This document shows, piece after piece, positions 1-64,000 of a stretch of 64,000 nucleotides of DNA. The notes beneath the pieces are model-generated. The model searched no databases, was not told the origin of the DNA, and saw nothing but the letters and a program-made list of their open reading frames with translations. Both the position numbers and the translations under genes were made by a program. Within the stretch, counting starts at the first letter, position 1, and each line of letters starts with the position of its first letter. The stretch is from an uncultured beta proteobacterium (GTDB taxonomy: Bacteria > Pseudomonadota > Gammaproteobacteria > Burkholderiales > Gallionellaceae). The stretch lies in contig CAVQPO010000001.1 of NCBI GenBank assembly GCA_963714805.1, positions 21,576-85,575 on the forward strand, in the 5' to 3' direction.

Positions 1-114
1 GTCCATCTGTGCCTGTCCGGTTGCGGACTGATGCGTGTTGAACTGGTTGAATACGGTCATCAGCACCAAGGCCACAACCAGCCAAATACCGATACTCTTA
101 AATAAATTGTTCAA
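1..114 (-). CDS. ftsH: FtsH zinc metalloprotease, first 38 codons only (gene runs off the left edge)
   Basis: Reverse strand reads GGGAG-N5-TTG then (M)NNLFKSIGIWLVVALVLMTVFNQFNTHQSATGQAQMD. This is the typical FtsH N-terminal TM helix pattern. Start codon is TTG. Too short for the ORF track. Confidence 0.5.
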   Translation of the reverse strand, partial: MNNLFKSIGIWLVVALVLMTVFNQFNTHQSATGQAQMD

Positions 115-710
115 AATTACTCCCTGCTGGCATCCCAAACTGCTCCATGAAATCGTATTAGACTACTTCCTGCCGGATTACTCAAGTTTTACCCACATTT
201 TCCAACTCAAGAGCGCCCCTCAAAAATCCGGGGTTTCAAGCCCGACAAGCCGCGACCAACAGAGAACAAGCGCATATATTTGATATACAAGAAGTAATTT
301 TTACAAGCCACGCGGTATGGCAACAAAAATTGAATTCTAGCGGGTTCCTCAAAAATATTACCGTTCGCTACAACACTGATATTGGGTGCCATACCGAAAA
401 TTACAAGATGCCTGATTCCGGTTTCGCTGCCGCCCAAGCATGTTGAACATGATACTTGGTCTTCACAAATAAATTGTGGATACCTCCGCGTGCATGCGCA
501 TGTGCTTTGCGCACAGCTTGTCGCGCATCTTGGGAGGATTTGTCATGGTGTTTTTATCCGAAAAATTAGGGGGTGCCATAATTTTCCCTCGAACAAAAAC
601 AAGGCATTGCAGAATAGGTGCCAGATTGTACACCCTGAAGGGGCATTTGCAGGCACGATTTTAGGATACCTGTTAGTTAGCTACATGCAACACCCTACAT
701 CTCGATTCAG

Positions 711-736
711 ATTCCGCATAAAAATTCCGCATAAAA
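711..736. repeat. Perfect tandem 13-mer ATTCCGCATAAAA x2, immediately upstream of a promoter-like motif
   Basis: Read directly: 711-723 and 724-736 are identical. Confidence 0.9.
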
Positions 737-739
737 AAC

Positions 740-768
740 TTGACGTGTGCATTTTTTACACATACACT
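740..768 (+). promoter_or_regulatory. Candidate sigma70 promoter TTGACG-17 nt-TACACT for the cytochrome operon; spacer holds an imperfect inverted repeat TGTGCA..TACACA
   Basis: Hexamers at 740-745 and 763-768 with a 17-nt spacer, about 80 nt upstream of the ATG at 846. Motif match by eye only. Confidence 0.3.
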
Positions 769-845
769 GCTGCACAGTAAGTTAATTTTTAGTCGCCATT
801 AATCCCGTTACGCCTTTTAATTACTCCTTTTTAAAAATTTTTCAG

Positions 846-1472
846 ATGCAAATTAATAAGGTTGAAAACATCGCAAATGATAATGCGCGGATAAAGGTTT
901 GGGATTTGCCCATCCGTTTGTTCCACTGGTCATTGGTCGCTGGGTTCATTACGGCATATTTGTCTGCCAGGTATCGCGCAGAAAATTTGCATGTCATGGT
1001 TGGTTATGTACTATGCATCCTTCTGCTGGCTCGTGTGCTCTGGGGTTTCGTTGGCAGCAAATTTGCTCGCTTCGATACTTTTATTTTTTCTCCGCAAGAG
1101 ACGTTGAATTATTTGCGTGGCATGTTGCAGGGTAATCCCCGGCACTATTTTGGGCATAACCCGGCAGGCGCATTGATGGTGTTCACTTTGCTCCTGTTAT
1201 TGGCCATGATTTTTATGACAGGGCTGCTTACGTTGGCGGTTATCGACTTTGAAGGACCTTTGCTCGGCATCGCCAATTATTTCGATGACGCGGCGAGTTA
1301 TGCTTTACGCCATATTCATGGGCTTCTGACCAATGTTGGATTGGCGCTGATTTCTCTTCATTTAATTGGGGTGGCATGGGGCAGCATACAACATAAAGAA
1401 AATCTTGTTCGGGCAATGGTCACCGGCAATAAAATTCAACCATCGCTCGCTGAATCCGATTCAAAAAACTGA
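846..1472 (+). CDS. Cytochrome b561-family membrane cytochrome (same superfamily as the Ni/Fe-hydrogenase b-type cytochrome subunit)
   Basis: 208 aa with four hydrophobic helices and conserved His positions (RLFHWS, GHNPAGALM, LRHIHG, SLHLIG) typical of the family. Confidence 0.8.
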   Translation: MQINKVENIANDNARIKVWDLPIRLFHWSLVAGFITAYLSARYRAENLHVMVGYVLCILLLARVLWGFVGSKFARFDTFIFSPQETLNYLRGMLQGNPRHYFGHNPAGALMVFTLLLLLAMIFMTGLLTLAVIDFEGPLLGIANYFDDAASYALRHIHGLLTNVGLALISLHLIGVAWGSIQHKENLVRAMVTGNKIQPSLAESDSKN

Positions 1473-1499
1473 CTTAAGATAACCACAGAGGAGTAGCGC

Positions 1500-2114
1500 A
1501 TGAAATGTAGTATTAAATTGCGTAGGTTGACCGCTGGTATTTGTTTGGCTGTGCTATCAGGGATGGCATGCGCCGAGGATGCCGGGTTAAATCTCGCACT
1601 GCCGCCAAGCGGTTCCAATGCCAGAGATTTGCAATCTTATATTTTGGCATCCAATGATTTTGCATCGTCATCCAATGCGATGAGGAATCTTGACTCAACC
1701 AAGCCCAATCCGGCGTTTAAGGAGCCTTGGATTTCCGGTAGCAAAGTTCACGAATATCTTGGCTTGGGAACGATTTTGTCAGTCATTGCGACGACATTGA
1801 CGGCACCGGATGGTGAATGCGAATCAAATTGCGCTAGCCAACAATCCAAAACCTCGGGCACCCACCAATCTTTGGGGCGTGCCACACGCGCTTTGGCACT
1901 TTCCACTGTGGTAACCGGGCTGATGTTTCATTGGGACGACATGCATCTGTTTGAAGATGGCTTGAAAGATCCCGATACCCAGCACTGGCTTCTGGGCGGC
2001 GCAGGCGCACTCATCTTGGCCAATGCGGTAAGCAAAGCCCCCGCGCGCAGCCATTCCGGTCAAGCGGAATTGGGCGCTGGCATGATGCTGGTCGCTGTTA
2101 AATTGACTTGGTAA
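1500..2114 (+). CDS. Hypothetical exported/membrane protein
   Basis: N-terminal signal-like segment (LTAGICLAVLSGMACA) and hydrophobic C-terminal half. Sits inside the cytochrome operon. No family recognised. Confidence 0.45.
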   Translation: MKCSIKLRRLTAGICLAVLSGMACAEDAGLNLALPPSGSNARDLQSYILASNDFASSSNAMRNLDSTKPNPAFKEPWISGSKVHEYLGLGTILSVIATTLTAPDGECESNCASQQSKTSGTHQSLGRATRALALSTVVTGLMFHWDDMHLFEDGLKDPDTQHWLLGGAGALILANAVSKAPARSHSGQAELGAGMMLVAVKLTW

Positions 2115-2129
2115 TTGGGGAAATTTGAG

Positions 2130-2534
2130 ATGAATTTTAGAAATATTTTGTTGCTCTGTATGTTATCACTTACCTCGTCATTGGCTTGGGCCAGCCCTGC
2201 CAGCGATGCGGCATTTGCCCAGTACAAAGCTGACGGAGCATCCTCCTTTTCAGCCGAGCATGGCAAACAGGGATGGACCAAGGAGGTAGTCAGCAAAGAA
2301 GGAGAAAAGCGTTCCTGTACGACCTGCCATGATCCGGATACAACCAAACCGGGCAAGCATGCGACCACAAAAAAGGTAATCGAACCCATGGCCGTGAGCG
2401 TTAATCCCGAACGTTTTACCGATCTGAAGAAAATTGAAAAATGGTTCAAGCGGAATTGCGAATGGGCGTGGGGACGCGAGTGTACAGCGCAGGAAAAAGG
2501 GGATTTTCTCAAATTCCTGATCGGCACCAACTAG
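2130..2534 (+). CDS. Periplasmic monoheme c-type cytochrome, DUF1924/SHP-like
   Basis: Signal peptide (LSLTSSLAWA), a single CTTCH heme motif, about 135 aa. ATG at 2130 preferred over the TTG at 2115. Confidence 0.7.
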   Translation: MNFRNILLLCMLSLTSSLAWASPASDAAFAQYKADGASSFSAEHGKQGWTKEVVSKEGEKRSCTTCHDPDTTKPGKHATTKKVIEPMAVSVNPERFTDLKKIEKWFKRNCEWAWGRECTAQEKGDFLKFLIGTN

Positions 2535-2543
2535 GAGAAATTG

Positions 2544-3104
2544 ATGATACCAAGCAAATTTAAATTCGCCGCCCTGCTGGCGGGCGTGTTGACAATCAAT
2601 TGCGGCTACGCAAACGCGGAAGAAGATTTTACCCAATGGCTGCTTAATTTTAATCGCACCAAAGAGGTGAAACCCGTCACCAATAAAACCTATAAAGAAG
2701 AATGCGGTTCCTGCCATTTCGCGTATCAGCCGGGGCTGTTGACTAGCCAATCCTGGGAAAAATTATTGACAGCGCAAGCGCTGCATAACCATTTTGGCGA
2801 AGTAGCCGACCTCGACAAGGATACGTTGCAGGCCATCCGTGACTACGCACTTGAGAATGCGGCGGATAAGTCTTATTACAAACGTTCAAAAAAGATTACT
2901 GTTTCTACGGAAGGCATGGAAGCCCCGTTGCGTATCACCGATGTGCGCTACATCAAACGCAAACACCATAGCATCCCCGAAAACATGATCAAGGGGAACA
3001 AGGATGTCAAATCGCTAAGTTATTGTAATGCATGCCACACTCAGGCCGAGAACGGGAATTACGATAATGATACGGTATCCATCCCGAATTATCCGGGGTT
3101 TTGA
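2544..3104 (+). CDS. Diheme cytochrome c (DHC-type)
   Basis: Signal peptide and two CxxCH motifs (CGSCH, CNACH). AGGAG lies 6 nt before the ATG at 2544. Confidence 0.7.
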   Translation: MIPSKFKFAALLAGVLTINCGYANAEEDFTQWLLNFNRTKEVKPVTNKTYKEECGSCHFAYQPGLLTSQSWEKLLTAQALHNHFGEVADLDKDTLQAIRDYALENAADKSYYKRSKKITVSTEGMEAPLRITDVRYIKRKHHSIPENMIKGNKDVKSLSYCNACHTQAENGNYDNDTVSIPNYPGF

Positions 3105-3139
3105 AACAAACAATTTATTAGAATCGATCGTCGCAAACT

Positions 3140-3214
3140 AACCCCTCCAAACCTCCCCTTGTCAGGGGAGGCTTAAAGGCTTCCCCCCTGACAAGGGGGG
3201 ACTGAGGGGGGTTG
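3140..3214. repeat. GC-rich nested palindromic element (outer stem plus two inner hairpins); likely bidirectional terminator between convergent genes
   Basis: AACCCCTC...GAGGGGGGTT outer stem. Inner hairpins are CCTCCCC-ttgtc-AGGGGAGG and CCCCCCTGACAAGGGGGG. Same architecture as 37035-37111. Confidence 0.5.
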
Positions 3215-3234
3215 GCTTTTGGTGTTACATGGTA

Positions 3235-3489
3235 CTAGTTCTGTTTTTCTTTATCTTTGTTCTTTTTTATTTCGCGGGCATTAATTTCAGCAAGTCTTTC
3301 TCGCCATTCTGCCAGTTGCTCGGCCTCAATTTCAAGCTGTATTGCTAACGCTTCTAACGGGATCAACTTATGATCATCAAGTCTTCGTCCCAGCTTGCCA
3401 CCCATTCGCGAAAGCAAATGCTCAGCTTGAGATTTAGTTAATTTTTTAGCCTTTAACAAATACTCTTCTGATGGTTCTCTCTTCGCCAT
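3235..3489 (-). CDS. Hypothetical small Lys/Glu-rich protein
   Basis: 84-aa ORF with a coiled-coil-like, charged C-terminus. No family recognised. Confidence 0.35.
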   Translation of the reverse strand: MAKREPSEEYLLKAKKLTKSQAEHLLSRMGGKLGRRLDDHKLIPLEALAIQLEIEAEQLAEWRERLAEINAREIKKNKDKEKQN

Positions 3490-3729
3490 GTTTTTAGAAC
3501 AACTATAAATATTGGGGCAATAATATTACGCCTTCCCAATCCAAGTGTACAAAGAAAATTGTTTCATAATTATTTCTGTTCACTGCGGCGCAACCCGCAC
3601 ATATTTCCTAATCATGGTTCTGACAGCCTGCTCATTCCATCACCAATAGTTTGTTTGACGCACACTGATTTAATATTGCTGTAACAAATTGTTGCTAGTT
3701 TAATCACTTTACATATAAGGGCTGCCATC

Positions 3730-3942
3730 ATGGGGCAAGAACTGAGACCGATGTACGGGGAGCTAGTCATCCCTTTCGACTATAAAGAGCAATCAAATAT
3801 ATTGGATGAAGTTAGAGCGATGGAAGAGCAAAAACATTCAATGATTGAAGAGGCTGCCTATTTCCTGTCGGAAAAAAGAGGATTTAAACCTGGTCAAGAG
3901 TTAGAAGATTGGCTTCAAGCTAAAGCACAAATATTGAAATAA
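3730..3942 (+). CDS. DUF2934-like small protein
   Basis: Motif EEAAYFLSEKRGFKPGQELEDWLQAK matches the A-Y-x-x-x-E-x-R-G...D-W-x-x-A signature of that family. Confidence 0.6.
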   Translation: MGQELRPMYGELVIPFDYKEQSNILDEVRAMEEQKHSMIEEAAYFLSEKRGFKPGQELEDWLQAKAQILK

Positions 3943-4057
3943 TTCTTCTCAAGCCTAGCTCCGCACAACAACCTAATCAAGTGCCACCGTTGCATTTACC
4001 GGAATGCTGCTGACTGCTGGCGGAGAATGGGTGGACGTAGCCAATTAGGAGATTACT

Positions 4058-6547
4058 ATGTCCGACATTGCCGAAAGATCTCTGCACACACGCATCGCCC
4101 GCTCGGTCGAGGCTATCAGACGCTCATTTGTCGACAACCTGTTCTATGTCACTGTCAGAACCTTTGACAACGCCACCTCCCTGGACCATTACACTGCTCT
4201 GGCCTACACCATCCGCGACCGCCTGTTGGCACGAGTCGTCGCAACGGACGAAAACTACAAGCGCCGGGAAGTAAAGACGGTGGCCTATATGTCCGCCGAA
4301 TACCTCCTCGGCCCCCATCTTGGGAACAATCTACACAACTTAGGTCTTTGGGACAACGTGCGTCAGGCCATGAACGAACTGGGTCTGAACCTGGAAACCA
4401 TCCTGGAAGCCGAGGAGGAACCGGGACTCGGTAACGGTGGCCTCGGTCGCCTCGCGGCCTGTTACATGGACTCTCTGGCGACGCTGGAAATCCCTGCCAT
4501 CGGCTATGGCATACGCTACGAATACGGAATTTTCGAGCAAGCCATCAAGGATGGCTGGCAGGTGGAAGTCGCCGACGCGTGGCTACGCAACGGCAATCCT
4601 TGGGAACTGCCGAGGCAGTTGCGCTATCCGGTGAAATTCGGCGGAGGAATCGAGCATTACCGTGACGACGAGGGCCGCCAGCGCAACCGCTGGGTGCCTG
4701 AGTCCATCATCTATGGCGTCGCCTATGACACGCCCATTCTGGGCTACGGCGTGCTCAACGTAAACTTGCTGCGCCTGTGGAAGTCTGAGGCCCGCGAATC
4801 CTTCGACTTGCAGGCCTTCAATACCGGAGACTTCTATGGTGCCGTCGATCACATGATCGAGGCCCAGAACATCAGCAAAGTTCTCTATCCCAACGACGAA
4901 CCGGAGGCCGGTAAATCCCTGCGCCTGCGCCAGCAGTATTTTTTCGTTTCCTGTTCTCTGCAAGACATGATACGCATGACATTGAGCGGCAAAGGCAGCC
5001 TGGATCATTTCCCTGACAGATTCGTGGTTCAGCTCAACGACACCCACCCCGCCATTGCCATTGCCGAATTCATGCGCCTGCTTATGGACGAGCACCAGAT
5101 GGAATGGGATCGAGCTTGGGCTCTCACCCAGCGAAGTTTCGCCTATACCAACCATACCCTGCTACCGGAAGCGCTGGAAACTTGGCCTCTGGAGCTATTC
5201 CAGCGCATTCTGCCGCGCCATATCGACATCATTTACGAGATCAACAGCCGTTTTCTGGATGACGTGCGCATCCGCTTCATTGACGATGTCGCCCGCTTGG
5301 CCCGTATGTCGTTGATCGACGATAGCGCAGGAGACGGAGCTCGCCGAGTGCGCATGGCCAACTTGGCCTGCGTCGGCAGCATGGCCATCAATGGTGTCGC
5401 GGCAATGCATAGCGAACTGCTCAAGCAAACCGTGCTGAAGGACTTCTATGAAATGTGGCCGGAGAAGTTTCAGAACAAGACGAATGGTGTTACGCCGCGT
5501 CGCTTCATCGCTCTAGCCAACCCGACACAGGCGGCCCTTTTCGATGAGATCATCGGCGGGGACTGGCTGCGCAATCTGGATAAACTGCGCCAGTTGGAAC
5601 AATATGCCGACAACAGTGACTTTCTGACCCGTTGGAGTGGGCTCAAGCGCATAGCCAAGGAACGTCTGGCGAACCACATTCATCAGAGTTGCGATATCAG
5701 TCTGAACCCGGACACGCTTTTCGATATTCAGGTCAAGCGCATCCACGAATACAAACGCCAGCATCTTAATGTGCTTCACATCGTCAGCCTCTACCATCGC
5801 CTGAAGCAAAACCCGTCGCTGGACATCACACCGCGCACCTTCATCTTTGGCGGCAAGGCTGCGCCCGGCTATCACATGGCTAAGTTGATAATCAAACTCA
5901 TCAACTCGGTGGCCGATGTAATCAACCGTGACCCACAGGTCAACAAGGTATTGAAGGTAGTGTTTATACCCGATTTCAGCGTCAAAACCGGTCAGCATAT
6001 TTATCCTGCGGCCGATCTCTCGGAGCAGATATCTACCGCCGGCAAGGAAGCGTCCGGCACCGGTAACATGAAGTTCACTATGAATGGCGCGCTGACTATC
6101 GGTACTCTGGATGGTGCCAACCTGGAAATCCGCGATGCGGTGGGCGAAGAAAATTTTTTCCTGTTCGGCAAGAACGTACAGCAGGTGAACGATATCTGGG
6201 CGTCAGGATATCGACCATGGGACATATATCATCAAAACGAAAATCTGCGCAACGTCATCAACCTGATCAACTCGGGCCATTTCTCGCATGGCGACGGCGG
6301 CCTATTCCGGCCTCTGACAGACAATCTGCTAAATAGCGACCCTTTTCTGGTTTTCGCCGACTTTCAAGACTATATCGAATGCCAAGCCCGTGTTAGTCAA
6401 GCTTATCAAGATCAGAAACAGTGGTCGCGTATGTCCCTCCTGAATGTGGCACGTTGCGGACAATTCTCGTCAGACCGCGCCATCAGAGAATACAACGCGG
6501 ACATATGGCGCGTACCACCTTTATCAGTGGAAATATCCAAGGCATAG
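4058..6547 (+). CDS. glgP: Glycogen/maltodextrin phosphorylase
   Basis: 829 aa with the PLP-lysine region EASGTGNMKFTMNGALTIGTLDGANLE and GLGNGGLGRLAAC. Confidence 0.95.
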   Translation: MSDIAERSLHTRIARSVEAIRRSFVDNLFYVTVRTFDNATSLDHYTALAYTIRDRLLARVVATDENYKRREVKTVAYMSAEYLLGPHLGNNLHNLGLWDNVRQAMNELGLNLETILEAEEEPGLGNGGLGRLAACYMDSLATLEIPAIGYGIRYEYGIFEQAIKDGWQVEVADAWLRNGNPWELPRQLRYPVKFGGGIEHYRDDEGRQRNRWVPESIIYGVAYDTPILGYGVLNVNLLRLWKSEARESFDLQAFNTGDFYGAVDHMIEAQNISKVLYPNDEPEAGKSLRLRQQYFFVSCSLQDMIRMTLSGKGSLDHFPDRFVVQLNDTHPAIAIAEFMRLLMDEHQMEWDRAWALTQRSFAYTNHTLLPEALETWPLELFQRILPRHIDIIYEINSRFLDDVRIRFIDDVARLARMSLIDDSAGDGARRVRMANLACVGSMAINGVAAMHSELLKQTVLKDFYEMWPEKFQNKTNGVTPRRFIALANPTQAALFDEIIGGDWLRNLDKLRQLEQYADNSDFLTRWSGLKRIAKERLANHIHQSCDISLNPDTLFDIQVKRIHEYKRQHLNVLHIVSLYHRLKQNPSLDITPRTFIFGGKAAPGYHMAKLIIKLINSVADVINRDPQVNKVLKVVFIPDFSVKTGQHIYPAADLSEQISTAGKEASGTGNMKFTMNGALTIGTLDGANLEIRDAVGEENFFLFGKNVQQVNDIWASGYRPWDIYHQNENLRNVINLINSGHFSHGDGGLFRPLTDNLLNSDPFLVFADFQDYIECQARVSQAYQDQKQWSRMSLLNVARCGQFSSDRAIREYNADIWRVPPLSVEISKA

Positions 6548-6589
6548 ACAAAACCAACTACAGAAACGGGGGGGCGAAACCCGATCAAT

Positions 6590-6787
6590 TCAATTATTAT
6601 CCGCCTTTAAATGCAGGATATTGTACTGAATATCGTGAATGAAAGAAGCGGCCATATCCAGATGCAGGTCGACTTCCTTGCTGGCAAGTTTGTCTCTAGC
6701 CTTATAGAGGGCATCAATAGCTGCTGAAATTTGCTGACTTATAATATCTTCCATATTCATCATCCCATTCCACGATATCATTTCCAA
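6590..6787 (-). CDS. Hypothetical small helical protein (weak call)
   Basis: ORF only; no convincing RBS or homology. Confidence 0.2.
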   Translation of the reverse strand: MEMISWNGMMNMEDIISQQISAAIDALYKARDKLASKEVDLHLDMAASFIHDIQYNILHLKADNN

Positions 6788-6852
6788 ATGAATCTGGGCA
6801 ATTCTAATGACATTACATGACAGGATTATGAAACCAACCGGGTTTATTATAA

Positions 6853-6993
6853 GGGAACCTCTATTAATTCAAATTTCGTTGCCATACAGCGTTGCTCATA
6901 AAAAATTACTCCTAACATATCATACATATGCGTCGTCACAATTTTTTACTCGCGCCTTGTCTGGCTTAGAAATTTGAATTAATAGAGGTTCCC
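6853..6993. mobile_element. MITE-like element, copy 1 (about 141 bp, about 25-bp terminal inverted repeats)
   Basis: GGGAACCTCTATTAATTCAAATTTC ... GAAATTTGAATTAATAGAGGTTCCC. Flanked by a direct ATAA/ATAA. Interior is homologous to 19681-19821. Confidence 0.6.
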
Positions 6994-7078
6994 ATAAATC
7001 TCGAAACGGCAGATTGACATGCAACTTTCTTGCTGATTCCGCATAACCATACTCGAAAAAGCACGCGCAAGAGGCATG

Positions 7079-7843
7079 TCAGAGAGTGTTGTCACGTAGT
7101 TTCCCGATCTGAACCGCAGATGCCCCTGCGCTGGAGCGATTAGCTCGCAATGACAGCAGATGGTAAGTTTGCGAAATCAGTACGAGAGGATAAGCGACTT
7201 GCAACAAATCGGCGATCATGCGCCATTCGGACAGTATGCCTTTCCAGAATCCGAGTTTTTCGGTTTTCCTTGATTGCGTGACATGAGGCCAGCAGGTAAC
7301 TGCAACCGAAAGCTGGCGCGCAATGATCTGGCGATTCATGAATACCTCGATCCCAAAACGCGGCAGTCCATGAATCTCCTCCAAAACCTCGCTCAAGAGT
7401 TCCTTTCTGATGACTCTTTCGCCCGAGACGAAATCCAGACCGATGGCACGAAATATCCAAAGGCTATTATGTCGCAAGCTTAGGCTAACATCCGCCTTGC
7501 CCGACAAAACAGGGATGGCGAGCGCGGCAATGTGCTCACCGGCAAGACCGGTGAGATCGGCATCGAGCAGCATGAGTATATCGTTTTGCGCCGTGGCAAC
7601 CCCGGTTGCCATCGCAAAACTTTTACCTCGATTCACCGGATATGAGATCAGCTTGACCGAAGTAAAGCGCTTGACGATTTCGGCGGTATTGTCGGTCGAG
7701 CCGTCGTCCACTACGATAACCTCGTTCAGAAACGGATGCACGGAGGCTACCGCAAGCACGGCGGCGATTCTTGGTGCCTCGTTGTAAGCGCAGATGATGC
7801 AGGAAATTTTGGCTCCGCTATTCGGCGTGGAAGTGCTGGTCAT
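7079..7843 (-). CDS. Family 2 glycosyltransferase
   Basis: ISCIICAYNE...VIVVDDGSTDNT...LLDAD motifs with hydrophobic C-terminal segments. ATG at 7843 preferred over the TTG at 7855. Confidence 0.8.
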   Translation of the reverse strand: MTSTSTPNSGAKISCIICAYNEAPRIAAVLAVASVHPFLNEVIVVDDGSTDNTAEIVKRFTSVKLISYPVNRGKSFAMATGVATAQNDILMLLDADLTGLAGEHIAALAIPVLSGKADVSLSLRHNSLWIFRAIGLDFVSGERVIRKELLSEVLEEIHGLPRFGIEVFMNRQIIARQLSVAVTCWPHVTQSRKTEKLGFWKGILSEWRMIADLLQVAYPLVLISQTYHLLSLRANRSSAGASAVQIGKLRDNTL

Positions 7844-7944
7844 GAAATATCCCAAGTGTGGAACGGATTAGCGCGATTCAAGCAATGTAAGGTGTTTGGT
7901 CTGCCGAGCTTCGACCGGCAGATTCAAAGCGTTCCGCAAGCTGT

Positions 7945-8601
7945 TCACAAACTCCTCGGGGATGTCGAGATGACCTCGGACGGCACTCCAAATTTCTTGG
8001 TCAGGCGAACACTATCCTCGAATCCATAGGACACAACGAAGGGATGCATGCCGGCACCAATCGCCGCGAGATAGTCGCTGTACTCGTCCCCACAAGCATA
8101 AGCTCGCGCAGGATTTATCGCAAAGGATTGCCTGGCATGTTTCATATGCACGGTCTTACTTTCCTTCAGTGGAATGCAAGCCAGGTAGTCGAATTTGCCG
8201 GTGTCGATTCCGTAACGACTAAAAAGGCATTTCAGTGTTTCTGCTGGCTCAATTGTCACATTACGAGTGATGAGCCCGACTCGAATGTCGGGAGCCGCCA
8301 GCAACTCGCGTAGCAAAGAGTCGATGCCCGGATACAAACATGCCTCGTAACGGTAGACCTCGGTGAGTGTCGCCAGCAATTGCTTGCGGTTTTGTTTGCC
8401 GAATTGGTGGCGCAGATTTGTTGGAAACTCCCTCAGTCCACCGAGGAATTTAAATAGTTTACGCCGCTTCTGAAAGCGATCGATGTCTCCAATATCCATT
8501 CCGTGGCGCAGAAAGGCCATCTCGATAGCACGAAATGCGTCTATGGTCGTGCCATCCGCATCAAAGATCACCAGCCGTTCCAAGTTGTCATAATGAGCCA
8601 T
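7945..8601 (-). CDS. HAD-superfamily hydrolase
   Basis: Motif I is VIFDADGT; C-terminal GDEYSD motif. Confidence 0.8.
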   Translation of the reverse strand: MAHYDNLERLVIFDADGTTIDAFRAIEMAFLRHGMDIGDIDRFQKRRKLFKFLGGLREFPTNLRHQFGKQNRKQLLATLTEVYRYEACLYPGIDSLLRELLAAPDIRVGLITRNVTIEPAETLKCLFSRYGIDTGKFDYLACIPLKESKTVHMKHARQSFAINPARAYACGDEYSDYLAAIGAGMHPFVVSYGFEDSVRLTKKFGVPSEVISTSPRSL

Positions 8602-8790
8602 GTTCCTGATAATAGCTCAGTCTTGTGACAGGAAGATTAAGGGAACCCATGCAGATGTAGTGAATAAAATATAGCGATTTAGGTTTGGCCGAATTTGGAG
8701 ATGTCATCCTGGCGACATAAAGTTTCTGTATAAATATCTTGTATGATTCGTAGTAGTTAAATAGACATATCAATCACACAAGGATTACAC

Positions 8791-9894
8791 ATGAACCCTC
8801 TTAAAAAAATCATCTTGGCGATGAGTTTGTCTGTTGCGTTCTTGGCTGGTTCTAGCTTCGCCGACCAGGACGCCATTCCTCATCTGGATCACGTTTTTCT
8901 GATCATGATGGAAAACCGATCCTACAGCGAGATCATCGATAACGCCAATGCGCCATTCATCAATCAAATGGCGCATTCAGCCAACTTGGCGACCAACTAC
9001 TTTGCCGTGGGCCATCCTAGCCTGACTAACTATCTGGAAGTCGTTGGCGGTTCAAACTTCGGCATCGAGAATGACAATTACCCAAACTGGCATAACGCCG
9101 CCCCCAGCGCTAGCTTGAACAACCCGATTGCCGGTTCGGGAACGGATGCCGCTACTCCTGCAAGCATCGCTCCCTTCAACATTGAAATTCAAGCTGCACC
9201 TTATACCGCCAATACCATTGCCGACCAGTTGGTTTTTATCGGCAAAAGCTGGAAAACCTATCAGGAAAGCCTTCCTGCCTCAGGACGTGTGGATGGGGTG
9301 AACATGAGCGATGGCATCTATTCGAACCTGAGTGACGCGTCTATCATCCGCTCTGGCAATTTGCAGCAGCTTTACGCCGTTAAGCACAATCCCTTCGTCT
9401 ACTTCGCCAATGTTCAGAATAACACCACACCTAACAACGGCTTGAATAACACAGTCGATTTCACGGGCATCAATGGCTTATACGCCGACCTGCGCGATGG
9501 CAAAGCACCGAATTTCTCCTTTATCGTCCCAAACCAGTGCCACGACATGCACGGCATCAACAACGGCAGCCCGTTTTGCAGCAGTAACTCAACTTTGCTA
9601 CAAATGGGTGATGCTTCCGTCAAACAACTGGTCACTACAATCAAGGCTTCCAAGTTATGGAAAGAAGGCAAAAACGCGATCATCGTAATGTGGGACGAAA
9701 ACGATTACTCCGCCAGCCCGAATCAGGTCGTTACCATTGTCGATACCAACTATGGGGTCAAAGGTGTGATGAGCAAGCAACCGTATAGCCACTTCTCCTT
9801 GCTGAAGACGTTGGAGGCAGGCTTTGGTCTACCATGCCTAAATCATGCTTGCGACAAAGATGTGAACCTGATGTCCGACCTATTCAAGCGTTAG
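8791..9894 (+). CDS. Secreted phosphoesterase-family protein (AcpA / non-haemolytic PLC family)
   Basis: Signal peptide followed by HVFLIMMENRSY, the family hallmark. Confidence 0.8.
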   Translation: MNPLKKIILAMSLSVAFLAGSSFADQDAIPHLDHVFLIMMENRSYSEIIDNANAPFINQMAHSANLATNYFAVGHPSLTNYLEVVGGSNFGIENDNYPNWHNAAPSASLNNPIAGSGTDAATPASIAPFNIEIQAAPYTANTIADQLVFIGKSWKTYQESLPASGRVDGVNMSDGIYSNLSDASIIRSGNLQQLYAVKHNPFVYFANVQNNTTPNNGLNNTVDFTGINGLYADLRDGKAPNFSFIVPNQCHDMHGINNGSPFCSSNSTLLQMGDASVKQLVTTIKASKLWKEGKNAIIVMWDENDYSASPNQVVTIVDTNYGVKGVMSKQPYSHFSLLKTLEAGFGLPCLNHACDKDVNLMSDLFKR

Positions 9895-9939
9895 ATGTCG
9901 GCGTGCCTACCGCTGTCACTTGATGGAGTGGGCGGAAAA

Positions 9940-10725
9940 TTATATTGATAATTCACCGCTATTAATCCGCCCCCTTTGCTTCCAAAGTATCGCAGCCGCC
10001 CATGCCAGTGAGGCAATAACCGATACGCTACCCAAAACATGGGCAAAAGCCCCCCAATGTTGTGCGTTGCGAATTTGTCCAAACGTACCCAACAAATATA
10101 TCCAGTCATGCGGCCCATCCTCGCCGGTGTGTCCACCCAGTAAAATCAATTGCGGTTGCAAGGCGTCGTAGATGTAGGGAGATAGATCGACAAGACTTAC
10201 GCTAGTCCACCATAAACAAATCGCTGCCCCAAAGTTATCTCGATTGACCACTACAAAAGCGATGCCGATTCCAAAAGGAAAAACGATCTGGAATAGACTG
10301 CCGCCCAGAATCATCATGAACTCGCCGAACGGCCTGAACAATACATGCCCTGCCTCGTGTATCGGCAATAGGATATTGTGCATAAAAGATCCCCCTATTT
10401 CACCATCACGATAATCGTAGCCAATCAAATACCAGCTCCAACAGGCGAGTAGCAATAGGGCAACACAGCGAGCGTAAAAAGTGACAGAGTCCATCCGGTC
10501 CATTGGAAGGAACAGGGACATGAGATAGCAGCCCTTTTCTTCTGGAAATATTTCATCTGGTAAATTCTCTGGAACGGGCAAGCGAGGAGATCGCCCCCAC
10601 TTGAACGTGAAAATCCCACAAGCAGGACAAGGCTCACTAACCGGCAATGGCGTGACGGGTTGGTAACCGCACTTCGGGCATTGAGAATAAGTTTCCGACA
10701 TCGGCAATCCCTGCGTACAGCCCAT
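9940..10725 (-). CDS. Membrane protein with an N-terminal zinc ribbon and an HEAGH (HExxH) motif
   Basis: CPKCGY...CPACG, then about 5 TM segments and LLPIHEAGHVLF. Its ATG overlaps the stop of the upstream gene (TAATG). Confidence 0.6.
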   Translation of the reverse strand: MGCTQGLPMSETYSQCPKCGYQPVTPLPVSEPCPACGIFTFKWGRSPRLPVPENLPDEIFPEEKGCYLMSLFLPMDRMDSVTFYARCVALLLLACWSWYLIGYDYRDGEIGGSFMHNILLPIHEAGHVLFRPFGEFMMILGGSLFQIVFPFGIGIAFVVVNRDNFGAAICLWWTSVSLVDLSPYIYDALQPQLILLGGHTGEDGPHDWIYLLGTFGQIRNAQHWGAFAHVLGSVSVIASLAWAAAILWKQRGRINSGELSI

Positions 10726-13700
10726 TATTCACGAATATTATCAAACAGCTTGACGAACTCAGCCGCAATAACCGGACGGCTGAAGAGATACCCTTGAACT
10801 TCATCGCAGCCGTAGTTGCGCAGGAAAGCAAGCTGTGCATCATTTTCCACTCCCTCAGCGATGACGGAAAGTTGCAGGGTATGCCCCATCTGGATGATTG
10901 CTCTGACAATCGCGGCAGAATCCGGGTCTTCGGCCAGATCGCGCACAAAAGATTGATCGATCTTGAGCTTGTTCACTGACAACTGCTTCAGATAAGACAG
11001 ACTGGAGTAACCCGTGCCAAAGTCGTCAATGGAAAGCTTCACTCCCATTTCTTTGAGGCTGCGCAAGGTTTTGATCACGACATCGATATCCTGCAACAGG
11101 ATGGTCTCAGTCAGTTCCAGCTCCAGTTGAGAGGCTGGCAGACCGGATTGTTTAAGGGCATTGACTACGGTTTCGAACAAGTTACCGCGTTTGAATTGCA
11201 ATGCTGAGAGGTTAACTGCCATCACCAATGGCTGGCCGTTTTCGCACCAGAATTGTGCCTGTCGGCAAGCTTCATTCAACACCCATTCACCCATCTGAAT
11301 AATCAGACCGCTGCGTTCCGCCAGCGGAATAAACTTGCCTGGCGGAATCAGCCCAATCTCGGGATGTTGCCAGCGCACCAAAGCTTCCGCGCCGACTATG
11401 CGTCCACTGCCGATGTCGACCTGCGGCTGATAGTGCAGCAAGAATTCATTATTTTTGACCGCATTGCGCAATTGCCCTTGCAGATGCAGTTGTTCCTGTG
11501 CATCGATATTCATCTTCTCGGAAAAGAAGCGGTAAGTATCGCGACCGCTATCTTTGGCCTGATAAAGTGCGGTATCCGCATTCTTGAGTAGAATGTCAAA
11601 TTCTCTGCCATCGTCAGGGTACAAACTGATCCCGATACTGAATGTGGTATTGATAGAATAATTCTCGATTTCGAAGGAGTCGGCGAAAACATCAATGATG
11701 TGATGGGCGATACCGCTGATCGCTCTCATCTCGCTCAAATGGGGCAGCAACACCACAAACTCGTCTCCGCCCTGACGGCTGATCGTATCGGCATCGCGCA
11801 GACAGCCGCGCAAGCGCTCAACCACACGCACCAGCAACTGGTCACCGTAGTTGTGGCCCAGCGTATCGTTGACCTGCTTGAAATTATCCAGATCGAGGAA
11901 TAGCACCGCCACCCCTGAATGCTCGCGATCCGCCTGTGCAGTTGCCTGTTCGAAACGGTCGCGCAACAGCAGGCGGTTGGGCAAACCGGTCAGCAGGTCG
12001 TGATGGGCCAGAAACTCCAGTTTTCTTTCCGCTGCCTCATGCTCGACACGGGTGCGCAGTGTTTCGATACCGTAAGCCAGATCGCTGGCAAGCTCTTCCA
12101 GCAAAGTCACCTCTTCTTGACTGAATGAATCAGGAATAGAGGAATAAATGGTGAGAGCGCCCAGTACGCGCTTTTTACCGATCAGCGGCAATCCGATGCT
12201 GGAGCGTAAACCGCTCGCAAGTGCAATCTCGCGCCACAGGGCGCTGCGTGGATTGGTCTGGTAGTCCGGGTTGATATCTGTCAGTCCCGTCCTAATTGCG
12301 GTGCCCGTCACGCCATGCCCGTGCTCCGTGTCCGCCCAGGATATCATCAGGCTACCCAGATAATTGTTGTCATCACCGTGCTGCGCAACCGGATGCACGG
12401 ACTTTTCCGCATCCTGTTCGGCAAACCCGACCCATGCCATGCGATAGCCTCCCGTCTCAACGACCAGCCGGCAGATTTCGGACAACAACTTGCCCTCTTC
12501 CACCGCATGCACCAGAGTCGTGTTGCAATCGCTCAGCAACTTGAGTGCGCGGTTCAGTTGCTTCTGGGTTTGTTCGGCAACTTTGCGTTCGGTGATGTCC
12601 TGATTGGCACCTATCAGTCTGGTGGTCACTCCTTGATCATTTTTTTCGATTTTAAAACGTACCAGCACCCAGCGGATTTCGCCATCGGCACACACTATCC
12701 GCGCTTCGGCTTGAGAAAAGAAATCCGGATCATTCGCATTCAACGCACGTTTGATATGTTCGCCAACCAGTTGTGTATCATCCGGATGAACCAGCCGCTT
12801 GGCGAAATCTGCCGCATGCATGCGATATCCTCCCACCTGCCCGGCGGTGGTGTGGTGCAATGAATAGTATTGATCGTTGAAGACAAATTCATCATTGGCT
12901 ACTTCATACTCCCAATGTCCCAAACGGGCTATTTTCAAGGCTTCCGAAAGATTGGCTTCGCTCTCCCGCAATGCAGCTTCCGCCTGCAAGCGAACATTGA
13001 GCATTTCATTGAACTCTTGCGCCACTTCCATGATTTCAGGCGGACCGGCCAGCTCGGCCCTGACTTCATGTCTGCCTTGTCTGATCGCTCGCGAAGCTAA
13101 CGCAAGGGTTCTGATCGGGCGAGCTATCCGGCGCGCGATTAACCATGCAACGCCCAAAATAAGCAACAAACTGATCAAGCCCAGCACAGCATTTCTGAGC
13201 AGTGTGGCGCGAAGCTGGGAATAAACTACGCTGGTCGGGATACCCACATACGCATACCAATCCGCGCCTTTTACCGGGGTAATGGCATAAAACCTAGGAA
13301 TGGAATCAATGCCCACCCCTTCTATTTCTCCATCCTTTAACGCTAATATTTTTTGGATATTTTCGTTGCTTCGCAGATTCTTCCCCACCCATTTTTCAGT
13401 TTCGAGATTGCGCCATACAATGGTTTCATCCGCCGTAATGACCCCCATGATTGTGCCTGGAATCAGAGGAGCTTTGGAAAGGTTGGGTTCATACAGCGCC
13501 AGATCGAGTGGCAGGCCAAGAAAACCGATCTTTTTACCTTGGTCATTGTGGATCGGATAGGTTAGCACCGTCACCCATCTGCCGGTGATAGGGCCAAAGA
13601 AGGGTTCGCCCACAACAAAACCATCTTCGGCAAGTGACCGCTTGACCCATTCCGTCTGGGCAAGCTGCATCGGCTTGCCCCCCGGTTGTGGAACCGCTGA

Positions 13701-14036
13701 ACAAATTGCCGCACCTTGAATGTCGATCACGGTCATGTTCGCCGATTTTGGTAATAGCTCGTGAAAATCCCATAACACTTGGTCGCAATGCTTCCCATCC
13801 ATCTTGCGGATGAGCGGTCGTTTTGACATCTGCACCAGAAAATCTCGGTTTGACATCAAAACACGTTCAACATCCGATGAAGCGACCACGGCAAGAGTGC
13901 GCGCAGTAGATTTTGCCGCCACGATACTTTGCTGCGCATCGTCGTAAATCGTATAAACAAAGATCGCGACCATAGGCAATGCAATGGCCGTCACCAGTGC
14001 CATAAGCTGTACCCGAATTGTGAAGCGCAATTTCAT
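10725..14036 (-). CDS. Sensor diguanylate cyclase/phosphodiesterase (periplasmic Cache-like domain, HAMP, PAS, GAF, GGDEF, EAL)
   Basis: 1103 aa. TM - periplasmic domain - TM, an intact GGDEF (RQGGDEFVV) and EAL (EALVRW...DDFGTGYSS). Confidence 0.9.
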   Translation of the reverse strand: MKLRFTIRVQLMALVTAIALPMVAIFVYTIYDDAQQSIVAAKSTARTLAVVASSDVERVLMSNRDFLVQMSKRPLIRKMDGKHCDQVLWDFHELLPKSANMTVIDIQGAAICSAVPQPGGKPMQLAQTEWVKRSLAEDGFVVGEPFFGPITGRWVTVLTYPIHNDQGKKIGFLGLPLDLALYEPNLSKAPLIPGTIMGVITADETIVWRNLETEKWVGKNLRSNENIQKILALKDGEIEGVGIDSIPRFYAITPVKGADWYAYVGIPTSVVYSQLRATLLRNAVLGLISLLLILGVAWLIARRIARPIRTLALASRAIRQGRHEVRAELAGPPEIMEVAQEFNEMLNVRLQAEAALRESEANLSEALKIARLGHWEYEVANDEFVFNDQYYSLHHTTAGQVGGYRMHAADFAKRLVHPDDTQLVGEHIKRALNANDPDFFSQAEARIVCADGEIRWVLVRFKIEKNDQGVTTRLIGANQDITERKVAEQTQKQLNRALKLLSDCNTTLVHAVEEGKLLSEICRLVVETGGYRMAWVGFAEQDAEKSVHPVAQHGDDNNYLGSLMISWADTEHGHGVTGTAIRTGLTDINPDYQTNPRSALWREIALASGLRSSIGLPLIGKKRVLGALTIYSSIPDSFSQEEVTLLEELASDLAYGIETLRTRVEHEAAERKLEFLAHHDLLTGLPNRLLLRDRFEQATAQADREHSGVAVLFLDLDNFKQVNDTLGHNYGDQLLVRVVERLRGCLRDADTISRQGGDEFVVLLPHLSEMRAISGIAHHIIDVFADSFEIENYSINTTFSIGISLYPDDGREFDILLKNADTALYQAKDSGRDTYRFFSEKMNIDAQEQLHLQGQLRNAVKNNEFLLHYQPQVDIGSGRIVGAEALVRWQHPEIGLIPPGKFIPLAERSGLIIQMGEWVLNEACRQAQFWCENGQPLVMAVNLSALQFKRGNLFETVVNALKQSGLPASQLELELTETILLQDIDVVIKTLRSLKEMGVKLSIDDFGTGYSSLSYLKQLSVNKLKIDQSFVRDLAEDPDSAAIVRAIIQMGHTLQLSVIAEGVENDAQLAFLRNYGCDEVQGYLFSRPVIAAEFVKLFDNIRE

Positions 14037-14517
14037 TTAGCTAATACAATCGAATCGGATGTTGGATCGCTGGACATTTTTAAGCAGTGGATTAAATTTG
14101 AGGTACGTCTTGTCTTGAGCCTATGCTGTGAGACCAACTTATCCGTCAGGAAATTCACCCATTTTCGTATTGTGACACCACCTGCTCCTGCCGGGGCGCG
14201 AAATTTTAACGCGTTCTCTGTTAACACCTTATGGGTGAATATAATAAAAATGTCGGATTGCGAATTTGCTCTTTTGCTCTCTTGCGATCAGTAATGTCTC
14301 GATACTAGAGGAGCGTTCGTCATTGTGAACCGATCTCAGGAAAGCTGCCAGTGGCATAAAACAATTTGCACCGCCGCGAAGATTCTATGAAATTAAGTTA
14401 TCCCCGGCAGAGCCGGGTGACTACCTCATTTATTTACCCACGTCAAGTATCACGGAAGGCCATCCGTTCTGGACTTCATTCAGGCTCAATCACTGCCTCA
14501 ATGGTCGAGGGCTCGAC

Positions 14518-16770
14518 TCAGAGATGCTTGCGATAAAAGTCCAGAAAATCGTCAGCCGGTAATGGGCGGCTGAAGAAGTATCCTTGAATCTGGTCGCAGC
14601 CCATTGTTTTGAGCAGTTCGAGTTGTTCGGCGTTTTCCACGCCTTCGGCCACGGTGGATAGATTGAGCGCTTGCGCCATCGCCACTATTGTCCTGGCAAT
14701 CGCCACATCGTCGGTGTTAGCCGGGGTGTCTTTGATGAAGGCGCGGTCTATTTTTACACAATCAATCGGGAAGCGCTTGAGATAGGCGAGCGATGAGTGT
14801 CCGGTGCCAAAATCGTCAAGCGCCAAGTGGATGCCACGGTCGTGAATTGCGCCCAGCAATTTTATAACTCCCTCCGGATCATCCATCACCATGCTTTCGG
14901 TGATTTCCAGTTCCAGCGAATTGACGGGAAGCCCCGTTTCGGCAAGCGCAACATCAATTTCGTCCAGCAGGTTGGCGGAACGGAACTGCCTTGCGGAGAG
15001 ATTAACCGCCACCCGCAACGGGCGCAAACCAGCTTGCTGCCACTCGGCGTTTTGACGGCATGCTTCCCGCAATACCCAGCGTCCAATCGCAACAATTAAA
15101 CCGGTATCTTCGGCAACGGGTATGAACTCAACCGGGGAAATCATTCCGCGTTCCGGGTGTATCCAGCGGACGAGTGCTTCCATGCCGAGCAAACGACCTG
15201 TCATCGTATCCACCTTGGGCTGGTATTGCAGCCGCAGTTCGCCATTTTCCACCGCATGTTGCAGGTCGGCTGCCAAGCGCAGAACCTTGGTAGCGGCAAG
15301 TCCCATGGCTTCGTCATAGACCGCAAAATCATTGCCGCCCGCTCGCCGCACCCGGTTGCAAGCAGAGGCCGCGTGTTGCACCAGTGTTTCTGCCATGCTC
15401 GCAGGATCGTTGCAATCGTCGCCACCCATGATCGCAGTTCCGATCGACAGCGTTGAGAACAACTCACGCCTTTCAACGTGAAGTGGCAGCTGGGCAGCAC
15501 CGAGCAGTTGCTCGGCACGTCGCTGCGCTTCGGTCAAGTCGCCTGACCAGCGCACCAAAACGAAGGCATTGCTGCCGAAGCGGTAAAGTTTCTCTTCTTC
15601 GGCGTTGGTTCGATCATTCAAACGACTGGCAACCTTGACCAGCCAGCGCTCGGTATCAACCGCACCGTAGCTCTCAAAAATCTCCTGTTCACGGTCAGGG
15701 GCGATCATCATCACCGTTCCCTCCCGCTGCCGGGTAAACGCTGCGCTCAGATCTTTACGCAGGCGGTATTGGTTGGGCAGTCCGGTCGCGGGATCAAAGA
15801 ACGCCTGGTAGGCAAGCTTTTCCTCGGCTTGCTTGCGCGCGGTCACATCCTTGATGTAAACGTGGAACTCGGAAAAGTCTGCCAAATGCGCCACTGTGCA
15901 TTCGAGGGTATGTTTGCCATGCGCATACTCAAATTGCATGTTGGAAGACGGTGCAGCACTGGTTTCAACTAAACGCTGGTGCAAATCGGTGGGCAGCAAT
16001 TGTGCCGATTCCGTGGGTGCGAGATTCAGCCGAGCCAGCAATTCGGCTGTGGCGGGGTTGGCATAGAGCACCTCGCCCCAAGCACCAAGGCGCAACACCG
16101 GGTTAGGATCACGTTCGGGGAACATCGCAAGTCTGCGGCGTTCCAATCCCTCGCGGATGATGGCGACGACATAGTAACCGACAAAAAAAGCGACGCCAAA
16201 AATCAACACCGAGAAACCGATGACCCAGCCCACCATGGTAGATACGCTGTTCTGGGAATCCGCCCCCAGATTGTCAACCGCCTGCTGGTTAGCTGACGAC
16301 ATGGTGGCGAGAGTCGCCTCGATCTGCCGCACCTTGGGCTTGACAAGCGCCAGAAGCGCGCGAGCCTTGTCCCAATCTACATTAGCGCTGGCAAGGGTTG
16401 CGGATAGAACATCGGACAACTGCCCCAGTTCCACCAATCGGGTGCGCAACTCAACCACTTGTTCATGTGAGCCGCTGTCTTTTTCGAGTTCGTCGACTAT
16501 CTTGACCAGATGCTGGTCATTAAGAACGCGCTGTGCCTCGAACGATTCTTTGGTAGCGGTAAAAGAATAATATTCATATAGCAGGCGCTCTTCGTCGGCA
16601 ATGACACCGCGCAGTTCGCCGATACGCTGGGACAGAGGGAGTTTTTCGGCTATAAACATCCGGTTCACGGATTGTACCGAATCGCCCAGAGAGACGATGC
16701 GGGCTGACACCGCAATGCCGACGGTCAAAACGAGCAGAAAAGCCCACCATATTCTGCGCTGAAGCATCAC
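14518..16770 (-). CDS. Membrane GGDEF-EAL protein with a degenerate cyclase site
   Basis: 750 aa. EAL domain is intact (EALVRW, DDFGTGHSS). The GGDEF position reads RFGSNAF. Confidence 0.85.
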   Translation of the reverse strand: MMLQRRIWWAFLLVLTVGIAVSARIVSLGDSVQSVNRMFIAEKLPLSQRIGELRGVIADEERLLYEYYSFTATKESFEAQRVLNDQHLVKIVDELEKDSGSHEQVVELRTRLVELGQLSDVLSATLASANVDWDKARALLALVKPKVRQIEATLATMSSANQQAVDNLGADSQNSVSTMVGWVIGFSVLIFGVAFFVGYYVVAIIREGLERRRLAMFPERDPNPVLRLGAWGEVLYANPATAELLARLNLAPTESAQLLPTDLHQRLVETSAAPSSNMQFEYAHGKHTLECTVAHLADFSEFHVYIKDVTARKQAEEKLAYQAFFDPATGLPNQYRLRKDLSAAFTRQREGTVMMIAPDREQEIFESYGAVDTERWLVKVASRLNDRTNAEEEKLYRFGSNAFVLVRWSGDLTEAQRRAEQLLGAAQLPLHVERRELFSTLSIGTAIMGGDDCNDPASMAETLVQHAASACNRVRRAGGNDFAVYDEAMGLAATKVLRLAADLQHAVENGELRLQYQPKVDTMTGRLLGMEALVRWIHPERGMISPVEFIPVAEDTGLIVAIGRWVLREACRQNAEWQQAGLRPLRVAVNLSARQFRSANLLDEIDVALAETGLPVNSLELEITESMVMDDPEGVIKLLGAIHDRGIHLALDDFGTGHSSLAYLKRFPIDCVKIDRAFIKDTPANTDDVAIARTIVAMAQALNLSTVAEGVENAEQLELLKTMGCDQIQGYFFSRPLPADDFLDFYRKHL

Positions 16771-16882
16771 TTACCCTTTCTGGCAACTCTAACTATTGCA
16801 CGGCGGATGACCGGTATCCATCAAGACACCGGTCATCGCGTATCAGAAACTAATTGGCTGCAATGCTTATCAAGCCTATCGC

Positions 16883-17173
16883 TTAATACTTTCCGGAAAC
16901 TTCGGCCTTGTATCCGGCTGGTTCAAGCTTGCCTCCAATTTTTTCGCAGCTTCCCTTCGGAAGAGGTATGAAATCGTTGGGGTCATTATCAACCTTTGAA
17001 TGCCCGGCGCAGGAATGCTTGCTCTTATTGCTGTTGCAGGCATTCTGGCCCGCCTTGGCAACACCCCAACATTTCTCCTCGTCGGCAGCATAAGCAGAGA
17101 TGGCTGAGGTAGTGATGCCGAGCGCGAGCAAACTGGCAACGGCAGTGTTGATCAGTGTGTTTTGATCTTTCAT
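16883..17173 (-). CDS. DUF2282-type Cys-rich secreted peptide (bufferin-like RiPP precursor, copy 2)
   Basis: Signal peptide ...AISAYAA, then [25 protein letters not shown]...KGSCEKIGG. 4 Cys with spacing C-x10-C-x8-C-x20-C. Confidence 0.8.
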
Positions 17174-17273
17174 GATCTGAATCTCCTTTACAAGTTGAAC
17201 AATTTATCCTGCACAGTGCAGATACTTTACCATCTTGAACATGGATTGTCCGCGAAGAGTATGCACGAACTGT

Positions 17274-17732
17274 CTAAGCTGATTTTTGTAATTGCCTTTC
17301 CAGCCAGAAATCCACAGACCATTGCCAGCGGCTTATCAGCAGTAACACAGCCAGCAACAACCCCCAATATAAGTGCTGGTTTAGACCAGCCTCACTCAAT
17401 CCCGAGTAATAAGAAATGACCGCGACCAGGTTAAGGATGAACAACCCCGCTGCCGCGAAACGCCCGAACAGCCCAAAAACCAGCAGCACGGACAGTCCCA
17501 GCTCGGCACTGGTGGCTAGCCATGCCGCAACCTCAGGTGGCAGCAGCGGCACCTGATACACATCGTTGAACAGGTATAGCGTGCTATCCCAACTTTGTAT
17601 TTTGGTCAGCCCGGATTTAAAAAATACGTTAGCCAGTAATAGCCGTATCCCAAGGTCTAACACGGGTGCCAGATATTCCGGCAGGTGGGAAGCGGCGTAG
17701 TAAAATCGGATCGGACGTAATAACTTATTCAT
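17274..17732 (-). CDS. DoxX-family membrane protein
   Basis: 152 aa, 4 TM, with the LLLANVFFKSGLTK-type motif. 8-nt overlap with the upstream gene. Confidence 0.8.
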   Translation of the reverse strand: MNKLLRPIRFYYAASHLPEYLAPVLDLGIRLLLANVFFKSGLTKIQSWDSTLYLFNDVYQVPLLPPEVAAWLATSAELGLSVLLVFGLFGRFAAAGLFILNLVAVISYYSGLSEAGLNQHLYWGLLLAVLLLISRWQWSVDFWLERQLQKSA

Positions 17733-18510
17733 GGCGTTTACTCAAACTGAAATCGATCAGTACATTTTGTGCTACCAGATTTAACAACGCGGCTTGCAAG
17801 TCAAAGTCCGGATGGCGTTCCAGCGTGGCAGTGGTTACCGCACCCAGCGGAACTCCGGCCTGTATGGCTTCCAGCCACGAGGCACCGGATTCCGTCTGTT
17901 CGCTGACCAGAACAACATCATTCTTGCGGCTGACCAGAGCTCTGCATGAACCACTATCGAGATCAATGCGAAAATTGTCGGGCGCGCCGGGCTGGTGGGC
18001 ATGCCAGATTGCGGCAATCGGATAGCGGGAGCGCACCAGATGACACGCAGGGTGGGTGTGCAGGATCAGGTCGGGATATTGCTCGGGCGGTATCATCCCC
18101 AGCTTGCCGATATCCAGCGTGGCTTCATCGTCTGAGAAATAGGCGCAGTGGCAGGCCCACTCCAGAGCCGCAACATCCGGCAGATAGGCCAATCCTTGCG
18201 CAGGTTCGAAGGCAGCCAAAAAGTCTGCCATTCCCGCGCCGTAGTGATGCAGGTTGCCGCTACACGAAAGATGCTGCCCGATGAATTGCCGCGTCATGTG
18301 CCGGAAAAAATCCTTGCCCACGAGTTGCTCGATGACCGGATATGCCCCCGCAAGTGTATCGTGCAGATTGCCGCGATAATTGTTTAGATAAACTTCAATG
18401 GCAACGGAGGCAGAATAATTCCGGTAGTTCGAGTCGATCTGCGACGATATCTCCTCGCCAAGCACGATGGCGCGGGCGAAATCGGACAAGTCTTCGGCCA
18501 ACTCACGCAT
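17725..18510 (-). CDS. DUF2063-family protein (MNIO partner / putative precursor-recognition subunit)
   Basis: 261 aa with N-terminal YRNNYRGNL-like motif (YLNNYRGNLHDTL) and LPDVAALEWA. Position is directly after the DUF692 gene. Confidence 0.75.
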   Translation of the reverse strand: MRELAEDLSDFARAIVLGEEISSQIDSNYRNYSASVAIEVYLNNYRGNLHDTLAGAYPVIEQLVGKDFFRHMTRQFIGQHLSCSGNLHHYGAGMADFLAAFEPAQGLAYLPDVAALEWACHCAYFSDDEATLDIGKLGMIPPEQYPDLILHTHPACHLVRSRYPIAAIWHAHQPGAPDNFRIDLDSGSCRALVSRKNDVVLVSEQTESGASWLEAIQAGVPLGAVTTATLERHPDFDLQAALLNLVAQNVLIDFSLSKRHE

Positions 18511-19336
18511 GACTATCCTCCAACCGTAGCTGTGCTTTAGCCGCTTCGCCCATCAGCACGGACAGCGCTGGAATGTCGCTGTCCCATTCGATCAGCGTAG
18601 GACGCGGCCCGATGTGTTGCAAGGCAAACTCATACAATTCCCACACCTCGGGATAGACCGGATGGTCATGGGTATCTACCAGGCAGCCGTCCCTTACGCT
18701 GTATCCGGCCAAGTGATATTCCTTCACGGCTTCAGCAGGAATGGTATCGATGAAAGCTTCGGCATCCACGCCGAGGTTGCGCATATTTACATACAGATTT
18801 TCAACATCGAACAAAATGCCGCAGCCAGTGCGCCTGGTCAGCTCTGCCAGAAACTCACCCTCGCTCATTTCGCTGTGCGAGAAAGATAAATAGCTGGAGA
18901 GGTTTTCCACCAGCAACTGGCGGCCAAGTTTTTCCTGAACCTGCTCCACGCGACTTGCCACATGTGATAACGCCCCATGCGTATACGGAAACGGCAACAA
19001 ATCGTTGATAACCATTCCTGCCGCAGTATTCCAGCATAGATGCTCCGACACGACGGCAGGCTGCACCGCATCGCACAGGCGACACAAAGCTGATAAATGC
19101 GTCTGATCAAGAGGGGCGGACGAAGCCAGCCCCATACCCACACCATGCAAGCTGACTGGATAATGTTCGCGCACCTTGAGCAATGTGCGCAGGGGCGCGC
19201 CGCCCCCGAAAAAATTCTCGCTATGCAATTCCACCCAGCCGAGCTCGGGCAGTGTTTCCAAAACTTCGCAGTAATGAGGTGCCCGCAACCCAATACCTGA
19301 TGTGCATGGCAAGGTATGTTTTGCGGGCGTATTCAT
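18503..19336 (-). CDS. DUF692 / MNIO-family (MbnB-like) enzyme
   Basis: GIGLRAPHY...VELHSENF...SLHGVGM...SEHLCW... are TIM-barrel MNIO motifs. ATG at 19336 overlaps the precursor stop (TAATG). Confidence 0.85.
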   Translation of the reverse strand: MNTPAKHTLPCTSGIGLRAPHYCEVLETLPELGWVELHSENFFGGGAPLRTLLKVREHYPVSLHGVGMGLASSAPLDQTHLSALCRLCDAVQPAVVSEHLCWNTAAGMVINDLLPFPYTHGALSHVASRVEQVQEKLGRQLLVENLSSYLSFSHSEMSEGEFLAELTRRTGCGILFDVENLYVNMRNLGVDAEAFIDTIPAEAVKEYHLAGYSVRDGCLVDTHDHPVYPEVWELYEFALQHIGPRPTLIEWDSDIPALSVLMGEAAKAQLRLEDSHA

Positions 19337-19602
19337 TACATGGCTTTCAGGGTGCCGCCGGCGATCTTCTCGCAAGTGCCTTTAGGCACGGCGACAAAAT
19401 CCATGGGGTCATTGTTTTTGGTGGCCTGCCCAGCGCAGGAATGCGCGCTCTTGTTGCTTGAGCAGTCATTCTGGCCCGCCTTGGCGATACCAAAGCATTG
19501 CTCCATTTCCATTTTCTTGTTGGCAGCACTTGCGTTGCCGCTGGACAGACCCAGCACCAGTAAACTACCAATTGCGGCGGAGAGCATATGACGGTTGTTC
19601 AT
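19336..19602 (-). CDS. DUF2282-type Cys-rich secreted peptide (bufferin-like RiPP precursor, copy 1)
   Basis: Signal peptide ...SGNASAA, then [25 protein letters not shown]...[10 protein letters not shown]. Cys spacing is identical to copy 2. ATG at 19602 follows AAAAGGGG. Confidence 0.8.
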
Positions 19603-19680
19603 AGTAAAACCCCTTTTCGTAGGTTGATTTAGTTTAAGAGCTAGCCCCAACCATAGGTCAGAGAAAGTCGGCTCCCTTTA

Positions 19681-19821
19681 GGGAACCTCTAAAAATCCAA
19701 TTTTCGTCGCGATACTGCGTTGCTCACAAAAAGTTACTCCTTACATATCAAACATATGCTGCGTCGTAATTTTTTGTTCGCGCCTTGTCTAGCTTAGAAA
19801 ATTGAATTTTTAGAGGCTCCC
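19681..19821. mobile_element. MITE-like element, copy 2
   Basis: GGGAACCTCTAAAAATCCAATTTTC ... GAAAATTGAATTTTTAGAGGCTCCC. Flanked by a direct TTTA/TTTA. The interior aligns with copy 1 along its whole length. Confidence 0.6.
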
Positions 19822-20017
19822 TTTACTTCGAAATGCGCGGACTCAAGTTCATCTGCCTTTCATCCACACACCTGCATATTCAGGATTAATTGAAAAAAAG
19901 TTACATGATAATTTTAAAAATTTTGGATTGCCGCTACTTTGCTGTTGTCCAACATTCCCCAAAAAATCTTATTGCAAAGATGCCCTAAGCCTTGCACATG
20001 TATGAAAATTAGATAAA

Positions 20018-20401
20018 TCATGCAAAAACGTTCAAAAGGCTTCCAATAGTTCCGCTCGACAGAGTCAAGACATTGGATGACATATTGTCAACTTTACCGC
20101 TTACGCTTAGGGCTGATATTGTCGAATCTTTATTTTTATAGGAAGGTGTATTTGCATTAGTTAAGGTCGCACTAATACTAGGTTTCGCGGCATAAGTAGT
20201 TTTTATTCGCTGCTCTAGCTCGCTAATTTTATTCGATAACTCTGATATTTTGGCTTTCCCTTCAGGGGTTGTGTGCGATGGACAACTGACCCAGTCGGCA
20301 AGTTGTATTTTGCATTTATCAAGCTGAGTTTCGAGATTGGCTGTTGATAGGCCAGCTCCCATGGGGTTGGGGTATGTGGATATTCCGATGGCGCTCGACA
20401 T
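20018..20401 (-). CDS. Hypothetical Ser/Thr-rich protein in an AT-rich patch
   Basis: 127-aa ORF with a short coiled-coil-like segment (KISELSNKISELEQRI). No confident family. Confidence 0.3.
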   Translation of the reverse strand: MSSAIGISTYPNPMGAGLSTANLETQLDKCKIQLADWVSCPSHTTPEGKAKISELSNKISELEQRIKTTYAAKPSISATLTNANTPSYKNKDSTISALSVSGKVDNMSSNVLTLSSGTIGSLLNVFA

Positions 20402-20743
20402 GCGGTTCTCGCGAAAGGCTTATTGATATAGCGCGGGAAATTGCAAAAGTAAGTGCTCCAGCTTGGGCATCTGGAGCAGTTGATTGTATGAAACTTGCGC
20501 CGGATTGTATCGGATGCGCACCGATACTGCCATTTGATCGGGCGATGCGGCGCTGGTATTTGACGGCGCGCCCCTACCAAGCATGAAACACAAGCTGCCG
20601 TTGAATAAATACCTAATGATGAGTTTTATAGTTAGCATGAAGACACTCCTTGAAGTCTGCATAACCAGTTATCATTCGTTCTGTCTGACTATTTATTCGA
20701 ACAAAGCCGAAAAATGGTTACATAAAATATTCACGGAACTTGT

Positions 20744-21283
20744 GTGACAGATACAACTGACAGTCTTGAAGTGCTGATGAAGCAGGCTCTGAATGGTGAC
20801 CAGCGCGCCTACGCTGGCCTGTTGCGGGAAACATCGCGCTTTCTTCGCCCATTCCTGGCGAAACGCCTCAGCTTCACTAACGAAGTGGAAGACCTGTTGC
20901 AAGAAATCTTGATTTCCATTCATAAAGCCCGCCACACCTACGATGGCAACCGGCCCTATAAACCTTGGGTCTACGCCATTGCCAAATTCCGTTTGCAGGA
21001 TTATTTGCGTGCGCATTATTCCGATCAGTTGCACCATGCCATCGAATTGTCCGAGGTGGAAGAAAATTTGTCTGAATATGTAACCGAAACCGCCATCAGT
21101 TACGAATCAATTAGTGGGGAAGTCCAAAAACTTCCCGAGAAACAGGCGACCATCCTGCAACTGATGCACCGGGATGGCTACACCGCCAAAGAGGTGGCGG
21201 AAAAGATGGGCATGAATGAGTCTGCCGTGAAAGTCGCGGCGCATCGCGCCTACAAGGTATTGAGAAACAAACTGGAAAGATGA
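20744..21283 (+). CDS. ECF (group IV) sigma factor, SigF-like
   Basis: Region 2 (DLLQEILISIHKARHTYD) and region 4 (LPEKQATILQLMHRDGYTAKEVAEKMGMNESAVKVAAHRA). GTG start. Confidence 0.85.
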   Translation: MTDTTDSLEVLMKQALNGDQRAYAGLLRETSRFLRPFLAKRLSFTNEVEDLLQEILISIHKARHTYDGNRPYKPWVYAIAKFRLQDYLRAHYSDQLHHAIELSEVEENLSEYVTETAISYESISGEVQKLPEKQATILQLMHRDGYTAKEVAEKMGMNESAVKVAAHRAYKVLRNKLER

Positions 21284-21918
21284 TGGAAGATATCGAAGTG
21301 CTGATAGCCAGGCTGGCAAAAGATACTGCGGCAGTAAAACCTGCCCCGCATCCTTACATGCTAAGCCTCAAATGGATGGGATGGGCTGCAGCCTACCTCA
21401 TTCTGTCGCTTATGCTTTCCGGCATTCGCCCAGACCTGATGTCAAAACTGCATGAGCCATTGTTTGTTGCTGAAATAGCTGCACTTGTTGGCATCTTCTT
21501 CGCCACGACTCTAAGCTCGGCATTGCTGTCGTTTCCCGATATGCATCAGATGCCCAAACTGGCATTGGCACCGACAATTGCATTTGCGCTATTTGTGCTT
21601 GTATTGTTTCTTGCATGGCAGGCCGATAAACCGCAATCTCCGCTACCTGTCCACAGCTTCGAATGCACTGTCAGCATTACTTTGTTTTCACTGTTGCCAG
21701 CAGGTTGGACATTTTACGCAATGAGGAAATTTGCCAGCACGCATTATCACTGGGCAGGTGGCATCGCCATTCTTTCCGCCTTTAGCGTCGGGGCATTGTG
21801 GCTGAGGCTGCATGAGATAAATGACTCAATCGTGCATGTTATCGAGTGGCATTATCTACCCATGATAGTTTTCGGCATGGCTGGCTTGTGGATTGGGAAA
21901 AAATTATTAAAGTGGTAA
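21280..21918 (+). CDS. NrsF-type (DUF1109) membrane anti-sigma factor
   Basis: 4-nt overlap with the sigma gene. N-terminus is IEVLIARLAKDTAAVKP followed by 6 TM segments. Confidence 0.75.
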   Translation: MMEDIEVLIARLAKDTAAVKPAPHPYMLSLKWMGWAAAYLILSLMLSGIRPDLMSKLHEPLFVAEIAALVGIFFATTLSSALLSFPDMHQMPKLALAPTIAFALFVLVLFLAWQADKPQSPLPVHSFECTVSITLFSLLPAGWTFYAMRKFASTHYHWAGGIAILSAFSVGALWLRLHEINDSIVHVIEWHYLPMIVFGMAGLWIGKKLLKW

Positions 21919-21993
21919 TTTGGGATAAACGTTTCACAAATTTACAATAATCAGTAGCGAAATAAACATCACCCATTCCACTTAATTATTCAT

Positions 21994-24123
21994 TCAGCTA
22001 ATCTTGATCTTGGTGATAGCCTGCTGGATACGATCAGGAGTCATCGGCAAACGTAACATGCGCGCCCCGGTGGCATCAAAAATCGCATTGGCTATCACCG
22101 CGCCAGTTGTCGTGATCGGCGGCTCTCCCCCACCCTGCGGTGCCAGATCGTCATTCTTGACCAGCACCACGTCGATTCGGGGAACCCATGAAAAGCGCGG
22201 AATTTCGTAAGTGTCGAAATTCCGATCAAGAATCTCTCCGCCCAGAAAACGCAACTCCTCTGCCAAGGTGTATCCCAGCCCCATGGTAATGCCGCCTTCA
22301 ATTTGCATTTTTGCACCTTCCGGATTCACGACGATGCCCATGTCCTGTGCGCAAACCACCCGAATTACTTCCACGCTGCCATTTGCCTGATCCACCTTAA
22401 CCTCGGCCATGGTCGCGACGTAGGTTCCGGCGTCGATGCTGCACGCCATCCCGAAGCCTCTTTTGCTCGGCGAAACAGCCGCCTTCCAACCGAAGGCATC
22501 GGCAGCGGCTTGCAAGACTCTGCGCATCCTGGCATCCGTCAGATTGCGGAGCCGGAACGCGAGCGGATCCATTCCTGCCGCTGATGCCATCATGTCAATT
22601 TGCGACTCGATGGCAAATATGTTCATGTTTGCGCCCGGTGCCCGCCACGGCCCCACGGCAAACGGATGAATACTTGCCTTTGCGGTGGGAGTGCCGTACG
22701 AAGTTTCTCCGGCGGTTCCAATCCGCACATTCGGGATATCGTAGCAAGGGGTTGCCCCGCGTTCTCCGGCTGCGTAGATGGAGCTATCCCATAGTGAGAC
22801 TCTGCCATCAGCTTCAATTCCCGAGACGATTTTTACCACCGAGGCGGGATCAAATGTGTCGTTGAAGAACTCTTCTTCGCGGCTCCAGGCCACTTGCACG
22901 GGTTTGCCCGTGAGTTGTGCCAGCCGTGCCGCTTCGACGGCTTGGCCGTCGGCGCTCTTACCGCCGAACCCGCCGCCGAGAAAAGGGGTTATCACGCGTA
23001 CATTTTTTTGATCCAGATCGAGAACCTTGGCGATGCGGTCACGCGTCGGAAATGGGGTCTGCGTCGATGCCCACACCGTTGCCATCCCGTTGTTGATTTC
23101 AACCAGCGCCGCGTGTGGCTCCATGGCCGCATGAGCGACATATCCTTTTTGGTAGGTCGTCTCGAACAAGCGTGCGACACTGGCATGCGCCGCTTTAAGA
23201 TCACCCCGCTCTGCCAAGTTTTTCAACGGGGGAGCCTGTAACAAGAGGTGATCAAAGATACTTTCAGAGTTCACCTTCGCTTCCGGCAAATGCCAGTCCG
23301 CTTTGATGCGCATGAATGCGACAGCGGCAGCTTCGGGATCGGCGTGCAGCACGGCAACCAAGTCACCATGCTTAACCAAGGTGATCCCCGGCATTTTCTC
23401 GGCATCAGAGGTATCCAGTTGCGCCAAGGTTGCGCCATGCATCGGCGGACGCAGTATTCGCGCATACAACATGCCGGGAATTCTGATGTCGGCAGCGTAT
23501 TTCGCAGCCCCCGTAACTTTCTCAAGTGCGTCGAGCCGTTTCGGCGAAGCGCCCATCACACTAAATTCAGAGGCCGCCCGTAACACGGCTTTCTTGTCTA
23601 CCAGTTGTGCGATTCGCGCCCCCTTGGAAAGTTCGCCGTAACTGACTTTCCGGTCAGGTTCGCCTTTCACATACACAACACCGTCCTTGACCAGAAGTTT
23701 GTCATGCGGCACGCCCAGCTTCCCCGCAGCCAGCGTCATCATGGTTGCACGAGCCTGTGCGGCGGCAGCGCGCAATGCCGGCCCGAACATGCGGGTGGTC
23801 AGTGAGCCGAACGTCCCCCTGTCCCACGGGCATTTGTCGGTATCGCCCAGCACCATGTCGATAGAAACCAGCGCAACGCCCAACTCTTCGGCCACCATTT
23901 GTGCCTGTGAGGTCAACACGCCCTGCCCCATCTCGATCTTCCCGGAAAAAACCGTGACGCGCCCGTTCTCGCCGATCAACAGATAGGCGTTGAAATCCTC
24001 CGGGTAAAGAAGTTTCGTTGCTTGCGAGAAAACCTGCAAAGGGCCAAGACCGACGAAGACGACAATACCGCCCCCCACCAGCTTGAAAAAACTGCGACGA
24101 CTCATGCCAGCAGAAGTGTTCAT
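21994..24123 (-). CDS. Molybdopterin-binding subunit of a two-subunit aldehyde/isoquinoline-type oxidoreductase (IorB-like), Tat-exported or anchored
   Basis: 709 aa with a twin-arginine motif SRRSFFK. EMGQGVLTS and GGGFGGK motifs. Confidence 0.85.
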   Translation of the reverse strand: MNTSAGMSRRSFFKLVGGGIVVFVGLGPLQVFSQATKLLYPEDFNAYLLIGENGRVTVFSGKIEMGQGVLTSQAQMVAEELGVALVSIDMVLGDTDKCPWDRGTFGSLTTRMFGPALRAAAAQARATMMTLAAGKLGVPHDKLLVKDGVVYVKGEPDRKVSYGELSKGARIAQLVDKKAVLRAASEFSVMGASPKRLDALEKVTGAAKYAADIRIPGMLYARILRPPMHGATLAQLDTSDAEKMPGITLVKHGDLVAVLHADPEAAAVAFMRIKADWHLPEAKVNSESIFDHLLLQAPPLKNLAERGDLKAAHASVARLFETTYQKGYVAHAAMEPHAALVEINNGMATVWASTQTPFPTRDRIAKVLDLDQKNVRVITPFLGGGFGGKSADGQAVEAARLAQLTGKPVQVAWSREEEFFNDTFDPASVVKIVSGIEADGRVSLWDSSIYAAGERGATPCYDIPNVRIGTAGETSYGTPTAKASIHPFAVGPWRAPGANMNIFAIESQIDMMASAAGMDPLAFRLRNLTDARMRRVLQAAADAFGWKAAVSPSKRGFGMACSIDAGTYVATMAEVKVDQANGSVEVIRVVCAQDMGIVVNPEGAKMQIEGGITMGLGYTLAEELRFLGGEILDRNFDTYEIPRFSWVPRIDVVLVKNDDLAPQGGGEPPITTTGAVIANAIFDATGARMLRLPMTPDRIQQAITKIKIS

Positions 24124-24596
24124 GATTTTTCTCCCATATGGAGGGAAGCGGCCTCAATCGCCGCAACAATTCTTTGGTGCGCCCCGCAACGGCAAAGGTT
24201 ACGTTCCATATGAGTAACAATTGTTTCACGCGACGGCTTGGGATTTTTGCGGAGAAGTGCATAAGCATCCAGAATCATGCCCGAGGTACAGTAGCCGCAC
24301 TGTAACGCGCCGTGATCGATAAATGCCTGTTGCAACGGATGCAATTTGCCATCGCGGGCAAGGCCTTCTATCGTGACGACTTCCTTGCCCTCTATATTCT
24401 TGAGCAACGTTTTGCAAGAGCGCACAGCCTTGTCGCCGACAAGTACAGTACATGCGCCACATATTCCCTCACCGCACCCGTACTTGGTGCCGGTAAGATC
24501 GAGATCGGTGCGCAACACCCAGAGGAGTGTGCGATCATCATCGGTGGTCAGGGTGATGGGCTGGTCATTCAGAGTAAAGCGGATGGAGCGTTTCAT
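24120..24596 (-). CDS. (2Fe-2S)-binding small subunit (IorA-like)
   Basis: GCGEGICGACTV and LQCGYCTSG...CRCG motifs. ATGA overlap with the large subunit. Confidence 0.85.
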   Translation of the reverse strand: MKRSIRFTLNDQPITLTTDDDRTLLWVLRTDLDLTGTKYGCGEGICGACTVLVGDKAVRSCKTLLKNIEGKEVVTIEGLARDGKLHPLQQAFIDHGALQCGYCTSGMILDAYALLRKNPKPSRETIVTHMERNLCRCGAHQRIVAAIEAASLHMGEKS

Positions 24597-24935
24597 ATTG
24601 CCTCCATGCAAAAGTCGAGATCAATTGCCAAGGTCAAATCAACGGTGCGGAGCTGCGAAAATCATCGGCCTCACAAGAGCCCAACCTCAACGAGTCTCTC
24701 GTTGAAACCGGGAAGCCGAGCACGTTCGAATTGTAGCACTCCTCGGGTTGTGTGCAGTGATTTACGGATGCGCACAAAGTTGCAATGCGCAACCATGCGT
24801 TATCATACTCATAGAGCCATTCCATCACACGGATAGATATTCCTTGACCCGAATTGCGGAACCCACGCCCAATCCTCTGGCGAGAACAGGTAGCGGATAA
24901 CCTAATACCAATTCTCCTTCAATAGTGATGTATTT

Positions 24936-24992
24936 GTGGAAGTGGCCTCCCGGCCGCGACAATATTTATCGTGGCCGGGAGGCCACTCCCAC
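24936..24992. repeat. 57-bp GC-rich palindromic (REP-like) element, family B, intergenic copy
   Basis: GTGGAAGTGGCCTCCCGGCCGCGA-loop-TCGTGGCCGGGAGGCCACTCCCAC. Related to 31511-31567. Confidence 0.7.
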
Positions 24993-25030
24993 GAAACATT
25001 ATTCCCGTATTGAATTGGAAATGGAATAAG

Positions 25031-25540
25031 CTAATCGGAGTTATTGTGCTGAGGTTGAAACTTGACGGCAGCAATCCGTGCCGTTACCAGAACAGCCAGC
25101 AGGACTGAAAGCGCCAGAATTTCATTCCAGCTTATGCTGTGGTCATAAAGACCGATAAATATCTCCCGCAATATAAAGGCAATGCCAACTTCAGCCAGCA
25201 CTCTTAGGCGGACGCGGCGGTATTCTAAATAGTCCGTGAATGTGCGAAACAACTCAATGAGCACAAAGACCGAGAGAACATCAATAACCAACTCCCGGTC
25301 GATACCGTCAACCAATCCATGGGCAAGGTTATGAGTCGACACTGCATCGCGAAAGGCAGTCGCAGCCGAAAAGAAATCCAGCACCAATCCCGCCAATGCC
25401 CCCAGCAGAGTGAGCAGCATGACAAAGATCAGAGCCGTGACAATAGCATCCAATATCTTGCCATAGATACGAAGCGCTTGAATCTTCGCACCCGACTTTT
25501 CAATTTCGGGAATTTCCTCTTGCATCTGTTGTTCTGTCAT
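25031..25540 (-). CDS. PsiE-like (phosphate-starvation-inducible E family) membrane protein
   Basis: 4 TM. FVLIELFRTFTDYLEYRRVRLRVLAEVGIAFILREI resembles the PsiE core. Confidence 0.55.
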   Translation of the reverse strand: MTEQQMQEEIPEIEKSGAKIQALRIYGKILDAIVTALIFVMLLTLLGALAGLVLDFFSAATAFRDAVSTHNLAHGLVDGIDRELVIDVLSVFVLIELFRTFTDYLEYRRVRLRVLAEVGIAFILREIFIGLYDHSISWNEILALSVLLAVLVTARIAAVKFQPQHNNSD

Positions 25541-25614
25541 TTATCAGCCTATCGCTTATGTTATCCGAACCACTTGTCCGTTTACAAACTCAACAAGTCG
25601 CAGTTACCCGTTTA

Positions 25615-26226
25615 TTACAGATTTTGCAGATCACCCATGTTGTCGATGTCAGCAAAAACTCCATTATTGTCGATCTTTATTGGCACAAACTTTGATCTAT
25701 CATACTCCAGCAAGCGTCGCGCTCCAGCATCCCCATGGAGGGCAAGCAATTCTTCGCGGTAATGCGCAGCAAATCCGACCGGATGTCCGCGTTTACCAGC
25801 ACAGAAAGGGGCCGCCAGGTCTGCCCCGTCCAACAATGCATTTCGCACGCCGACAATAGCTGCCGATGGTACAACAGGCATATCGGCCAGCCCGATCAGC
25901 CAACCCGCTGCGTCAAGGTTTGCACGCACGCCACAGGCAAGGCTGGTGGCCATGCCCTGCGCAGCATCCTCACAAACAACCCAGCGTATCGCCGATGCCT
26001 GGGTCGTCCCCAGCGCAGTTTCGATCGCACTGCAAAATACTTCTGCCTGTGGCCTGACTACTACAGTGATGCGCTCGAACACCTCCAGCCAAGGCAGGAC
26101 ACTGTGTGCGGCGAGTGGCAGAGTCACTCCATGCAGCGTAACCGGATGCAGCAATTTATCCGAACCGAAGCGGCGCGAGGCTCCTGCTGCCAGCACGATA
26201 GCAGCGATTTCACTTTTATCAGGCAA
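25615..26226 (-). CDS. MobA/MocA-like molybdenum-cofactor nucleotidyltransferase
   Basis: [20 protein letters not shown]-terminal motif. Lies directly after the Mo-enzyme genes. Confidence 0.7.
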
Positions 26227-28404
26227 GGGTTTCCTGATCGAACGGCATGCGGCGCAAGCGCTTGCCGGTCAGCGTGAATACTGCGTTGGCAACCGCCGGA
26301 GCGATCGGCGGTGTGCCCGGTTCGCCAATGCCGGTGGGATGACTCACTGCTTTCAACAATATGAACCTCGACCTGCGGCATTTCGGAAAAGAGCAGCGGA
26401 ACATAATCGTGGAAATTGGATTGCAGCACACGGCCATTTTCCAGCGTGATCGCACCATGCAGGGCGGCGGAGAGCCCGTAAACTATCGCGCCTTCGATCT
26501 GTTGACGCACGCCTTCAGGATTGATGACCATGCCGCAATCTACTGCTGCCACCACGCGATGCACGCGAATCTTGCCATTTTCCAGCGACACCTCGGCGAT
26601 TTCTGCCACATAGCTATCAAACGACTGGTGCACCGCCACACCGTAAGCATGATTGCCAGGCAATTTCTTTTTGCCCCAACCGGCTTTTTTCGCGGCCAGT
26701 TGCAACACGCCCCGGTAACGGGAGGTCGGCAGGCAGGATATCGAGCCGGTAAGCTACCGGGTCCTCGCCGGCAAGATGCGCCAGTTCGTCGATCATGGTT
26801 TCGACCACGAACGCCGTATGCGAGTGCCCCACCGAACGCCACCACTGCACAGGCACAGCATTCTTCGGGCTGTGCAGTTCAACCTGCAGATTGGGAATCA
26901 TGTAGGGCAAAGTCGATGCGCCCTCCACCGAGGTGGCATCAATGCCGTTCTTGGTCAGGAAAGCTTCAAATGGCGTATCGGCAACGATGGACTGGCCGAC
27001 GATGGTGTGTTTCCAAACCAGCGGCTTTCCGTCTTTTGCTATCCCCGCCTCGATGTGGTCGGCCCACATCGGTCGGTAGTAGCCGCCGCGCATGTCGTCC
27101 TCGCGCGTCCACACTATCTTGACCGGTTTGCCGATCGCTTTGGCCACCTGCACCGCCTCGATGACGAAGTCAGATCGCGGATTGGCGCGCCGACCGAAAC
27201 CGCCGCCGAGATAGGTGGTATGAATTTCCACTTGTTCCGGTTTGAGCCCGGCGGTCTTTGCTGCCGAGGCACGATCCATGGTCTGCGCCTGGGTGCCTGT
27301 CCAGATGGTGCAATGGTCGGGTTTAAGATCCACCACCACGTTGAGTGGCTCCATCGCGGCGTGTGCCAGATAAGGCACCTCATATTCGGCACTGATGGAC
27401 TGGTATGCTTCTTTGAAGCCCTGCACGGTGTCGCCATCCTTGCGCGCCACTGCGCCCGGTTTTTTCGCCAGATCGAGATATTCCGCGCGCATTTTCGGGG
27501 TGGAAAGTGCCGCGCCCGGCCCTTCATCCCATTCGATTTCCAGCAGGTCGCGCGCCGTCTTGGCGGGCCAGAAACCGGTTGCGGCCACCGCTATTCCGGT
27601 AGGCACCTGATAGATGCCTTGCACGCCCGGCAGCTTGCGCGCCTCGGTATCGTCGAAGCGTTTCACCTTGCCTCCGAATACCGGGCTGCGGGCAATCAAC
27701 ACCGTCAGCATGCCGGGCAGATAAACGTCGAGGCCGAATTGGGCGCTGCCGTTGATCTTTGCCGGCGTATCGAGGCGTTTAATTGATTTGCCGATTAGCT
27801 TGAAATTTTTCGGCGACTTGAGTTCGACATTTTCCGGCAGCGGCAAAATGGCTGCGGCATCGGCCAATGTGCCGTAACTCGATTTCCTGCCGCTCTTGCG
27901 CATGCATCACCTGGCTGTTCTCGGCATGGCATTCGCTTTCCGGTACACCCCATTGTTGCGCCGCAGCGCGGATCAGCAATATTCTGGCACTGGCCCCAAC
28001 ACGCCGTAGTTGCTCCCACGACGACGGAATACTCGGAACTGCCCCCGGTGAGTTGCATGCCGAAACCGGTATGGTTATATACCGCTGCCACCGGCGCAGA
28101 TTCGACGCTGATGCGGCTCCAGTCGGCTTCCAACTCTTCTGCTATCAGCATCGGCAGCGAGGTATAGACCCCCTGCCCCATCTCGGATTTATTGACGACT
28201 ATCGTGATGCTGTCGTCTGCTGCGATGCGGATGAATGCGTTGGGCGGGTATATCTGCTTGGCTGGCTTGGCATGTTCTTCGGCGGCAAAAGCCCGACCGC
28301 CTTTCAGCGGCAGGTAAAAGCCGATCACCAGTCCGCCCATCAATCAGGGCAGAGTCTTTGAGGAATTTGCGGCGGGAAGGATTTTGTATGGTCATGGTTT
28401 TCAT
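26219..28404 (-). pseudogene. IorB-like molybdopterin subunit, interrupted by at least five frameshifts
   Basis: Homologous segments are spread over ORFs 28189-28842 (tail: [16 protein letters not shown]), 27795-28343, 27779-27979, 26617-27903, 26124-26708 and 26219-26458. Each junction is repaired by removing one base. Confidence 0.8.
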
Positions 28405-28870
28405 TTTGCACCTCCCAACTGCTCCGATGCCTTCAGGATCGCCGCGCGGATACTGTTGTAGGTACCGCAACGGCACAGGTTGCCATCCATCGCGGCCGAT
28501 ATCTGCGATTCGCTGGGGTGCGGATTTTCCTTGAGCAGCGCGGTAGCCGACATGATTTGACCGGATTGGCAGTATCCGCACTGCGGTACGTCCACTTCCT
28601 GCCAGGCAGCCTGTACCGTTTTTCCCAGCGTCGGTTTCTGCCAGTCCTTCGATGGTGGTGACTTGCTTTCCGCTTGCCATGGAAACCGGCGTCATGCAGG
28701 AACGGATAGCCCGTCCATCCAGATGCACGGTGCAGGCCCCGCACTGCGCCATGCCACAACCAAATTTCGTTCCGGTAAGTTGCAGGTGGTCACGAATCAC
28801 CCATAACAAGGGGGTATTAGGGTCGACATCGACCTTGGTCATTTTGCCGTTAATCTTTGAAAGATATCAT
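28401..28870 (-). pseudogene. IorA-like (2Fe-2S) small subunit, two frameshifts
   Basis: MISFK|[11 protein letters not shown]...[12 protein letters not shown]...DAGK|[20 protein letters not shown]...CRCG. The second shift lies in an A-run (gggaaaaacgg). Confidence 0.75.
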
Positions 28871-29858
28871 GAACAAATCTCCTGATTGATGGGCTGAGAG
28901 ACGCGATTTGCTGCGACCGTTTTGTTGCGAACTGAAATCAGATGAGCGAGGATAGCCACCGCGATCTCCGGCGGTGTGCGACTGCCTATGCTCAAGCCTA
29001 CAGGCCCATGCAATCGGGCGATTTCCTGCGGGGTGAGATCAAACAATGCCAGCCGCTCGCGACGCTTGGCATTGTTGGCTTGGGAACCCAGCGCGCCGAC
29101 ATAGAACGCCGGCGATTTTAGCGCTTCCAGCAATGCCATGTCATCCAGCTTTGGATCATGGGTAAGCGCAATGATGGCGGTACGGGCATCGACTTGCAGT
29201 GCCAGCACCGCATCGTCGGGCATCTCGCCCAGCATAACCGTATCCGGCACATCCCAGGTCTGGCGCATTTCCTGGCGCGGATCGCAAACGATAACCTGAT
29301 AATCCAACGCCTGCGCCATGCGTGCAAGATAACCGGAAGTCTGTCCGGCGCCGATGATGAGCAGCCGCCAGCGCGGGCCGTGTACCGTAGTCAGCGATGC
29401 GCCGTCAAAGGCAAGATTTGTCGGTATTGCCGGCTTCGCCCAGCAACGACCTGCAATGAATTGAAATGCAACGTACGTCTGACCAGTCGGTGTGCTTGAA
29501 TCAGTTGCAGGACTTGCTCCACCCAATCCGCGTTTTGAACCGGTTCAATGACCAAGCGCATGGCACCGCCGCACGGCAACCCGAAACGCTGGGCTTCTTC
29601 GCGCGTTACTCCATAGTTCAGCACTTCACAGCGGTCGCTTGAAAATTGGCCGCTCTCCGCACGCAGAACGAGATCATCTTCAATACAGCCACCCGACACC
29701 GAACCAACCACCAAGCCGTCGCCGCGCAAGGCAAGCATGGCACCCTGCGGGCGCGGGCTGGAGCCGAAGGTTTCCACCACCGTAACCAGCCATAGCGGAA
29801 GCTTCGCTGCCTGCCATTCCAGCAGAGTTTTGAGTACTGAAAGATCAACGCTATCCAT
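28867..29858 (-). pseudogene. XdhC/CoxI-family Mo-cofactor insertion chaperone, one frameshift
   Basis: N-terminal half is in ORF 29391-29858 and the Rossmann half (RLLIIGAGQTSGYLA) is in ORF 28867-29526. The junction at about 29400-29470 is consistent with a 1-nt deletion. Confidence 0.75.
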
Positions 29859-29918
29859 CGTACCTCCTTGTTCCGATTATTCAGCGGAATGAGATCAGGA
29901 CACCTCTAAGGGTAAAAC

Positions 29919-30746
29919 TCAGAATGCGTATCCTAACCCAAGTTTAAACACGGTGTAATTGGTATTGCTGTCCGGCTCAAACGAACCTACATTGACCGGA
30001 ACGACATGGCTGATGCCATACTTGAAGTTCATAAAATCAACCCCGGCGTTCGCATGGTAGTCTTTCGTAATTGCATAATCTGCGGCCAAACCCACTTTGT
30101 AGATGATCGAATTACCCAGTGACACCGAGAACCCGGTCAGGCCGGGGCCGGAATTTACGCTAATGGAAGAGCCCTCTGTACCTCCCAGCATGAGATTAGC
30201 TGTAACAACCAGCTCGCTGACAGGCGAGAATTGACCCAGCGCCCCCACCCCGAACCAATTGTTGGTATAAGTCTCACCGCTATTAACTCCACGATACCAT
30301 TTGTGGGAGGCTAGTTCAGCGTAGGGCGTCAGCATAAAATTGTCATGGAGCAGAAAAGCTTTTCCAAAACGGCTGCTGAAATTAGCTAATGTTGCGGAAG
30401 AACTACTGACCACGGAGCCAAATGTCCCTCCGCTTGCATTCATTCCTATGTACTTCGTAGCGCCATTGGATTGGTCGTACTCGGCTTCGGCATAGTAATG
30501 ACTTGCCCCTCTATCCATCCACGACAGGGACAAGGCAAAACCGGGGACATTTCCCGATTCCGTGTTAAGCGTTCCCGTCGCTGTGCTAGCTGGATTTGTT
30601 CCAGTTTCCATGTAATCGACATGCGTCAATAATTTCTGGATCACTACTTGGTTGTTGGATGCCTCAATGTCGGACGATCCGGCAAATGAAGTCGTTGCAG
30701 AAGCCAAGCTCAAGATCGCCATTACCGCTAAAGAAATTCTCTTCAT
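29919..30746 (-). CDS. Outer-membrane beta-barrel protein
   Basis: Signal peptide ending SFA, alternating beta pattern, and a C-terminal ...LGLGYAF. Confidence 0.6.
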   Translation of the reverse strand: MKRISLAVMAILSLASATTSFAGSSDIEASNNQVVIQKLLTHVDYMETGTNPASTATGTLNTESGNVPGFALSLSWMDRGASHYYAEAEYDQSNGATKYIGMNASGGTFGSVVSSSSATLANFSSRFGKAFLLHDNFMLTPYAELASHKWYRGVNSGETYTNNWFGVGALGQFSPVSELVVTANLMLGGTEGSSISVNSGPGLTGFSVSLGNSIIYKVGLAADYAITKDYHANAGVDFMNFKYGISHVVPVNVGSFEPDSNTNYTVFKLGLGYAF

Positions 30747-30783
30747 TGTGTCTCAGTTAGTTATAAAGTTAAAAACATGCCAG

Positions 30784-33340
30784 TTACACCGATTGTAGCA
30801 CCCGCAACGGCGATATTTGCGTCACGCGCCGCGTTGCCAACCACCCCGCCAGCGTCACCGCGACCATCCCGCCACCCGTCCCGACCAGCCAGATCAGCGC
30901 GCCGGGATGATAAGGAATTTCCAGCACTTTGATCGCCAGCACCCATCCCAGTAATTCGGCGCCCCCGGCAGCGAACAGCCCGCTCAATGCTCCCAACGTG
31001 GCGAATTCCGTCAAGTGCAAACGCCGCAGATAATGGCTGTCCGCACCCAAGGTGCGCAGGATGGCGGTTTGATGGTTGCGTTCGTCCTGTGTTGAGAGCA
31101 GCGCAGCATACAGCACGGCCATGCCGCTCAACAGGGTGAACAAAAACACTGCGCTCATGGCCTGCGCAATCTGATCCATGATATGGCGTAGCTGCTCGAT
31201 CATCGCCTCGGTGTCGATCAGCAGCAGGTTGGGGAAATTTTTGATCAGCGCATTCGCCGCCTGCGTTTTGTCCGTCGGCAAATGAAAACTGGTGATGTAA
31301 CTGGCCGGAAAATTTTCCAGCATGCCCGGCGCGGCGATCACGAAAAAATTCACCTGCATGGAATCCCACTGCACCTTGCGCAGGTTCACCACCCGCGCGC
31401 TGAATTGGCTGCCCGCCACATCGTAGGTCAGCGTGTCGCCCATATGTATCCCCAACGTCTTGGCGATGCCTTCCTCCACCGACAGTACTCCAGTTGCGGG
31501 AACTGAACTTGTGGGAGCGGCCTCCCGGCCGCGATTCGATTCTTCGCGGCCGGGAGGCCGCTCCCACTGGAATGAATTAGCTTGCACTGAAGAATTCCAC
31601 CACTCTCCCTGCACCAGTTCATTCCCTTTGGGCAAATGATCCAACCAGGATAAATTGGTTTCACGCTCCACCAGTCCGCGTGCGCGCGGATCGGGGTAAT
31701 CGTCGCCACTGACCGGGCGCTGGTTGATCGCCACCAGGCGTCCGCGCACCATGGGGAATAATTCCGGCGATGGCAATTGCTGCCGCGCGAAAAAATCCAG
31801 CACCGCTGCGCGCTGGTCGGGCTGGATGTTTACGATAAAACGGTTCGGAGCATCCGGCGGCAGGCGCGAACGCCAACTGTCCATCAGCTCGGCACGCACG
31901 AAGGTGAGCAGCAGCAAGGCCATGCCGCCCAGGCTGAGCGCGACGATTTGCACGGCGTTGCTGCGCCCGTGTCGCGCCAGATTGTAGAAGGCATGAATCC
32001 CCGACTTGGACAAAGCACGCAACACCAGCCACGCCAGCAAACCGAACAGCAGCAACCCCGCCACCAAGCCAGCCAGCACCGTTAGCCCCAGTTTGAGCGA
32101 ACCGGCCTGCCACAGAAACAGGATACACAGCACGGCCCCGCCGCAGGCATATAACAATCCGGTGCTCGCTTCCGGTGCGCCCAGTTCGCGGCGGATCACG
32201 CGTAGCGGCGAAACGCTTTTCAATTGCCACAGCGGCAGGAAGACGAAACCCAGCAACAACGCCATGCCACTGGCAGCGGCCTGCCACAAGGGCATCCAGC
32301 CGGGCGACGGTAAATCGGCATCGCGCATCGAAGCGATGGATTGCACCAGCACGGCCTGCGCCGCATAGCCCAGCAGCCCGCCCAACAGCACGGCGCATAC
32401 GCCAAGCAACAGGAACTGGAACAGAAAGATGCGCAACACCTGCACCTGAGCGGCCCCCAGACAACGCATCATCGCGCAGGCATCCAGATGGCGGGCAATG
32501 AAATGCCGCGCCGCTAACGCCAATGCAACGCCCGCCAGCACCACGGCGGTGAGCGCAGCCAGCCCGAGAAAATGTTCGGCGCGCTCCAGAGCGATGCGGA
32601 TTTCAGGACGCGCATCGCGCACATCCTCCAGTTTCTCGCTGATGGTCAGCCGACTTTGCAACCATGAACGCAGATCGGCCACCTGCTTGCGCTTCGCCCG
32701 CCACCACCAAACGGTAGCCGATACGGCTGCCTTCCTGTACCAATCCGCTGGCGGGTAAATCTTCCGCATTCAAGATCACGCGCGGCGCAAAACTGGCAAA
32801 GCCTACCGACTGATCCACGAAACGCACCACACGCGCCGCCACCTTCAAATGCAACTCACCGACGCCTACCTCGTCGCCCAGTTGCAACTCCAAGCGCTGC
32901 ATCAGCCGCGTATCCGCCCACAGCGTGCCGCGCGCAGGAATTGTACTATTTTCGTTTTTAATAACATGCTGCGCGCCATCATCGATGACGATCTTGCCGC
33001 GCAAGGGATACCCTTGCTCCACCGTCATGATGTCTGCCAGAAGATTGTCATTCTTGCCTGCCACCATGCTGGGAAAAGCATCCGAGCCGATAACGCGCAA
33101 CCCGCGCTGCCGTGCAGCCTCGCGGTAGGCGGGCGGCAATGGGCGCGTCGATGAAACGCGCAAGTCCGCGCCGAGCAAACTGGTCGCCTCCTGTTGCAAC
33201 GCCAACCGCACCCGATCCGCGAACAGACCTACCGTAGCCATACTGCCCACGGCCAGCACCAGCGCCACCAGCAGCACGCGCCATTCCCCCGCGCGCCAGT
33301 CGCGGCGGAGAAGATTGAGGGAAAGATAGATGAGATTCAT
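30784..33340 (-). pseudogene. YbbP-like FtsX-domain ABC transporter permease (about 850 aa) with one frameshift and an in-frame palindromic-element insertion
   Basis: N-terminal part is in ORF 32603-33451 (true start MNLIYLSLNLLRRDW at 33340, ATGA overlap with mnmC) and the rest is in ORF 30784-32769. The junction near 32689 (gcg-c-aag) is fixed by removing one base. Confidence 0.75.
31511..31567. repeat. 57-bp REP-like palindrome, family B, inside the permease CDS
   Basis: GTGGGAGCGGCCTCCCGGCCGCGA-ttcgattct-TCGCGGCCGGGAGGCCGCTCCCAC. Length is 19 codons and it translates in frame as WERPPGREESNRGREAAPT. Confidence 0.7.
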
Positions 33341-35142
33341 TTTCTGTTCATTGTAAATATTGGCGACAGTTGTCCGCATATCATCGCCGCGATTATTTCC
33401 CCGGACAATCCTGCGGTGAGCAGACCGCGCGTGCCATGCGCCAAGCTGCAATATAGCCCCTCCTGCACCTTGCCCACCAATGGCATCGCGCCGGGTGCCG
33501 AACAGCGTACCGATGCCCTGCCAGCCAACCGCCCAATATCGACTTCTCCCAACGCTTCGCGCAAGGCTGGTGCGTGCGCAGCCAACTTCGCCAAATTGTC
33601 GGCATGGTCGGATACTCTCACCTCGATCGACTCATCATTGAAAGCATGCGTCGCCCCGGTCACATGCATGCCCTCCAGCGCCGACGCACAATACCCCTCG
33701 CCGCACACAATTGCCCGCAATGACCGACTGGCAGCCGTCGCGGGTAACAGCGTAACCTGTCCGCGCACCGGTGTCAGCGGAAAATCGGCGAAGGGTTTCA
33801 ATGCCAGCGCCGAATGGGCGCAGCATACGACCACCGCCTCTGCCTCAATGCTCCATATTGCGCCACACCCATCGATTCCTGCCACGCACCAGCCCGCATC
33901 TTTCTGCGTCAAGGTCTCCACCGTGTGGCCCAAACGTTGCTCGATGCGCGCGTCGTCCGCCAGCCGCGCGCACAATGCGGGCGGCACGAGCCAGCCACCG
34001 CCGGGAAACCATAGGCCGCCGTGTGCCATCTGCATTCCCGCCAGCTCCGTCGCCTGCGCGGCATCGACGAAGCGCAGCAGATGCGCAGGCCATTCGCGTT
34101 CGGCGAGACGTGCGATGCGCTTGCTCTCGTTCGGCGAAAAGTCCAGTTGCAGCAGGCCGCATTCAGCCCGTAATTCTCCATCCACCGGCAACACGCTATC
34201 AAACAGCGCCAGCGCGTGCCCGTAAGCTGCCAGCACGAAGCGATGCATCTGATTGTCGCCCGCGCCGAAGCGTGCGTGCAGAATGCCGCGCGCATTGCCC
34301 GATGCCGCACTCGCCAATTGCGGCGCACGCTCCAGCAATGTCACGGACACCCCGCGTGCGGCCAAGGCATGTGCCGCCGCGCAGCCAGCCACCCCGCCGC
34401 CAATAACGATGACGCTTTGCGGTGTGCGTCTTCTCTGCTCTATTACAGTGCGTGAAGAAATTTCGCCGCGCGTCATCTCGCGCTTGCGCCCATAGCCGGG
34501 CACTCTCTCTACCGTAAATCCTGCTTGAAGTAAACCGCGCCGCACCCAACCCGCACTGGTATAGGTCGCCAGCGTCGCTGCGGGACTGGATGCGCGCGCG
34601 ATGCCGGACAGAACTTCGTCGCCCCACATTTCGGGGTTCTTCGCCGGAGAAAAGCCATCAAGGAACCATGCATCCACCACCCCGTCTTGCAGTTGCGGCA
34701 GCACCTCGGCAACATCGCCAATTGCCAGCGTTAGCCGCACCCGCCCACCGGCAAACGACCAGCGGTTCCAGCCCGGCACACGTCGTCGCCAGCATTTCAG
34801 CAGAGCCACAGCGTAGGTGTCCAATTCCGGCCACAACGCCAGCGCGACGCGCAATTCATCATCATCCAGCGGAAATTTTTCGATGCTGAAGAAATCCAGA
34901 CTCGCCCCCGGCTGCGCGACCCGCTCAAACAATTGCCATGCGCAAAGAAAATTCAGCCCCGTGCCGAAGCCCGTCTCTCCGATGGTGAAACTTTCGCCGG
35001 CAGACAACGCAGCAAAGCGCTCCTCCAGCCGGTTGCCTTGTAGAAACACATGGCGTGTTTCTTCCAGTCCCGAATCGGTGGAAAAATACACATCGCCGAA
35101 GCGTGATGAGAACGGCAAGCCATCTTGCCAATCGAGCGTCAT
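33337..35142 (-). CDS. mnmC: Bifunctional tRNA mnm5s2U34 methyltransferase / FAD-dependent cmnm5s2U oxidoreductase
   Basis: 601 aa. N-terminal SRFGDVYFS...GETGFGTGLNF and C-terminal FAD domain VIVIGGGVAGCAAA. Confidence 0.9.
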   Translation of the reverse strand: MTLDWQDGLPFSSRFGDVYFSTDSGLEETRHVFLQGNRLEERFAALSAGESFTIGETGFGTGLNFLCAWQLFERVAQPGASLDFFSIEKFPLDDDELRVALALWPELDTYAVALLKCWRRRVPGWNRWSFAGGRVRLTLAIGDVAEVLPQLQDGVVDAWFLDGFSPAKNPEMWGDEVLSGIARASSPAATLATYTSAGWVRRGLLQAGFTVERVPGYGRKREMTRGEISSRTVIEQRRRTPQSVIVIGGGVAGCAAAHALAARGVSVTLLERAPQLASAASGNARGILHARFGAGDNQMHRFVLAAYGHALALFDSVLPVDGELRAECGLLQLDFSPNESKRIARLAEREWPAHLLRFVDAAQATELAGMQMAHGGLWFPGGGWLVPPALCARLADDARIEQRLGHTVETLTQKDAGWCVAGIDGCGAIWSIEAEAVVVCCAHSALALKPFADFPLTPVRGQVTLLPATAASRSLRAIVCGEGYCASALEGMHVTGATHAFNDESIEVRVSDHADNLAKLAAHAPALREALGEVDIGRLAGRASVRCSAPGAMPLVGKVQEGLYCSLAHGTRGLLTAGLSGEIIAAMICGQLSPIFTMNRK

Positions 35143-35330
35143 GGAAAAAATTGGGTTATCAAATAAGAGCGGCGCAGTCTAGCAGACCTGCCGAACATGA
35201 GGTGCAGGAAAGGAAATTTTGCTGTCCTGCTTCACGCTTAACCTTACCTGTCAGGATAGTGATACTATTATTTGGGAAGTACCAAAGTTGCAACTCGGCA
35301 ATAAATTTCTCAGCAGAGGAGTGATGCAAT

Positions 35331-35882
35331 ATGCAAACCATGTCCGCTGAGCGCGGAAAAATTCTTCTCCCGATTGCGCGCGCCGCAATTTCCTGCGCCC
35401 TGAACGTGCCTGCCACAGCAGATGAAACCGCTCCGTGGCTTACCGAGCCAGGCACCTGCTTCGTCACCCTCACCCAGCACGGCGAATTGCGCGGCTGCAT
35501 CGGTTCGCTGCAAGCCTACCGCCCCTTGCTCGATGACGTGAAGAGCAATGCCGTGTCCGCCGCCCTGCGTGACCCGCGCTTTATGCCGCTGAGCGCGGCG
35601 GAACTCGACATTACCAAAGTCGAGATTTCTCTGCTGTCGCCGCCACAAACGATGACCTTCCAGAACGAGGCCGATGCACTGGCGCAATTGCGCCCCAATG
35701 TGGATGGCGTAATATTACAGTATGGTTCTTATCGCAGCACCTTTCTGCCACAGGTATGGGAACAGTTGCCGCAGCCGCACGAGTTTATGGCGCACCTGAA
35801 ACACAAGGCAGGGTTGCCGGTAGATTTCTGGTCGCCTGAGGTAAAGCTTTCGCGCTATACCGTGGAAAAATGGAAGGAGTGA
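35331..35882 (+). CDS. AmmeMemoRadiSam system protein A (AMMECR1 domain)
   Basis: CFVTLTQHGELRGCIGSL motif. Confidence 0.8.
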   Translation: MQTMSAERGKILLPIARAAISCALNVPATADETAPWLTEPGTCFVTLTQHGELRGCIGSLQAYRPLLDDVKSNAVSAALRDPRFMPLSAAELDITKVEISLLSPPQTMTFQNEADALAQLRPNVDGVILQYGSYRSTFLPQVWEQLPQPHEFMAHLKHKAGLPVDFWSPEVKLSRYTVEKWKE

Positions 35883-35891
35883 ATCTAAATT

Positions 35892-36993
35892 ATGGACGCC
35901 CCCATACTCCCAGATGAACGCCATCCGGCCAAGCACTGGCACCAGTTGGATGATGGACGCCTGCAATGCGACATCTGCCCGCGCGACTGCAAACTGCGAC
36001 GAGGGACAGCGCGGTTCCTGCTTCGTGCGCGGCATGGCGGATGGGCAGATGGTGCTCACCACTTATGGCCGCTCATCCGGCTTCTGCATCGACCCCATCG
36101 AGAAAAAACCGCTCAACCATTTCTATCCCGGCAGCAGCGTGTTTTCGTTTGGCACCGCCGGCTGCAACCTAGCCTGCAAATTCTGTCAGAACTGGGACAT
36201 TTCCAAATCGCGCGACATGGATCGCCTGATGGATCACGCTTCGCCCAAGGCCATCGCGCAGGAGGCCAGGAGGCACGGCAGCAAGAGCGTGGCCTTTACC
36301 TACAACGACCCGGTGGTGTTCTTCGAATATGCGCTGGACACGGCGGACGCCTGCCATGAGCAAGGGCTGAAAACCGTGGCCGTAACCGCCGGTTACATCC
36401 ATGATGCGCCGAGGCGCGAGTTCTACGTCAAAATGGATGCCGCCAATATCGACCTCAAGGGTTTCACCGAAGAATTCTACGTCAAGCTCACCAGCGCACA
36501 TTTGCAACCGGTGCTGGATACGCTGGCTTACGTCCACCACGAAACGGATTGCTGGCTGGAGATCACCACTTTGCTCATCCCCGGCTACAACGATTCCGAT
36601 ACGGAACTTGCCGCGCTGTCAAAGTGGGTGATGCAGGAATTGGGACCGGACGTGCCGTTACACTTTTCCGCCTTTCATCCGGACTGGAAGATGCCGGACG
36701 TATCGCCCACCCCGCCCGCCACCCTGACCCGCGCTCGCCGCATCGCGCTGGATGCCGGGCTGCACCACGTCTATACCGGCAACGTGCATGACACCGATGG
36801 CGGCACCACGTTTTGCGCCTCGTGCCACACCCCGCTCATCGTGCGCGACTGGTATCAGATCAACGAATATCACCTGACGGAAAATGGAACCTGCCCACAG
36901 TGCAAAACCGCATTGGCGGGACATTTCGGAAGATTCGAGAAACAACATGGAAGGCAACGCATTCCGGTTGCCGTGGCAACTGCGCATCGATGA
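35892..36993 (+). pseudogene. AmmeMemoRadiSam system radical-SAM enzyme, frameshift near 35998-36001
   Basis: N-terminus (MDAPILPDERHPAKHWHQLDDGRLQCDICPRDCKLR) is in ORF 35892-36359 and the rest (EGQRGSCFVRG...CNLACKFCQNWD) is in ORF 35914-36993. Removing one c from cgaCgag restores the frame. Confidence 0.8.
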
Positions 36994-37034
36994 GAAACAT
37001 CATGCAGCCAAACGCTCCACTCTGTTAGATAGTT

Positions 37035-37111
37035 CCCTCATCCCTGACCCTTCTCCCGGAGGGAGAAGGAAACAAACTACCTCTCCCTCCGGGAGAGGGT
37101 TGGGGTGAGGG
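37035..37111. repeat. GC-rich nested palindromic element (outer stem plus two hairpins), family A
   Basis: CCCTCATCCC ... CCTTCTCCCggaGGGAGAAGG ... CCTCTCCCtccGGGAGAGG ... GGGGTGAGGG. Confidence 0.5.
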
Positions 37112-37230
37112 AGCATCCGTATTCAGCTTGTCTCACAGAATGGTTTTACCTGTGCTCTGAATCTCAAAGGCTCATTGCATTGTGAGTACATATGGCGCAC
37201 AATTCTGCCATCAAACTTTGGGAGCACAAC

Positions 37231-37512
37231 ATGAAAACCGCAACGCTCAAGGAAAGCCGCCTGAATATTCGCTGCGACAGCCACACGCGCCAATTGCTGG
37301 ATAAGGCAGCCAGTTATGCGCACGTCAGCATTTCCGAGTTCGTCCTGTCGAATGCATTGGCATCCGCCGAGCGAGTGGTACAGGAACATGAATCAATCAC
37401 GCTGCATCCAAAAGATTTCGAGGCGTTTCTGGCAGCGCTGGATGCACCGACCAAACCCAATGCAGCACTGAAGCGCGCTTTCAAACGTCACACCGATCAA
37501 GTTCGCCGTTGA
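37231..37512 (+). CDS. DUF1778 (TacA-like) RHH antitoxin
   Basis: KESRLNIRCDSHTRQLLDKAASYAHVSISEFVL pattern. 4-nt overlap with the GNAT gene. Confidence 0.7.
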   Translation: MKTATLKESRLNIRCDSHTRQLLDKAASYAHVSISEFVLSNALASAERVVQEHESITLHPKDFEAFLAALDAPTKPNAALKRAFKRHTDQVRR

Positions 37513-38009
37513 TGGCTTTTTACATCAGGCCGTTTGATGCGTCCTTCAACGCCGAGAGTTTCCAGTGCGGTCAAGAGCCTCTGGATGAATATATCCGTCG
37601 CTATGCATCACAAGACGTGCGCAGAAATGTGGCACGAGTTTTTATTGCCACACCGGAGAATGATCCGCAGCAACTGGCTGGATTTTTCACTCTGAGCGCG
37701 GGCAGCGTAAGCTGTACCAGCCTCCCGGCATCTTTGGCGCGGAAACTTCCCCGCTATCCGGTGCCGGTTGCACTGATCGGTCGGCTGGCCGTGGATAAAA
37801 GATTTCAGAGCAAGGGATTGGGTTCAATCCTGCTTGCCGATGCATGTAAAAAAGTCGCGCAAGCCAGTTCTGTTTTGGCCGTGGCCGGAATTATCGTCGA
37901 TGCAAAAGATGACCTAGCCATATCGTTTTATAAGCACTTTGGTTTCATCCCGCTGCAAGGACAAACAGACAGGATGTTGCTACCCGCTTCTGTGTTTCAA
38001 GCAAAATAG
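37509..38009 (+). CDS. GNAT-family acetyltransferase toxin (TacT-like)
   Basis: 166 aa. FQCGQEPLDEYIRRYASQD and RLAVDKRFQSKGLGSILL (acetyl-CoA motif). Confidence 0.75.
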   Translation: MMAFYIRPFDASFNAESFQCGQEPLDEYIRRYASQDVRRNVARVFIATPENDPQQLAGFFTLSAGSVSCTSLPASLARKLPRYPVPVALIGRLAVDKRFQSKGLGSILLADACKKVAQASSVLAVAGIIVDAKDDLAISFYKHFGFIPLQGQTDRMLLPASVFQAK

Positions 38010-38149
38010 TCCGGCCAGAATATCAATCTTGATAATGCAGCAGGTACGCTTTATCATGCCCGGACATTCTCATTGAATGACAATGACCGCATTTATCAGG
38101 ATCGCATCCGTAAAACATATGAGTGTATTGAATCTCTTGGTGAGCTAAT

Positions 38150-38455
38150 ATGTTGCTGGTTTATCAGTTTGACTGGGATCCGAACAAGGCGCGCATTAAT
38201 CTGAAAAAGCATCGAGTATCTTTCCTGCTGGCGATGTCTGTATTTCATGACCCGTTGTCGATCACAATATTTGATGAGGCACACAGCGAAAATGAAGAAC
38301 GTTGGGTGACGGTGGGCAAGGCAGAGAACGGGCAAACTTTGGTGATAGTGCATACCTTCCAGTTAATCTCTGCCAAGGAGGCAAAACTGCGTATTATTAC
38401 GGCGCGTAAGGCTGACAAGCAGGAACGTCTGGATTATGAAGGATTGCCGCGTTAG
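38150..38455 (+). CDS. brnT: BrnT-family (DUF497) toxin
   Basis: FDWDPNKARINLKKHRVSF...ERWVTVG...RIITARKA. Confidence 0.8.
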   Translation: MLLVYQFDWDPNKARINLKKHRVSFLLAMSVFHDPLSITIFDEAHSENEERWVTVGKAENGQTLVIVHTFQLISAKEAKLRIITARKADKQERLDYEGLPR

Positions 38456-38481
38456 CGGCTCACAAATGTTAAGGATAAGAC

Positions 38482-38682
38482 ATGAAAGATCATTACGATT
38501 TCAGCAAGGGTGTAAGGGGGAAATTTTACAGCCGAAATGCAGCGCTTAAGCCCCCCGTTTATCTGGATGAACAGGTGCAAGCCTATCTGACTGCGCGCGC
38601 AGAGGCAAAAGGTATTGATCTATCCGATCTTGTCAACATTATGCTCATGCGTGACATCGAAATTATTGAGGCGGTTAAATAA
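38482..38682 (+). CDS. BrnA-like antitoxin
   Basis: MKDHYDFSKGVRGKFY N-terminus typical of partners of DUF497 toxins. Lies 27 nt after brnT. Confidence 0.55.
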   Translation: MKDHYDFSKGVRGKFYSRNAALKPPVYLDEQVQAYLTARAEAKGIDLSDLVNIMLMRDIEIIEAVK

Positions 38683-38772
38683 AATCCCCTCAGTCCAATA
38701 GGCACACCGTACCCGCACGGATATTGAGTATTGCAACACTACAGAGCTAGACCTGCCCCCTTCGTTTCATTG

Positions 38773-38984
38773 CCATTTTCTGAAACTGCGCGATTATCAG
38801 AGTGTGCGCATTATGACACCTGCACAGGCGATGCAATTTCTCGTGACACCATAATTGCTCATCAACCCAATGTGTAGCTCGGATGAAACGTAGTGGAATC
38901 CGGGAGCGCCCGTCAGGGCGCAGAGGTTGTCTCAACATTCAATGGAGTGCCATGAATCCCGGATTCCATTGCATTGCATCCGGG
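38773..38984 (+). repeat. About 210-bp direct repeat, copy A (3' end of a PIN gene plus a structured palindromic element)
   Basis: Aligns base-for-base, with scattered mismatches and a 5-nt GCATT duplication, to 39216-39422. Confidence 0.8.
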
Positions 38985-38993
38985 CTACGCTCG

Positions 38994-39296
38994 CTGGCGG
39001 CAGAACTACGCGAGATTTTGGCTCGTCCGCATTTAGCGGCAAAACTGGAAGAACAAGGCACCACGCCAGATGCGTTAATGGCGCTGTATCTGGACTTCGC
39101 TCTGGCAGTATCGCCGCTTTCTGTTCCGCGCGCCGTACCCGATGACCCCGACGATGATCATGTGATTGCTTGCGCGCTGGCCGCCAAAGCAGATGTTATT
39201 GTTTCCGGTGATCGGCATTTACTGAAACTGCGCGAATATCAGGGTGTGCGCATTATGACACCTGCACAGGCGATACAATTTCTCGTGACGCCATAA
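38994..39296 (+). pseudogene. PIN-domain toxin (TIGR00305-like), N-terminally truncated
   Basis: LAAELREILARPHLAAKL...DDPDDDHVIACALAAKADVIVSGDRHLLKL...IMTPAQAIQFL. The N-terminal catalytic part is replaced by repeat sequence. A second 3' fragment lies at 38775-38852. Confidence 0.55.
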
Positions 39297-39422
39297 TTGC
39301 TTATCAATCCAATGTTGTAGCTCGGATAAAACGCAGTGGAATCCGGGAGCGCCCGACAGGGCGCAGAGGTTGTCGCAACATTCAATGGAGTGTCATGAAT
39401 CCCGGATTCCATTGCATCCGGG
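39216..39422 (+). repeat. About 210-bp direct repeat, copy B
   Basis: See copy A. Contains inverted arms GGAATCCGGGA ... TCCCGGATTCC. Confidence 0.8.
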
Positions 39423-39423
39423 T

Positions 39424-40236
39424 TCACTCATCCCAGCACGCATTAATGGTTGTGGCATCCCAGACACCAAACTGCGAGCCAAACATAGTCAAAAAACAAC
39501 TCAGGAAAGATGACGCGTCGTGTAAAACCTCGCCTACATCATACCAATTGGCACGCTGAGACCAGAACGGTCCGTCTGGCTGTTGCCGCAAAAAGCGGTT
39601 TGCCATATTCACATCTGCGTGGGTAAACGAAGATAGCTCTGAGTAGAAAGTCTCATAAGCTTCCAAATGGTCAACGTCTTCGGCAAGCTGTCTGATGGAC
39701 TTGCCCGACCAATTCTTAAACAGCTTGCCGCTCTTACCGTTAGTTTTGAAGAGCTGCTCGACCTCAGCAAACTTCGCGTTAACTTCGATTTCTCGTTTCG
39801 CCCACCTGGTTTCCCATTCAAGCTCCATAGCATCGCGCCAAGATTGATCTTTGCTGGCGCGATGCTTGGAACAAGTATCCATCGAGCGCTTCTGTAGCAC
39901 ATACTCAAACAGGATGTACTGTCGTGATCTATCTTCTGGTGACTTTGTAATGTAGTGAGCATTGACATCGACCTCAAACATGGACCGGGCGATCATGTAA
40001 CCAGAGTTCACTGGAAACCATTCTACACCCGACGAATCCCACAGAGCCAACAGCGCGCGCGCTCCAGACACGTTATACATCAGGAAGCACGACATTAACG
40101 ACGTGTATTGTAAACCCGCTTGATGAGTCCTCACGCCATCGAGACTTTGGCCAATGGCAGTCAACCGAGACAGCACCTTGTGATGATACGGTGCCCACTG
40201 TTCTTGCGTAATTGCTCTCACGAGGTGCGGCTCCAT
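39424..40236 (-). CDS. Hypothetical 270-aa protein (orphan; possibly DUF5677-like)
   Basis: Long clean ORF whose stop abuts repeat copy B. No confident family. Confidence 0.5.
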   Translation of the reverse strand: MEPHLVRAITQEQWAPYHHKVLSRLTAIGQSLDGVRTHQAGLQYTSLMSCFLMYNVSGARALLALWDSSGVEWFPVNSGYMIARSMFEVDVNAHYITKSPEDRSRQYILFEYVLQKRSMDTCSKHRASKDQSWRDAMELEWETRWAKREIEVNAKFAEVEQLFKTNGKSGKLFKNWSGKSIRQLAEDVDHLEAYETFYSELSSFTHADVNMANRFLRQQPDGPFWSQRANWYDVGEVLHDASSFLSCFLTMFGSQFGVWDATTINACWDE

Positions 40237-40357
40237 CTGTGCAACCCGCGTAAGGCGTAATGTAGGGTGTCAATAAGCGAAGCGCATTGCACCGAATGTT
40301 TGGGATCGAAAGCTTTGTAAAACGGGGTTGCCCATGTCATAGACAATCCCCATTCCA

Positions 40358-41237
40358 TTACGGAAGCAATGACCGCATCACCTTCCCCATTTCCGCCGGG
40401 TTGCGCGTGATGTGTATGCCGCATTCTTCCATCACCGCCAACTTGTCCTCGGCACCGCCTTGACCGCCAGAGATGATCGCACCGGCATGGCCCATGCGCT
40501 TGCCTTCGGGCGCGGTGATACCAGCGATGAAGCCCACTACCGGCTTCTTCATGTTGGCCTTGATCCAGCGCGCGCAGTCTTCCTCGTCGCTGCCGCCGAT
40601 CTCGCCCACCATGATGACCGCGTCGGTGTCCGGATCGTCGTTGAACAATCTCATCACATCCACGTGCTTCATGCCGTTGATCGGGTCGCCGCCGATACCC
40701 ACGCAGGATGATTGCCCCAGACCCAGTGCAGAGAGTTGCCCCACCGCCTCATAGGTCAAGCGTGCCGGAGCGCGATACCACGCCGATGCGACCTTTCTTG
40801 TGAATGTGCCCCGGCATGATGCCGATCTTGATTTCGTCTGGCGTAATCAATCCCGGACAATTCGGCCCGATCAACACCGTGCGCTTGCCCTGCATTTTGT
40901 AGCGCGTCTTCAGCATGTCATGCACCGGTATGCCCTCGGTGATGCAGATCACCAAGTCCAGATCGGCTTCCACCGCTTCGTCAATCGCCGCTGCCGCACC
41001 GGAAGGCGGCACGTAAATCACCGACACCGTCGCGCCGGTCTGCGCCTTGGCGTCCTTCACCGTGGCATACACCGGCACGCCTTCAAAATTTTCCCCTGCC
41101 TTCTTCGGGTTCACCCCGGCGACAAAACAGTTCGCGCCATTTGCATAGGCACGACAATGGAAAGTGTGGAACTGGCCGACCTTGCCGGTCATGCCCTGAG
41201 TGATGACTTTGGTGTCTTTATTGATCAGTATGGACAT
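40358..41237 (-). pseudogene. sucD: Succinyl-CoA ligase alpha subunit, split by one frameshift near 40758
   Basis: ORF 40749-41237 ends ...VVSRSGTL and ORF 40358-40759 continues TYEAVGQLS...GHAGAI. Removing one t (acgctTgacc) restores the frame. Confidence 0.85.
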
Positions 41238-41239
41238 TT

Positions 41240-42407
41240 TTATTCTCCCTTTGCAGCGGCTACAACTTTCTGAGCCGCATCCGCCATGTCGCTGCCAGAA
41301 ATAATCGGCAGGCCGGATTCAGCCAGAATCTTTTTGCCCAAATCAACATTGGTGCCTTCCAGACGCACCACCAGAGGCACGCTCGAGATGCACCTCGCGC
41401 GCCGCCGCCACCACGCCTTCTGCGATCACGTCGCAGCGCATGATGCCGCCGAAAATGTTCACCAGAATCGCACGCAGCTTGGGATTCTTCAGCATCAGTT
41501 TGAATGCCTCTGTAACTTTTTCCTTGGTCGCGCCACCGCCTACATCAAGGAAGTTCGCCGGATTGCCACCGTACAACTTGATGATGTCCATCGTTGCCAT
41601 CGCCAGCCCCGCACCATTCACCAGACAACCGATGTCGCCATCCAGCGAGATGTAGCTGAGGTCAAATTTTGATGCCTCGACTTCGGCAGGGTCTTCTTCA
41701 TCCAGATCGCGGTATGCGACAATTTCAGGACGGCGATACAGCGCATTGCTGTCGAAATTGAATTTCGCATCCAGCGCGCGCACGCGATTATCCGCCGTCA
41801 GCACCAGCGGATTGATTTCCGCCAGCATCGCATCCTTCTCCACGAAAGCGCGGTACAAACCTTGCAGGGACGCGCGCGCTTCAGCCAGTGCCGCTTCGGG
41901 TATGCCGATCTTGCGCGACACTTCATCGCATTCGGCATCGGTCAAACCCGCCACCGGGTCGATCCATACCTTGTGAATTTTTTCCGGCGTATGTGCGGCG
42001 ACTTCTTCGATATCCATACCGCCTTCGCTGCTGGCCATCATCGCCACGCGCTGCGTGCCACGGTCGACCACCATACCGATGTAATATTCTTTAACAATCT
42101 GCGCACCTTCTTCGATCAGCAAGCGCCTGACCTTTTGTCCTTCCGGGCCAGTCTGGTGCGTCACCAGTTGCATGCCCAGAATTTGGTTGGCGTATTCGCG
42201 CACTTGATCCAGTGACTTCGCCACTTTCACGCCGCCGCCCTTGCCGCGACCGCCCGCGTGAATCTGCGCCTTCACCACCCACACCGCACCGCCCAATTCC
42301 TTTGCCGCAGCCACTGCTTCGTCAACGCTGAAACAGGCAATGCCACGCGGTGTCGGCACGCCAAATTGACGCAAAATTTCCTTACCTTGGTATTCGTGAA
42401 TTTTCAT
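41240..42407 (-). pseudogene. sucC: Succinyl-CoA ligase beta subunit, frameshift near 41383-41386
   Basis: [12 protein letters not shown]... is intact to ...AAAREVHL. The remaining [47 protein letters not shown] reads in the next frame down to the TAA at 41240. One extra c creates ctcgag. Confidence 0.85.
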
Positions 42408-42523
42408 AATTAGCCTTATATTAATCCCTCACCTGAACCGTCCCTAGTACAACTTTTGAGATTTTACAGAAATATTTTGAAAGCCGCGAGGATTATGGAA
42501 TGTTAGACCCCGCGCTTTTCAAT

Positions 42524-43003
42524 TCAAAGGCTATCCGTCAACTCTAACGCGATATTTCCGCTCATTAAACGCATCATGCTTTCTTCAGAACTGCCAAAGC
42601 TAAGCAGGTTGATGCTTCCGTACCAAACGATTTTTTGATCTATTATTGCGAACTTCTGATGAATTCTTGACTTGAACACAACGTTTACCCCCGCTTTGTT
42701 CAGGTCGGCAACAATCTGCTCGAAAGATGTTTGTAATCTTTCGGTAAACTCCTCAGCGGGCCGGGTAACAACGGTTACTTCCACCTTGCGAGCCAGAGGT
42801 TCTTGCAACAGCAGTAAAATCTGGGCTACACGCTTGGGGGTTATAAAGGGACTGACGACAAGGATACTTTTCCTTGCCCAGATAATATCCTGACTGTAAA
42901 CGGCAAAGAACGAACGTTTATCGTAAATGATGTGGATAGCATCATCTCCGGGGCCGTCCCCCTTCGCCTGATAGCCGATTGCCGCATACTCACCCCGGCA
43001 CCA
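42524..43003 (-). pseudogene. PLD-like (single HKD) nuclease-domain protein, probably 5'-truncated
   Basis: IIWARKSILVVSPFIT ... HQKFAIIDQKIVWYGSINLL. The open frame has no ATG before position 42808. Confidence 0.5.
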
Positions 43004-43182
43004 CCACCGTTACGTTGCAACGAGACAACACGGTGGTAGTCATTCGCGATGTTCCCGCCGAAATTTGCGAAGACTGTGGCGAATATTACCTGAACGAACC
43101 TACCGCCCGTCGCGTGTACGCCGATGCTGAAAATACCGCGCATCGCCATGTGGAAGTGGAAATCCAACGCTATGCTGCTTGA
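42979..43182 (+). pseudogene. YgiT/MqsA-type zinc-finger antitoxin-like fragment
   Basis: GTTTVTLQRDNTVVVIRDVPAEICEDCGEYYL keeps the second Cys knuckle only. The first CxxC is missing. Confidence 0.35.
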
Positions 43183-43416
43183 GGCATTCAGCGGTCTGGC
43201 GCAATATATTATTTTGTGGGTTGCCATGCAACAAAGCTAGACTTGACCCAGCGACTTAGACTTAATAACGCGACAATGAGGAAATTTGCTGATGGATAAT
43301 GTTCAGAGATTGCTCGGAACTTTCAAGCTCACAAATCAAGGATGATGTTTTGGAAGACTACACTGGCACGCCACGAGGCTCTGTGATGCCTGTCCAAGGG
43401 CACTATCGAGGAAGGA

Positions 43417-43908
43417 ATGCTCTCGGTGCTGGCTTTCAAACGCTCGCTTTCGGCGGGGATACTTGATGGTGGCGTGGGCGAGATTTCGCTTGGCGGTTCA
43501 CGTCTCAACCGCTTCATGAAAGATGTGGAAAACGTCACCGGCCATATGGGCGAGGGGGAAGCCGTCAGCCCGTCGGAGGAAACAGGAAGTGCGTCCTCTG
43601 CGACAGGGGACGAGCCGGCTGAAGCTATAAATACTGAGGAAAATGCGGATACTGGCGCGAAGGTGCAAGAATCCGAGGAGACAACTTTTGGACAAAGCAA
43701 CTCTGATCCTTGGGGAGCATTGTTACAGTTCGGCTTCCAGTTAGTCACCGCGTTGAAGGCATCCAACAATGGGGATTCGACATCCCATCCCTGGATAGAA
43801 CGCGATCCGGCTACGGGTACCCGTAGTCTCAAGGTACCGCTACCTCCTCCTGAAACTGCGAAACGGCTTGCCGATGCGCTTTCGGTGTTGGCGGATACTT
43901 TAAAGTAG
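43417..43908 (+). CDS. Hypothetical acidic protein
   Basis: 163-aa ORF. The antisense ORF 43329-43919 is judged spurious. No family recognised. Confidence 0.35.
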   Translation: MLSVLAFKRSLSAGILDGGVGEISLGGSRLNRFMKDVENVTGHMGEGEAVSPSEETGSASSATGDEPAEAINTEENADTGAKVQESEETTFGQSNSDPWGALLQFGFQLVTALKASNNGDSTSHPWIERDPATGTRSLKVPLPPPETAKRLADALSVLADTLK

Positions 43909-44295
43909 CTGAACGCCATGCAACGATTTCATGCGCTGATCGAAAGTAAGCGTGTGGCTGCATCCGGCGTCGCTGGCTTTGGCTACGATCAGGCAATCCG
44001 GGAAATCCGCAGCAGTGGTTTCAAAACTGGTCAGTGCATTACGTACAACAAGCTGAGATTCAAATGTGATGCTGCTGTTGCCGAGCAGGGCGCGCAAGAT
44101 GCGCGCGATGTCGGCACGTTCCAGCTCGTAGCTGCGCGATAGCGTCCAACACAACTCGACGAGCACGATATCGGATACGAACAATCCGCCGTGTTCTTCC
44201 CCATGAGCGTCGAATACTACCTTGGCACGCTGCGCCTGCGCCTCGTTGTCTCGGGTTACAAGCCGTACAAGAACGTTAGTGTCCAGCGCAATCAT
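43900..44295 (-). CDS. vapC: VapC-type PIN toxin
   Basis: MIALDTNVLVR... PIN N-terminal Asp motif. 4-nt overlap with the antitoxin gene. Confidence 0.8.
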   Translation of the reverse strand: MIALDTNVLVRLVTRDNEAQAQRAKVVFDAHGEEHGGLFVSDIVLVELCWTLSRSYELERADIARILRALLGNSSITFESQLVVRNALTSFETTAADFPDCLIVAKASDAGCSHTLTFDQRMKSLHGVQLL

Positions 44296-44549
44296 TTGCG
44301 CGAACGTTGGTTGCGTGCTTTCGTCGCCGCAACGATGCCTTCATCCATCTCCTTGATGCTGAGTGGCTTAATTCCGGGGCGATGAACCAAGCCGAACAGG
44401 TTGTCGGAGCCGCGTACCAACACCCGCACCCTCAGGCTACCGTCTTCCTCAACCTCGAAATCGAGCTTGCTGCCGGTCGCAATGTGGAGCTTGTCGCGGA
44501 TATTTTTTGGGACGGTTACTTGTCCTTTGTCAGTCACTGTCGCAAGCAT
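44292..44549 (-). CDS. vapB: AbrB/SpoVT-fold antitoxin (VapB)
   Basis: TVTDKGQVTVPKNIRDKLHI motif. Confidence 0.75.
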   Translation of the reverse strand: MLATVTDKGQVTVPKNIRDKLHIATGSKLDFEVEEDGSLRVRVLVRGSDNLFGLVHRPGIKPLSIKEMDEGIVAATKARNQRSRK

Positions 44550-44558
44550 TATTACCTC

Positions 44559-45509
44559 TTGACTAAGCTCGATTCAGTCGCACTGGAAGCTCGTACTGTT
44601 GCAAAGCAACAAGCCGTCAATACTCGCGCACAATCTCAAGCGATTGCTGTTCCATCTGAACTTTACCGCCCTCATCCGCTGATCAGAGATGCAGCCAAAC
44701 GCCTCAAGCAACGCGATGGCTGGAGCGATGAGAAAGGGCTTCGCTCCGCGCCAGCAGAGATATTGCATCTGGAGGTGACACGCTCGGCGCTGGATCGATC
44801 CCTATTAATCATGGACACCTTGCTCAAGGCATTGGCTGAACGTTCAATATCGGCGCGGGTCGATTTGCAAAGCAAGCAAAGCTTTCTTGATGTTGAAGGA
44901 ACACCTGTTACTATCATGATCAGTGAACAGATAAAACGATCAAACCATGAAGAAACTCCGGCAGAAAAGAAAGCGCGAGAACAATACTGGAACCGTTCCC
45001 GATTGGGTTCTTCCATCAGTTACCCTGTTATTCCCCGATTTGACTATCATCCGACTGGTATATTGACTATCACAGCAGGCCGATGGCCTTCACGTACATG
45101 GAAGGATACGCCACGAACTACGCTTGAAAATCGACTCGGAGAAGTTATCGCTGGAATTGTCACACTTGCCGCCGAGATTCGGGCGAAGGAAGCTGAGGAA
45201 GTTCGTCGACGTAACGAACGACAACGAGCTGAACAGCGGTATGCGTTTCTAAAAAACCGACTTGATACTGAGCGTTCAAAGCTAAAGCAACTGGAGAAAG
45301 CGGCAATTGATTGGGAGCGCGCCACAAGGCTGCGTGCATACGTCGATGCTACCGAACATCATGCTCGGTCCACGGGCGAATTCTCGGCGTAGCTTCAAGA
45401 TTGGGTTGCTTGGGCAAAAGCCAAGGCAGATGCACTTGATCCACTGGTTGCTGTCTGCGATTTAAACCTTGATGCACCGGAACCAAAGCCACCAGATTAC
45501 GGTTGGTAA
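44559..45509 (+). pseudogene. Hypothetical protein with an in-frame TAG (45390-45392) and no ATG start
   Basis: The ORF continues in the same frame after the TAG (LQDWVAWAKAKADALDPLVAV...DYGW*). The 5' part of ORF 44307-45392 is antisense to vapB, so the earliest plausible start is the TTG at 44559. Confidence 0.5.
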
Positions 45510-45651
45510 TGAGTTGCGTAGCGACCTGTGCAAGTTTCAGAATTCAGTGTAATCAGAGACTCGTCAACGAAATAATCCACCAAGCGTTAATGCATAATGA
45601 ATTTCAAATTTGTTCAGAAAAAGGAGATCGTCATGATTTAGTTACCAACTA

Positions 45652-45981
45652 TTGGAGCTAATCATGTCACGTACATTTCGCCGCAAGCGGGAGCGTCACG
45701 AGTATTACTGGGTGCTGCACGATTGGGAGTCTCGACTTCCTCGCGGGCACTGGGTGCAACTCGATCCGCGATCTGATGCAGGGCGCAAGGCAATCGCCCT
45801 TTTTCATTCCGACAAGTCGGTCACTATGGGCAGTTCAGCACCGCGCTGGTACCGCAAGGTATTCGATCACCGGATTCGCACTGGCAACGACCGCATGTTA
45901 CGTCGTTGGCTGGCTGACCCCGAATTCGACCCGGTGTTTCGGGCTTGGCACAAACACGATGCCAATTGGAGTTGGTGGTGA
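45652..45981 (+). CDS. Hypothetical basic/Trp-rich small protein
   Basis: 109-aa ORF (alternative start MSRTFRRK at 45664). No family recognised. Confidence 0.4.
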   Translation: MELIMSRTFRRKRERHEYYWVLHDWESRLPRGHWVQLDPRSDAGRKAIALFHSDKSVTMGSSAPRWYRKVFDHRIRTGNDRMLRRWLADPEFDPVFRAWHKHDANWSWW

Positions 45982-46240
45982 TCGTTGATTTTGGTTGGAC
46001 TATGCGACTGGACTAATATCACTGCATTACTGTCAGGAAAAATGCGTTCCCCCCAAAGCAAAACGCCCCACCATATTCTGGAGGAGCGTTTTGCTTTGTT
46101 AAGGAGCCTGACGATGTGCCCCATCACTTAACCTTCCAGCATTGGGCAGGTGTCACACTCAAACTTCCGTGTAATTCGGTGCATTGCGCTTCGCCTAATG
46201 ACACCCTACAATACGCCTTACGCGAGTTGAAAGGAACACC

Positions 46241-46465
46241 ATGAATACAGAAACACTTGAAGACACCGCACTGCATCTCCCCCTGAAACAACGTGCCGAG
46301 CTTGCGCACAAATTGTTACTCAGCCTTGAAGCTCAAAATGAGGATGAGATTGCAGAGGCATGGCATGCCGAAGCACTACGCCGCTCTGCGGAAATTGAAA
46401 GCGGAGTGGCCGATACCGTTTCCGCCGAGGAAGTCAGTGCCGCTGCCCGTGCGCTTTTGCGATGA
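46241..46465 (+). CDS. Addiction-module antitoxin (putative addiction module component family)
   Basis: [18 protein letters not shown]...[16 protein letters not shown] pattern. 4-nt overlap with the toxin gene. Confidence 0.65.
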
Positions 46466-46761
46466 AATACAGGTTTCACCGCGCTGCAACTGCCGAACAC
46501 TACGATAACGTCAATTTCTACGAAGACAGACTGCCCGGTTTGGGCGCGGACTACCTGAAAGAATTCGAAACGGTCATGGCGCATATTTGCGCTACGCCCA
46601 ATCTTTATCCGACTATTGGCGCACCCGACATCCACAAAGCCGGATTGAAGCGATTTCCATTTTTCGTTATTTATCGCACCGAGCAAAATCAAATCATCGT
46701 GCTTGCTGTCGCACATCAACGCCGCCAGCCTGCCTATTGGTCGGGGCGTTTAGCAAAATGA
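46462..46761 (+). CDS. ParE/RelE-family toxin
   Basis: 99 aa. ...[30 protein letters not shown]. Confidence 0.75.
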
Positions 46762-46780
46762 TAATACGGATGTTGGAATT

Positions 46781-48536
46781 TTAGACTTGACACCACGTTT
46801 TGACTTGTTGGGTGCCACGCTCGCTCCCCGTGAACAGCCAGTTCTTTTTGCCTATGGCAATCGGGCGAATAGCATTCTCGACCGGGTTGTTGTCGATGGG
46901 CAGATTGCCGGTTTGCGCATAGCGAACCAAGCTCGCCCAGCGACTCAGACTGTAGTCGATCGCGCGGGCCAATCCGCTATTATTGGCGGTAGCGGTCCGC
47001 AACCGAATCAGCCAATCATGCATGTCCGCCAGTATGGGCAGACTGTTTTCCTGGCGATGCTGTTTACGGCTGGGCCTGATCCATAGCCCGAGGCTTCTTC
47101 TTCGATAGCGTAAAGCTGGCCAATGCGTCTTAACGCTTCCTCCGCCAGGGGTGAGTGCCCGTAACCTGAAGATCAAAGAATTTGCGCCGGGCATGCGCCC
47201 AACAGCCAAGCTCGGTGACGACATGTGCGGCATCGCAGGCGAACAGCTTCTTGTATCCTCCATAGTCGTCCACCATGAGGCTACCCTGCCAACCCTGCAA
47301 GAAATCTCTCGCATGCTGACCGGAGCGACTGCTCTGATAATCAAATACGACAATCGGCGGACCGGTATCCAAATCATTGCTGCGATAACTCCACAGATAG
47401 GCCCGTTTGGTCTTGCCCGCCCCCGGATCAAGTTGCTTGACGGGTGTTTCGTCGGCATGCAGCACTTGTCGCTGCTTGAGCAACTCCATCAAGCGTTCAG
47501 CCAGAGGTTGCAGGGCAAACCCCATGCGCCCAATCCATTCGCTCATGGTGCTGCGGGACAGGTTGACTTGCTGCCGGGCAGCAATTTGTTCCAGTCGATA
47601 GAGGGGCAAGTGATCCAGATACTTGCCGATGGCAACCCAAGCCAGCAATCCGGGAGCTGCCAGTGATCCGTCGATGACTGCAGGTGCAACAGGCGCAGCC
47701 GTTATTGTTTCGCATTGGCGGCAGGCATATTGCGGGCGGATATGGCGAATCACAAAGAACCGTGCCGGTTCCACATCCAATTGCTCGCTGACATCTTCGC
47801 CGATCTTGACCAGGTTGGACTGGCAGGCTGGGCAGGTGCAGGACTCGGGTTCGTGGCGAACCTCGACCCGCTCCAGATGTTCCGGCAGCACCTTACGTCC
47901 GGCACGGCTTCTGGGCGAAGCGGGTGTGGATGGCAACTTCAGCTCGGACTCGATGGCGGCGATGTCTTGCACAACGTCCTCATCGAACAACTGTCGTTGT
48001 TCCGGGCTCATCGCTTCGCTCTTCACGCCGTAGCGGATGCGCCTGAGGTACGCCACTTCCTGAACCAATGCCTGAATCTTGATGTCCTGTGAACGGATGG
48101 TTGAAGTCTGGGAATTGATGATTTCGGTGAGCCTGATAATTTCGGCATCACGGAAAGGAATTTGAGGGGATAAAGCTTCGCCAGCGGGGGCTGATAAATC
48201 GATTGGATTAGTTGCTTTATTCCGTGAATTCATTTTGCTGAATCACTACCGACAACCGGTCGATGCCCCAGCGCATGTCCACCGGCTCCACGGCCAGAAA
48301 CACCTGACTGGGCTGCATCACTTCAGCCATGCCCCCAACCACTGAGCGCAAGCTTCCGCACCAGCCATGGGCCAGCGGATGTTAATCAGGGTCGCACCGC
48401 GCCGAATATCGAATTGGATATCTCCATCTGGGGCCAAAGTGTTGGGCGCTTCGAGCTGAACCGGAACAAGCTTGGCGGGTGTCGGTGCAACAGGAAGAGT
48501 GGTGCCGACAGGAAATTGCCTCATCCAGCGGCGCAA
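46781..48536 (-). mobile_element. Degenerate IS66-family element (tnpA C-terminal fragment, tnpB first about 30 codons, frameshifted and 3'-truncated tnpC)
   Basis: ORF 47130-48233 has the IS66 TnpC zinc-finger and DDE-region motifs (CPACQSNLVKIGED..., LHADETPV). VFLAVEPVDMRWGIDRLS (TnpB start) is fused directly to the tnpC ATG. The tnpC tail is in another frame (ORF 46781-47458) and lacks its end. Confidence 0.75.
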
Positions 48537-48632
48537 CAGATTGGCGTTAATATTCCTGATTGGACGAACTTCTGGATTAGCTTTGCTTTAGTGCAAAAAC
48601 AAGATGAAATAACGGCGCTTCAAAGGTGGTAT

Positions 48633-49439
48633 CTACGAATTTGTTTGCGGAGCGTAACGGGCAAGCAAGAAGCTTCCCGCTACCGCCGTGATGACGGATG
48701 CTCCTATGAGCAACTCTCGACCCTCCTGCCAAGCGGCAGCCTCTGGTAAAAACTGACGGGATAATTCTAATCCAGCCACAGTGAGGCTAAGCAATGCCAC
48801 AGTAGCCCCCATAATGCGCGAAGCGATGCGCGCACTGGCATCGGCACGCCGCAACAGGTGCGAAATCCACAGACCATTTACGGCATCGGTGACCATCATG
48901 CCGATCATAAAACACACGGCAAGTAACAACGCATAGATTATTCCGCCATAACGTGTGGCTGCGACGGAAAAGAACGTGGCCTGGGAAAGCGTATCAAAGG
49001 ATAATGCGAACAGCGCCCCCACTAACGCAACCAGAGCGGGGTGACTTGCACTCTTTAGTCCGCCCAGCCAACGCCCTTTGATTCCTGCCATCTGCACCAT
49101 TTCATGCGATGGCGTAGAGAAGACTGCGGCTAAATTTAGAATCCCCAACAACACGAGAAAGAATGCCGACATCCAAGTACCTACGTCATCCATCCAAGTC
49201 GGTACGGTTGTATGGTGGAATAATAAGCTGGCTGCAACAGCCACAATACATACTACTGCACCATGCCCAAGCGAGAACAGAAAGCCGCACAAGCGCGCCA
49301 GACGAAACCGTTCCGCTGAAGTGTTAAAGCGGGTTAACCCGTCTATCGTCGCCAGATGGTCGGCATCCATGCCATGTTTAAGCCCCAATACGAAGGCCAA
49401 TGCGACCAGTGGATAAATGCTTTCATGCAATGTTTCCAT
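48633..49439 (-). CDS. hoxN: HoxN/HupN/NixA-family nickel permease
   Basis: LGLKHGMDADHLATIDGLTR signature in TM2. 268 aa, shorter than I would expect for this family. Confidence 0.8.
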   Translation of the reverse strand: METLHESIYPLVALAFVLGLKHGMDADHLATIDGLTRFNTSAERFRLARLCGFLFSLGHGAVVCIVAVAASLLFHHTTVPTWMDDVGTWMSAFFLVLLGILNLAAVFSTPSHEMVQMAGIKGRWLGGLKSASHPALVALVGALFALSFDTLSQATFFSVAATRYGGIIYALLLAVCFMIGMMVTDAVNGLWISHLLRRADASARIASRIMGATVALLSLTVAGLELSRQFLPEAAAWQEGRELLIGASVITAVAGSFLLARYAPQTNS

Positions 49440-49453
49440 GCTACCTCCCCGGT

Positions 49454-50803
49454 CTATATTGCAGAACTTCGCGGCAAGCGCAGCATAAATTCCGCTCCAC
49501 CCCGTGGCAGATTGCTGGCGGAAAGCTTGCCGCAGTGACGTTCGATAATGCCGTAACTGATAGACAAGCCAAGTCCGGTACCTTTGCCAACGGGTTTGGT
49601 GGTAAAAAATGGATCAAACATCTTGTCCAACGCCTCCGCAGCGATACCGGAGCCGTTGTCGCGAAACAGCACGATGATATCGCCGTTGTCATCGCGCGCT
49701 GACACCTCCAGTAACGGTTCGGCCTGCTGATCCGTAGCGTCGGCGGCGTTCTGAATCAGATTGATGATGACCTGTTGCATTTGCCCCGGAGAACCCATGA
49801 CCCACAACTGGCCTTGCAAGTCCGTAGTAACACGAAACTTTGCGGGAGTAGCCCGCGTGACCCAATGCACCGAACGTTCGATAATTTCGGTTAGGTTAAA
49901 TCTCACATTTTCGTTACGATCAGTGGCTGAAAATCGCTTCAGCCCATCCACGATGTCGCGCGTGCGCTCGGCCCCCTCAATAGCACCGTCCAGCAAAGGG
50001 GCGAGGTCTTTCAGAATGTGGTCTATGCGCAACTCCTCGCGCAGTTTTGCCAACGATTCGTGTCTGGTGCCTGCATGTACCTCATCGAGATACTGTTTGA
50101 TGCGCGTCGTGTAGCGCAGCATGGCATGTACGTTGCCCAGCACAAAGCTGATCGGGTTATTGAGTTCATGCGCGACCCCCGCCACCAAGCGACCCAGCGA
50201 AGCCATTTTTTCCGATTGCAGCAATTGTTGCTGGGTGCGCTTTAGATCATCATGCGCCTGGCGCAATGCATGGTAAGCACGGCGTAATTCGCCTACAGGC
50301 CTGCCGGTGATTACCGCCCCCAATAACTTGCCCGCCCCGGACAAACGCGCGGTGAAGTTGAGTGCTACCGGGGTGGCACCGCCGTCACGGGTACGGAATT
50401 GCAGCTCCAGATCATGGGCGGGTTCAGCCACCAGCCGTGCGATAGCACGTTCCGCTGCCGCACAAGAACCTGCATCGGCGAATAACGAAATAAACCTTGC
50501 CCCTTTAAGTTCATCTTCACGCTTGCCGCTAAAATTGACGAGCGCATGATTAACTTCCTCTATCATTCCATGCCGGTCACATACCACCAGCAAATCCGAC
50601 ATCGATGTCAGTACACTGAAGATGAATTGTTGCGATTCTTCCAGCGCGTCATTCTTCTGCTCCAACTCTACTTCGTGTTGCAGCAACTCGTTGTACACCT
50701 CGTCCATCTTGTGTACCACCTCAATCCAGGTAGACTCGGACATCGCCTCGGGCGGGGTTGCCAAGGTTAGATATTCAAAGGGAGATTTGTTCGATTCATT
50801 CAT
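49454..50803 (-). CDS. hupT: Soluble PAS histidine kinase of the H2-sensing cascade (HupT/HoxJ)
   Basis: No TM segments. PAS domain, H-box [10 protein letters not shown], and N/G boxes. Lies directly after hupV. ATG at 50803 (MNESNKSP) chosen. Confidence 0.8.
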
Positions 50804-50819
50804 CTTTAGAGGCCCCCCT

Positions 50820-52268
50820 TTAATGCACCGTACACACCATGCATGGATCAAACGACCGTACCACATGCTGCACTGCAACTGGTGCGCCTTCATTATTTTC
50901 TTCAACTTGCACTCCGACCAGCGCCTGTTCCAGCGCTCCGGGTTCACCTTCCGCATCACGCGGAGAAAAGTTCCAGGTAGTTGGCGCGATAATTTGGTAA
51001 TTGTGTATCTTGCCTTGCCTCACTTCCAGCCAATGGCCCAAGCTGCCGCGCGCGGCTTCGACCAAACCGATGCCGCTCGCGTCTTCCAATGTTGTCGCCG
51101 CGCAACAGAACGGCTCGCCGGGGCGTATGCGCCGCACCCATTCCTCCATCACCGGCAGCACACGCGCGATTTCCAGCAAGCGCGCAACCACGCGTGCCGT
51201 CACATTGCCGCCGTGACGAGCCACTAAATCACGTATCAGCGGATGCCCCGCGACCAACTGCTTGGCCAGTGCGCCAGTCTCGACTACCCGACCATCCAGC
51301 CTGGGTGCCTTGCACCAGGAATACGCACCCGCTTTGCCCGGCTGCGGCAGGGTATAGCCTGCGGCGGGAGCAAGCGCGGCTTCCCCCTCCATCCAGCTAT
51401 GCGACACATCTTCGCGTATCGCTGAGATGTCCAGTGCATGCAACTTGCCGTCTTCCCATAAACCAGAAGGAAACAGGCTGTCGCTGCCATCATGATACGC
51501 GCCGTAGCTCATAAAACGGTCGCTTGCGCGCCCCAATAGATGCAACTCTAGGTCGTACGCAATGGCGAGGAAACGCGGCAAGTCAGCCGAAGTTCTGCGC
51601 GAGTCCATCCATGCCAACAAAGCAGCTTCAGAAGCCAGGCTAGCAACTGCCTCCAGCTTATCTCCGAACAATGTCCGCTCCAGAAATGCGCGGAATTCCG
51701 CCAGCAATATCGACAGCCTGATTTGCTCAGCAAGTTCAATCGGTCGTGAAGAACCGCCGGGCTGCAACGACAAGGTATGCGGCCACTTTCCGGCAAGATA
51801 ACCCATCAAGTGCATGAATTTTGCGCGTGCGGGCAACACGTCCGCCGTGGCGCTGCCGCTTACCGATTTGAAACGCGCCCGAGCTTCGGCAAACCATGTC
51901 CGCCCCTTATAGAAATCACGCGCGAAATCCGGCATGAAGAACAGATAAAAATGACTTAGATGATCGGCAATATTTTCTGCTGCAAGTGTCAGGTTAGCTG
52001 CCAGCCGACCGTTCTCGGGCGACTGTAAACCCATCGCATGCGCCAGTGCCTGAGCCGATGCCGCCGATTGGGCCACCGAGCAAATACCGCAAATACGCGG
52101 CACATACACCAGTGCGTCCAGTGGATGCTTATCCTTGAGTATCTGCTCGAAACCACGATACATCGGTGAATTCACAAAGGCTGCCTGCACGCGACCATCG
52201 GCTACATCCAGCGCTACCTCCAGATCGCCTTCCACCCGATTGAATGGGCCGACCACTAAACGCTTCAT
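50820..52268 (-). CDS. hupV: Regulatory (H2-sensor) [NiFe] hydrogenase large subunit
   Basis: RICGICSVAQ N-terminal and DPCMVCTVH C-terminal Ni-binding motifs. The protein ends at the His, so there is no cleavable C-terminal extension. Confidence 0.85.
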   Translation of the reverse strand: MKRLVVGPFNRVEGDLEVALDVADGRVQAAFVNSPMYRGFEQILKDKHPLDALVYVPRICGICSVAQSAASAQALAHAMGLQSPENGRLAANLTLAAENIADHLSHFYLFFMPDFARDFYKGRTWFAEARARFKSVSGSATADVLPARAKFMHLMGYLAGKWPHTLSLQPGGSSRPIELAEQIRLSILLAEFRAFLERTLFGDKLEAVASLASEAALLAWMDSRRTSADLPRFLAIAYDLELHLLGRASDRFMSYGAYHDGSDSLFPSGLWEDGKLHALDISAIREDVSHSWMEGEAALAPAAGYTLPQPGKAGAYSWCKAPRLDGRVVETGALAKQLVAGHPLIRDLVARHGGNVTARVVARLLEIARVLPVMEEWVRRIRPGEPFCCAATTLEDASGIGLVEAARGSLGHWLEVRQGKIHNYQIIAPTTWNFSPRDAEGEPGALEQALVGVQVEENNEGAPVAVQHVVRSFDPCMVCTVH

Positions 52269-53302
52269 TTTGAGCGCGCCCTTTTCACGGCGGGAACCAC
52301 CACCTGATGATCGGCGACCGCATTTTCTTTGACACGCTTGGGCGTAGCGGATTTGGAGAGCGAGGCCAGCACTACAAACCATGCTTTCGGCATGTCTATG
52401 GGTAAGCCTATCGGAATGCCGCCCAACTTTGGTGTTTCAGCAAACGGATGTCCCGGCTCCTCAAAGCCGGGTTCGGTACAAGAGATGCAGGCATAGCCGC
52501 CGCGAACACAGGAACCCTCGCCATTCCACAGGCGAATATTGCAATCGGCATGCGCTTGTGTGCCTTTGCAACCTAGATTCTCCATCAAACAACCCAAGTC
52601 GGATGACTTGTGCGCGCTGGCCTTAAATTCATAAAACTCGTTGCGGGTACAGCCGTGATGCACCAAGTGATCGGCATACAAGCGCGGGCGCTGAAAAGCA
52701 TCAAGTCCTTGCGCGTTCAACATACCTGAGACCAGCGCGGCGAGTGTTTCAATAACCCAGTTTGGATGCGTGGGACAACCGGCAATATTGATCACGGGCA
52801 AGCCGCTGCTATCCCGGTAATCGCGCCCCAGCAGGCCGCCTAAAATATCACCTTCAAACTGGAGACCGCACGCATCACTCGGATTACACCCGGCAGCAGT
52901 CACTCCGCCAAAAGCGGCACAATTCCCCACCGCCACCGTATGGCGTGCAACCCCCGCAAGCCGTTCGAGCCTTGACATTACCGAATCACCGCCGGTAGTC
53001 AGATGAAATCCGCCGCTGCCGTGTGGGCCACGCAATACCGCCCCTTCCAAGCACAGAATATCCAGCTGTGTCGCACCGCTTAAACAATCGTCAATAATGC
53101 GGCGTGTCTCCTGCGCACTCTCTTCCGACAGGGAGGGATGCCACAGCAAACGGATGCCAAATCCCGCCAACGTGTCAAACAGATTGCTGCAATCGGCGTT
53201 GAGCAGCGACAGGGTGCAACCGCCACAGCCGCCGGATTGCAGCCAAAGCAAATTGAGCGGCTCGCGGTCGGCTGGGTTATTCAGTTTTTTTCTCCAATCC
53301 AT
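52265..53302 (-). CDS. hupU: Regulatory (H2-sensor) [NiFe] hydrogenase small subunit
   Basis: WLQSGGCGGCTLSLL and later FeS Cys clusters. No twin-arginine signal. ATGA overlap with hupV. Confidence 0.85.
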   Translation of the reverse strand: MDWRKKLNNPADREPLNLLWLQSGGCGGCTLSLLNADCSNLFDTLAGFGIRLLWHPSLSEESAQETRRIIDDCLSGATQLDILCLEGAVLRGPHGSGGFHLTTGGDSVMSRLERLAGVARHTVAVGNCAAFGGVTAAGCNPSDACGLQFEGDILGGLLGRDYRDSSGLPVINIAGCPTHPNWVIETLAALVSGMLNAQGLDAFQRPRLYADHLVHHGCTRNEFYEFKASAHKSSDLGCLMENLGCKGTQAHADCNIRLWNGEGSCVRGGYACISCTEPGFEEPGHPFAETPKLGGIPIGLPIDMPKAWFVVLASLSKSATPKRVKENAVADHQVVVPAVKRARSK

Positions 53303-54725
53303 AACGTGACAATTTGCTGCGCAACCCGACACGCGACAACCCAAGTTCAGCCGCAGCACGAGTCTTGTTCCAGCGCAATCGAATTAGTGTTTCGCGCAGC
53401 ACCCGCGCCTCCAGCGTCTCCATGCGCTCTTTGAGGCTGCCGTTTATCCCGGATAGGACTTGCATATCCGTGGCATCATCTTCCGGCGTAGCGCGTAGCA
53501 CTCTTGCTGAAAACAAATGTGCGCCGATATGCGGTGCTTCGCTCAGCATCAATGCACGCATGATTTCGTTTTGCAATTCGCGCACATTACCAGGCCAATG
53601 GTAGCGCCCCAGGCAATCCAGTGACTCGGGAGAAAATCCCGCCACATCTTTCCCCATGCCCTGTGCGGCAGTATTGAGCAAATCGAATGCGATCAGTGGA
53701 ATATCCATTTTGCGTTCCCGCAACGGCGGGACTTGCAGGACGAACTGCGTCAAGCGATAGTAGAGGTCGGCGCGGAAACGCCCACGTTGAACTTCTTCTT
53801 CAAGATCTCGATTCGTCGCGGAAAGCACACGTACATCCACCTTGCGCGAACGCGAACTGCCGACTGGACGAATCTCTCCTTCTTGTAATACGCGCAACAG
53901 CTTGACCTGAAATGCGGGCGAGGTATCACCGATTTCGTCCAGAAAAATCGTGCCGCCATCGGCTTGCTCAAACAAGCCAATACGATCCTCAAAAGCTCCG
54001 GTAAAGCTTCCGCGCTTGTGCCCGAACAACTCTGATTCCAGCAATTGATCAGACATCGCCCCACAATTTTCAATCACGAATGCGCGTCCGGAACGCGGGC
54101 TGGAATAATGGATGGCGCGCCCGAGTAACTCTTTGCCTGTGCCAGACTCACCCGCGATATGCACCGCAATATCAGAACCTGCCACGCGCGCCGCCATGTC
54201 AACCACCGCATTCAATGGGCTGGCCGCTGCACGCGTGATGCGGGAGAATTCATAATAATCCCGCAGCTTTTCGCGCTTCGATTCTACGCGCTTACGCAAC
54301 ACAGGCTCAGCGGTGCGCAATTCCAGATTCATATGCTGAGTCTGTTGTTGCAGATCGTACAACTGCGCGGCAGCGCGCACGGCCAACAGCAGCGATTCGG
54401 GATGCCAAGGCTTCATGACGTACTGATAGATACCTGCCTCATTGACACCCTCGATGATGTCTTGCGTTTCGGTATATCCAGAAATAATGATCCGCACCGT
54501 ATCCGGCCAACGTTCGCGCACCTCCTTCAAGAATTCAACACCGGTCGTTTCCGGCATACGCTGGTCACATAACACCACCTGTATGGATTCGCGTTCCATA
54601 ATCGCGCGCCCATCCATCGCACTGGAAGCGGTAAATACGATGAATTCTTCTTCCAGAGTGCGGCGCAAAGCTTCCTGCGAACGCACTTCGTCGTCAATGA
54701 CCAGAACAGTTGCTAATATAGCCAT
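53277..54725 (-). CDS. hupR: Sigma54-dependent response regulator (HupR/HoxA)
   Basis: Receiver domain, AAA+ (GESGTGKE, ESELFGH...GAFTGA-like) and a C-terminal Fis-type HTH. Confidence 0.85.
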   Translation of the reverse strand: MAILATVLVIDDEVRSQEALRRTLEEEFIVFTASSAMDGRAIMERESIQVVLCDQRMPETTGVEFLKEVRERWPDTVRIIISGYTETQDIIEGVNEAGIYQYVMKPWHPESLLLAVRAAAQLYDLQQQTQHMNLELRTAEPVLRKRVESKREKLRDYYEFSRITRAAASPLNAVVDMAARVAGSDIAVHIAGESGTGKELLGRAIHYSSPRSGRAFVIENCGAMSDQLLESELFGHKRGSFTGAFEDRIGLFEQADGGTIFLDEIGDTSPAFQVKLLRVLQEGEIRPVGSSRSRKVDVRVLSATNRDLEEEVQRGRFRADLYYRLTQFVLQVPPLRERKMDIPLIAFDLLNTAAQGMGKDVAGFSPESLDCLGRYHWPGNVRELQNEIMRALMLSEAPHIGAHLFSARVLRATPEDDATDMQVLSGINGSLKERMETLEARVLRETLIRLRWNKTRAAAELGLSRVGLRSKLSRYGLEKKTE

Positions 54726-54734
54726 AGGGACGCC

Positions 54735-55790
54735 TCAACAAATTCTAGGTAATTGTTCGCCCGCCAACCAATCCACCACGCGGCGACCACCCAGTTTGGT
54801 GGTCATTTGCACAAAGCCGTGCGCATCTTCCAATACCTCGCCGATGATGGAAGCTTTGCCAGCCAGCGGATGCGCGCGCATGACTGCCAGCAAACGTTGT
54901 GCATCTTCCGGCGCACAAATCGCAATCAACTTGCCTTCATTGGCCACATACAGCGGATCAAGGCCAAGAAACTCGCAAGCCGCTTCGACCGGCTGATTTA
55001 CCGCAATCGCAGATTCATGCAGCATCATGCCCACGGCGGATTGTTTGGCGATTTCATTGAGCGTCGTGGCAAGACCGCCACGCGTCGGGTCGCGCAACAC
55101 GCGCAACTTAGCACCACTGTCCAGCATGGCGGCGATGAGGCCATGCAACGCGGCGGTATCGGATATGATGGGCGCAGAAAACTTCAGCCCCTCGCGCTGA
55201 GAAAGTATCGCCATCCCGTGATCGCCTATCGTACCAGAAAGCAGAATCTTGTCGCCCGGCCGTGCAAGGTCACCGGACAAACTGATCCCCTCACGCATCA
55301 CACCTACTCCCGTCGTCGTGATGAATACCCCATCTCCTTTACCTCGCTCTACCACCTTGGTGTCGCCGGTGACGATGGGTACACCAGCCTCGCGTGATGC
55401 ATTTGCCATGGACTCGACAATGCGTTTCAGGTCAGCCAGCGGAAAGCCTTCTTCGAGTATGAAAGATGCTGCCAGATACAGCGGAGTGGCACCCATGACT
55501 GCTACATCGTTGATCGTGCCGTGCACCGACAGACAGCCGATGTCTCCACCCGCAAAAAATAACGGCGACACAACATGGCTGTCCGTCGCAACCACTAAGC
55601 GCCCATTTGCTTGAGGGAGCAATGCGCCATCGTTGCCCTGTGCCAGATACTCGTTATCGAAAGCGGCAGCGAACAACTCGGTGATGAGTTGCGCCATGGC
55701 GCGACCACCGGAGCCGTGCGACATATCTACCCGACCATTTTTTAGGTCGAGTGGGCGGGCGTAGTTGGGTTTGATAGTAATGCTGTTCAT
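54735..55790 (-). CDS. hypE: Hydrogenase maturation carbamoyl dehydratase HypE
   Basis: MSHGSGGRAM motif and the C-terminal PRIC. Confidence 0.9.
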   Translation of the reverse strand: MNSITIKPNYARPLDLKNGRVDMSHGSGGRAMAQLITELFAAAFDNEYLAQGNDGALLPQANGRLVVATDSHVVSPLFFAGGDIGCLSVHGTINDVAVMGATPLYLAASFILEEGFPLADLKRIVESMANASREAGVPIVTGDTKVVERGKGDGVFITTTGVGVMREGISLSGDLARPGDKILLSGTIGDHGMAILSQREGLKFSAPIISDTAALHGLIAAMLDSGAKLRVLRDPTRGGLATTLNEIAKQSAVGMMLHESAIAVNQPVEAACEFLGLDPLYVANEGKLIAICAPEDAQRLLAVMRAHPLAGKASIIGEVLEDAHGFVQMTTKLGGRRVVDWLAGEQLPRIC

Positions 55791-55799
55791 TTATAAGTT

Positions 55800-55929
55800 C
55801 CGTTCGTCCTGATCCTTCGACCCCGTTCGTCCTGAGCTTGTCGAAGGAACGAACGGCGCTCAGGACTAAAGGCCTTGTCGAAGGGTTCTAGTTGCGTAGC
55901 TGGTGGTTCGACAAGCTCACCACGAACGG
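55800..55929. repeat. Cluster of GC-rich palindromic units (family C: CCGTTCGTCCTGAGCTTGTCGAAGG / TTCGACAAGCTCACCACGAACGG) between hypD and hypE
   Basis: Three to four mutually complementary units read directly. They generate the spurious ORFs 55787-56125 and 55903-56202. Confidence 0.6.
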
Positions 55930-55962
55930 TTAGGTGAATGGCTTTTGCTTTCGTCATGCTCA

Positions 55963-57075
55963 TTACACAGACTCCCGAAAACGCCCATAACTGTAGTGTG
56001 CCGCACATGCACCTTCGGACGAAACCATGCAGGAACCGACTGGATTTTCCGGTGTACACACCGTGCCGAATATGTTGCATTCCTGCGGACGTTTTTGGCC
56101 GCGCAAAATGGCTGCGCATTCGCACGCTTTGTTGTCCGGCACGGCCACATAGTCAACCTTGAATTTCAACTCCGCATCGAACGCGGCAAACTCGGGGCGT
56201 AGTTTCAACGCGCTGCTGGGCACACTACCCAAGCCGCGCCATTCGAATACATCGCGTAGCTCGAATACTTCCGCCACCAGTGCCTGCGCCTTGAGATTGC
56301 CCTCGCGCGTCACGGCACGGGTGAATTCGTTTTCGACTTCGGCGCGTCCATCGTTCACCTGACGCACCAGCATGAGAATGGCCTGCATCACATCGAGCGG
56401 CTCGAAACCGGCGATGACCACCGGCTTGCCGTAGTCGTCGGCAAATGGCTCATACGGTTTGCTGCCGATAACAGTGGAAACATGCGCCGGACCGACGAAG
56501 CCATCCAGCGACACTCCTCCTTCCACTGTCAGGATGGCGTGCATCGCGGCGGGGGTCAGCACATGGTCACACAGGATACTGAAATTTTTTAACTTCTCGG
56601 CAGCGGCCTGTTTGACTGCCACTGCGGTCGGTGGGGTGGTGGTCTCGAAACCTATGGCGAGGAACACGACTTCCCGTTGCGGATTTTCGCGCGCGATTTT
56701 CAGCGCGTCCTGAGTCGAATAAATCATGCGCACATCCGCACCGTTTGCCTTGGCGCGCATCAGTGTAAGATTGTCGGAAGCCGGGACGCGCATGGTGTCG
56801 GCATAGGTACACAGGATCACCCCATGTTCGCGCGCAAGTCGAATTGCCTGATCCACGCGACCGATGGGCAGCACGCACACCGGGCAGCCGGGGCCGTGTA
56901 TCATGCGCACATTACCAGGCAACAAGTCCGCAATACCGTAGCGGGAAATCGCGTGGGTATGTCCGCCGCAAAATTCCATCAGTCGATAATCCCGTTGCGG
57001 ACTGGCTTCGCGTGCAATGTTAGCAGCGATGTTTTTTGCCAACTCGCCATCGCGGAATTCATCGACGTATTTCAT
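55963..57075 (-). CDS. hypD: Hydrogenase maturation factor HypD (reads in the same frame as hypC, with no intervening stop)
   Basis: MKYVDEFRD..., CGGHTH, GPGCPVCV motifs. Confidence 0.9.
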   Translation of the reverse strand: MKYVDEFRDGELAKNIAANIAREASPQRDYRLMEFCGGHTHAISRYGIADLLPGNVRMIHGPGCPVCVLPIGRVDQAIRLAREHGVILCTYADTMRVPASDNLTLMRAKANGADVRMIYSTQDALKIARENPQREVVFLAIGFETTTPPTAVAVKQAAAEKLKNFSILCDHVLTPAAMHAILTVEGGVSLDGFVGPAHVSTVIGSKPYEPFADDYGKPVVIAGFEPLDVMQAILMLVRQVNDGRAEVENEFTRAVTREGNLKAQALVAEVFELRDVFEWRGLGSVPSSALKLRPEFAAFDAELKFKVDYVAVPDNKACECAAILRGQKRPQECNIFGTVCTPENPVGSCMVSSEGACAAHYSYGRFRESV

Positions 57076-57327
57076 GCCACAGCTTCCATCCAGTTCGGCA
57101 CGCAGTTCATCCAGCGCACCGATCTCGGCAAACAACTCCAGAGTACGTTCGGCCTCTTCCTGATCCAGCTTTTGCAGGGCATAACCGACATGCACGATCA
57201 CGTATTCACCAACCTGCGCATCATCTACCAGCGCCAGCGAAATCTCTTTGCGCACGCCGCCAAGATTGACGATAGCGTTGCCCGGGGCCGTTAACTCTTC
57301 GATGCGGGCAGGGATGGCAAGACACAT
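57076..57327 (-). CDS. hypC: HypC chaperone portion of a hypC-hypD read-through ORF
   Basis: MCLAIPARIEEL... (N-terminal Cys2). 84 codons, then directly Met of HypD. Confidence 0.8.
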
Positions 57328-57339
57328 GATTCAAACTCC

Positions 57340-58222
57340 TTATATTGTTAATTTTGCTGCAACCGCTTTCCGGCACCCCAGCTTTATCCATTCCAGCCAT
57401 TCTTCCATCCCCTCGCCACTGGTGGCGGAAATGCGGATTACTCGTATATTTGGATTGACGCGGCGCGCATTCTCTACCGCGAGATCGGCGTCGAAGGCGA
57501 GGTACGGCAACAAGTCACATTTATTCAGTAGCATCAAATCCGAAGCACGGAACATATCGGGATATTTGAGCGGTTTATCTTCACCCTCGGTCACTGAAAG
57601 AATGGCGACCTTGTGCGCCTCGCCCAGATCGAAACTGGCTGGGCATACCAGATTCCCGACATTTTCGATCAGCAAGCAAGCTGTCCTCCTGCAAGCCCAG
57701 TTGCTGAATGGCTAGGCCCACCATGTGTGCGTCCAGATGGCAACCCTTGCCGGTGTTGATTTGCAAAGCGGGCGCACCGGTGGCACGAATGCGGGCGGCA
57801 TCGTTGTCCGTCTGCTGATCGCCTTCGATCACCGCAAGCGGCAAGCTGCCGTTTAATGCAACGATGCTTTTTACCAGCAGCGTGGTTTTACCGGAACCGG
57901 GGCTGGATACCAGATTAAGCGCAAAGATGCCGTGTTCGGAAAGATAGCCGCGATTCTCTTTGGCATAACTGTCGTTCTTGGAGAGAATGTCGCGTTCGAT
58001 TTTCACCATACGCGCCTGGCTCATACCCGGTGCATGCGCATTTGCTGGGCCAACACCGAAATCCATCGAATCTTGTGTATGGGCATGTTCGTGTGAGTGG
58101 GAATGTTCTTTGCCATTACTATGCACACGATATTGCACTTGCCCGGCAGATTTGTGGCGCTGCTTGAGCGCGTGTCCCCCGATGAGCGTTTGACCCGATC
58201 CACAGCCACATGTCGTACACAT
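57340..58222 (-). pseudogene. hypB: Nickel metallochaperone GTPase HypB, frameshift at about 57671-57680
   Basis: MCTTCGCG, a His-rich stretch and the P-loop GSGKTT are in ORF 57581-58222. [16 protein letters not shown]... is in ORF 57340-57675. The junction reads cagcTTGCTTGCtgatc. Confidence 0.85.
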
Positions 58223-58231
58223 TCAATTCTC

Positions 58232-58573
58232 CTATTCGACTTCCAGTTCCTTGACACGCATTTCGTTGCCACCCGTTACCTGTATTTGGTAACTTCCGCA
58301 AACGGGGCAGGGATCATAAAGCGCCGTGACCGCCACATTGCCTTCGCACTTCATGCACCAGCCTTGTCCCGGCGTTTCAACGATCTCCAAGCGCGCGCCC
58401 TCCGCAACACTGTCGCGTGTTACCGCATCGAAGCAAAAGCGCAATGCTTCTTTTTCAACAGCGGCCAACTGCCCAATCTCCAGCCACACTGCCTTGACTC
58501 TGCTGCAACCGTCGGCACGCACCGCGTCTTCGACCAGTTGCACGATTCCTTCGGCCAGCGACATCTCATGCAT
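58232..58573 (-). CDS. hypA: Hydrogenase nickel-insertion protein HypA
   Basis: MHEMSLAEGI..., CMKC...CPVCG zinc site. Confidence 0.85.
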   Translation of the reverse strand: MHEMSLAEGIVQLVEDAVRADGCSRVKAVWLEIGQLAAVEKEALRFCFDAVTRDSVAEGARLEIVETPGQGWCMKCEGNVAVTALYDPCPVCGSYQIQVTGGNEMRVKELEVE

Positions 58574-59669
58574 GAGCAATCTCGATCTCATACTCCACGC
58601 ACGGATCGAGCGACAACACATAAGTTTTAACTGTATCCATCAACCGCTCCACATCGTTTTCTTTCAGCCCGGTCAGTCCGGTTACCAATGCACCTTGCGG
58701 ATGAAAGTTCCATTCCGTAGGTGCTATGGTCAGATACTCGGCGACCCGCCCCACTCCGATACGCACATAGTGCATAAGCATGCCGCGCGCCGTTTTCACC
58801 AAGGACAAGCCAGTCGAATCTGCGGCAGCAATACTTTGAACACGATTACTAATATTTTCATGCGCCAACGCTTCAGCACTATCCAACAAATCGACTAGCC
58901 TGGCAATCACTCTTGCCAACAATCGGCCCGGATGCTTGCGCAACACGTCTTGTATCAACGGTGTGTGTTGATTATGCGCCAGCTCGCCGGTCTCTAGGGG
59001 TTTCCCATCATATTGCGGCATGGCAGCAAATTCGTGGTCGAAATGACCAGAGTAAAATTTCCATACATCAGATGCGTTCCATGTCGTCATCAAGGCACAT
59101 ATCGAAGGTTCCACAACAAAATTCGACTCGTTTTCCTTACAGTCGAGATTAGCAAAAACAGGTGCCAGCAAACCTTGCCCTCTATTCTGCCACTCAACCC
59201 ATTTGGCGTATGAATCGAGTTGCTTCCATTCTGCATCTGTCATGCCCAGCAATACCTGACGCAAATCAGCCAGCAAATTCACCGCATCACCCTGTCCCGC
59301 TGCAATTGCATTTAGTGCTCCGTGCCAACGTACAAACTGCTGCTGCCCTTGCTGCAAACCCAGCAGTTTCGGCCAATCCAGCAGCAAACGCCACAAGTGC
59401 TCCTGCATTGCCTCACACGCCACATTGCGTTCGAGGGTTATATTTTTCTGCAATATACACCCTTGCGCGGCAGACACTGCTGCAATGGCCGCCGCTTGCT
59501 GTGCTTTACCACATACACTAAACAACGTGGGTATCAAGCGCACGACATTGTCGGGCAACCCGCCTTTCAGTATCCGGTATGCTTGAGGTCGTGTTGATTT
59601 CACCTTCACGCCAAGTACGACATTGCCGTCCCAAATGATGCTCAGGCTTAACTTGCCTGCCTCTGACAT
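58566..59669 (-). CDS. hupK: HupK/HoxV large-subunit-like scaffold protein
   Basis: 367 aa with large-subunit-like N-terminal FSVCGKAQ and C-terminal DPCVEY motifs. Position is between hupJ and hypA. Confidence 0.7.
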   Translation of the reverse strand: MSEAGKLSLSIIWDGNVVLGVKVKSTRPQAYRILKGGLPDNVVRLIPTLFSVCGKAQQAAAIAAVSAAQGCILQKNITLERNVACEAMQEHLWRLLLDWPKLLGLQQGQQQFVRWHGALNAIAAGQGDAVNLLADLRQVLLGMTDAEWKQLDSYAKWVEWQNRGQGLLAPVFANLDCKENESNFVVEPSICALMTTWNASDVWKFYSGHFDHEFAAMPQYDGKPLETGELAHNQHTPLIQDVLRKHPGRLLARVIARLVDLLDSAEALAHENISNRVQSIAAADSTGLSLVKTARGMLMHYVRIGVGRVAEYLTIAPTEWNFHPQGALVTGLTGLKENDVERLMDTVKTYVLSLDPCVEYEIEIAHA

Positions 59670-59670
59670 A

Positions 59671-60177
59671 TCACTCTCCCATAAAGGGCATGCGCAAGAA
59701 ATCGCGCCGCGACATATTTTTCTGACTGATAGCTTCGCCCTTTAGACGCGCGTCATCAATCATTGTCGCCAGCTCATTCATTCGTTCGCTTTCGGTGAAT
59801 AATCCAACGATTATTTCTCGTGCAACTGCCAGAGCTTCCTCATGCGTGGCAAATTCCATCACCGGCGAGATCAATGAGCAAATATGACACGTTCCTATAG
59901 CGGGTTCATTAAGCCCCATGAACTCGTATGTGCCGGACGGAAAATCCCACAGCGACTTTTCGTCCAATGCCAACGGAATGAGTGGCCCATCCTGACCGGG
60001 CAACAAAACCAGATTGATAGTCCATGGCGTCACCAACACACCAATCCATCGCCCTTCCCACTCACGGAATCCAACAGTTTCGACCCGCAATGCCGGATTG
60101 AGGATGAGTATATCGGCCATGCGTGTTCGGGCGATTTCGCTGAACACAAGCTCAAGTTTCTGAACGATTCCTGTCAT
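59671..60177 (-). CDS. hupJ: HupJ/HoxT (HybE-like) hydrogenase assembly chaperone
   Basis: NPALRVETVGFREWEGRWIGVLVTPWTINLVLLPG pattern. ATGA overlap with the rubredoxin gene. Confidence 0.65.
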   Translation of the reverse strand: MTGIVQKLELVFSEIARTRMADILILNPALRVETVGFREWEGRWIGVLVTPWTINLVLLPGQDGPLIPLALDEKSLWDFPSGTYEFMGLNEPAIGTCHICSLISPVMEFATHEEALAVAREIIVGLFTESERMNELATMIDDARLKGEAISQKNMSRRDFLRMPFMGE

Positions 60178-60383
60178 TCGTTCAGCACCATGAATTTGTG
60201 TTTTGGCGCATCGCAATTCGGGCAGCACCAGTGTGCGGGCAATGCAGAAAATGGAGTGCAGCAGGAAACATTGGCAGTTGGATCGCCTGCTACCGGGTCA
60301 TACACCCACCAGCAGATACCGCATTCCAATCGGGCCGCCGCATCAATTTTACTATTGTCGCCGAGATAGGAACCTTCAAACAT
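60174..60383 (-). CDS. hupI: Rubredoxin HupI/HoxR
   Basis: CGICWWVYDP ... CPNCDAPK. Confidence 0.85.
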   Translation of the reverse strand: MFEGSYLGDNSKIDAAARLECGICWWVYDPVAGDPTANVSCCTPFSALPAHWCCPNCDAPKHKFMVLNE

Positions 60384-60392
60384 TTAGCTTCC

Positions 60393-61232
60393 TTATTGCT
60401 CGCGCATTACGCCCAGCCACTCACCCAGTCGCTCGGCGCTGTCGTGATAGTCTTCATCGGCGGCCAATGCGACTTCAGGCACATCCACCACCTCTATGGT
60501 GTTGAGGATAATTTGATCCATGCTGTTGAAATACTGCACCCACCACACGTTTGCCAATCGCGTGCTGGTGATGCGGCAGTTGCCGTAGCCGCGCGACAAA
60601 ATACTGACCGTTCCGGTGCCAAATGCCTCGAACAGGTATTCCAAGTCTTCCGGGGACATGGGCAACAACGACAGATTGATGATATGTGCGGCTTGCCCGG
60701 TTTGATGCTTTCCAGACCGCTCCAGTAATTCATTGAGAATTGCCGGCGCATTCATTATCCCCCGTCGTAGCGGCGGTGCAGCGATGTTTCCAGTAACACC
60801 CGACATGGCGGATTGCCGCACCTCTAGTGGGATGGGGCATGCGCACAGCGAATCACGCAGCACCGCGCCTTGCGTGGAAATTTCCTGCACACGCCAGACC
60901 CCGGCGAACACCGATTCCTGAATATGCAGATTGCTCGGTTCGCGCACCAACACACTGACTTCGCCTTGCCCCAGTGACTGGTTGATCAACTCAATCACCT
61001 TGGGTGGCAAACCGAGCAATTCAATACTCGTGTTGCTTCCTGTCAGCATTGCAGTGCGCAGATTTTCTATCACAGCACAGGCCGCCTCCAGAATATCCGG
61101 ATCAGCCTCAAGGTTGTACGTGGGCAAGGCAAAAGTTGTCATTTCGTGCGGAAGCGGCAGGTAATCCACAGCTTCTGCTTCCGGCTGGGAACCGACACCA
61201 AAGGCTACGACCGGAATGGGAAAATCTCTCAT
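60393..61232 (-). CDS. hupH: HupH/HoxQ (HyaF-family) hydrogenase expression protein
   Basis: 279 aa. Order and size fit. GQGEVSV...VFAGVWRV pattern. Confidence 0.75.
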   Translation of the reverse strand: MRDFPIPVVAFGVGSQPEAEAVDYLPLPHEMTTFALPTYNLEADPDILEAACAVIENLRTAMLTGSNTSIELLGLPPKVIELINQSLGQGEVSVLVREPSNLHIQESVFAGVWRVQEISTQGAVLRDSLCACPIPLEVRQSAMSGVTGNIAAPPLRRGIMNAPAILNELLERSGKHQTGQAAHIINLSLLPMSPEDLEYLFEAFGTGTVSILSRGYGNCRITSTRLANVWWVQYFNSMDQIILNTIEVVDVPEVALAADEDYHDSAERLGEWLGVMREQ

Positions 61233-61244
61233 GTTGTTTCCTTG

Positions 61245-61721
61245 CTAGTGACAACTGGAAGGTGGGATCACCGATACAGCGATACCTATCGAGGCCGCGC
61301 GGCTTACTGGTTTTTGTAATATGGCTACGCATTCGCTGACGAATTCTGACCAATCACGCAGACCTTCAATTGCGCCGACATAACCGCCATCGCGCAGGAA
61401 CAATATTGCAGGCAAGCGCCCAAGGCCAAAGCGCGTCTGCAATAATCTGGCATTCTCCGGGCGCAATACAGCGGCGCGCACATTGACGCCGATTGCAGCC
61501 AGCAGTTCGGGGAAAATCACCGCCATGTCCCAGCTTTCTGCGGCTGTGTCCGGCTCTTCCGTAAGCAACACCACACCATTTCCTGATTCATCCATGAAAT
61601 CTTGAAACCCGGTTTGATCGAGTTCGGAAATACCGTGCTTCGTCACCAAGTTATCCAGCAAGCCGCTGAAGTTATTACTCATGGCAGAGCGCGGTGGTTT
61701 CCAGGCTAAAGCTGCGGTCAT
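61245..61721 (-). CDS. hupG: HupG/HoxO (HyaE-like, thioredoxin-like) protein
   Basis: GVVLLTEEPDTAAESWDMAVIFPELL resembles HyaE. An alternative start is MSNNFSG at 61682. Confidence 0.65.
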   Translation of the reverse strand: MTAALAWKPPRSAMSNNFSGLLDNLVTKHGISELDQTGFQDFMDESGNGVVLLTEEPDTAAESWDMAVIFPELLAAIGVNVRAAVLRPENARLLQTRFGLGRLPAILFLRDGGYVGAIEGLRDWSEFVSECVAILQKPVSRAASIGIAVSVIPPSSCH

Positions 61722-61723
61722 GA

Positions 61724-62038
61724 TTATCCCTTCTGTACAAAATCGGGTCGTAAAAAATCGGGCAGTTGCGGTTCCCTGCCGATCAAATCCGCAAAACAGT
61801 CATCGAAATTATCCTTGCCTGCTGCCACCCGTTCGAGCGCATCCAGCGCGGCATTGACTAGGGCGGCGCGCTCGGCATCAATGGCTTCACGCGCACTATC
61901 CAAAAATGTTAGCAACCAATCTCCGGGCTGAACGGTGCTGATTAACATAATATTGATCCGTTTGCGGCCATTACGCCCGTCGCACCAAGCGAACATATCC
62001 TCAACGTCAACAACTTGCATCGGGATGCCTATACACAT
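61724..62038 (-). CDS. hupF: HupF/HoxL (HypC-family) chaperone
   Basis: MCIGIPMQVV N-terminus. Confidence 0.8.
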   Translation of the reverse strand: MCIGIPMQVVDVEDMFAWCDGRNGRKRINIMLISTVQPGDWLLTFLDSAREAIDAERAALVNAALDALERVAAGKDNFDDCFADLIGREPQLPDFLRPDFVQKG

Positions 62039-62042
62039 AGGG

Positions 62043-62666
62043 TCAGCCCTCGACCGATCCGGCTAGAAACCGTTCATCTCCAAAGCGGCATGCCAATTCT
62101 GCCGATGGACGACCAGCCTCATAATTTTCCATATCCAACACATTGCCGTTTATACATCTGCTTGCAATCGGTGTCGTGCGCGGCGCATGGGGGATGCCCC
62201 AGCGCGCCATCCATTCCAACGCGACATTTATTGCATGCGGGATTTGCGCCTTGACCGAGTCGCGCAGGCTACCGCCGAAATCTTCTAACTGCTCCGGCTG
62301 CACCCCGATCAGCACCATGGCCTCCGGCAACTTGCCGCCCAGCGAAGCGCACGCAATGACCTCCTGAAAACCGGTCTGATGCAAACTCATCTTTTTTACG
62401 CCCATGAAGCGCGGCACCTCATCGTCCTGCGCGATCACCATTTCCCCCGGTTTCATGCCGTAGTCCACGGCATCGAATACGATCAAGCGGCGCGCATCTT
62501 CAAGATAGGGCAGCAAATACAAACCCTGCGTCCCGCCATCCATCACGGTCACATCATCGCCGAACTGATAGGCGGCATTCATCGCCTCGACGCAGCGCAC
62601 GCCGAAGCCTTCATCTGCCCACAGAATGTTGCCGATGCCCAAAATCAGAAGTTGAGTATTTTTCAT
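62043..62666 (-). CDS. hupD: Hydrogenase maturation endopeptidase HupD/HoxM (HyaD family)
   Basis: LILGIGNILWADEGFGVR ... GGTQG ... SLHQ motifs. Confidence 0.85.
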   Translation of the reverse strand: MKNTQLLILGIGNILWADEGFGVRCVEAMNAAYQFGDDVTVMDGGTQGLYLLPYLEDARRLIVFDAVDYGMKPGEMVIAQDDEVPRFMGVKKMSLHQTGFQEVIACASLGGKLPEAMVLIGVQPEQLEDFGGSLRDSVKAQIPHAINVALEWMARWGIPHAPRTTPIASRCINGNVLDMENYEAGRPSAELACRFGDERFLAGSVEG

Positions 62667-63077
62667 TGCCTGCCTGCCGTGTTAGCGCTGCTGAAATACA
62701 GCACTTGTCATGCCAGCAAGCAATGAGCCGATTCGTGGTTAAGATTCAGTCAATTAGGAAGGTAATTATGGTGGCGATACAAGATCAATGGAATAGTTCT
62801 TTGCTATTTGTGCAATTAATGAAATTATACTAACCAGCATAAAGTGCGGTCATTGCGCACCAAAAATCAAAACCAATCCATAAACAGGTGTTCGGCCTAG
62901 CATTCCTTCAAGTTGTCGATCAGCTTGCGTGCGGTGTAGGATTTGAAACGAGGCAATTCCACAGCCAGATTCTCGGCTTGGGCGATCATGTACTGGGTGG
63001 CTTTATTTGATTATTTGGCGCGGCGTGACGCAGCCACATTCCCACGCGGCGCGCGGGAACGAGAAAAACGAGATAAA

Positions 63078-63470
63078 TCATCCGCGAATAAACCGCACCT
63101 CTGTTTGCACGGACACATTCCGCCAAATACGATCTGCCGTCAGTACGGGCAATTGCTTGACCATGCCCAATGCCAGACACGCCCGATCACCCAGCGACAA
63201 ACTGAAAGCCTTGCTGACTGCGCGTAATTCTCCCGTTACAAATGCTTGGGTTTCATCGTGGACAACAAGCTCCAATTCCAAGCCAGACAAAGTTTCACGA
63301 ATGATCGACGGAGGCATTCCCAGATCAACCAGTTTGCTAACCAGTTCGGCGTAGTTCACGCTGGAAATTATCCCCGAGCACGTTTCCAACACCGGGGAAA
63401 CATTATCCGCCCCGGATTCCTCAAACAGATATGCCAATACCGCAGAGGTATCCAGCACCACCTTACTCAT
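63078..63470 (-). CDS. vapC: VapC-type PIN toxin
   Basis: VVLDTSAVLAYL ... LSLGDRACLALG ... LTADR. Confidence 0.8.
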   Translation of the reverse strand: MSKVVLDTSAVLAYLFEESGADNVSPVLETCSGIISSVNYAELVSKLVDLGMPPSIIRETLSGLELELVVHDETQAFVTGELRAVSKAFSLSLGDRACLALGMVKQLPVLTADRIWRNVSVQTEVRFIRG

Positions 63471-63717
63471 CAGCCGCAGCTTGCCGCCGCTCGCGGATTA
63501 ACTCATCCACCACGGAACCCGTAGTATTTGCATAACGTTTGACCAAATCGCGCGCATGTTGCAACCGTTGCGTGCGGGTGGCGATACGCAACTCGTGGGT
63601 CTCATCCGACCAACTCAACAACACCTGGTCTCCGATGCTCACCCCCATCTTTTTGCGTATTTCTGCCGGAATGACAATTCTACCCCCTTGCGAGACCTGA
63701 GCGGATATGGTTGACAT
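63463..63717 (-). CDS. vapB: AbrB/SpoVT-fold antitoxin (VapB)
   Basis: SQGGRIVIPAEIRKKMGVSIGDQV. 8-nt overlap with vapC. Confidence 0.75.
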   Translation of the reverse strand: MSTISAQVSQGGRIVIPAEIRKKMGVSIGDQVLLSWSDETHELRIATRTQRLQHARDLVKRYANTTGSVVDELIRERRQAAADE

Positions 63718-63827
63718 ACAAAACTCCTTGTGTCATATCTATGAATAAGTGACACTTTAAGGCTATCCCTTAGCAAAAGCAATCGGTTAATGTAACTTTA
63801 AGCCCGCGTCCAACAAGGCACCGTACT

Positions 63828-63858
63828 GCATTTCCATCAGGGGAGACGATGGAAATGC
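63828..63858 (-). other. 11-bp-stem hairpin about 20 nt downstream of the hupC stop
   Basis: GCATTTCCATC-9 nt-GATGGAAATGC. No following T-run, so it is not a canonical terminator. Confidence 0.3.
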
Positions 63859-63880
63859 CACTACGATACCCGCTCCACAG

Positions 63881-64000
63881 CTAATCCCTGAATGTTCTAG
63901 AGCCACTGACTATGGCGCTGACCATGGTTTGGCGCGACATGATGTCTTCCCTGAGCGCCGCATAAACGTGAAGGATGATGAACCAGACGATGGCCCAAGC
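63881..64000 (-). CDS. hupC: C-terminal 39 codons of the hydrogenase b-type cytochrome subunit (HupC/HoxZ); gene runs off the right edge
   Basis: Reverse strand reads AWAIVWFIILHVYAALREDIMSRQTMVSAIVSGSRTFRD*, matching the conserved HupC/HyaC C-terminus (H-x-Y-x-A-x-R-E-D-I-M-S...SG-x-R-x-F). Confidence 0.5.
   Translation of the reverse strand, partial: AWAIVWFIILHVYAALREDIMSRQTMVSAIVSGSRTFRD

Follow-up and report, generated by a model that had tools for sequence, protein, structure and literature searches.

A Buf1-type bufferin cluster in an uncultured Gallionellaceae bacterium with a second DUF2282 precursor gene paired with a predicted c-di-GMP phosphodiesterase gene

Introduction

Why does a bufferin cluster that is headed by one precursor gene end with another? 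This question is raised by a locus on the minus strand of a 64-kb stretch of DNA (the window) from an uncultured Gallionellaceae betaproteobacterium, in which the open reading frame list and the sequence place five co-directional genes in the order bufA, bufB, bufC, bufD and A′, the last being a second DUF2282 gene. The first-pass annotation had listed these genes with their positions and overlaps, had called them a bufferin cluster, had treated all five as tightly coupled, and had considered the trailing precursor a departure from the canonical operon. It had also described the family as barely explored outside Caulobacter, which can no longer be said. Two surveys (PMC12452194, 2025; PMC13097082, 2026) have covered thousands to tens of thousands of clusters, with sigma factor/NrsF genes in Buf1 clusters, tandem precursors, and many precursors unlinked to an MNIO gene. 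Below, related loci or species of the comparison set carry L-numbers (L006, L020, etc.).

Results and Discussion

Core genes of the cluster

The gene positions and overlaps were confirmed. The bufA gene (19336–19602, minus strand) encodes an 88-aa Buf1 (DUF2282) precursor with a predicted Sec signal peptide and four cysteines, and it meets bufB (18503–19336, minus strand), encoding the MNIO (DUF692) maturase of 277 aa counted from the ATG, at a TAATG junction. The DUF2063 partner gene bufC (17725–18510, minus strand) overlaps bufB by 8 nt and is itself overlapped by 8 nt by bufD (17274–17732, minus strand), which encodes a DoxX membrane protein. Profile searches matched every family assignment: BufA and A′ to PF10048/DUF2282 (E = 1.8e-25 and 4e-22, respectively), BufB to PF05114 MbnB_TglH_ChrH (E = 3.4e-101), BufC to PF09836/DUF2063 (E = 3.1e-19), and BufD to PF07681/DoxX (E = 1.2e-18). 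BufB scored 360.7 bits against NF050167 MNIO_BufB, above the NCBI curated equivalog cut-off of 310.

Nine residues of BufB are invariant in the alignment (H64, H99, E144, D177, N180, H208, D221, H223 and E250), and those from H99 to H223 align with MbnB H90, E133, D163, N166, H192, D208 and H210, which we take, from the MbnB structures, to be the metal ligands. By sequence search, the only matches of BufB among solved structures were DUF692 (3BWW, 8HCI) and MbnB structures, and no homologue of BufC was found among them. BufB thus shares its superfamily and metal-ligand positions with the methanobactin enzyme MbnB; the methanobactin system differs in having MbnC as partner, another precursor, an oxazolone-thioamide product and a role in copper acquisition, and the score of BufB against the MbnB model was 75 bits (cut-off 325).

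The captophorins (Haemophilus hvf/oxazolin, Fontimonas fontiphorin and Neisseria gonophorin; PMC13097082, PMC11252979) resemble this cluster in combining an MNIO with a DUF2063 protein, often with DoxX, and in cysteine-to-heterocycle chemistry, copper binding and stress-sigma control, but their precursors are EGKCG-repeat or Cys-Lys peptides and not DUF2282 domains. The locus does not fall into the HvfABCX/oxazolin type: BufB reached 209.6 bits against the HvfB model (cut-off 360), BufC 38.7 bits against the HvfC-family model (cut-off 142) and BufD 58 bits against the HvfX-family model (cut-off 80), and there is no EGKCG-repeat precursor.

Regulatory genes and the region upstream of bufA

Divergent from the buf genes lies a gene for a SigF-like ECF sigma factor (20744–21283, plus strand; Sigma70_r2, r4_2 and Sigma70_ECF), which scored 71.8 bits against TIGR02937 (cut-off 42.9). 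Its stop is overlapped by 4 nt by the start of an NrsF-type anti-sigma gene (21280–21918, plus strand), whose product matched PF06532 NrsF over its full length (E = 8.3e-43). The sequence GTAACC-N16-CGAA at 20696–20721 (minus strand) reads toward the buf genes and is the sole exact match in the window to the SigF promoter consensus of Caulobacter (PMC3511200). In the related loci, 58 exact matches were found in 1.03 Mb compared with about 2 expected by chance in our own calculation, nearly all of them roughly 10–150 nt upstream of called bufA ORFs. Most relatives keep the motif ahead of bufA. SigF/NrsF genes beside Buf1 clusters are frequent and not obligatory (PMC12452194, PMC13097082).

Together, the four-Cys DUF2282 precursor, the BufB-type MNIO with its ligands kept, the DUF2063 and DoxX proteins, the divergent ECF sigma/NrsF pair and the exact SigF-type promoter mark the core, by every sequence feature of the type, as a textbook Buf1-type bufferin MNIO RiPP cluster, in agreement with the earlier assignment. 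The core is therefore not a new kind of cluster; it takes Buf1 and its SigF/NrsF control into uncultured iron-oxidising Gallionellaceae. The characterised buf1 cluster of Caulobacter vibrioides (bufA1B1C1D1, CCNA_03363-03366; PMC11626156, PMC3511200) has the same four core genes in identical order, likewise with a four-Cys DUF2282 precursor with a Sec signal, adjacent SigF/NrsF genes and the GTAACC-N16-CGAA consensus. Unlike in Caulobacter, the host belongs to the betaproteobacteria, 1.1 kb separates the cluster from the sigma genes, which are transcribed divergently, and bufD is followed by a second DUF2282 lineage and then by a gene for a membrane phosphodiesterase (PDE).

The 1.1 kb between the exact SigF site and bufA contains a decayed msrA gene and orf127. 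The msrA remnant (20420–20662, minus strand) is an 80-aa ORF for an internally deleted secreted MsrA, of which the signal peptide, a short stretch from the middle and the C-terminus are left and the catalytic GCFWG region is gone; an intact 209-aa PF01625 homologue occupies the same place in L006. The product of orf127 (20018–20401, minus strand) had no family match in profile searches apart from a weak FlxA-like match (E = 0.02), and the gene is a recurrent buf neighbour in the clade, with homologues adjoining buf genes in L006, L016, L031, L048, L066 and L089. Closer to bufA, the degenerate motif GTAACT-N16-TGAA (19879–19904, minus strand) has a T-rich spacer, as bufA promoters typically do, the relatives' sites reading GTAAC[CT]TTTTT...CGAA; with two mismatches, it is weakly called as a candidate proximal bufA promoter. 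Its distance to the bufA ATG is 277 nt as opposed to about 150 nt at most among the relatives, and this may be accounted for by a 143-nt element with 26-nt terminal inverted repeats (19680–19822, no strand assigned; arms 92% complementary) within the bufA leader. The element matched no Rfam family, and the Rfam and tRNA scans of the whole window were empty. The leader also contains a terminator-like hairpin (19687–19670). Because the proximal promoter is degenerate, the exact site is distant, and the leader carries the inverted-repeat insertion and the hairpin, the level of bufA expression in this organism is uncertain.

Based on work in Caulobacter (PMC11626156, PMC3511200), metal stress would dissociate NrsF from the sigma factor, and transcription of the buf genes would follow. 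In the cytoplasm, BufB and BufC would oxidise the two central cysteines of the precursor to 5-thiooxazoles; the peptide would then leave via Sec, lose its signal peptide and form a disulfide between the outer cysteine pair, and the resulting small folded protein would chelate excess periplasmic copper. Another metal, or a stress of oxidative or sulfur origin, may instead be what the cluster deals with, for example where Gallionellaceae live under Fe(II)-rich, micro-oxic conditions. In Caulobacter, chromate and cadmium as well as copper elicit a SigF response (PMC3511200), the methionine sulfoxide reductase gene of L006 is under a SigF promoter, bufferin fusions are reported from mercury loci (PMC12452194), and no copper-resistance gene was present among the neighbours sampled. 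Every characterised member, however, binds copper (PMC11626156, PMC13097082), and the sequences give no pointer to another metal, which makes a function other than copper handling improbable.

The second DUF2282 lineage

BufA and A′ are the only DUF2282 ORFs in the window. Both have a Sec-type N-terminus with a charged n-region and a hydrophobic core followed by ASA|A or AYA|A, and this pattern is kept in orthologues. The signal-peptide call is heuristic (9-residue hydropathy maximum of 2.5, with ASA|A after residue 26 and AYA|A after residue 29). The cysteines have the same spacing (36/47/56/77 in BufA and 35/46/55/76 in A′), and all four are present in 74/76 BufA and 21/22 A′ orthologues. 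The residues around the two central cysteines are nearly the same in both peptides, QN-x-C-[SN]-SNKS-x-HSCAG. An AlphaFold2 model of A′ from a 15-sequence alignment was unusable (mean pLDDT 45.5, pTM 0.21), and the A′ profile had no match among solved structures by sequence search.

A′ (16883–17173, minus strand; 96 aa) nevertheless belongs to a distinct lineage with a CAGH motif and a C-terminal tail. The homologue search gave more than 240 sequences, most of them exactly 96 aa long. The 22 A′ copies in the tree (22/22) are monophyletic, and a His follows CysIII in 21 of the 22 compared with 2 of the 76 BufA sequences. A recent duplication of bufA as the source of A′ was ruled out by the 52% identity between the two peptides together with this monophyly across species; the tree and the alignments identify A′ as an old monophyletic paralogue. 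The gene has a ribosome-binding site (AGGAG) 8 nt ahead of its ATG, and dN/dS values against orthologues ranged from 0.11 to 0.27 with a median of 0.16.

The view of A′ as a non-canonical trailing precursor was right, yet the arrangement recurs in the clade and is not peculiar to one genome: 21 of 69 related species have A′ downstream of bufBCD. PMC12452194 describes tandem-precursor Buf1 clusters and stand-alone DUF2282 precursors. The present locus is like those clusters in having more than one DUF2282 gene per MNIO gene, and like that survey's loci the comparison set has DUF2282 genes away from MNIO genes, but here bufA and A′ flank bufBCD with 2.2 kb between them, A′ being at the 3′ end behind a promoter-like block of its own, and the locus is not a tandem-precursor cluster. 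Neither a 3′-end precursor behind its own promoter-like block nor a monophyletic A′ group with a fixed PDE neighbour was described in the searched portion of the PMC12452194 text.

The proposed tight coupling of the five genes stood for bufABCD and failed for A′, which is set apart by a spacer of exactly 100 nt, by the promoter-like block and by a constant PDE partner. The block, GACA-N17(TGn)-TAAAGT at 17224–17250 (minus strand) in the bufD–A′ spacer, is similar to a sigma-70 promoter with an extended −10. The strict pattern occurred in 15/34 bufD–A′ spacers compared with 0.08 expected from shuffled sequences, and a looser ATG[GT]TAAAGT-like block was present in roughly 24/34 (alignment judged by eye). 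It is retained in L006 and L091, both of which lack bufD. The block matches the sigma-70 consensus at 8 of 12 positions, and a consensus scanner called no sigma-70 promoter in the window's bufD–A′ spacer; we infer that it may work as a promoter. The same spacer has no SigF motif, even with one mismatch allowed. A reading of the GTAAAG within it as a degenerate −35 element for SigF was rejected because the GACA-N17-TAAAGT spacing is conserved among relatives and the position of the matching SigF −10 is not.

Two loci bear directly on the role of A′. L006 has an intact A′ and only an internally deleted remnant of bufA; in L020, an intact A′ is next to bufBC and no ORF for BufA was detected. In these loci, bufBC has been retained with A′ as the sole intact precursor in the vicinity, which would be sensible only if A′ is a BufB/BufC substrate. 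Together with the near identity of the central-Cys context to that of BufA, this makes it most likely that the A′ product is another substrate for this enzyme pair. The A′ lineage is a natural experiment for asking whether two diverged substrates share a single MNIO/DUF2063 pair, and the relatives with decayed bufA and kept A′ already point that way.

The A′–phosphodiesterase pair

Directly downstream of A′ is a gene for a membrane GGDEF-EAL protein (14518–16770, minus strand). The protein consists of a transmembrane segment (residues 10–28), a periplasmic helical domain of about 158 aa, a second transmembrane segment (187–205), a PAS-like linker, a degenerate GGDEF domain (E = 1e-16) and an EAL domain (E = 3.5e-76) with intact EALVR and DDFGTG motifs, and it is accordingly a predicted EAL-type c-di-GMP phosphodiesterase. 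Cyclase activity is unlikely since the GGDEF site is degenerate (RFGSNAF, with RFG[SG]NAF in 32/44 orthologues). The periplasmic domain has no cysteine and no obvious metal site. The 23 matches of a homologue search with this N-terminal sensor region were confined to this one clade.

A PDE orthologue follows A′ in 20/20 and 36/36 loci, that is, in 56/56 of those with at least 290 nt of sequence downstream of A′, and there is no exception. The constant partner of A′ is this GGDEF-EAL gene and not bufD. The pair persists while both flanks change, and no buf gene was detected in the 5 kb upstream of it in L086 or the 5.4 kb upstream in L107. Linkage between A′ and bufBCD underwent at least 10 state changes on the BufB tree, which indicates that the pair outlived several rearrangements. 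In L017, L092, L099, L101, L118 and L124, where A′ is never directly behind bufD, exact SigF motifs are located 54–380 nt upstream of A′. Judged by this gene order, A′ and the PDE gene form a conserved unit of two genes that has a promoter-like element to itself and is docked behind bufD in approximately 30% of related species.

A′ may simply be a redundant second bufferin precursor that stands next to the GGDEF-EAL gene because the gene order was inherited, without functional meaning. All A′–PDE examples come from one family-level clade, and inherited synteny therefore accounts for part of the association. Gallionellaceae genomes are also crowded with GGDEF/EAL genes, and the window itself carries two consecutive GGDEF-EAL genes. 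Separate transcription of A′ and the PDE gene is suggested by the spacer between them, in which a stable hairpin (16806–16837, minus strand; 10-bp core GATGACCGGT/ACCGGTCATC) is found; most of the longer A′–PDE spacers contain a predicted stable stem-loop of non-conserved sequence, a canonical terminator is present in few (L017, L113), and some species have a TATAAT-like box. The consensus scanner called no terminator after A′ in the window. Functionless adjacency is harder to reconcile with the absence of exceptions in 56 loci, with a pair that holds through changes on both flanks and through the at least 10 gains or losses of bufBCD linkage, and with L087, where the stop of A′ and the start of the PDE gene, as called, overlap. 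Overall, this explanation is a serious one that falls somewhat short of an even chance.

Proposed role of A′

A different possibility is that A′ is not a BufB/BufC substrate and that it stands alone in the periplasm as a DUF2282 protein, carrying free thiols or two disulfides and working with the PDE. This would fit its invariable position ahead of the PDE gene, also where bufBCD is not nearby, its own promoter-like block, and the lineage-specific His and C-terminal tail, and the Cys-free PDE periplasmic domain might need a partner; according to PMC12452194, many DUF2282 genes are unlinked to MNIO genes. The residues at the two central cysteines of A′ are, however, as well conserved as those of BufA, most loci place A′ about 50–135 nt from bufD, and bufBC is kept in L006 and L020. 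A stand-alone protein is thus rather unlikely. Such a protein could report metal or redox state to the PDE periplasmic domain, its place after bufD being no more than a docking site inside the SigF island.

The preferred reading is that the locus is a Buf1 cluster in which A′ is a second BufB/BufC substrate that belongs to a separate A′–PDE unit, to which we assign a probability of roughly 0.78. With the unit docked behind bufD, and often having a SigF-type promoter elsewhere, the copper-stress regulon of this clade would probably supply a further metallophore and might also lower c-di-GMP. What is new at this locus, according to the comparisons, would be the A′ lineage signature, the conserved promoter-like block and the fixed PDE neighbour. 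A literature search combining DUF2282 with c-di-GMP, EAL or Gallionella returned no DUF2282 paper in the top results.

A further step would make A′ the periplasmic sensing partner of the PDE, with the copper-binding peptide, thiooxazole-modified or thiol-bearing, docking on the ~158-residue domain and converting metal load into a c-di-GMP signal. This is suggested by the pair being invariant in 56 loci, surviving separation from bufBCD and then often having a SigF-type promoter, and we consider it a long shot. In Vibrio cholerae, the periplasmic protein NspS is encoded beside the membrane GGDEF-EAL enzyme MbaA, which it regulates. The present locus is similar in having a secreted-protein gene immediately upstream of a gene for a membrane GGDEF-EAL protein with a periplasmic domain; NspS differs in being a large solute-binding protein without sequence relationship to A′, and an A′–PDE interaction is proposed by analogy only. 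The pairing and its partly SigF-type promoters give a concrete hypothesis that connects metal stress and a modified peptide to second-messenger signalling. If true, a RiPP would be a signalling ligand of a second-messenger enzyme, and biofilm, stalk or motility behaviour may be affected in iron-oxidising Gallionellaceae; if the link is synteny only, this is a bufferin cluster like any other.

In the distantly placed case of L134, a second DUF2282 gene is followed after 337 nt by a gene for a cytoplasmic PAS-GGDEF-EAL protein, an arrangement that was set aside as too generic to count as support.

Gene content and family assignment of the cluster

The cluster consists of five minus-strand ORFs, and the positions assigned to them in the first-pass annotation were exactly those of the ORF list. 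The bufA ORF (19336-19602), which encodes the first DUF2282 peptide, is followed by the MNIO gene bufB (18503-19336), and the bufA stop codon and the bufB ATG have one A in common (TAATG). The DUF2063 gene bufC (17725-18510) overlaps bufB by 8 nt, the DoxX gene bufD (17274-17732) overlaps bufC by 8 nt, and a spacer of exactly 100 nt separates bufD from a second small ORF, here called A' (16883-17173). Pfam profile searches matched the proposed identities of all five products, with E values of 1.8e-25 and 4e-22 for the two peptides against DUF2282, 3.4e-101 for the MNIO enzyme against MbnB_TglH_ChrH, 3.1e-19 for the bufC product against DUF2063, and 1.2e-18 for the bufD product against DoxX. 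The identification as a bufferin cluster was also correct, as the enzyme scored 360.7 bits against the NCBIfam equivalog 'MNIO family bufferin maturase' (curated cut-off 310), and it fell far below the cut-off of each of the NCBIfam HvfB, ApyH, MbnB, and ChrH models.

Both peptides contain four Cys residues with identical spacing and a Sec-type N-terminus ending in ASA|A or AYA|A, the latter judged only by heuristic criteria. When the 64-kb window was searched with a profile of approximately 100 orthologues, these two were its only DUF2282 ORFs. In BufB, residues H99, E144, D177, N180, H208, D221, and H223 align to the iron-ligand positions of the MbnB structures, with which the alignment numbering agrees; these seven positions, together with H64 and E250, were invariant across 13 BufB sequences.

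The closest BufB sequences (76-91% identical) were all from Gallionellaceae, Gallionella, Sideroxydans, Nitrotoga, or unclassified Nitrosomonadales MAGs, and the proteins identical to A' are named as being from Gallionellaceae MAGs. As a bufferin cluster, the locus adds one more ordinary example to a family that has been surveyed widely. This family had been described as barely explored outside Caulobacter; it is no longer obscure, given that Buf1 and Buf2 clusters have been surveyed by the thousands (PMC12452194) and that MNIO-DUF2063 clusters have been grouped in the tens of thousands, with 21,424 precursor peptides (PMC13097082). Sigma and NrsF genes are present in Buf1 clusters, tandem-precursor clusters exist, and a sizeable share of precursors have no linkage to MNIO genes (PMC12452194).

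The second precursor

A' is 52% identical to BufA and has more than 240 homologues, mostly of exactly 96 aa, with 65-88% identity among the 120 matches listed. Genes were located by BLASTP in 80 species-representative loci. The two-precursor layout, which had been considered noncanonical, does contain a real extra precursor, but it is a recurrent variant of this clade: a downstream DUF2282 gene was present in 21 of the 69 loci whose sequence extended 1 kb or more beyond the last core gene, and all 21 were of A' type. A second precursor by itself would not surprise a specialist.

When the mature domains were placed in a neighbour-joining tree, the 22 A' sequences formed one clade that excluded all 76 BufA sequences, and the mean identity between the two groups was 57%, compared to 78-83% inside each group. 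CAGH replaces CAGQ after the third Cys in 21/22 A' sequences versus 2/76 BufA sequences, and CNSN after the second Cys and a C-terminal tail of approximately 14 residues are also diagnostic of A'. The dN/dS values of A' against 12 orthologues were 0.11-0.27. Because it has its own clade, its own diagnostic residues, and these dN/dS values, A' is judged from the sequence comparisons to be an old, selected paralogue. A recent copy of BufA was ruled out by the separate clade, the between-group identity, and dN/dS.

Pairing of the second precursor with a phosphodiesterase gene

The interesting property of the extra peptide is its obligate pairing with a c-di-GMP phosphodiesterase gene; the link to the phosphodiesterase is a testable lead and not a result. 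In every locus with approximately 290 nt or more of sequence beyond A', an orthologue of the 750-aa ORF at 14518-16770 (minus strand) comes next, as observed in 20/20 BufB-centred and 36/36 A'-centred loci, a few of the latter being redundant. The protein has two transmembrane segments (10-28 and 187-205) flanking a periplasmic domain of approximately 158 residues that is without Cys and presumably helical, a PAS-like linker that is missing from a shorter variant of approximately 640 aa, a degenerate GGDEF domain (RFGSNAF), and an EAL domain that retains EALVR and DDFGTG. Because the functions of these domains are established, the product is most likely a periplasm-sensing c-di-GMP phosphodiesterase (PDE).

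The tie of A' to bufD is looser than its tie to the PDE gene. A' lies approximately 50-135 nt past bufD in most loci, and 1.3-5.6 kb from it in five related loci (L087, L099, L100, L101, and L104); in three others, no buf genes were detected in the upstream sequence available (5 kb in L086, 5.4 kb in L107, and 3.8 kb in L108). The genes outside the pair vary among loci, and on a BufB tree of 70 taxa the linkage of A' to bufBCD requires no fewer than 10 state changes, a rough figure from a shallow tree. The A'-PDE adjacency may be inherited synteny without functional meaning. No description of the A'-PDE pairing was found in the literature searched.

A distant high-GC relative (L134:3047-6161), whose BufB is 46% identical, has a second DUF2282 gene oriented divergently to bufABCD, with a cytoplasmic PAS-GGDEF-EAL gene 337 nt further downstream; this is possibly an independent DUF2282/c-di-GMP gene association or chance. 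Some relatives carry a 110-aa ORF of no clear family (ASCH, E 0.03) between bufD and A' (L004:5611-5943, L087:4520-4852, and L005:293-625), and in L087 a 4HB_MCP chemoreceptor gene is also inserted there. Immediately downstream of the PDE gene in the window is a larger c-di-GMP protein gene (10725-14036, minus strand; dCache-HAMP-PAS-GAF-GGDEF-EAL, 1103 aa), so that such genes are densely packed here.

Promoters and regulators

Genes for an ECF sigma factor (20744-21283) and an NrsF anti-sigma factor (21280-21918) lie divergently upstream of the buf genes, matching the SigF-NrsF pair that controls Caulobacter buf1 (PMC11626156, PMC3511200). The sole exact match in the window to the experimentally defined SigF site, GTAACC-N16-CGAA (PMC3511200), is at 20721-20696 (minus strand), 23 nt from the sigma gene and pointing to the buf genes. 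In the 80 related loci (1.03 Mb), 58 exact matches were found where approximately 2 were expected by chance by our calculation, and almost all were located roughly 10-150 nt upstream of called bufA ORFs, the starts of which are approximate. Because of these matches upstream of bufA, sigma-factor control of the buf genes is well supported by comparison. The proximal site before bufA is weakened in the window genome, where GTAACT-N16-TGAA with the characteristic T-rich spacer (19904-19879; two mismatches) lies 277 nt before the bufA ATG. The bufA leader also contains a 143-nt element (19680-19822) with 26-nt terminal inverted repeats that are 92% complementary; it resembles either a miniature inverted-repeat insertion or a long hairpin in the leader, matched no Rfam family, and was not convincingly repeated elsewhere in the window.

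The exact SigF-type promoter is followed directly by an 80-aa ORF (20420-20662, minus strand) that is what an internal deletion has left of a secreted methionine sulfoxide reductase A, so that the best promoter now reads into a dead gene. The closest relative has an intact 209-aa MsrA gene in this place (L006:6770-7399; PF01625 E 3e-59). The neighbouring orf127 (20018-20401, minus strand) encodes two Cys and had a weak FlxA-like match only, with no family match; it may belong to the SigF regulon as an accessory gene. Its homologues lie beside the buf genes in L006 (71% identity), L016, L031, L048, and L066, and directly upstream of an A' gene in L089. In L024, L039, L043, L052, and L059, an nrsF homologue is found on the opposite strand approximately 6 kb downstream of A', with the PDE gene between the buf genes and this homologue. 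Next to the sigma/NrsF genes lies a gene set of the molybdopterin-dependent aldehyde oxidase / xanthine dehydrogenase type (21994-29526, minus strand; MoCoBD, 2Fe-2S, and XdhC domains), with no obvious relation to the bufferin cluster.

In terms of A' itself, no SigF motif was found in the spacer where A' directly follows bufD. Exact GTAACC-N16-CGAA sites were present 54-380 nt upstream of A' in L017, L092, L099, L101, L118, and L124, and near matches in L087 and L112, with fewer than 0.001 expected by chance per locus by our calculation; in these loci A' is away from bufD, or bufD is absent from the short upstream sequence available. The bufD-A' spacer of the window contains a GACA-N17(TGn)-TAAAGT block (17250-17224) that fits an extended -10 sigma-70 promoter. 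The strict pattern occurred in 15/34 bufD-A' spacers (0.08 expected from shuffles), and the block is kept in L006 and L091, both without bufD. The A'-PDE spacers mostly contain a stable hairpin of non-conserved sequence, located at 16837-16806 in the window, and in a few loci it has the form of a canonical terminator; one subclade has a TATAAT-like box there, and the called A' and PDE genes overlap in L087. Our reading of these patterns is that A' would head its own unit, would also be reached by read-through from the buf promoter, and would belong to the SigF regulon.

Proposed maturation and mechanism

The BufA and A' lineages differ little in the residues that surround the two central Cys. 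These Cys are the ones modified in Caulobacter Buf1, for which Lys24, Ser30, and Ala32 were named as heterocycle neighbours (PMC11626156). In L006, the locus of the closest species (BufB 91%), bufA is cut to a remnant of approximately 100 nt and bufD is missing, while bufB, bufC, A', and the PDE gene are intact; in L020, BLASTP gene location detected neither a bufA nor a bufD ORF. Because bufBC and A' remain where bufA has decayed or was undetected, we infer that A' is probably a BufB/BufC substrate, and these two loci give the best available evidence. A' may instead be a partner of the PDE and not a substrate of BufB/BufC.

The genes present, their family membership, the conserved ligands, the promoter motif, and the comparative patterns were shown in silico, and a mechanism can be proposed by homology to Caulobacter (PMC11626156). 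Metal stress would set the sigma factor free, and BufB and BufC would turn the central Cys pair of BufA, and probably also that of A', into 5-thiooxazoles in the cytoplasm. The peptide would then be exported by Sec with removal of the signal peptide, a disulfide would form between the outer Cys pair, and the folded peptide would buffer periplasmic copper, although the relevant stress may be one other than copper.

The bufA remnant of L006 (L006:7890-8003) has kept its start and end and lost its core, and the interval L006:9604-9700 was noted together with it and the absent bufD. The bufD gene has also been lost in the related locus L065.

Follow-up and report, generated by a model that had tools for sequence, protein, structure and literature searches.

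A trailing Buf1/DUF2282 precursor gene at the 3′ end of a bufferin cluster in Gallionellaceae, conserved and with a probable promoter of its own

Genes at the locus

The window (the whole stretch of DNA that was analysed, 64 kb) belongs to the genome, 70% complete, of an iron-oxidising Gallionellaceae bacterium. The locus is a cluster of the bufABCD bufferin (Buf1) type with an extra precursor gene at its 3′ end. The genes for the leading precursor (A), MNIO, DUF2063 protein, DoxX protein, trailing precursor (A′) and GGDEF-EAL protein follow each other in this order, all on the minus strand. The features are given below according to their position.

14518..16770, minus: GGDEF-EAL membrane protein (Pfam), constant downstream neighbour of the trailing gene.
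16883..17173, minus: bufA′, trailing Buf1/DUF2282 bufferin precursor, 96 aa (ORF, ATG start).
17274..17732, minus: DoxX protein, bufD-like (Pfam DoxX).
17725..18510, minus: DUF2063 partner protein, bufC-like (Pfam DUF2063).
18503..19336, minus: MNIO bufferin maturase, bufB-like (Pfam MbnB_TglH_ChrH, 338 bits).
19336..19605, minus: leading precursor bufA, DUF2282, 89 aa (ORF, Pfam).
19875..19904, minus: predicted SigF-type operon promoter, slightly degenerate GTAACT-N16-TGAA, aligned with GTAACC-N16-CGAA of relatives.
20744..21918, plus: ECF sigma factor (20744-21283) and NrsF anti-sigma factor (21280-21918) (Pfam), divergent from the cluster.

The MNIO scores 360.5 bits against the NCBIfam equivalog MNIO_BufB (cut-off 310), and its probable ATG overlaps the stop codon of bufA (TAATG). 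DoxX and the trailing gene are separated by 100 nt (17174-17273), in agreement with the original prediction of a copy located after DoxX behind a 100-nt upstream gap. A strongly conserved TGTAACC-N16-CGAATA is shared by relatives upstream of the leading gene; it matches the SigF-type −35/−10 pattern of Caulobacter, the buf1 cluster of which presumably has the same GTAACC-N16-CGAA type of promoter ahead of its leading gene. The SigF-type site of the window is split from leading bufA by a MITE of ~143 nt (19680-19822, minus). The Rfam scan of positions 14000-22000 (E ≤ 1) gave no match.

Sequence features of the trailing precursor

17183..17189, minus: Shine-Dalgarno AAAGGAG, 9 nt before the ATG; AAAGGA is kept in orthologs.
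17087..17173, minus: predicted Sec signal peptide, residues 1-29, with AxA cleavage motif (read from the sequence).
16928..17077, minus: DUF2282 core with C35, C46, C55, C76 and the paralog-specific CNSN... signature (Pfam, invariant columns, ortholog alignment).
16886..16930, minus: C-terminal tail, conserved in its first part (GGKLEP) only.

The gene at 16883-17173 (minus) encodes a real member of the DUF2282/Buf1 family that is conserved and under purifying selection. The protein matches Pfam DUF2282 (PF10048) over residues 33-82 with 78.4 bits (cut-off 22.4) and shares 52% identity (E = 3e-29) with the leading precursor (19336-19605). Direct counting gives C35-x10-C46-x8-C55-x20-C76 and the same spacing in the leading copy. 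The second precursor paralog with identical Cys spacing, put forward from the sequence alone, is thus confirmed by ORF, Pfam match, identity and Cys count, and the ribosome binding site claimed with it is found where expected. The four Cys are invariant in 40 aligned family members and in all intact orthologs. Given its Pfam match, its four Cys and its association with MNIO, DUF2063 and DoxX, the trailing precursor is a Buf1-type precursor, with a chemistry that is expected to be that of the family.

The N-terminus consists of a charged N-region and a 19-residue hydrophobic stretch ending in AYA|A, with a helix at residues 4-17 in the AlphaFold2 model. This model, built from a 40-sequence alignment, is of moderate confidence (mean pLDDT 61); a small beta-rich core holds the Cys, and the tail has low pLDDT and no secondary structure. 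No relative in the PDB was found by sequence search, nor by Foldseek with this moderate-confidence model.

The tail had been regarded as one of the distinctive traits of the second copy. It is present, and in the window genome it is just 9 residues longer than that of the leading copy; it carries no weight as a distinction, being neutral beyond GGKLEP and normal for the DUF2282 family, in which tails of 8-25 aa past the fourth Cys are usual, including those of leading-copy orthologs in relatives. Some leading copies of relatives bear Met-rich tails.

Conservation, phylogeny and selection

Relatives were collected by whole-genome searches and from fetched loci; the samples are non-exhaustive and include many fragmented MAGs. 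The comparative survey of trailing DUF2282 genes that had been proposed with the original prediction found the same arrangement in many Gallionellaceae species of several genera: at least 19 species, from five genera or more, have a positional ortholog of the trailing precursor. DUF2282 was detected in 76 of the 201 Gallionellaceae genomes sampled. A leading/trailing pair lying 2.4-4.5 kb apart on one contig was found in about 13-14 of these 201, and the trailing type occurs on short contigs in further genomes of the same sample. In a search of 401 genomes across the order, the same-contig pairs outside Gallionellaceae were, among the matches listed, tandem only (0.3-0.4 kb apart).

Trailing copies have a signature of their own: CNSN, HSCAGH(S/A)K(V/I)DNDP and a tail opening with GG(K/S/R)L(E/K)P. 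Leading copies are devoid of it. A maximum-likelihood tree separates the leading copies from the trailing ones, each group being a clade (support 100/98 and 98/93); the names leading and trailing were given according to the sequence signature, and they coincide with gene position. The leading clade, the trailing clade and the single leading precursors of other Burkholderiales form a trichotomy; the tree is compatible with a duplication inside Gallionellaceae or with an earlier one. Trailing and leading precursors are old paralogs, and part of Gallionellaceae has the trailing one fixed as the 3′-terminal gene of the cluster.

dN/dS was calculated as the median of pairwise Nei-Gojobori estimates across trailing orthologs, and is given below by region.

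Core of the trailing precursor: dN/dS 0.09, dS about 1.3 (saturated).
Signal peptide: dN/dS 0.30.
Tail beyond GGKLEPA: dN/dS about 0.98.

The core is thus strongly constrained, and the extra tail is a retained appendage without sequence constraint. With such a core and with four Cys in every intact ortholog, the gene is live; the frameshifts or lost Cys that would mark a decaying duplicate do not characterize the orthologous loci.

Two genomes have additional copies. In G009 (L031, 4496-9698), the trailing precursor is accompanied by two leading ones that are near-identical and lie 1.6 kb apart, which makes three in all. G049 (L105 and G049:C3) has two full A-B-C-D-A′-GGDEF/EAL blocks on different contigs; its contamination of 6% makes two strains a possible source of these blocks.

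Natural variants and maturation enzymes

Three natural variants are relevant to the proposal that the MNIO of the cluster also takes the trailing precursor as substrate.

G002 (same genus, 99% complete): the trailing gene is the sole DUF2282 match of the genome. Of the leading gene (L039, 4200-4330), only the first ~65 nt, which contain a frameshift and a stop, and the last ~25 nt are left, and these are now contiguous; the Cys core is gone, and the start of the signal peptide is fused to the end of the tail. The deletion that took out the leading gene also disrupted the SigF motif of the operon, and the cluster has no DoxX. MNIO (91% identical), DUF2063 (75%) and the trailing gene (81%) are intact.
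G093 (99% complete; L104, about 3160-3600): beside the GGDEF-EAL gene lies a chimera, leading-type at its N-terminus and trailing-type at its C-terminus. It is a pseudogene (in-frame TGA and frame break). The search for MNIO in this 99% complete genome found none.
G005: the trailing gene is on another contig than bufA-MNIO-DUF2063; MNIO is present in the genome.

Since G002 maintains the enzyme pair, a substrate is implied, most obviously the trailing precursor. In G093, recombination between the paralogs apparently removed MNIO-DUF2063-DoxX, after which the orphaned precursor would have decayed. A sole intact precursor beside MNIO/DUF2063 in one genome and a pseudogene in another where MNIO was not found argue, on comparative grounds, for the second-substrate proposal. 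The two central Cys are the modified ones in Buf1 (PMC11626156, PMC12452194), and the residues flanking them are nearly identical in both paralogs.

The same comparison bears on a reading of the paralog as a redundant or decaying duplicate without a function of its own, to which hardly any credence can be given. It would fit the neutral evolution of the tail and the frequency of tandem and extra precursors in bufferin clusters (PMC12452194), but the core is under strong constraint at saturated dS, the Cys are kept in every intact ortholog of at least five genera and the paralog has its own conserved signature (CNSN, CAGH, VDNDP). Moreover, where one copy decayed beside intact enzymes (G002), the leading copy is the decayed one. 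Decay of the trailing gene is contradicted by all these data (dN/dS, Cys, signature, G002).

Upstream region of the trailing gene

17224..17252, minus: predicted sigma-70-like promoter element, CGGACA (17247-17252), N17, TGG + TAAAGT (17224-17232, of which the hexamer is 17224-17229) (conservation).
17209..17221, minus: palindrome CTGCACTGTGCAG, just downstream of the −10 element.

The spacer between DoxX and A′ contains a conserved block: xxGACA, 17 nt, TG(G/T)TAAA(G/A)T. Of 17 orthologous upstream regions, 11 contain ATG(G/T)TAAA(G/A)T; in some of the remaining 6, inspection by eye suggests an A/T-rich hexamer resembling a −10 at the corresponding position. GACAA is located at a fixed spacing upstream of the −10 element in most species; the −35 spacing is 22 nt in the L046 ortholog. 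The distance between the −10 element and the ATG is usually 67-68 nt; in the window, where 18 nt are deleted, it is 50 nt. Compared with the sigma-70 consensus, CGGACA-N17-(TGG)TAAAGT has 8 of 12 matches, which is below the threshold of the promoter scan, hence it was not called.

This block is kept although synonymous sites are saturated, and is therefore a phylogenetic footprint. It has the form of a sigma-70 extended −10 promoter and would act as such. Most likely, the trailing precursor has its own promoter, and the likeliest organization is a small transcription unit that can also be reached by read-through of the operon. The best evidence comes from G005, in which the trailing gene lies directly behind a divergent ORF and its spacer still has the form CTGACA-N17-(TGC)TAACGT. 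Read-through cannot supply transcription of the trailing gene there.

The SigF-type motif GTAACC-N16-CGAA was found neither in 17174-17273 nor in the orthologous regions. The separate regulation suggested by the original prediction is backed by the element described above, which is conserved, predicted to be sigma-70-like, different from the leading SigF-type promoter and kept in G005. The palindrome cited as a cue for it is present at 17209-17221, but this cue does not hold. Palindromes with 6-bp arms are expected at about 0.2 per 100 nt, and the window contains 25 of the 6-1-6 type, such as CTGCACTGTGCAG. The orthologous regions do not have it, and loosely similar GTG(T)GC strings are found in few species only. 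It is rejected as an operator, being neither conserved nor statistically unusual. RNAalifold predicted no base pair in the 5′ UTR of the trailing gene, and no conserved RNA structure is indicated there.

Alternatively, the trailing gene could be the fifth gene of a SigF-dependent operon without any promoter of its own; it would still encode a second substrate, and the upstream block would be a regulator site or act in translation or mRNA processing. The gap between DoxX and the trailing gene has no terminator-like structure (its fold is no better than those of shuffled sequences, z = −0.12), and the element resembles the consensus only weakly, so that the scan did not call it; both points favour this organization. 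Against it, G005 keeps the element behind a divergent ORF, where read-through is impossible, and in G002 the SigF motif of the operon is disrupted by the deletion of the leading gene. It is considered unlikely.

Downstream neighbour of the trailing gene

16806..16837, minus: very stable hairpin after the stop codon, GATGACCGGTGTC...GATACCGGTCATC (dG −26.7 kcal/mol, z = −5.2).

This hairpin, located between the trailing precursor and GGDEF-EAL genes, has a stem of roughly 14 bp and no U-tract; its arms are unique in the window. 3′ hairpins are also found in same-genus orthologs, and weaker ones in other genera. It is possibly a 3′ end or a stabiliser. In six loci of other genera, a conserved TATAAT-like element precedes the GGDEF-EAL gene.

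Orthologs of the GGDEF-EAL protein were searched for in the 201 Gallionellaceae genomes with the N-terminal 300 aa as query (at least 63% identity). They were found in 22 genomes. An intact trailing precursor gene is immediately upstream in 18 of them; the other four correspond to one pseudogene chimera, one contig end and two genomes (G196, G181) without trace of a precursor. In G005, the trailing gene and the GGDEF-EAL gene are 44 nt apart, away from the buf genes. This pairing could be inherited synteny within one family.

The same-genus orthologs, in G001-G003, are about 640 aa long and match residues 1-207 only of the 300-aa query. They seem to be devoid of the ~110-aa linker (PAS-like?) found in the window and in other genera.

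The GGDEF-EAL protein has a degenerate GGDEF site and a periplasmic helical domain; its periplasmic part gave nothing significant against Pfam and NCBIfam. A signalling pair could be imagined, in which this domain would sense Cu-loaded or Cu-free trailing bufferin and link copper to c-di-GMP turnover. Such a pair is a speculative and decidedly improbable proposal; if true, a RiPP metallophore would be a co-sensor, beyond a role as buffer alone.

The same neighbourhood is relevant to the reading of the paralog as an MNIO-independent, unmodified periplasmic four-Cys protein, maybe an accessory or ligand of the GGDEF-EAL sensor. The promoter-like element of the trailing gene, the presence of one and the same GGDEF-EAL ortholog next to it in 18 of 22 genomes and next to a pseudogene in another, including the unlinked pair of G005, and the report that stand-alone precursors may go unmodified (PMC12452194) are consistent with it. 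However, G002 retains MNIO and DUF2063 with the trailing gene as sole precursor, and G093, the only checked genome with a copy in which no MNIO was found, has a pseudogene. Two genomes hold the GGDEF-EAL ortholog without any precursor, the residues beside the modified Cys are common to the leading copy and the synteny is perhaps mere inheritance within one family. This reading is accordingly rated as improbable.

Comparison with known systems and proposed function

Bufferin 1 (BufA1, CCNA_03363) is encoded by the buf1ABCD cluster of Caulobacter vibrioides, which is associated with SigF/NrsF (Leprevost et al., PNAS 2024, PMC11626156). Features shared with this cluster: a four-Cys DUF2282 precursor with predicted Sec signal peptide; an identical order of the MNIO, DUF2063 and DoxX genes; adjoining ECF sigma/NrsF genes. 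Features that differ: the Caulobacter cluster has one DUF2282 precursor, whereas a second, diverged paralog follows DoxX here; this paralog has a sigma-70-like element and a His two residues past the third Cys.

Some bufferin BGCs have tandem precursors, some MNIOs maybe have more than one substrate and some precursors are single-gene transcription units (Microb Genom 2025, PMC12452194). The present locus resembles these BGCs in having more than one precursor per MNIO. The copies reported there are tandem or unlinked, whereas the second copy here occupies the distal end of the operon and, unlike them, belongs to an old, separately evolving lineage, restricted to Gallionellaceae among the genomes sampled. 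The gig (gold-induced genes) operon of Cupriavidus metallidurans, as cited in PMC11626156, has a DUF2282 protein gene as first gene; according to that description, it is the same four-gene cluster type in a betaproteobacterium, is induced by metal stress and has a single leading precursor. A literature search joining DUF2282 and Gallionellaceae found, among the papers listed, none containing DUF2282.

The favoured interpretation, held to be quite probable, is that of a functional second Buf1 precursor, which would be modified by MNIO, would chelate copper and would be expressed from a probable promoter of its own besides read-through. By analogy with Caulobacter Buf1 (PMC11626156), the following steps are proposed.

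Transcription: read-through from the SigF-type operon promoter and initiation at the probable sigma-70-like extended −10 promoter would both contribute.
Modification: in the cytoplasm, the MNIO/DUF2063 pair would convert C46 and C55 to 5-thiooxazoles.
Export: the precursor would be exported by Sec and cleaved after AYA29.
Disulfide: a C35-C76 bond would form.
Function: the 67-aa product would chelate periplasmic copper.

With its own promoter, the trailing gene would be expressed to some extent independently of the ECF stress response. The two copies may divide the labour, one being induced by SigF and the other transcribed separately. One consideration counts against this scheme: if the maturase genes are SigF-dependent, a self-promoted paralog could be made without its enzymes.

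The lineage-restricted trailing paralog, its distinct promoter-like element and the loss variants tying it to the enzymes are new; they refine a known system and do not constitute a new mechanism. The bufferin family of copper-binding RiPPs is very large and was described only recently; the locus bears on whether one MNIO serves several precursors. The variants G002, G093 and G005 provide a comparative argument for a diverged second precursor kept by selection and dependent on the same enzymes. These data could be used for picking substrates for MNIO biochemistry and are relevant to metal homeostasis in iron oxidisers.

Region upstream of the leading gene

The MITE at 19680-19822 has terminal inverted repeats of ~23 nt and is related to about 30 distinct loci elsewhere in the genome (70-98% identity); a further copy is located in the window at about 6852-7006. 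At its end is a terminator-like hairpin (19670-19687) that could attenuate transcription of the operon in this strain.

The long 5′ UTR below the SigF-type promoter is well conserved in relatives L042-L055 (GGATGAAAGGCCG...GAACTTGAATCCGTGCATTTTG..., about 100-170 nt upstream of leading bufA); it may contain a small ORF or act as a regulatory RNA. The homologous region of the window, interrupted by the MITE, has no Rfam match.

orf127 (20018-20401) encodes a Ser/Thr-rich protein of 127 aa that gave nothing significant against Pfam and NCBIfam. It is found beside the buf cluster in same-genus genomes, with 71% identity in G002. In the 64-kb window, GTAACC-N16-CGAA has a single strict match (20696-20721, minus); it points toward orf127, which may belong to the SigF regulon.
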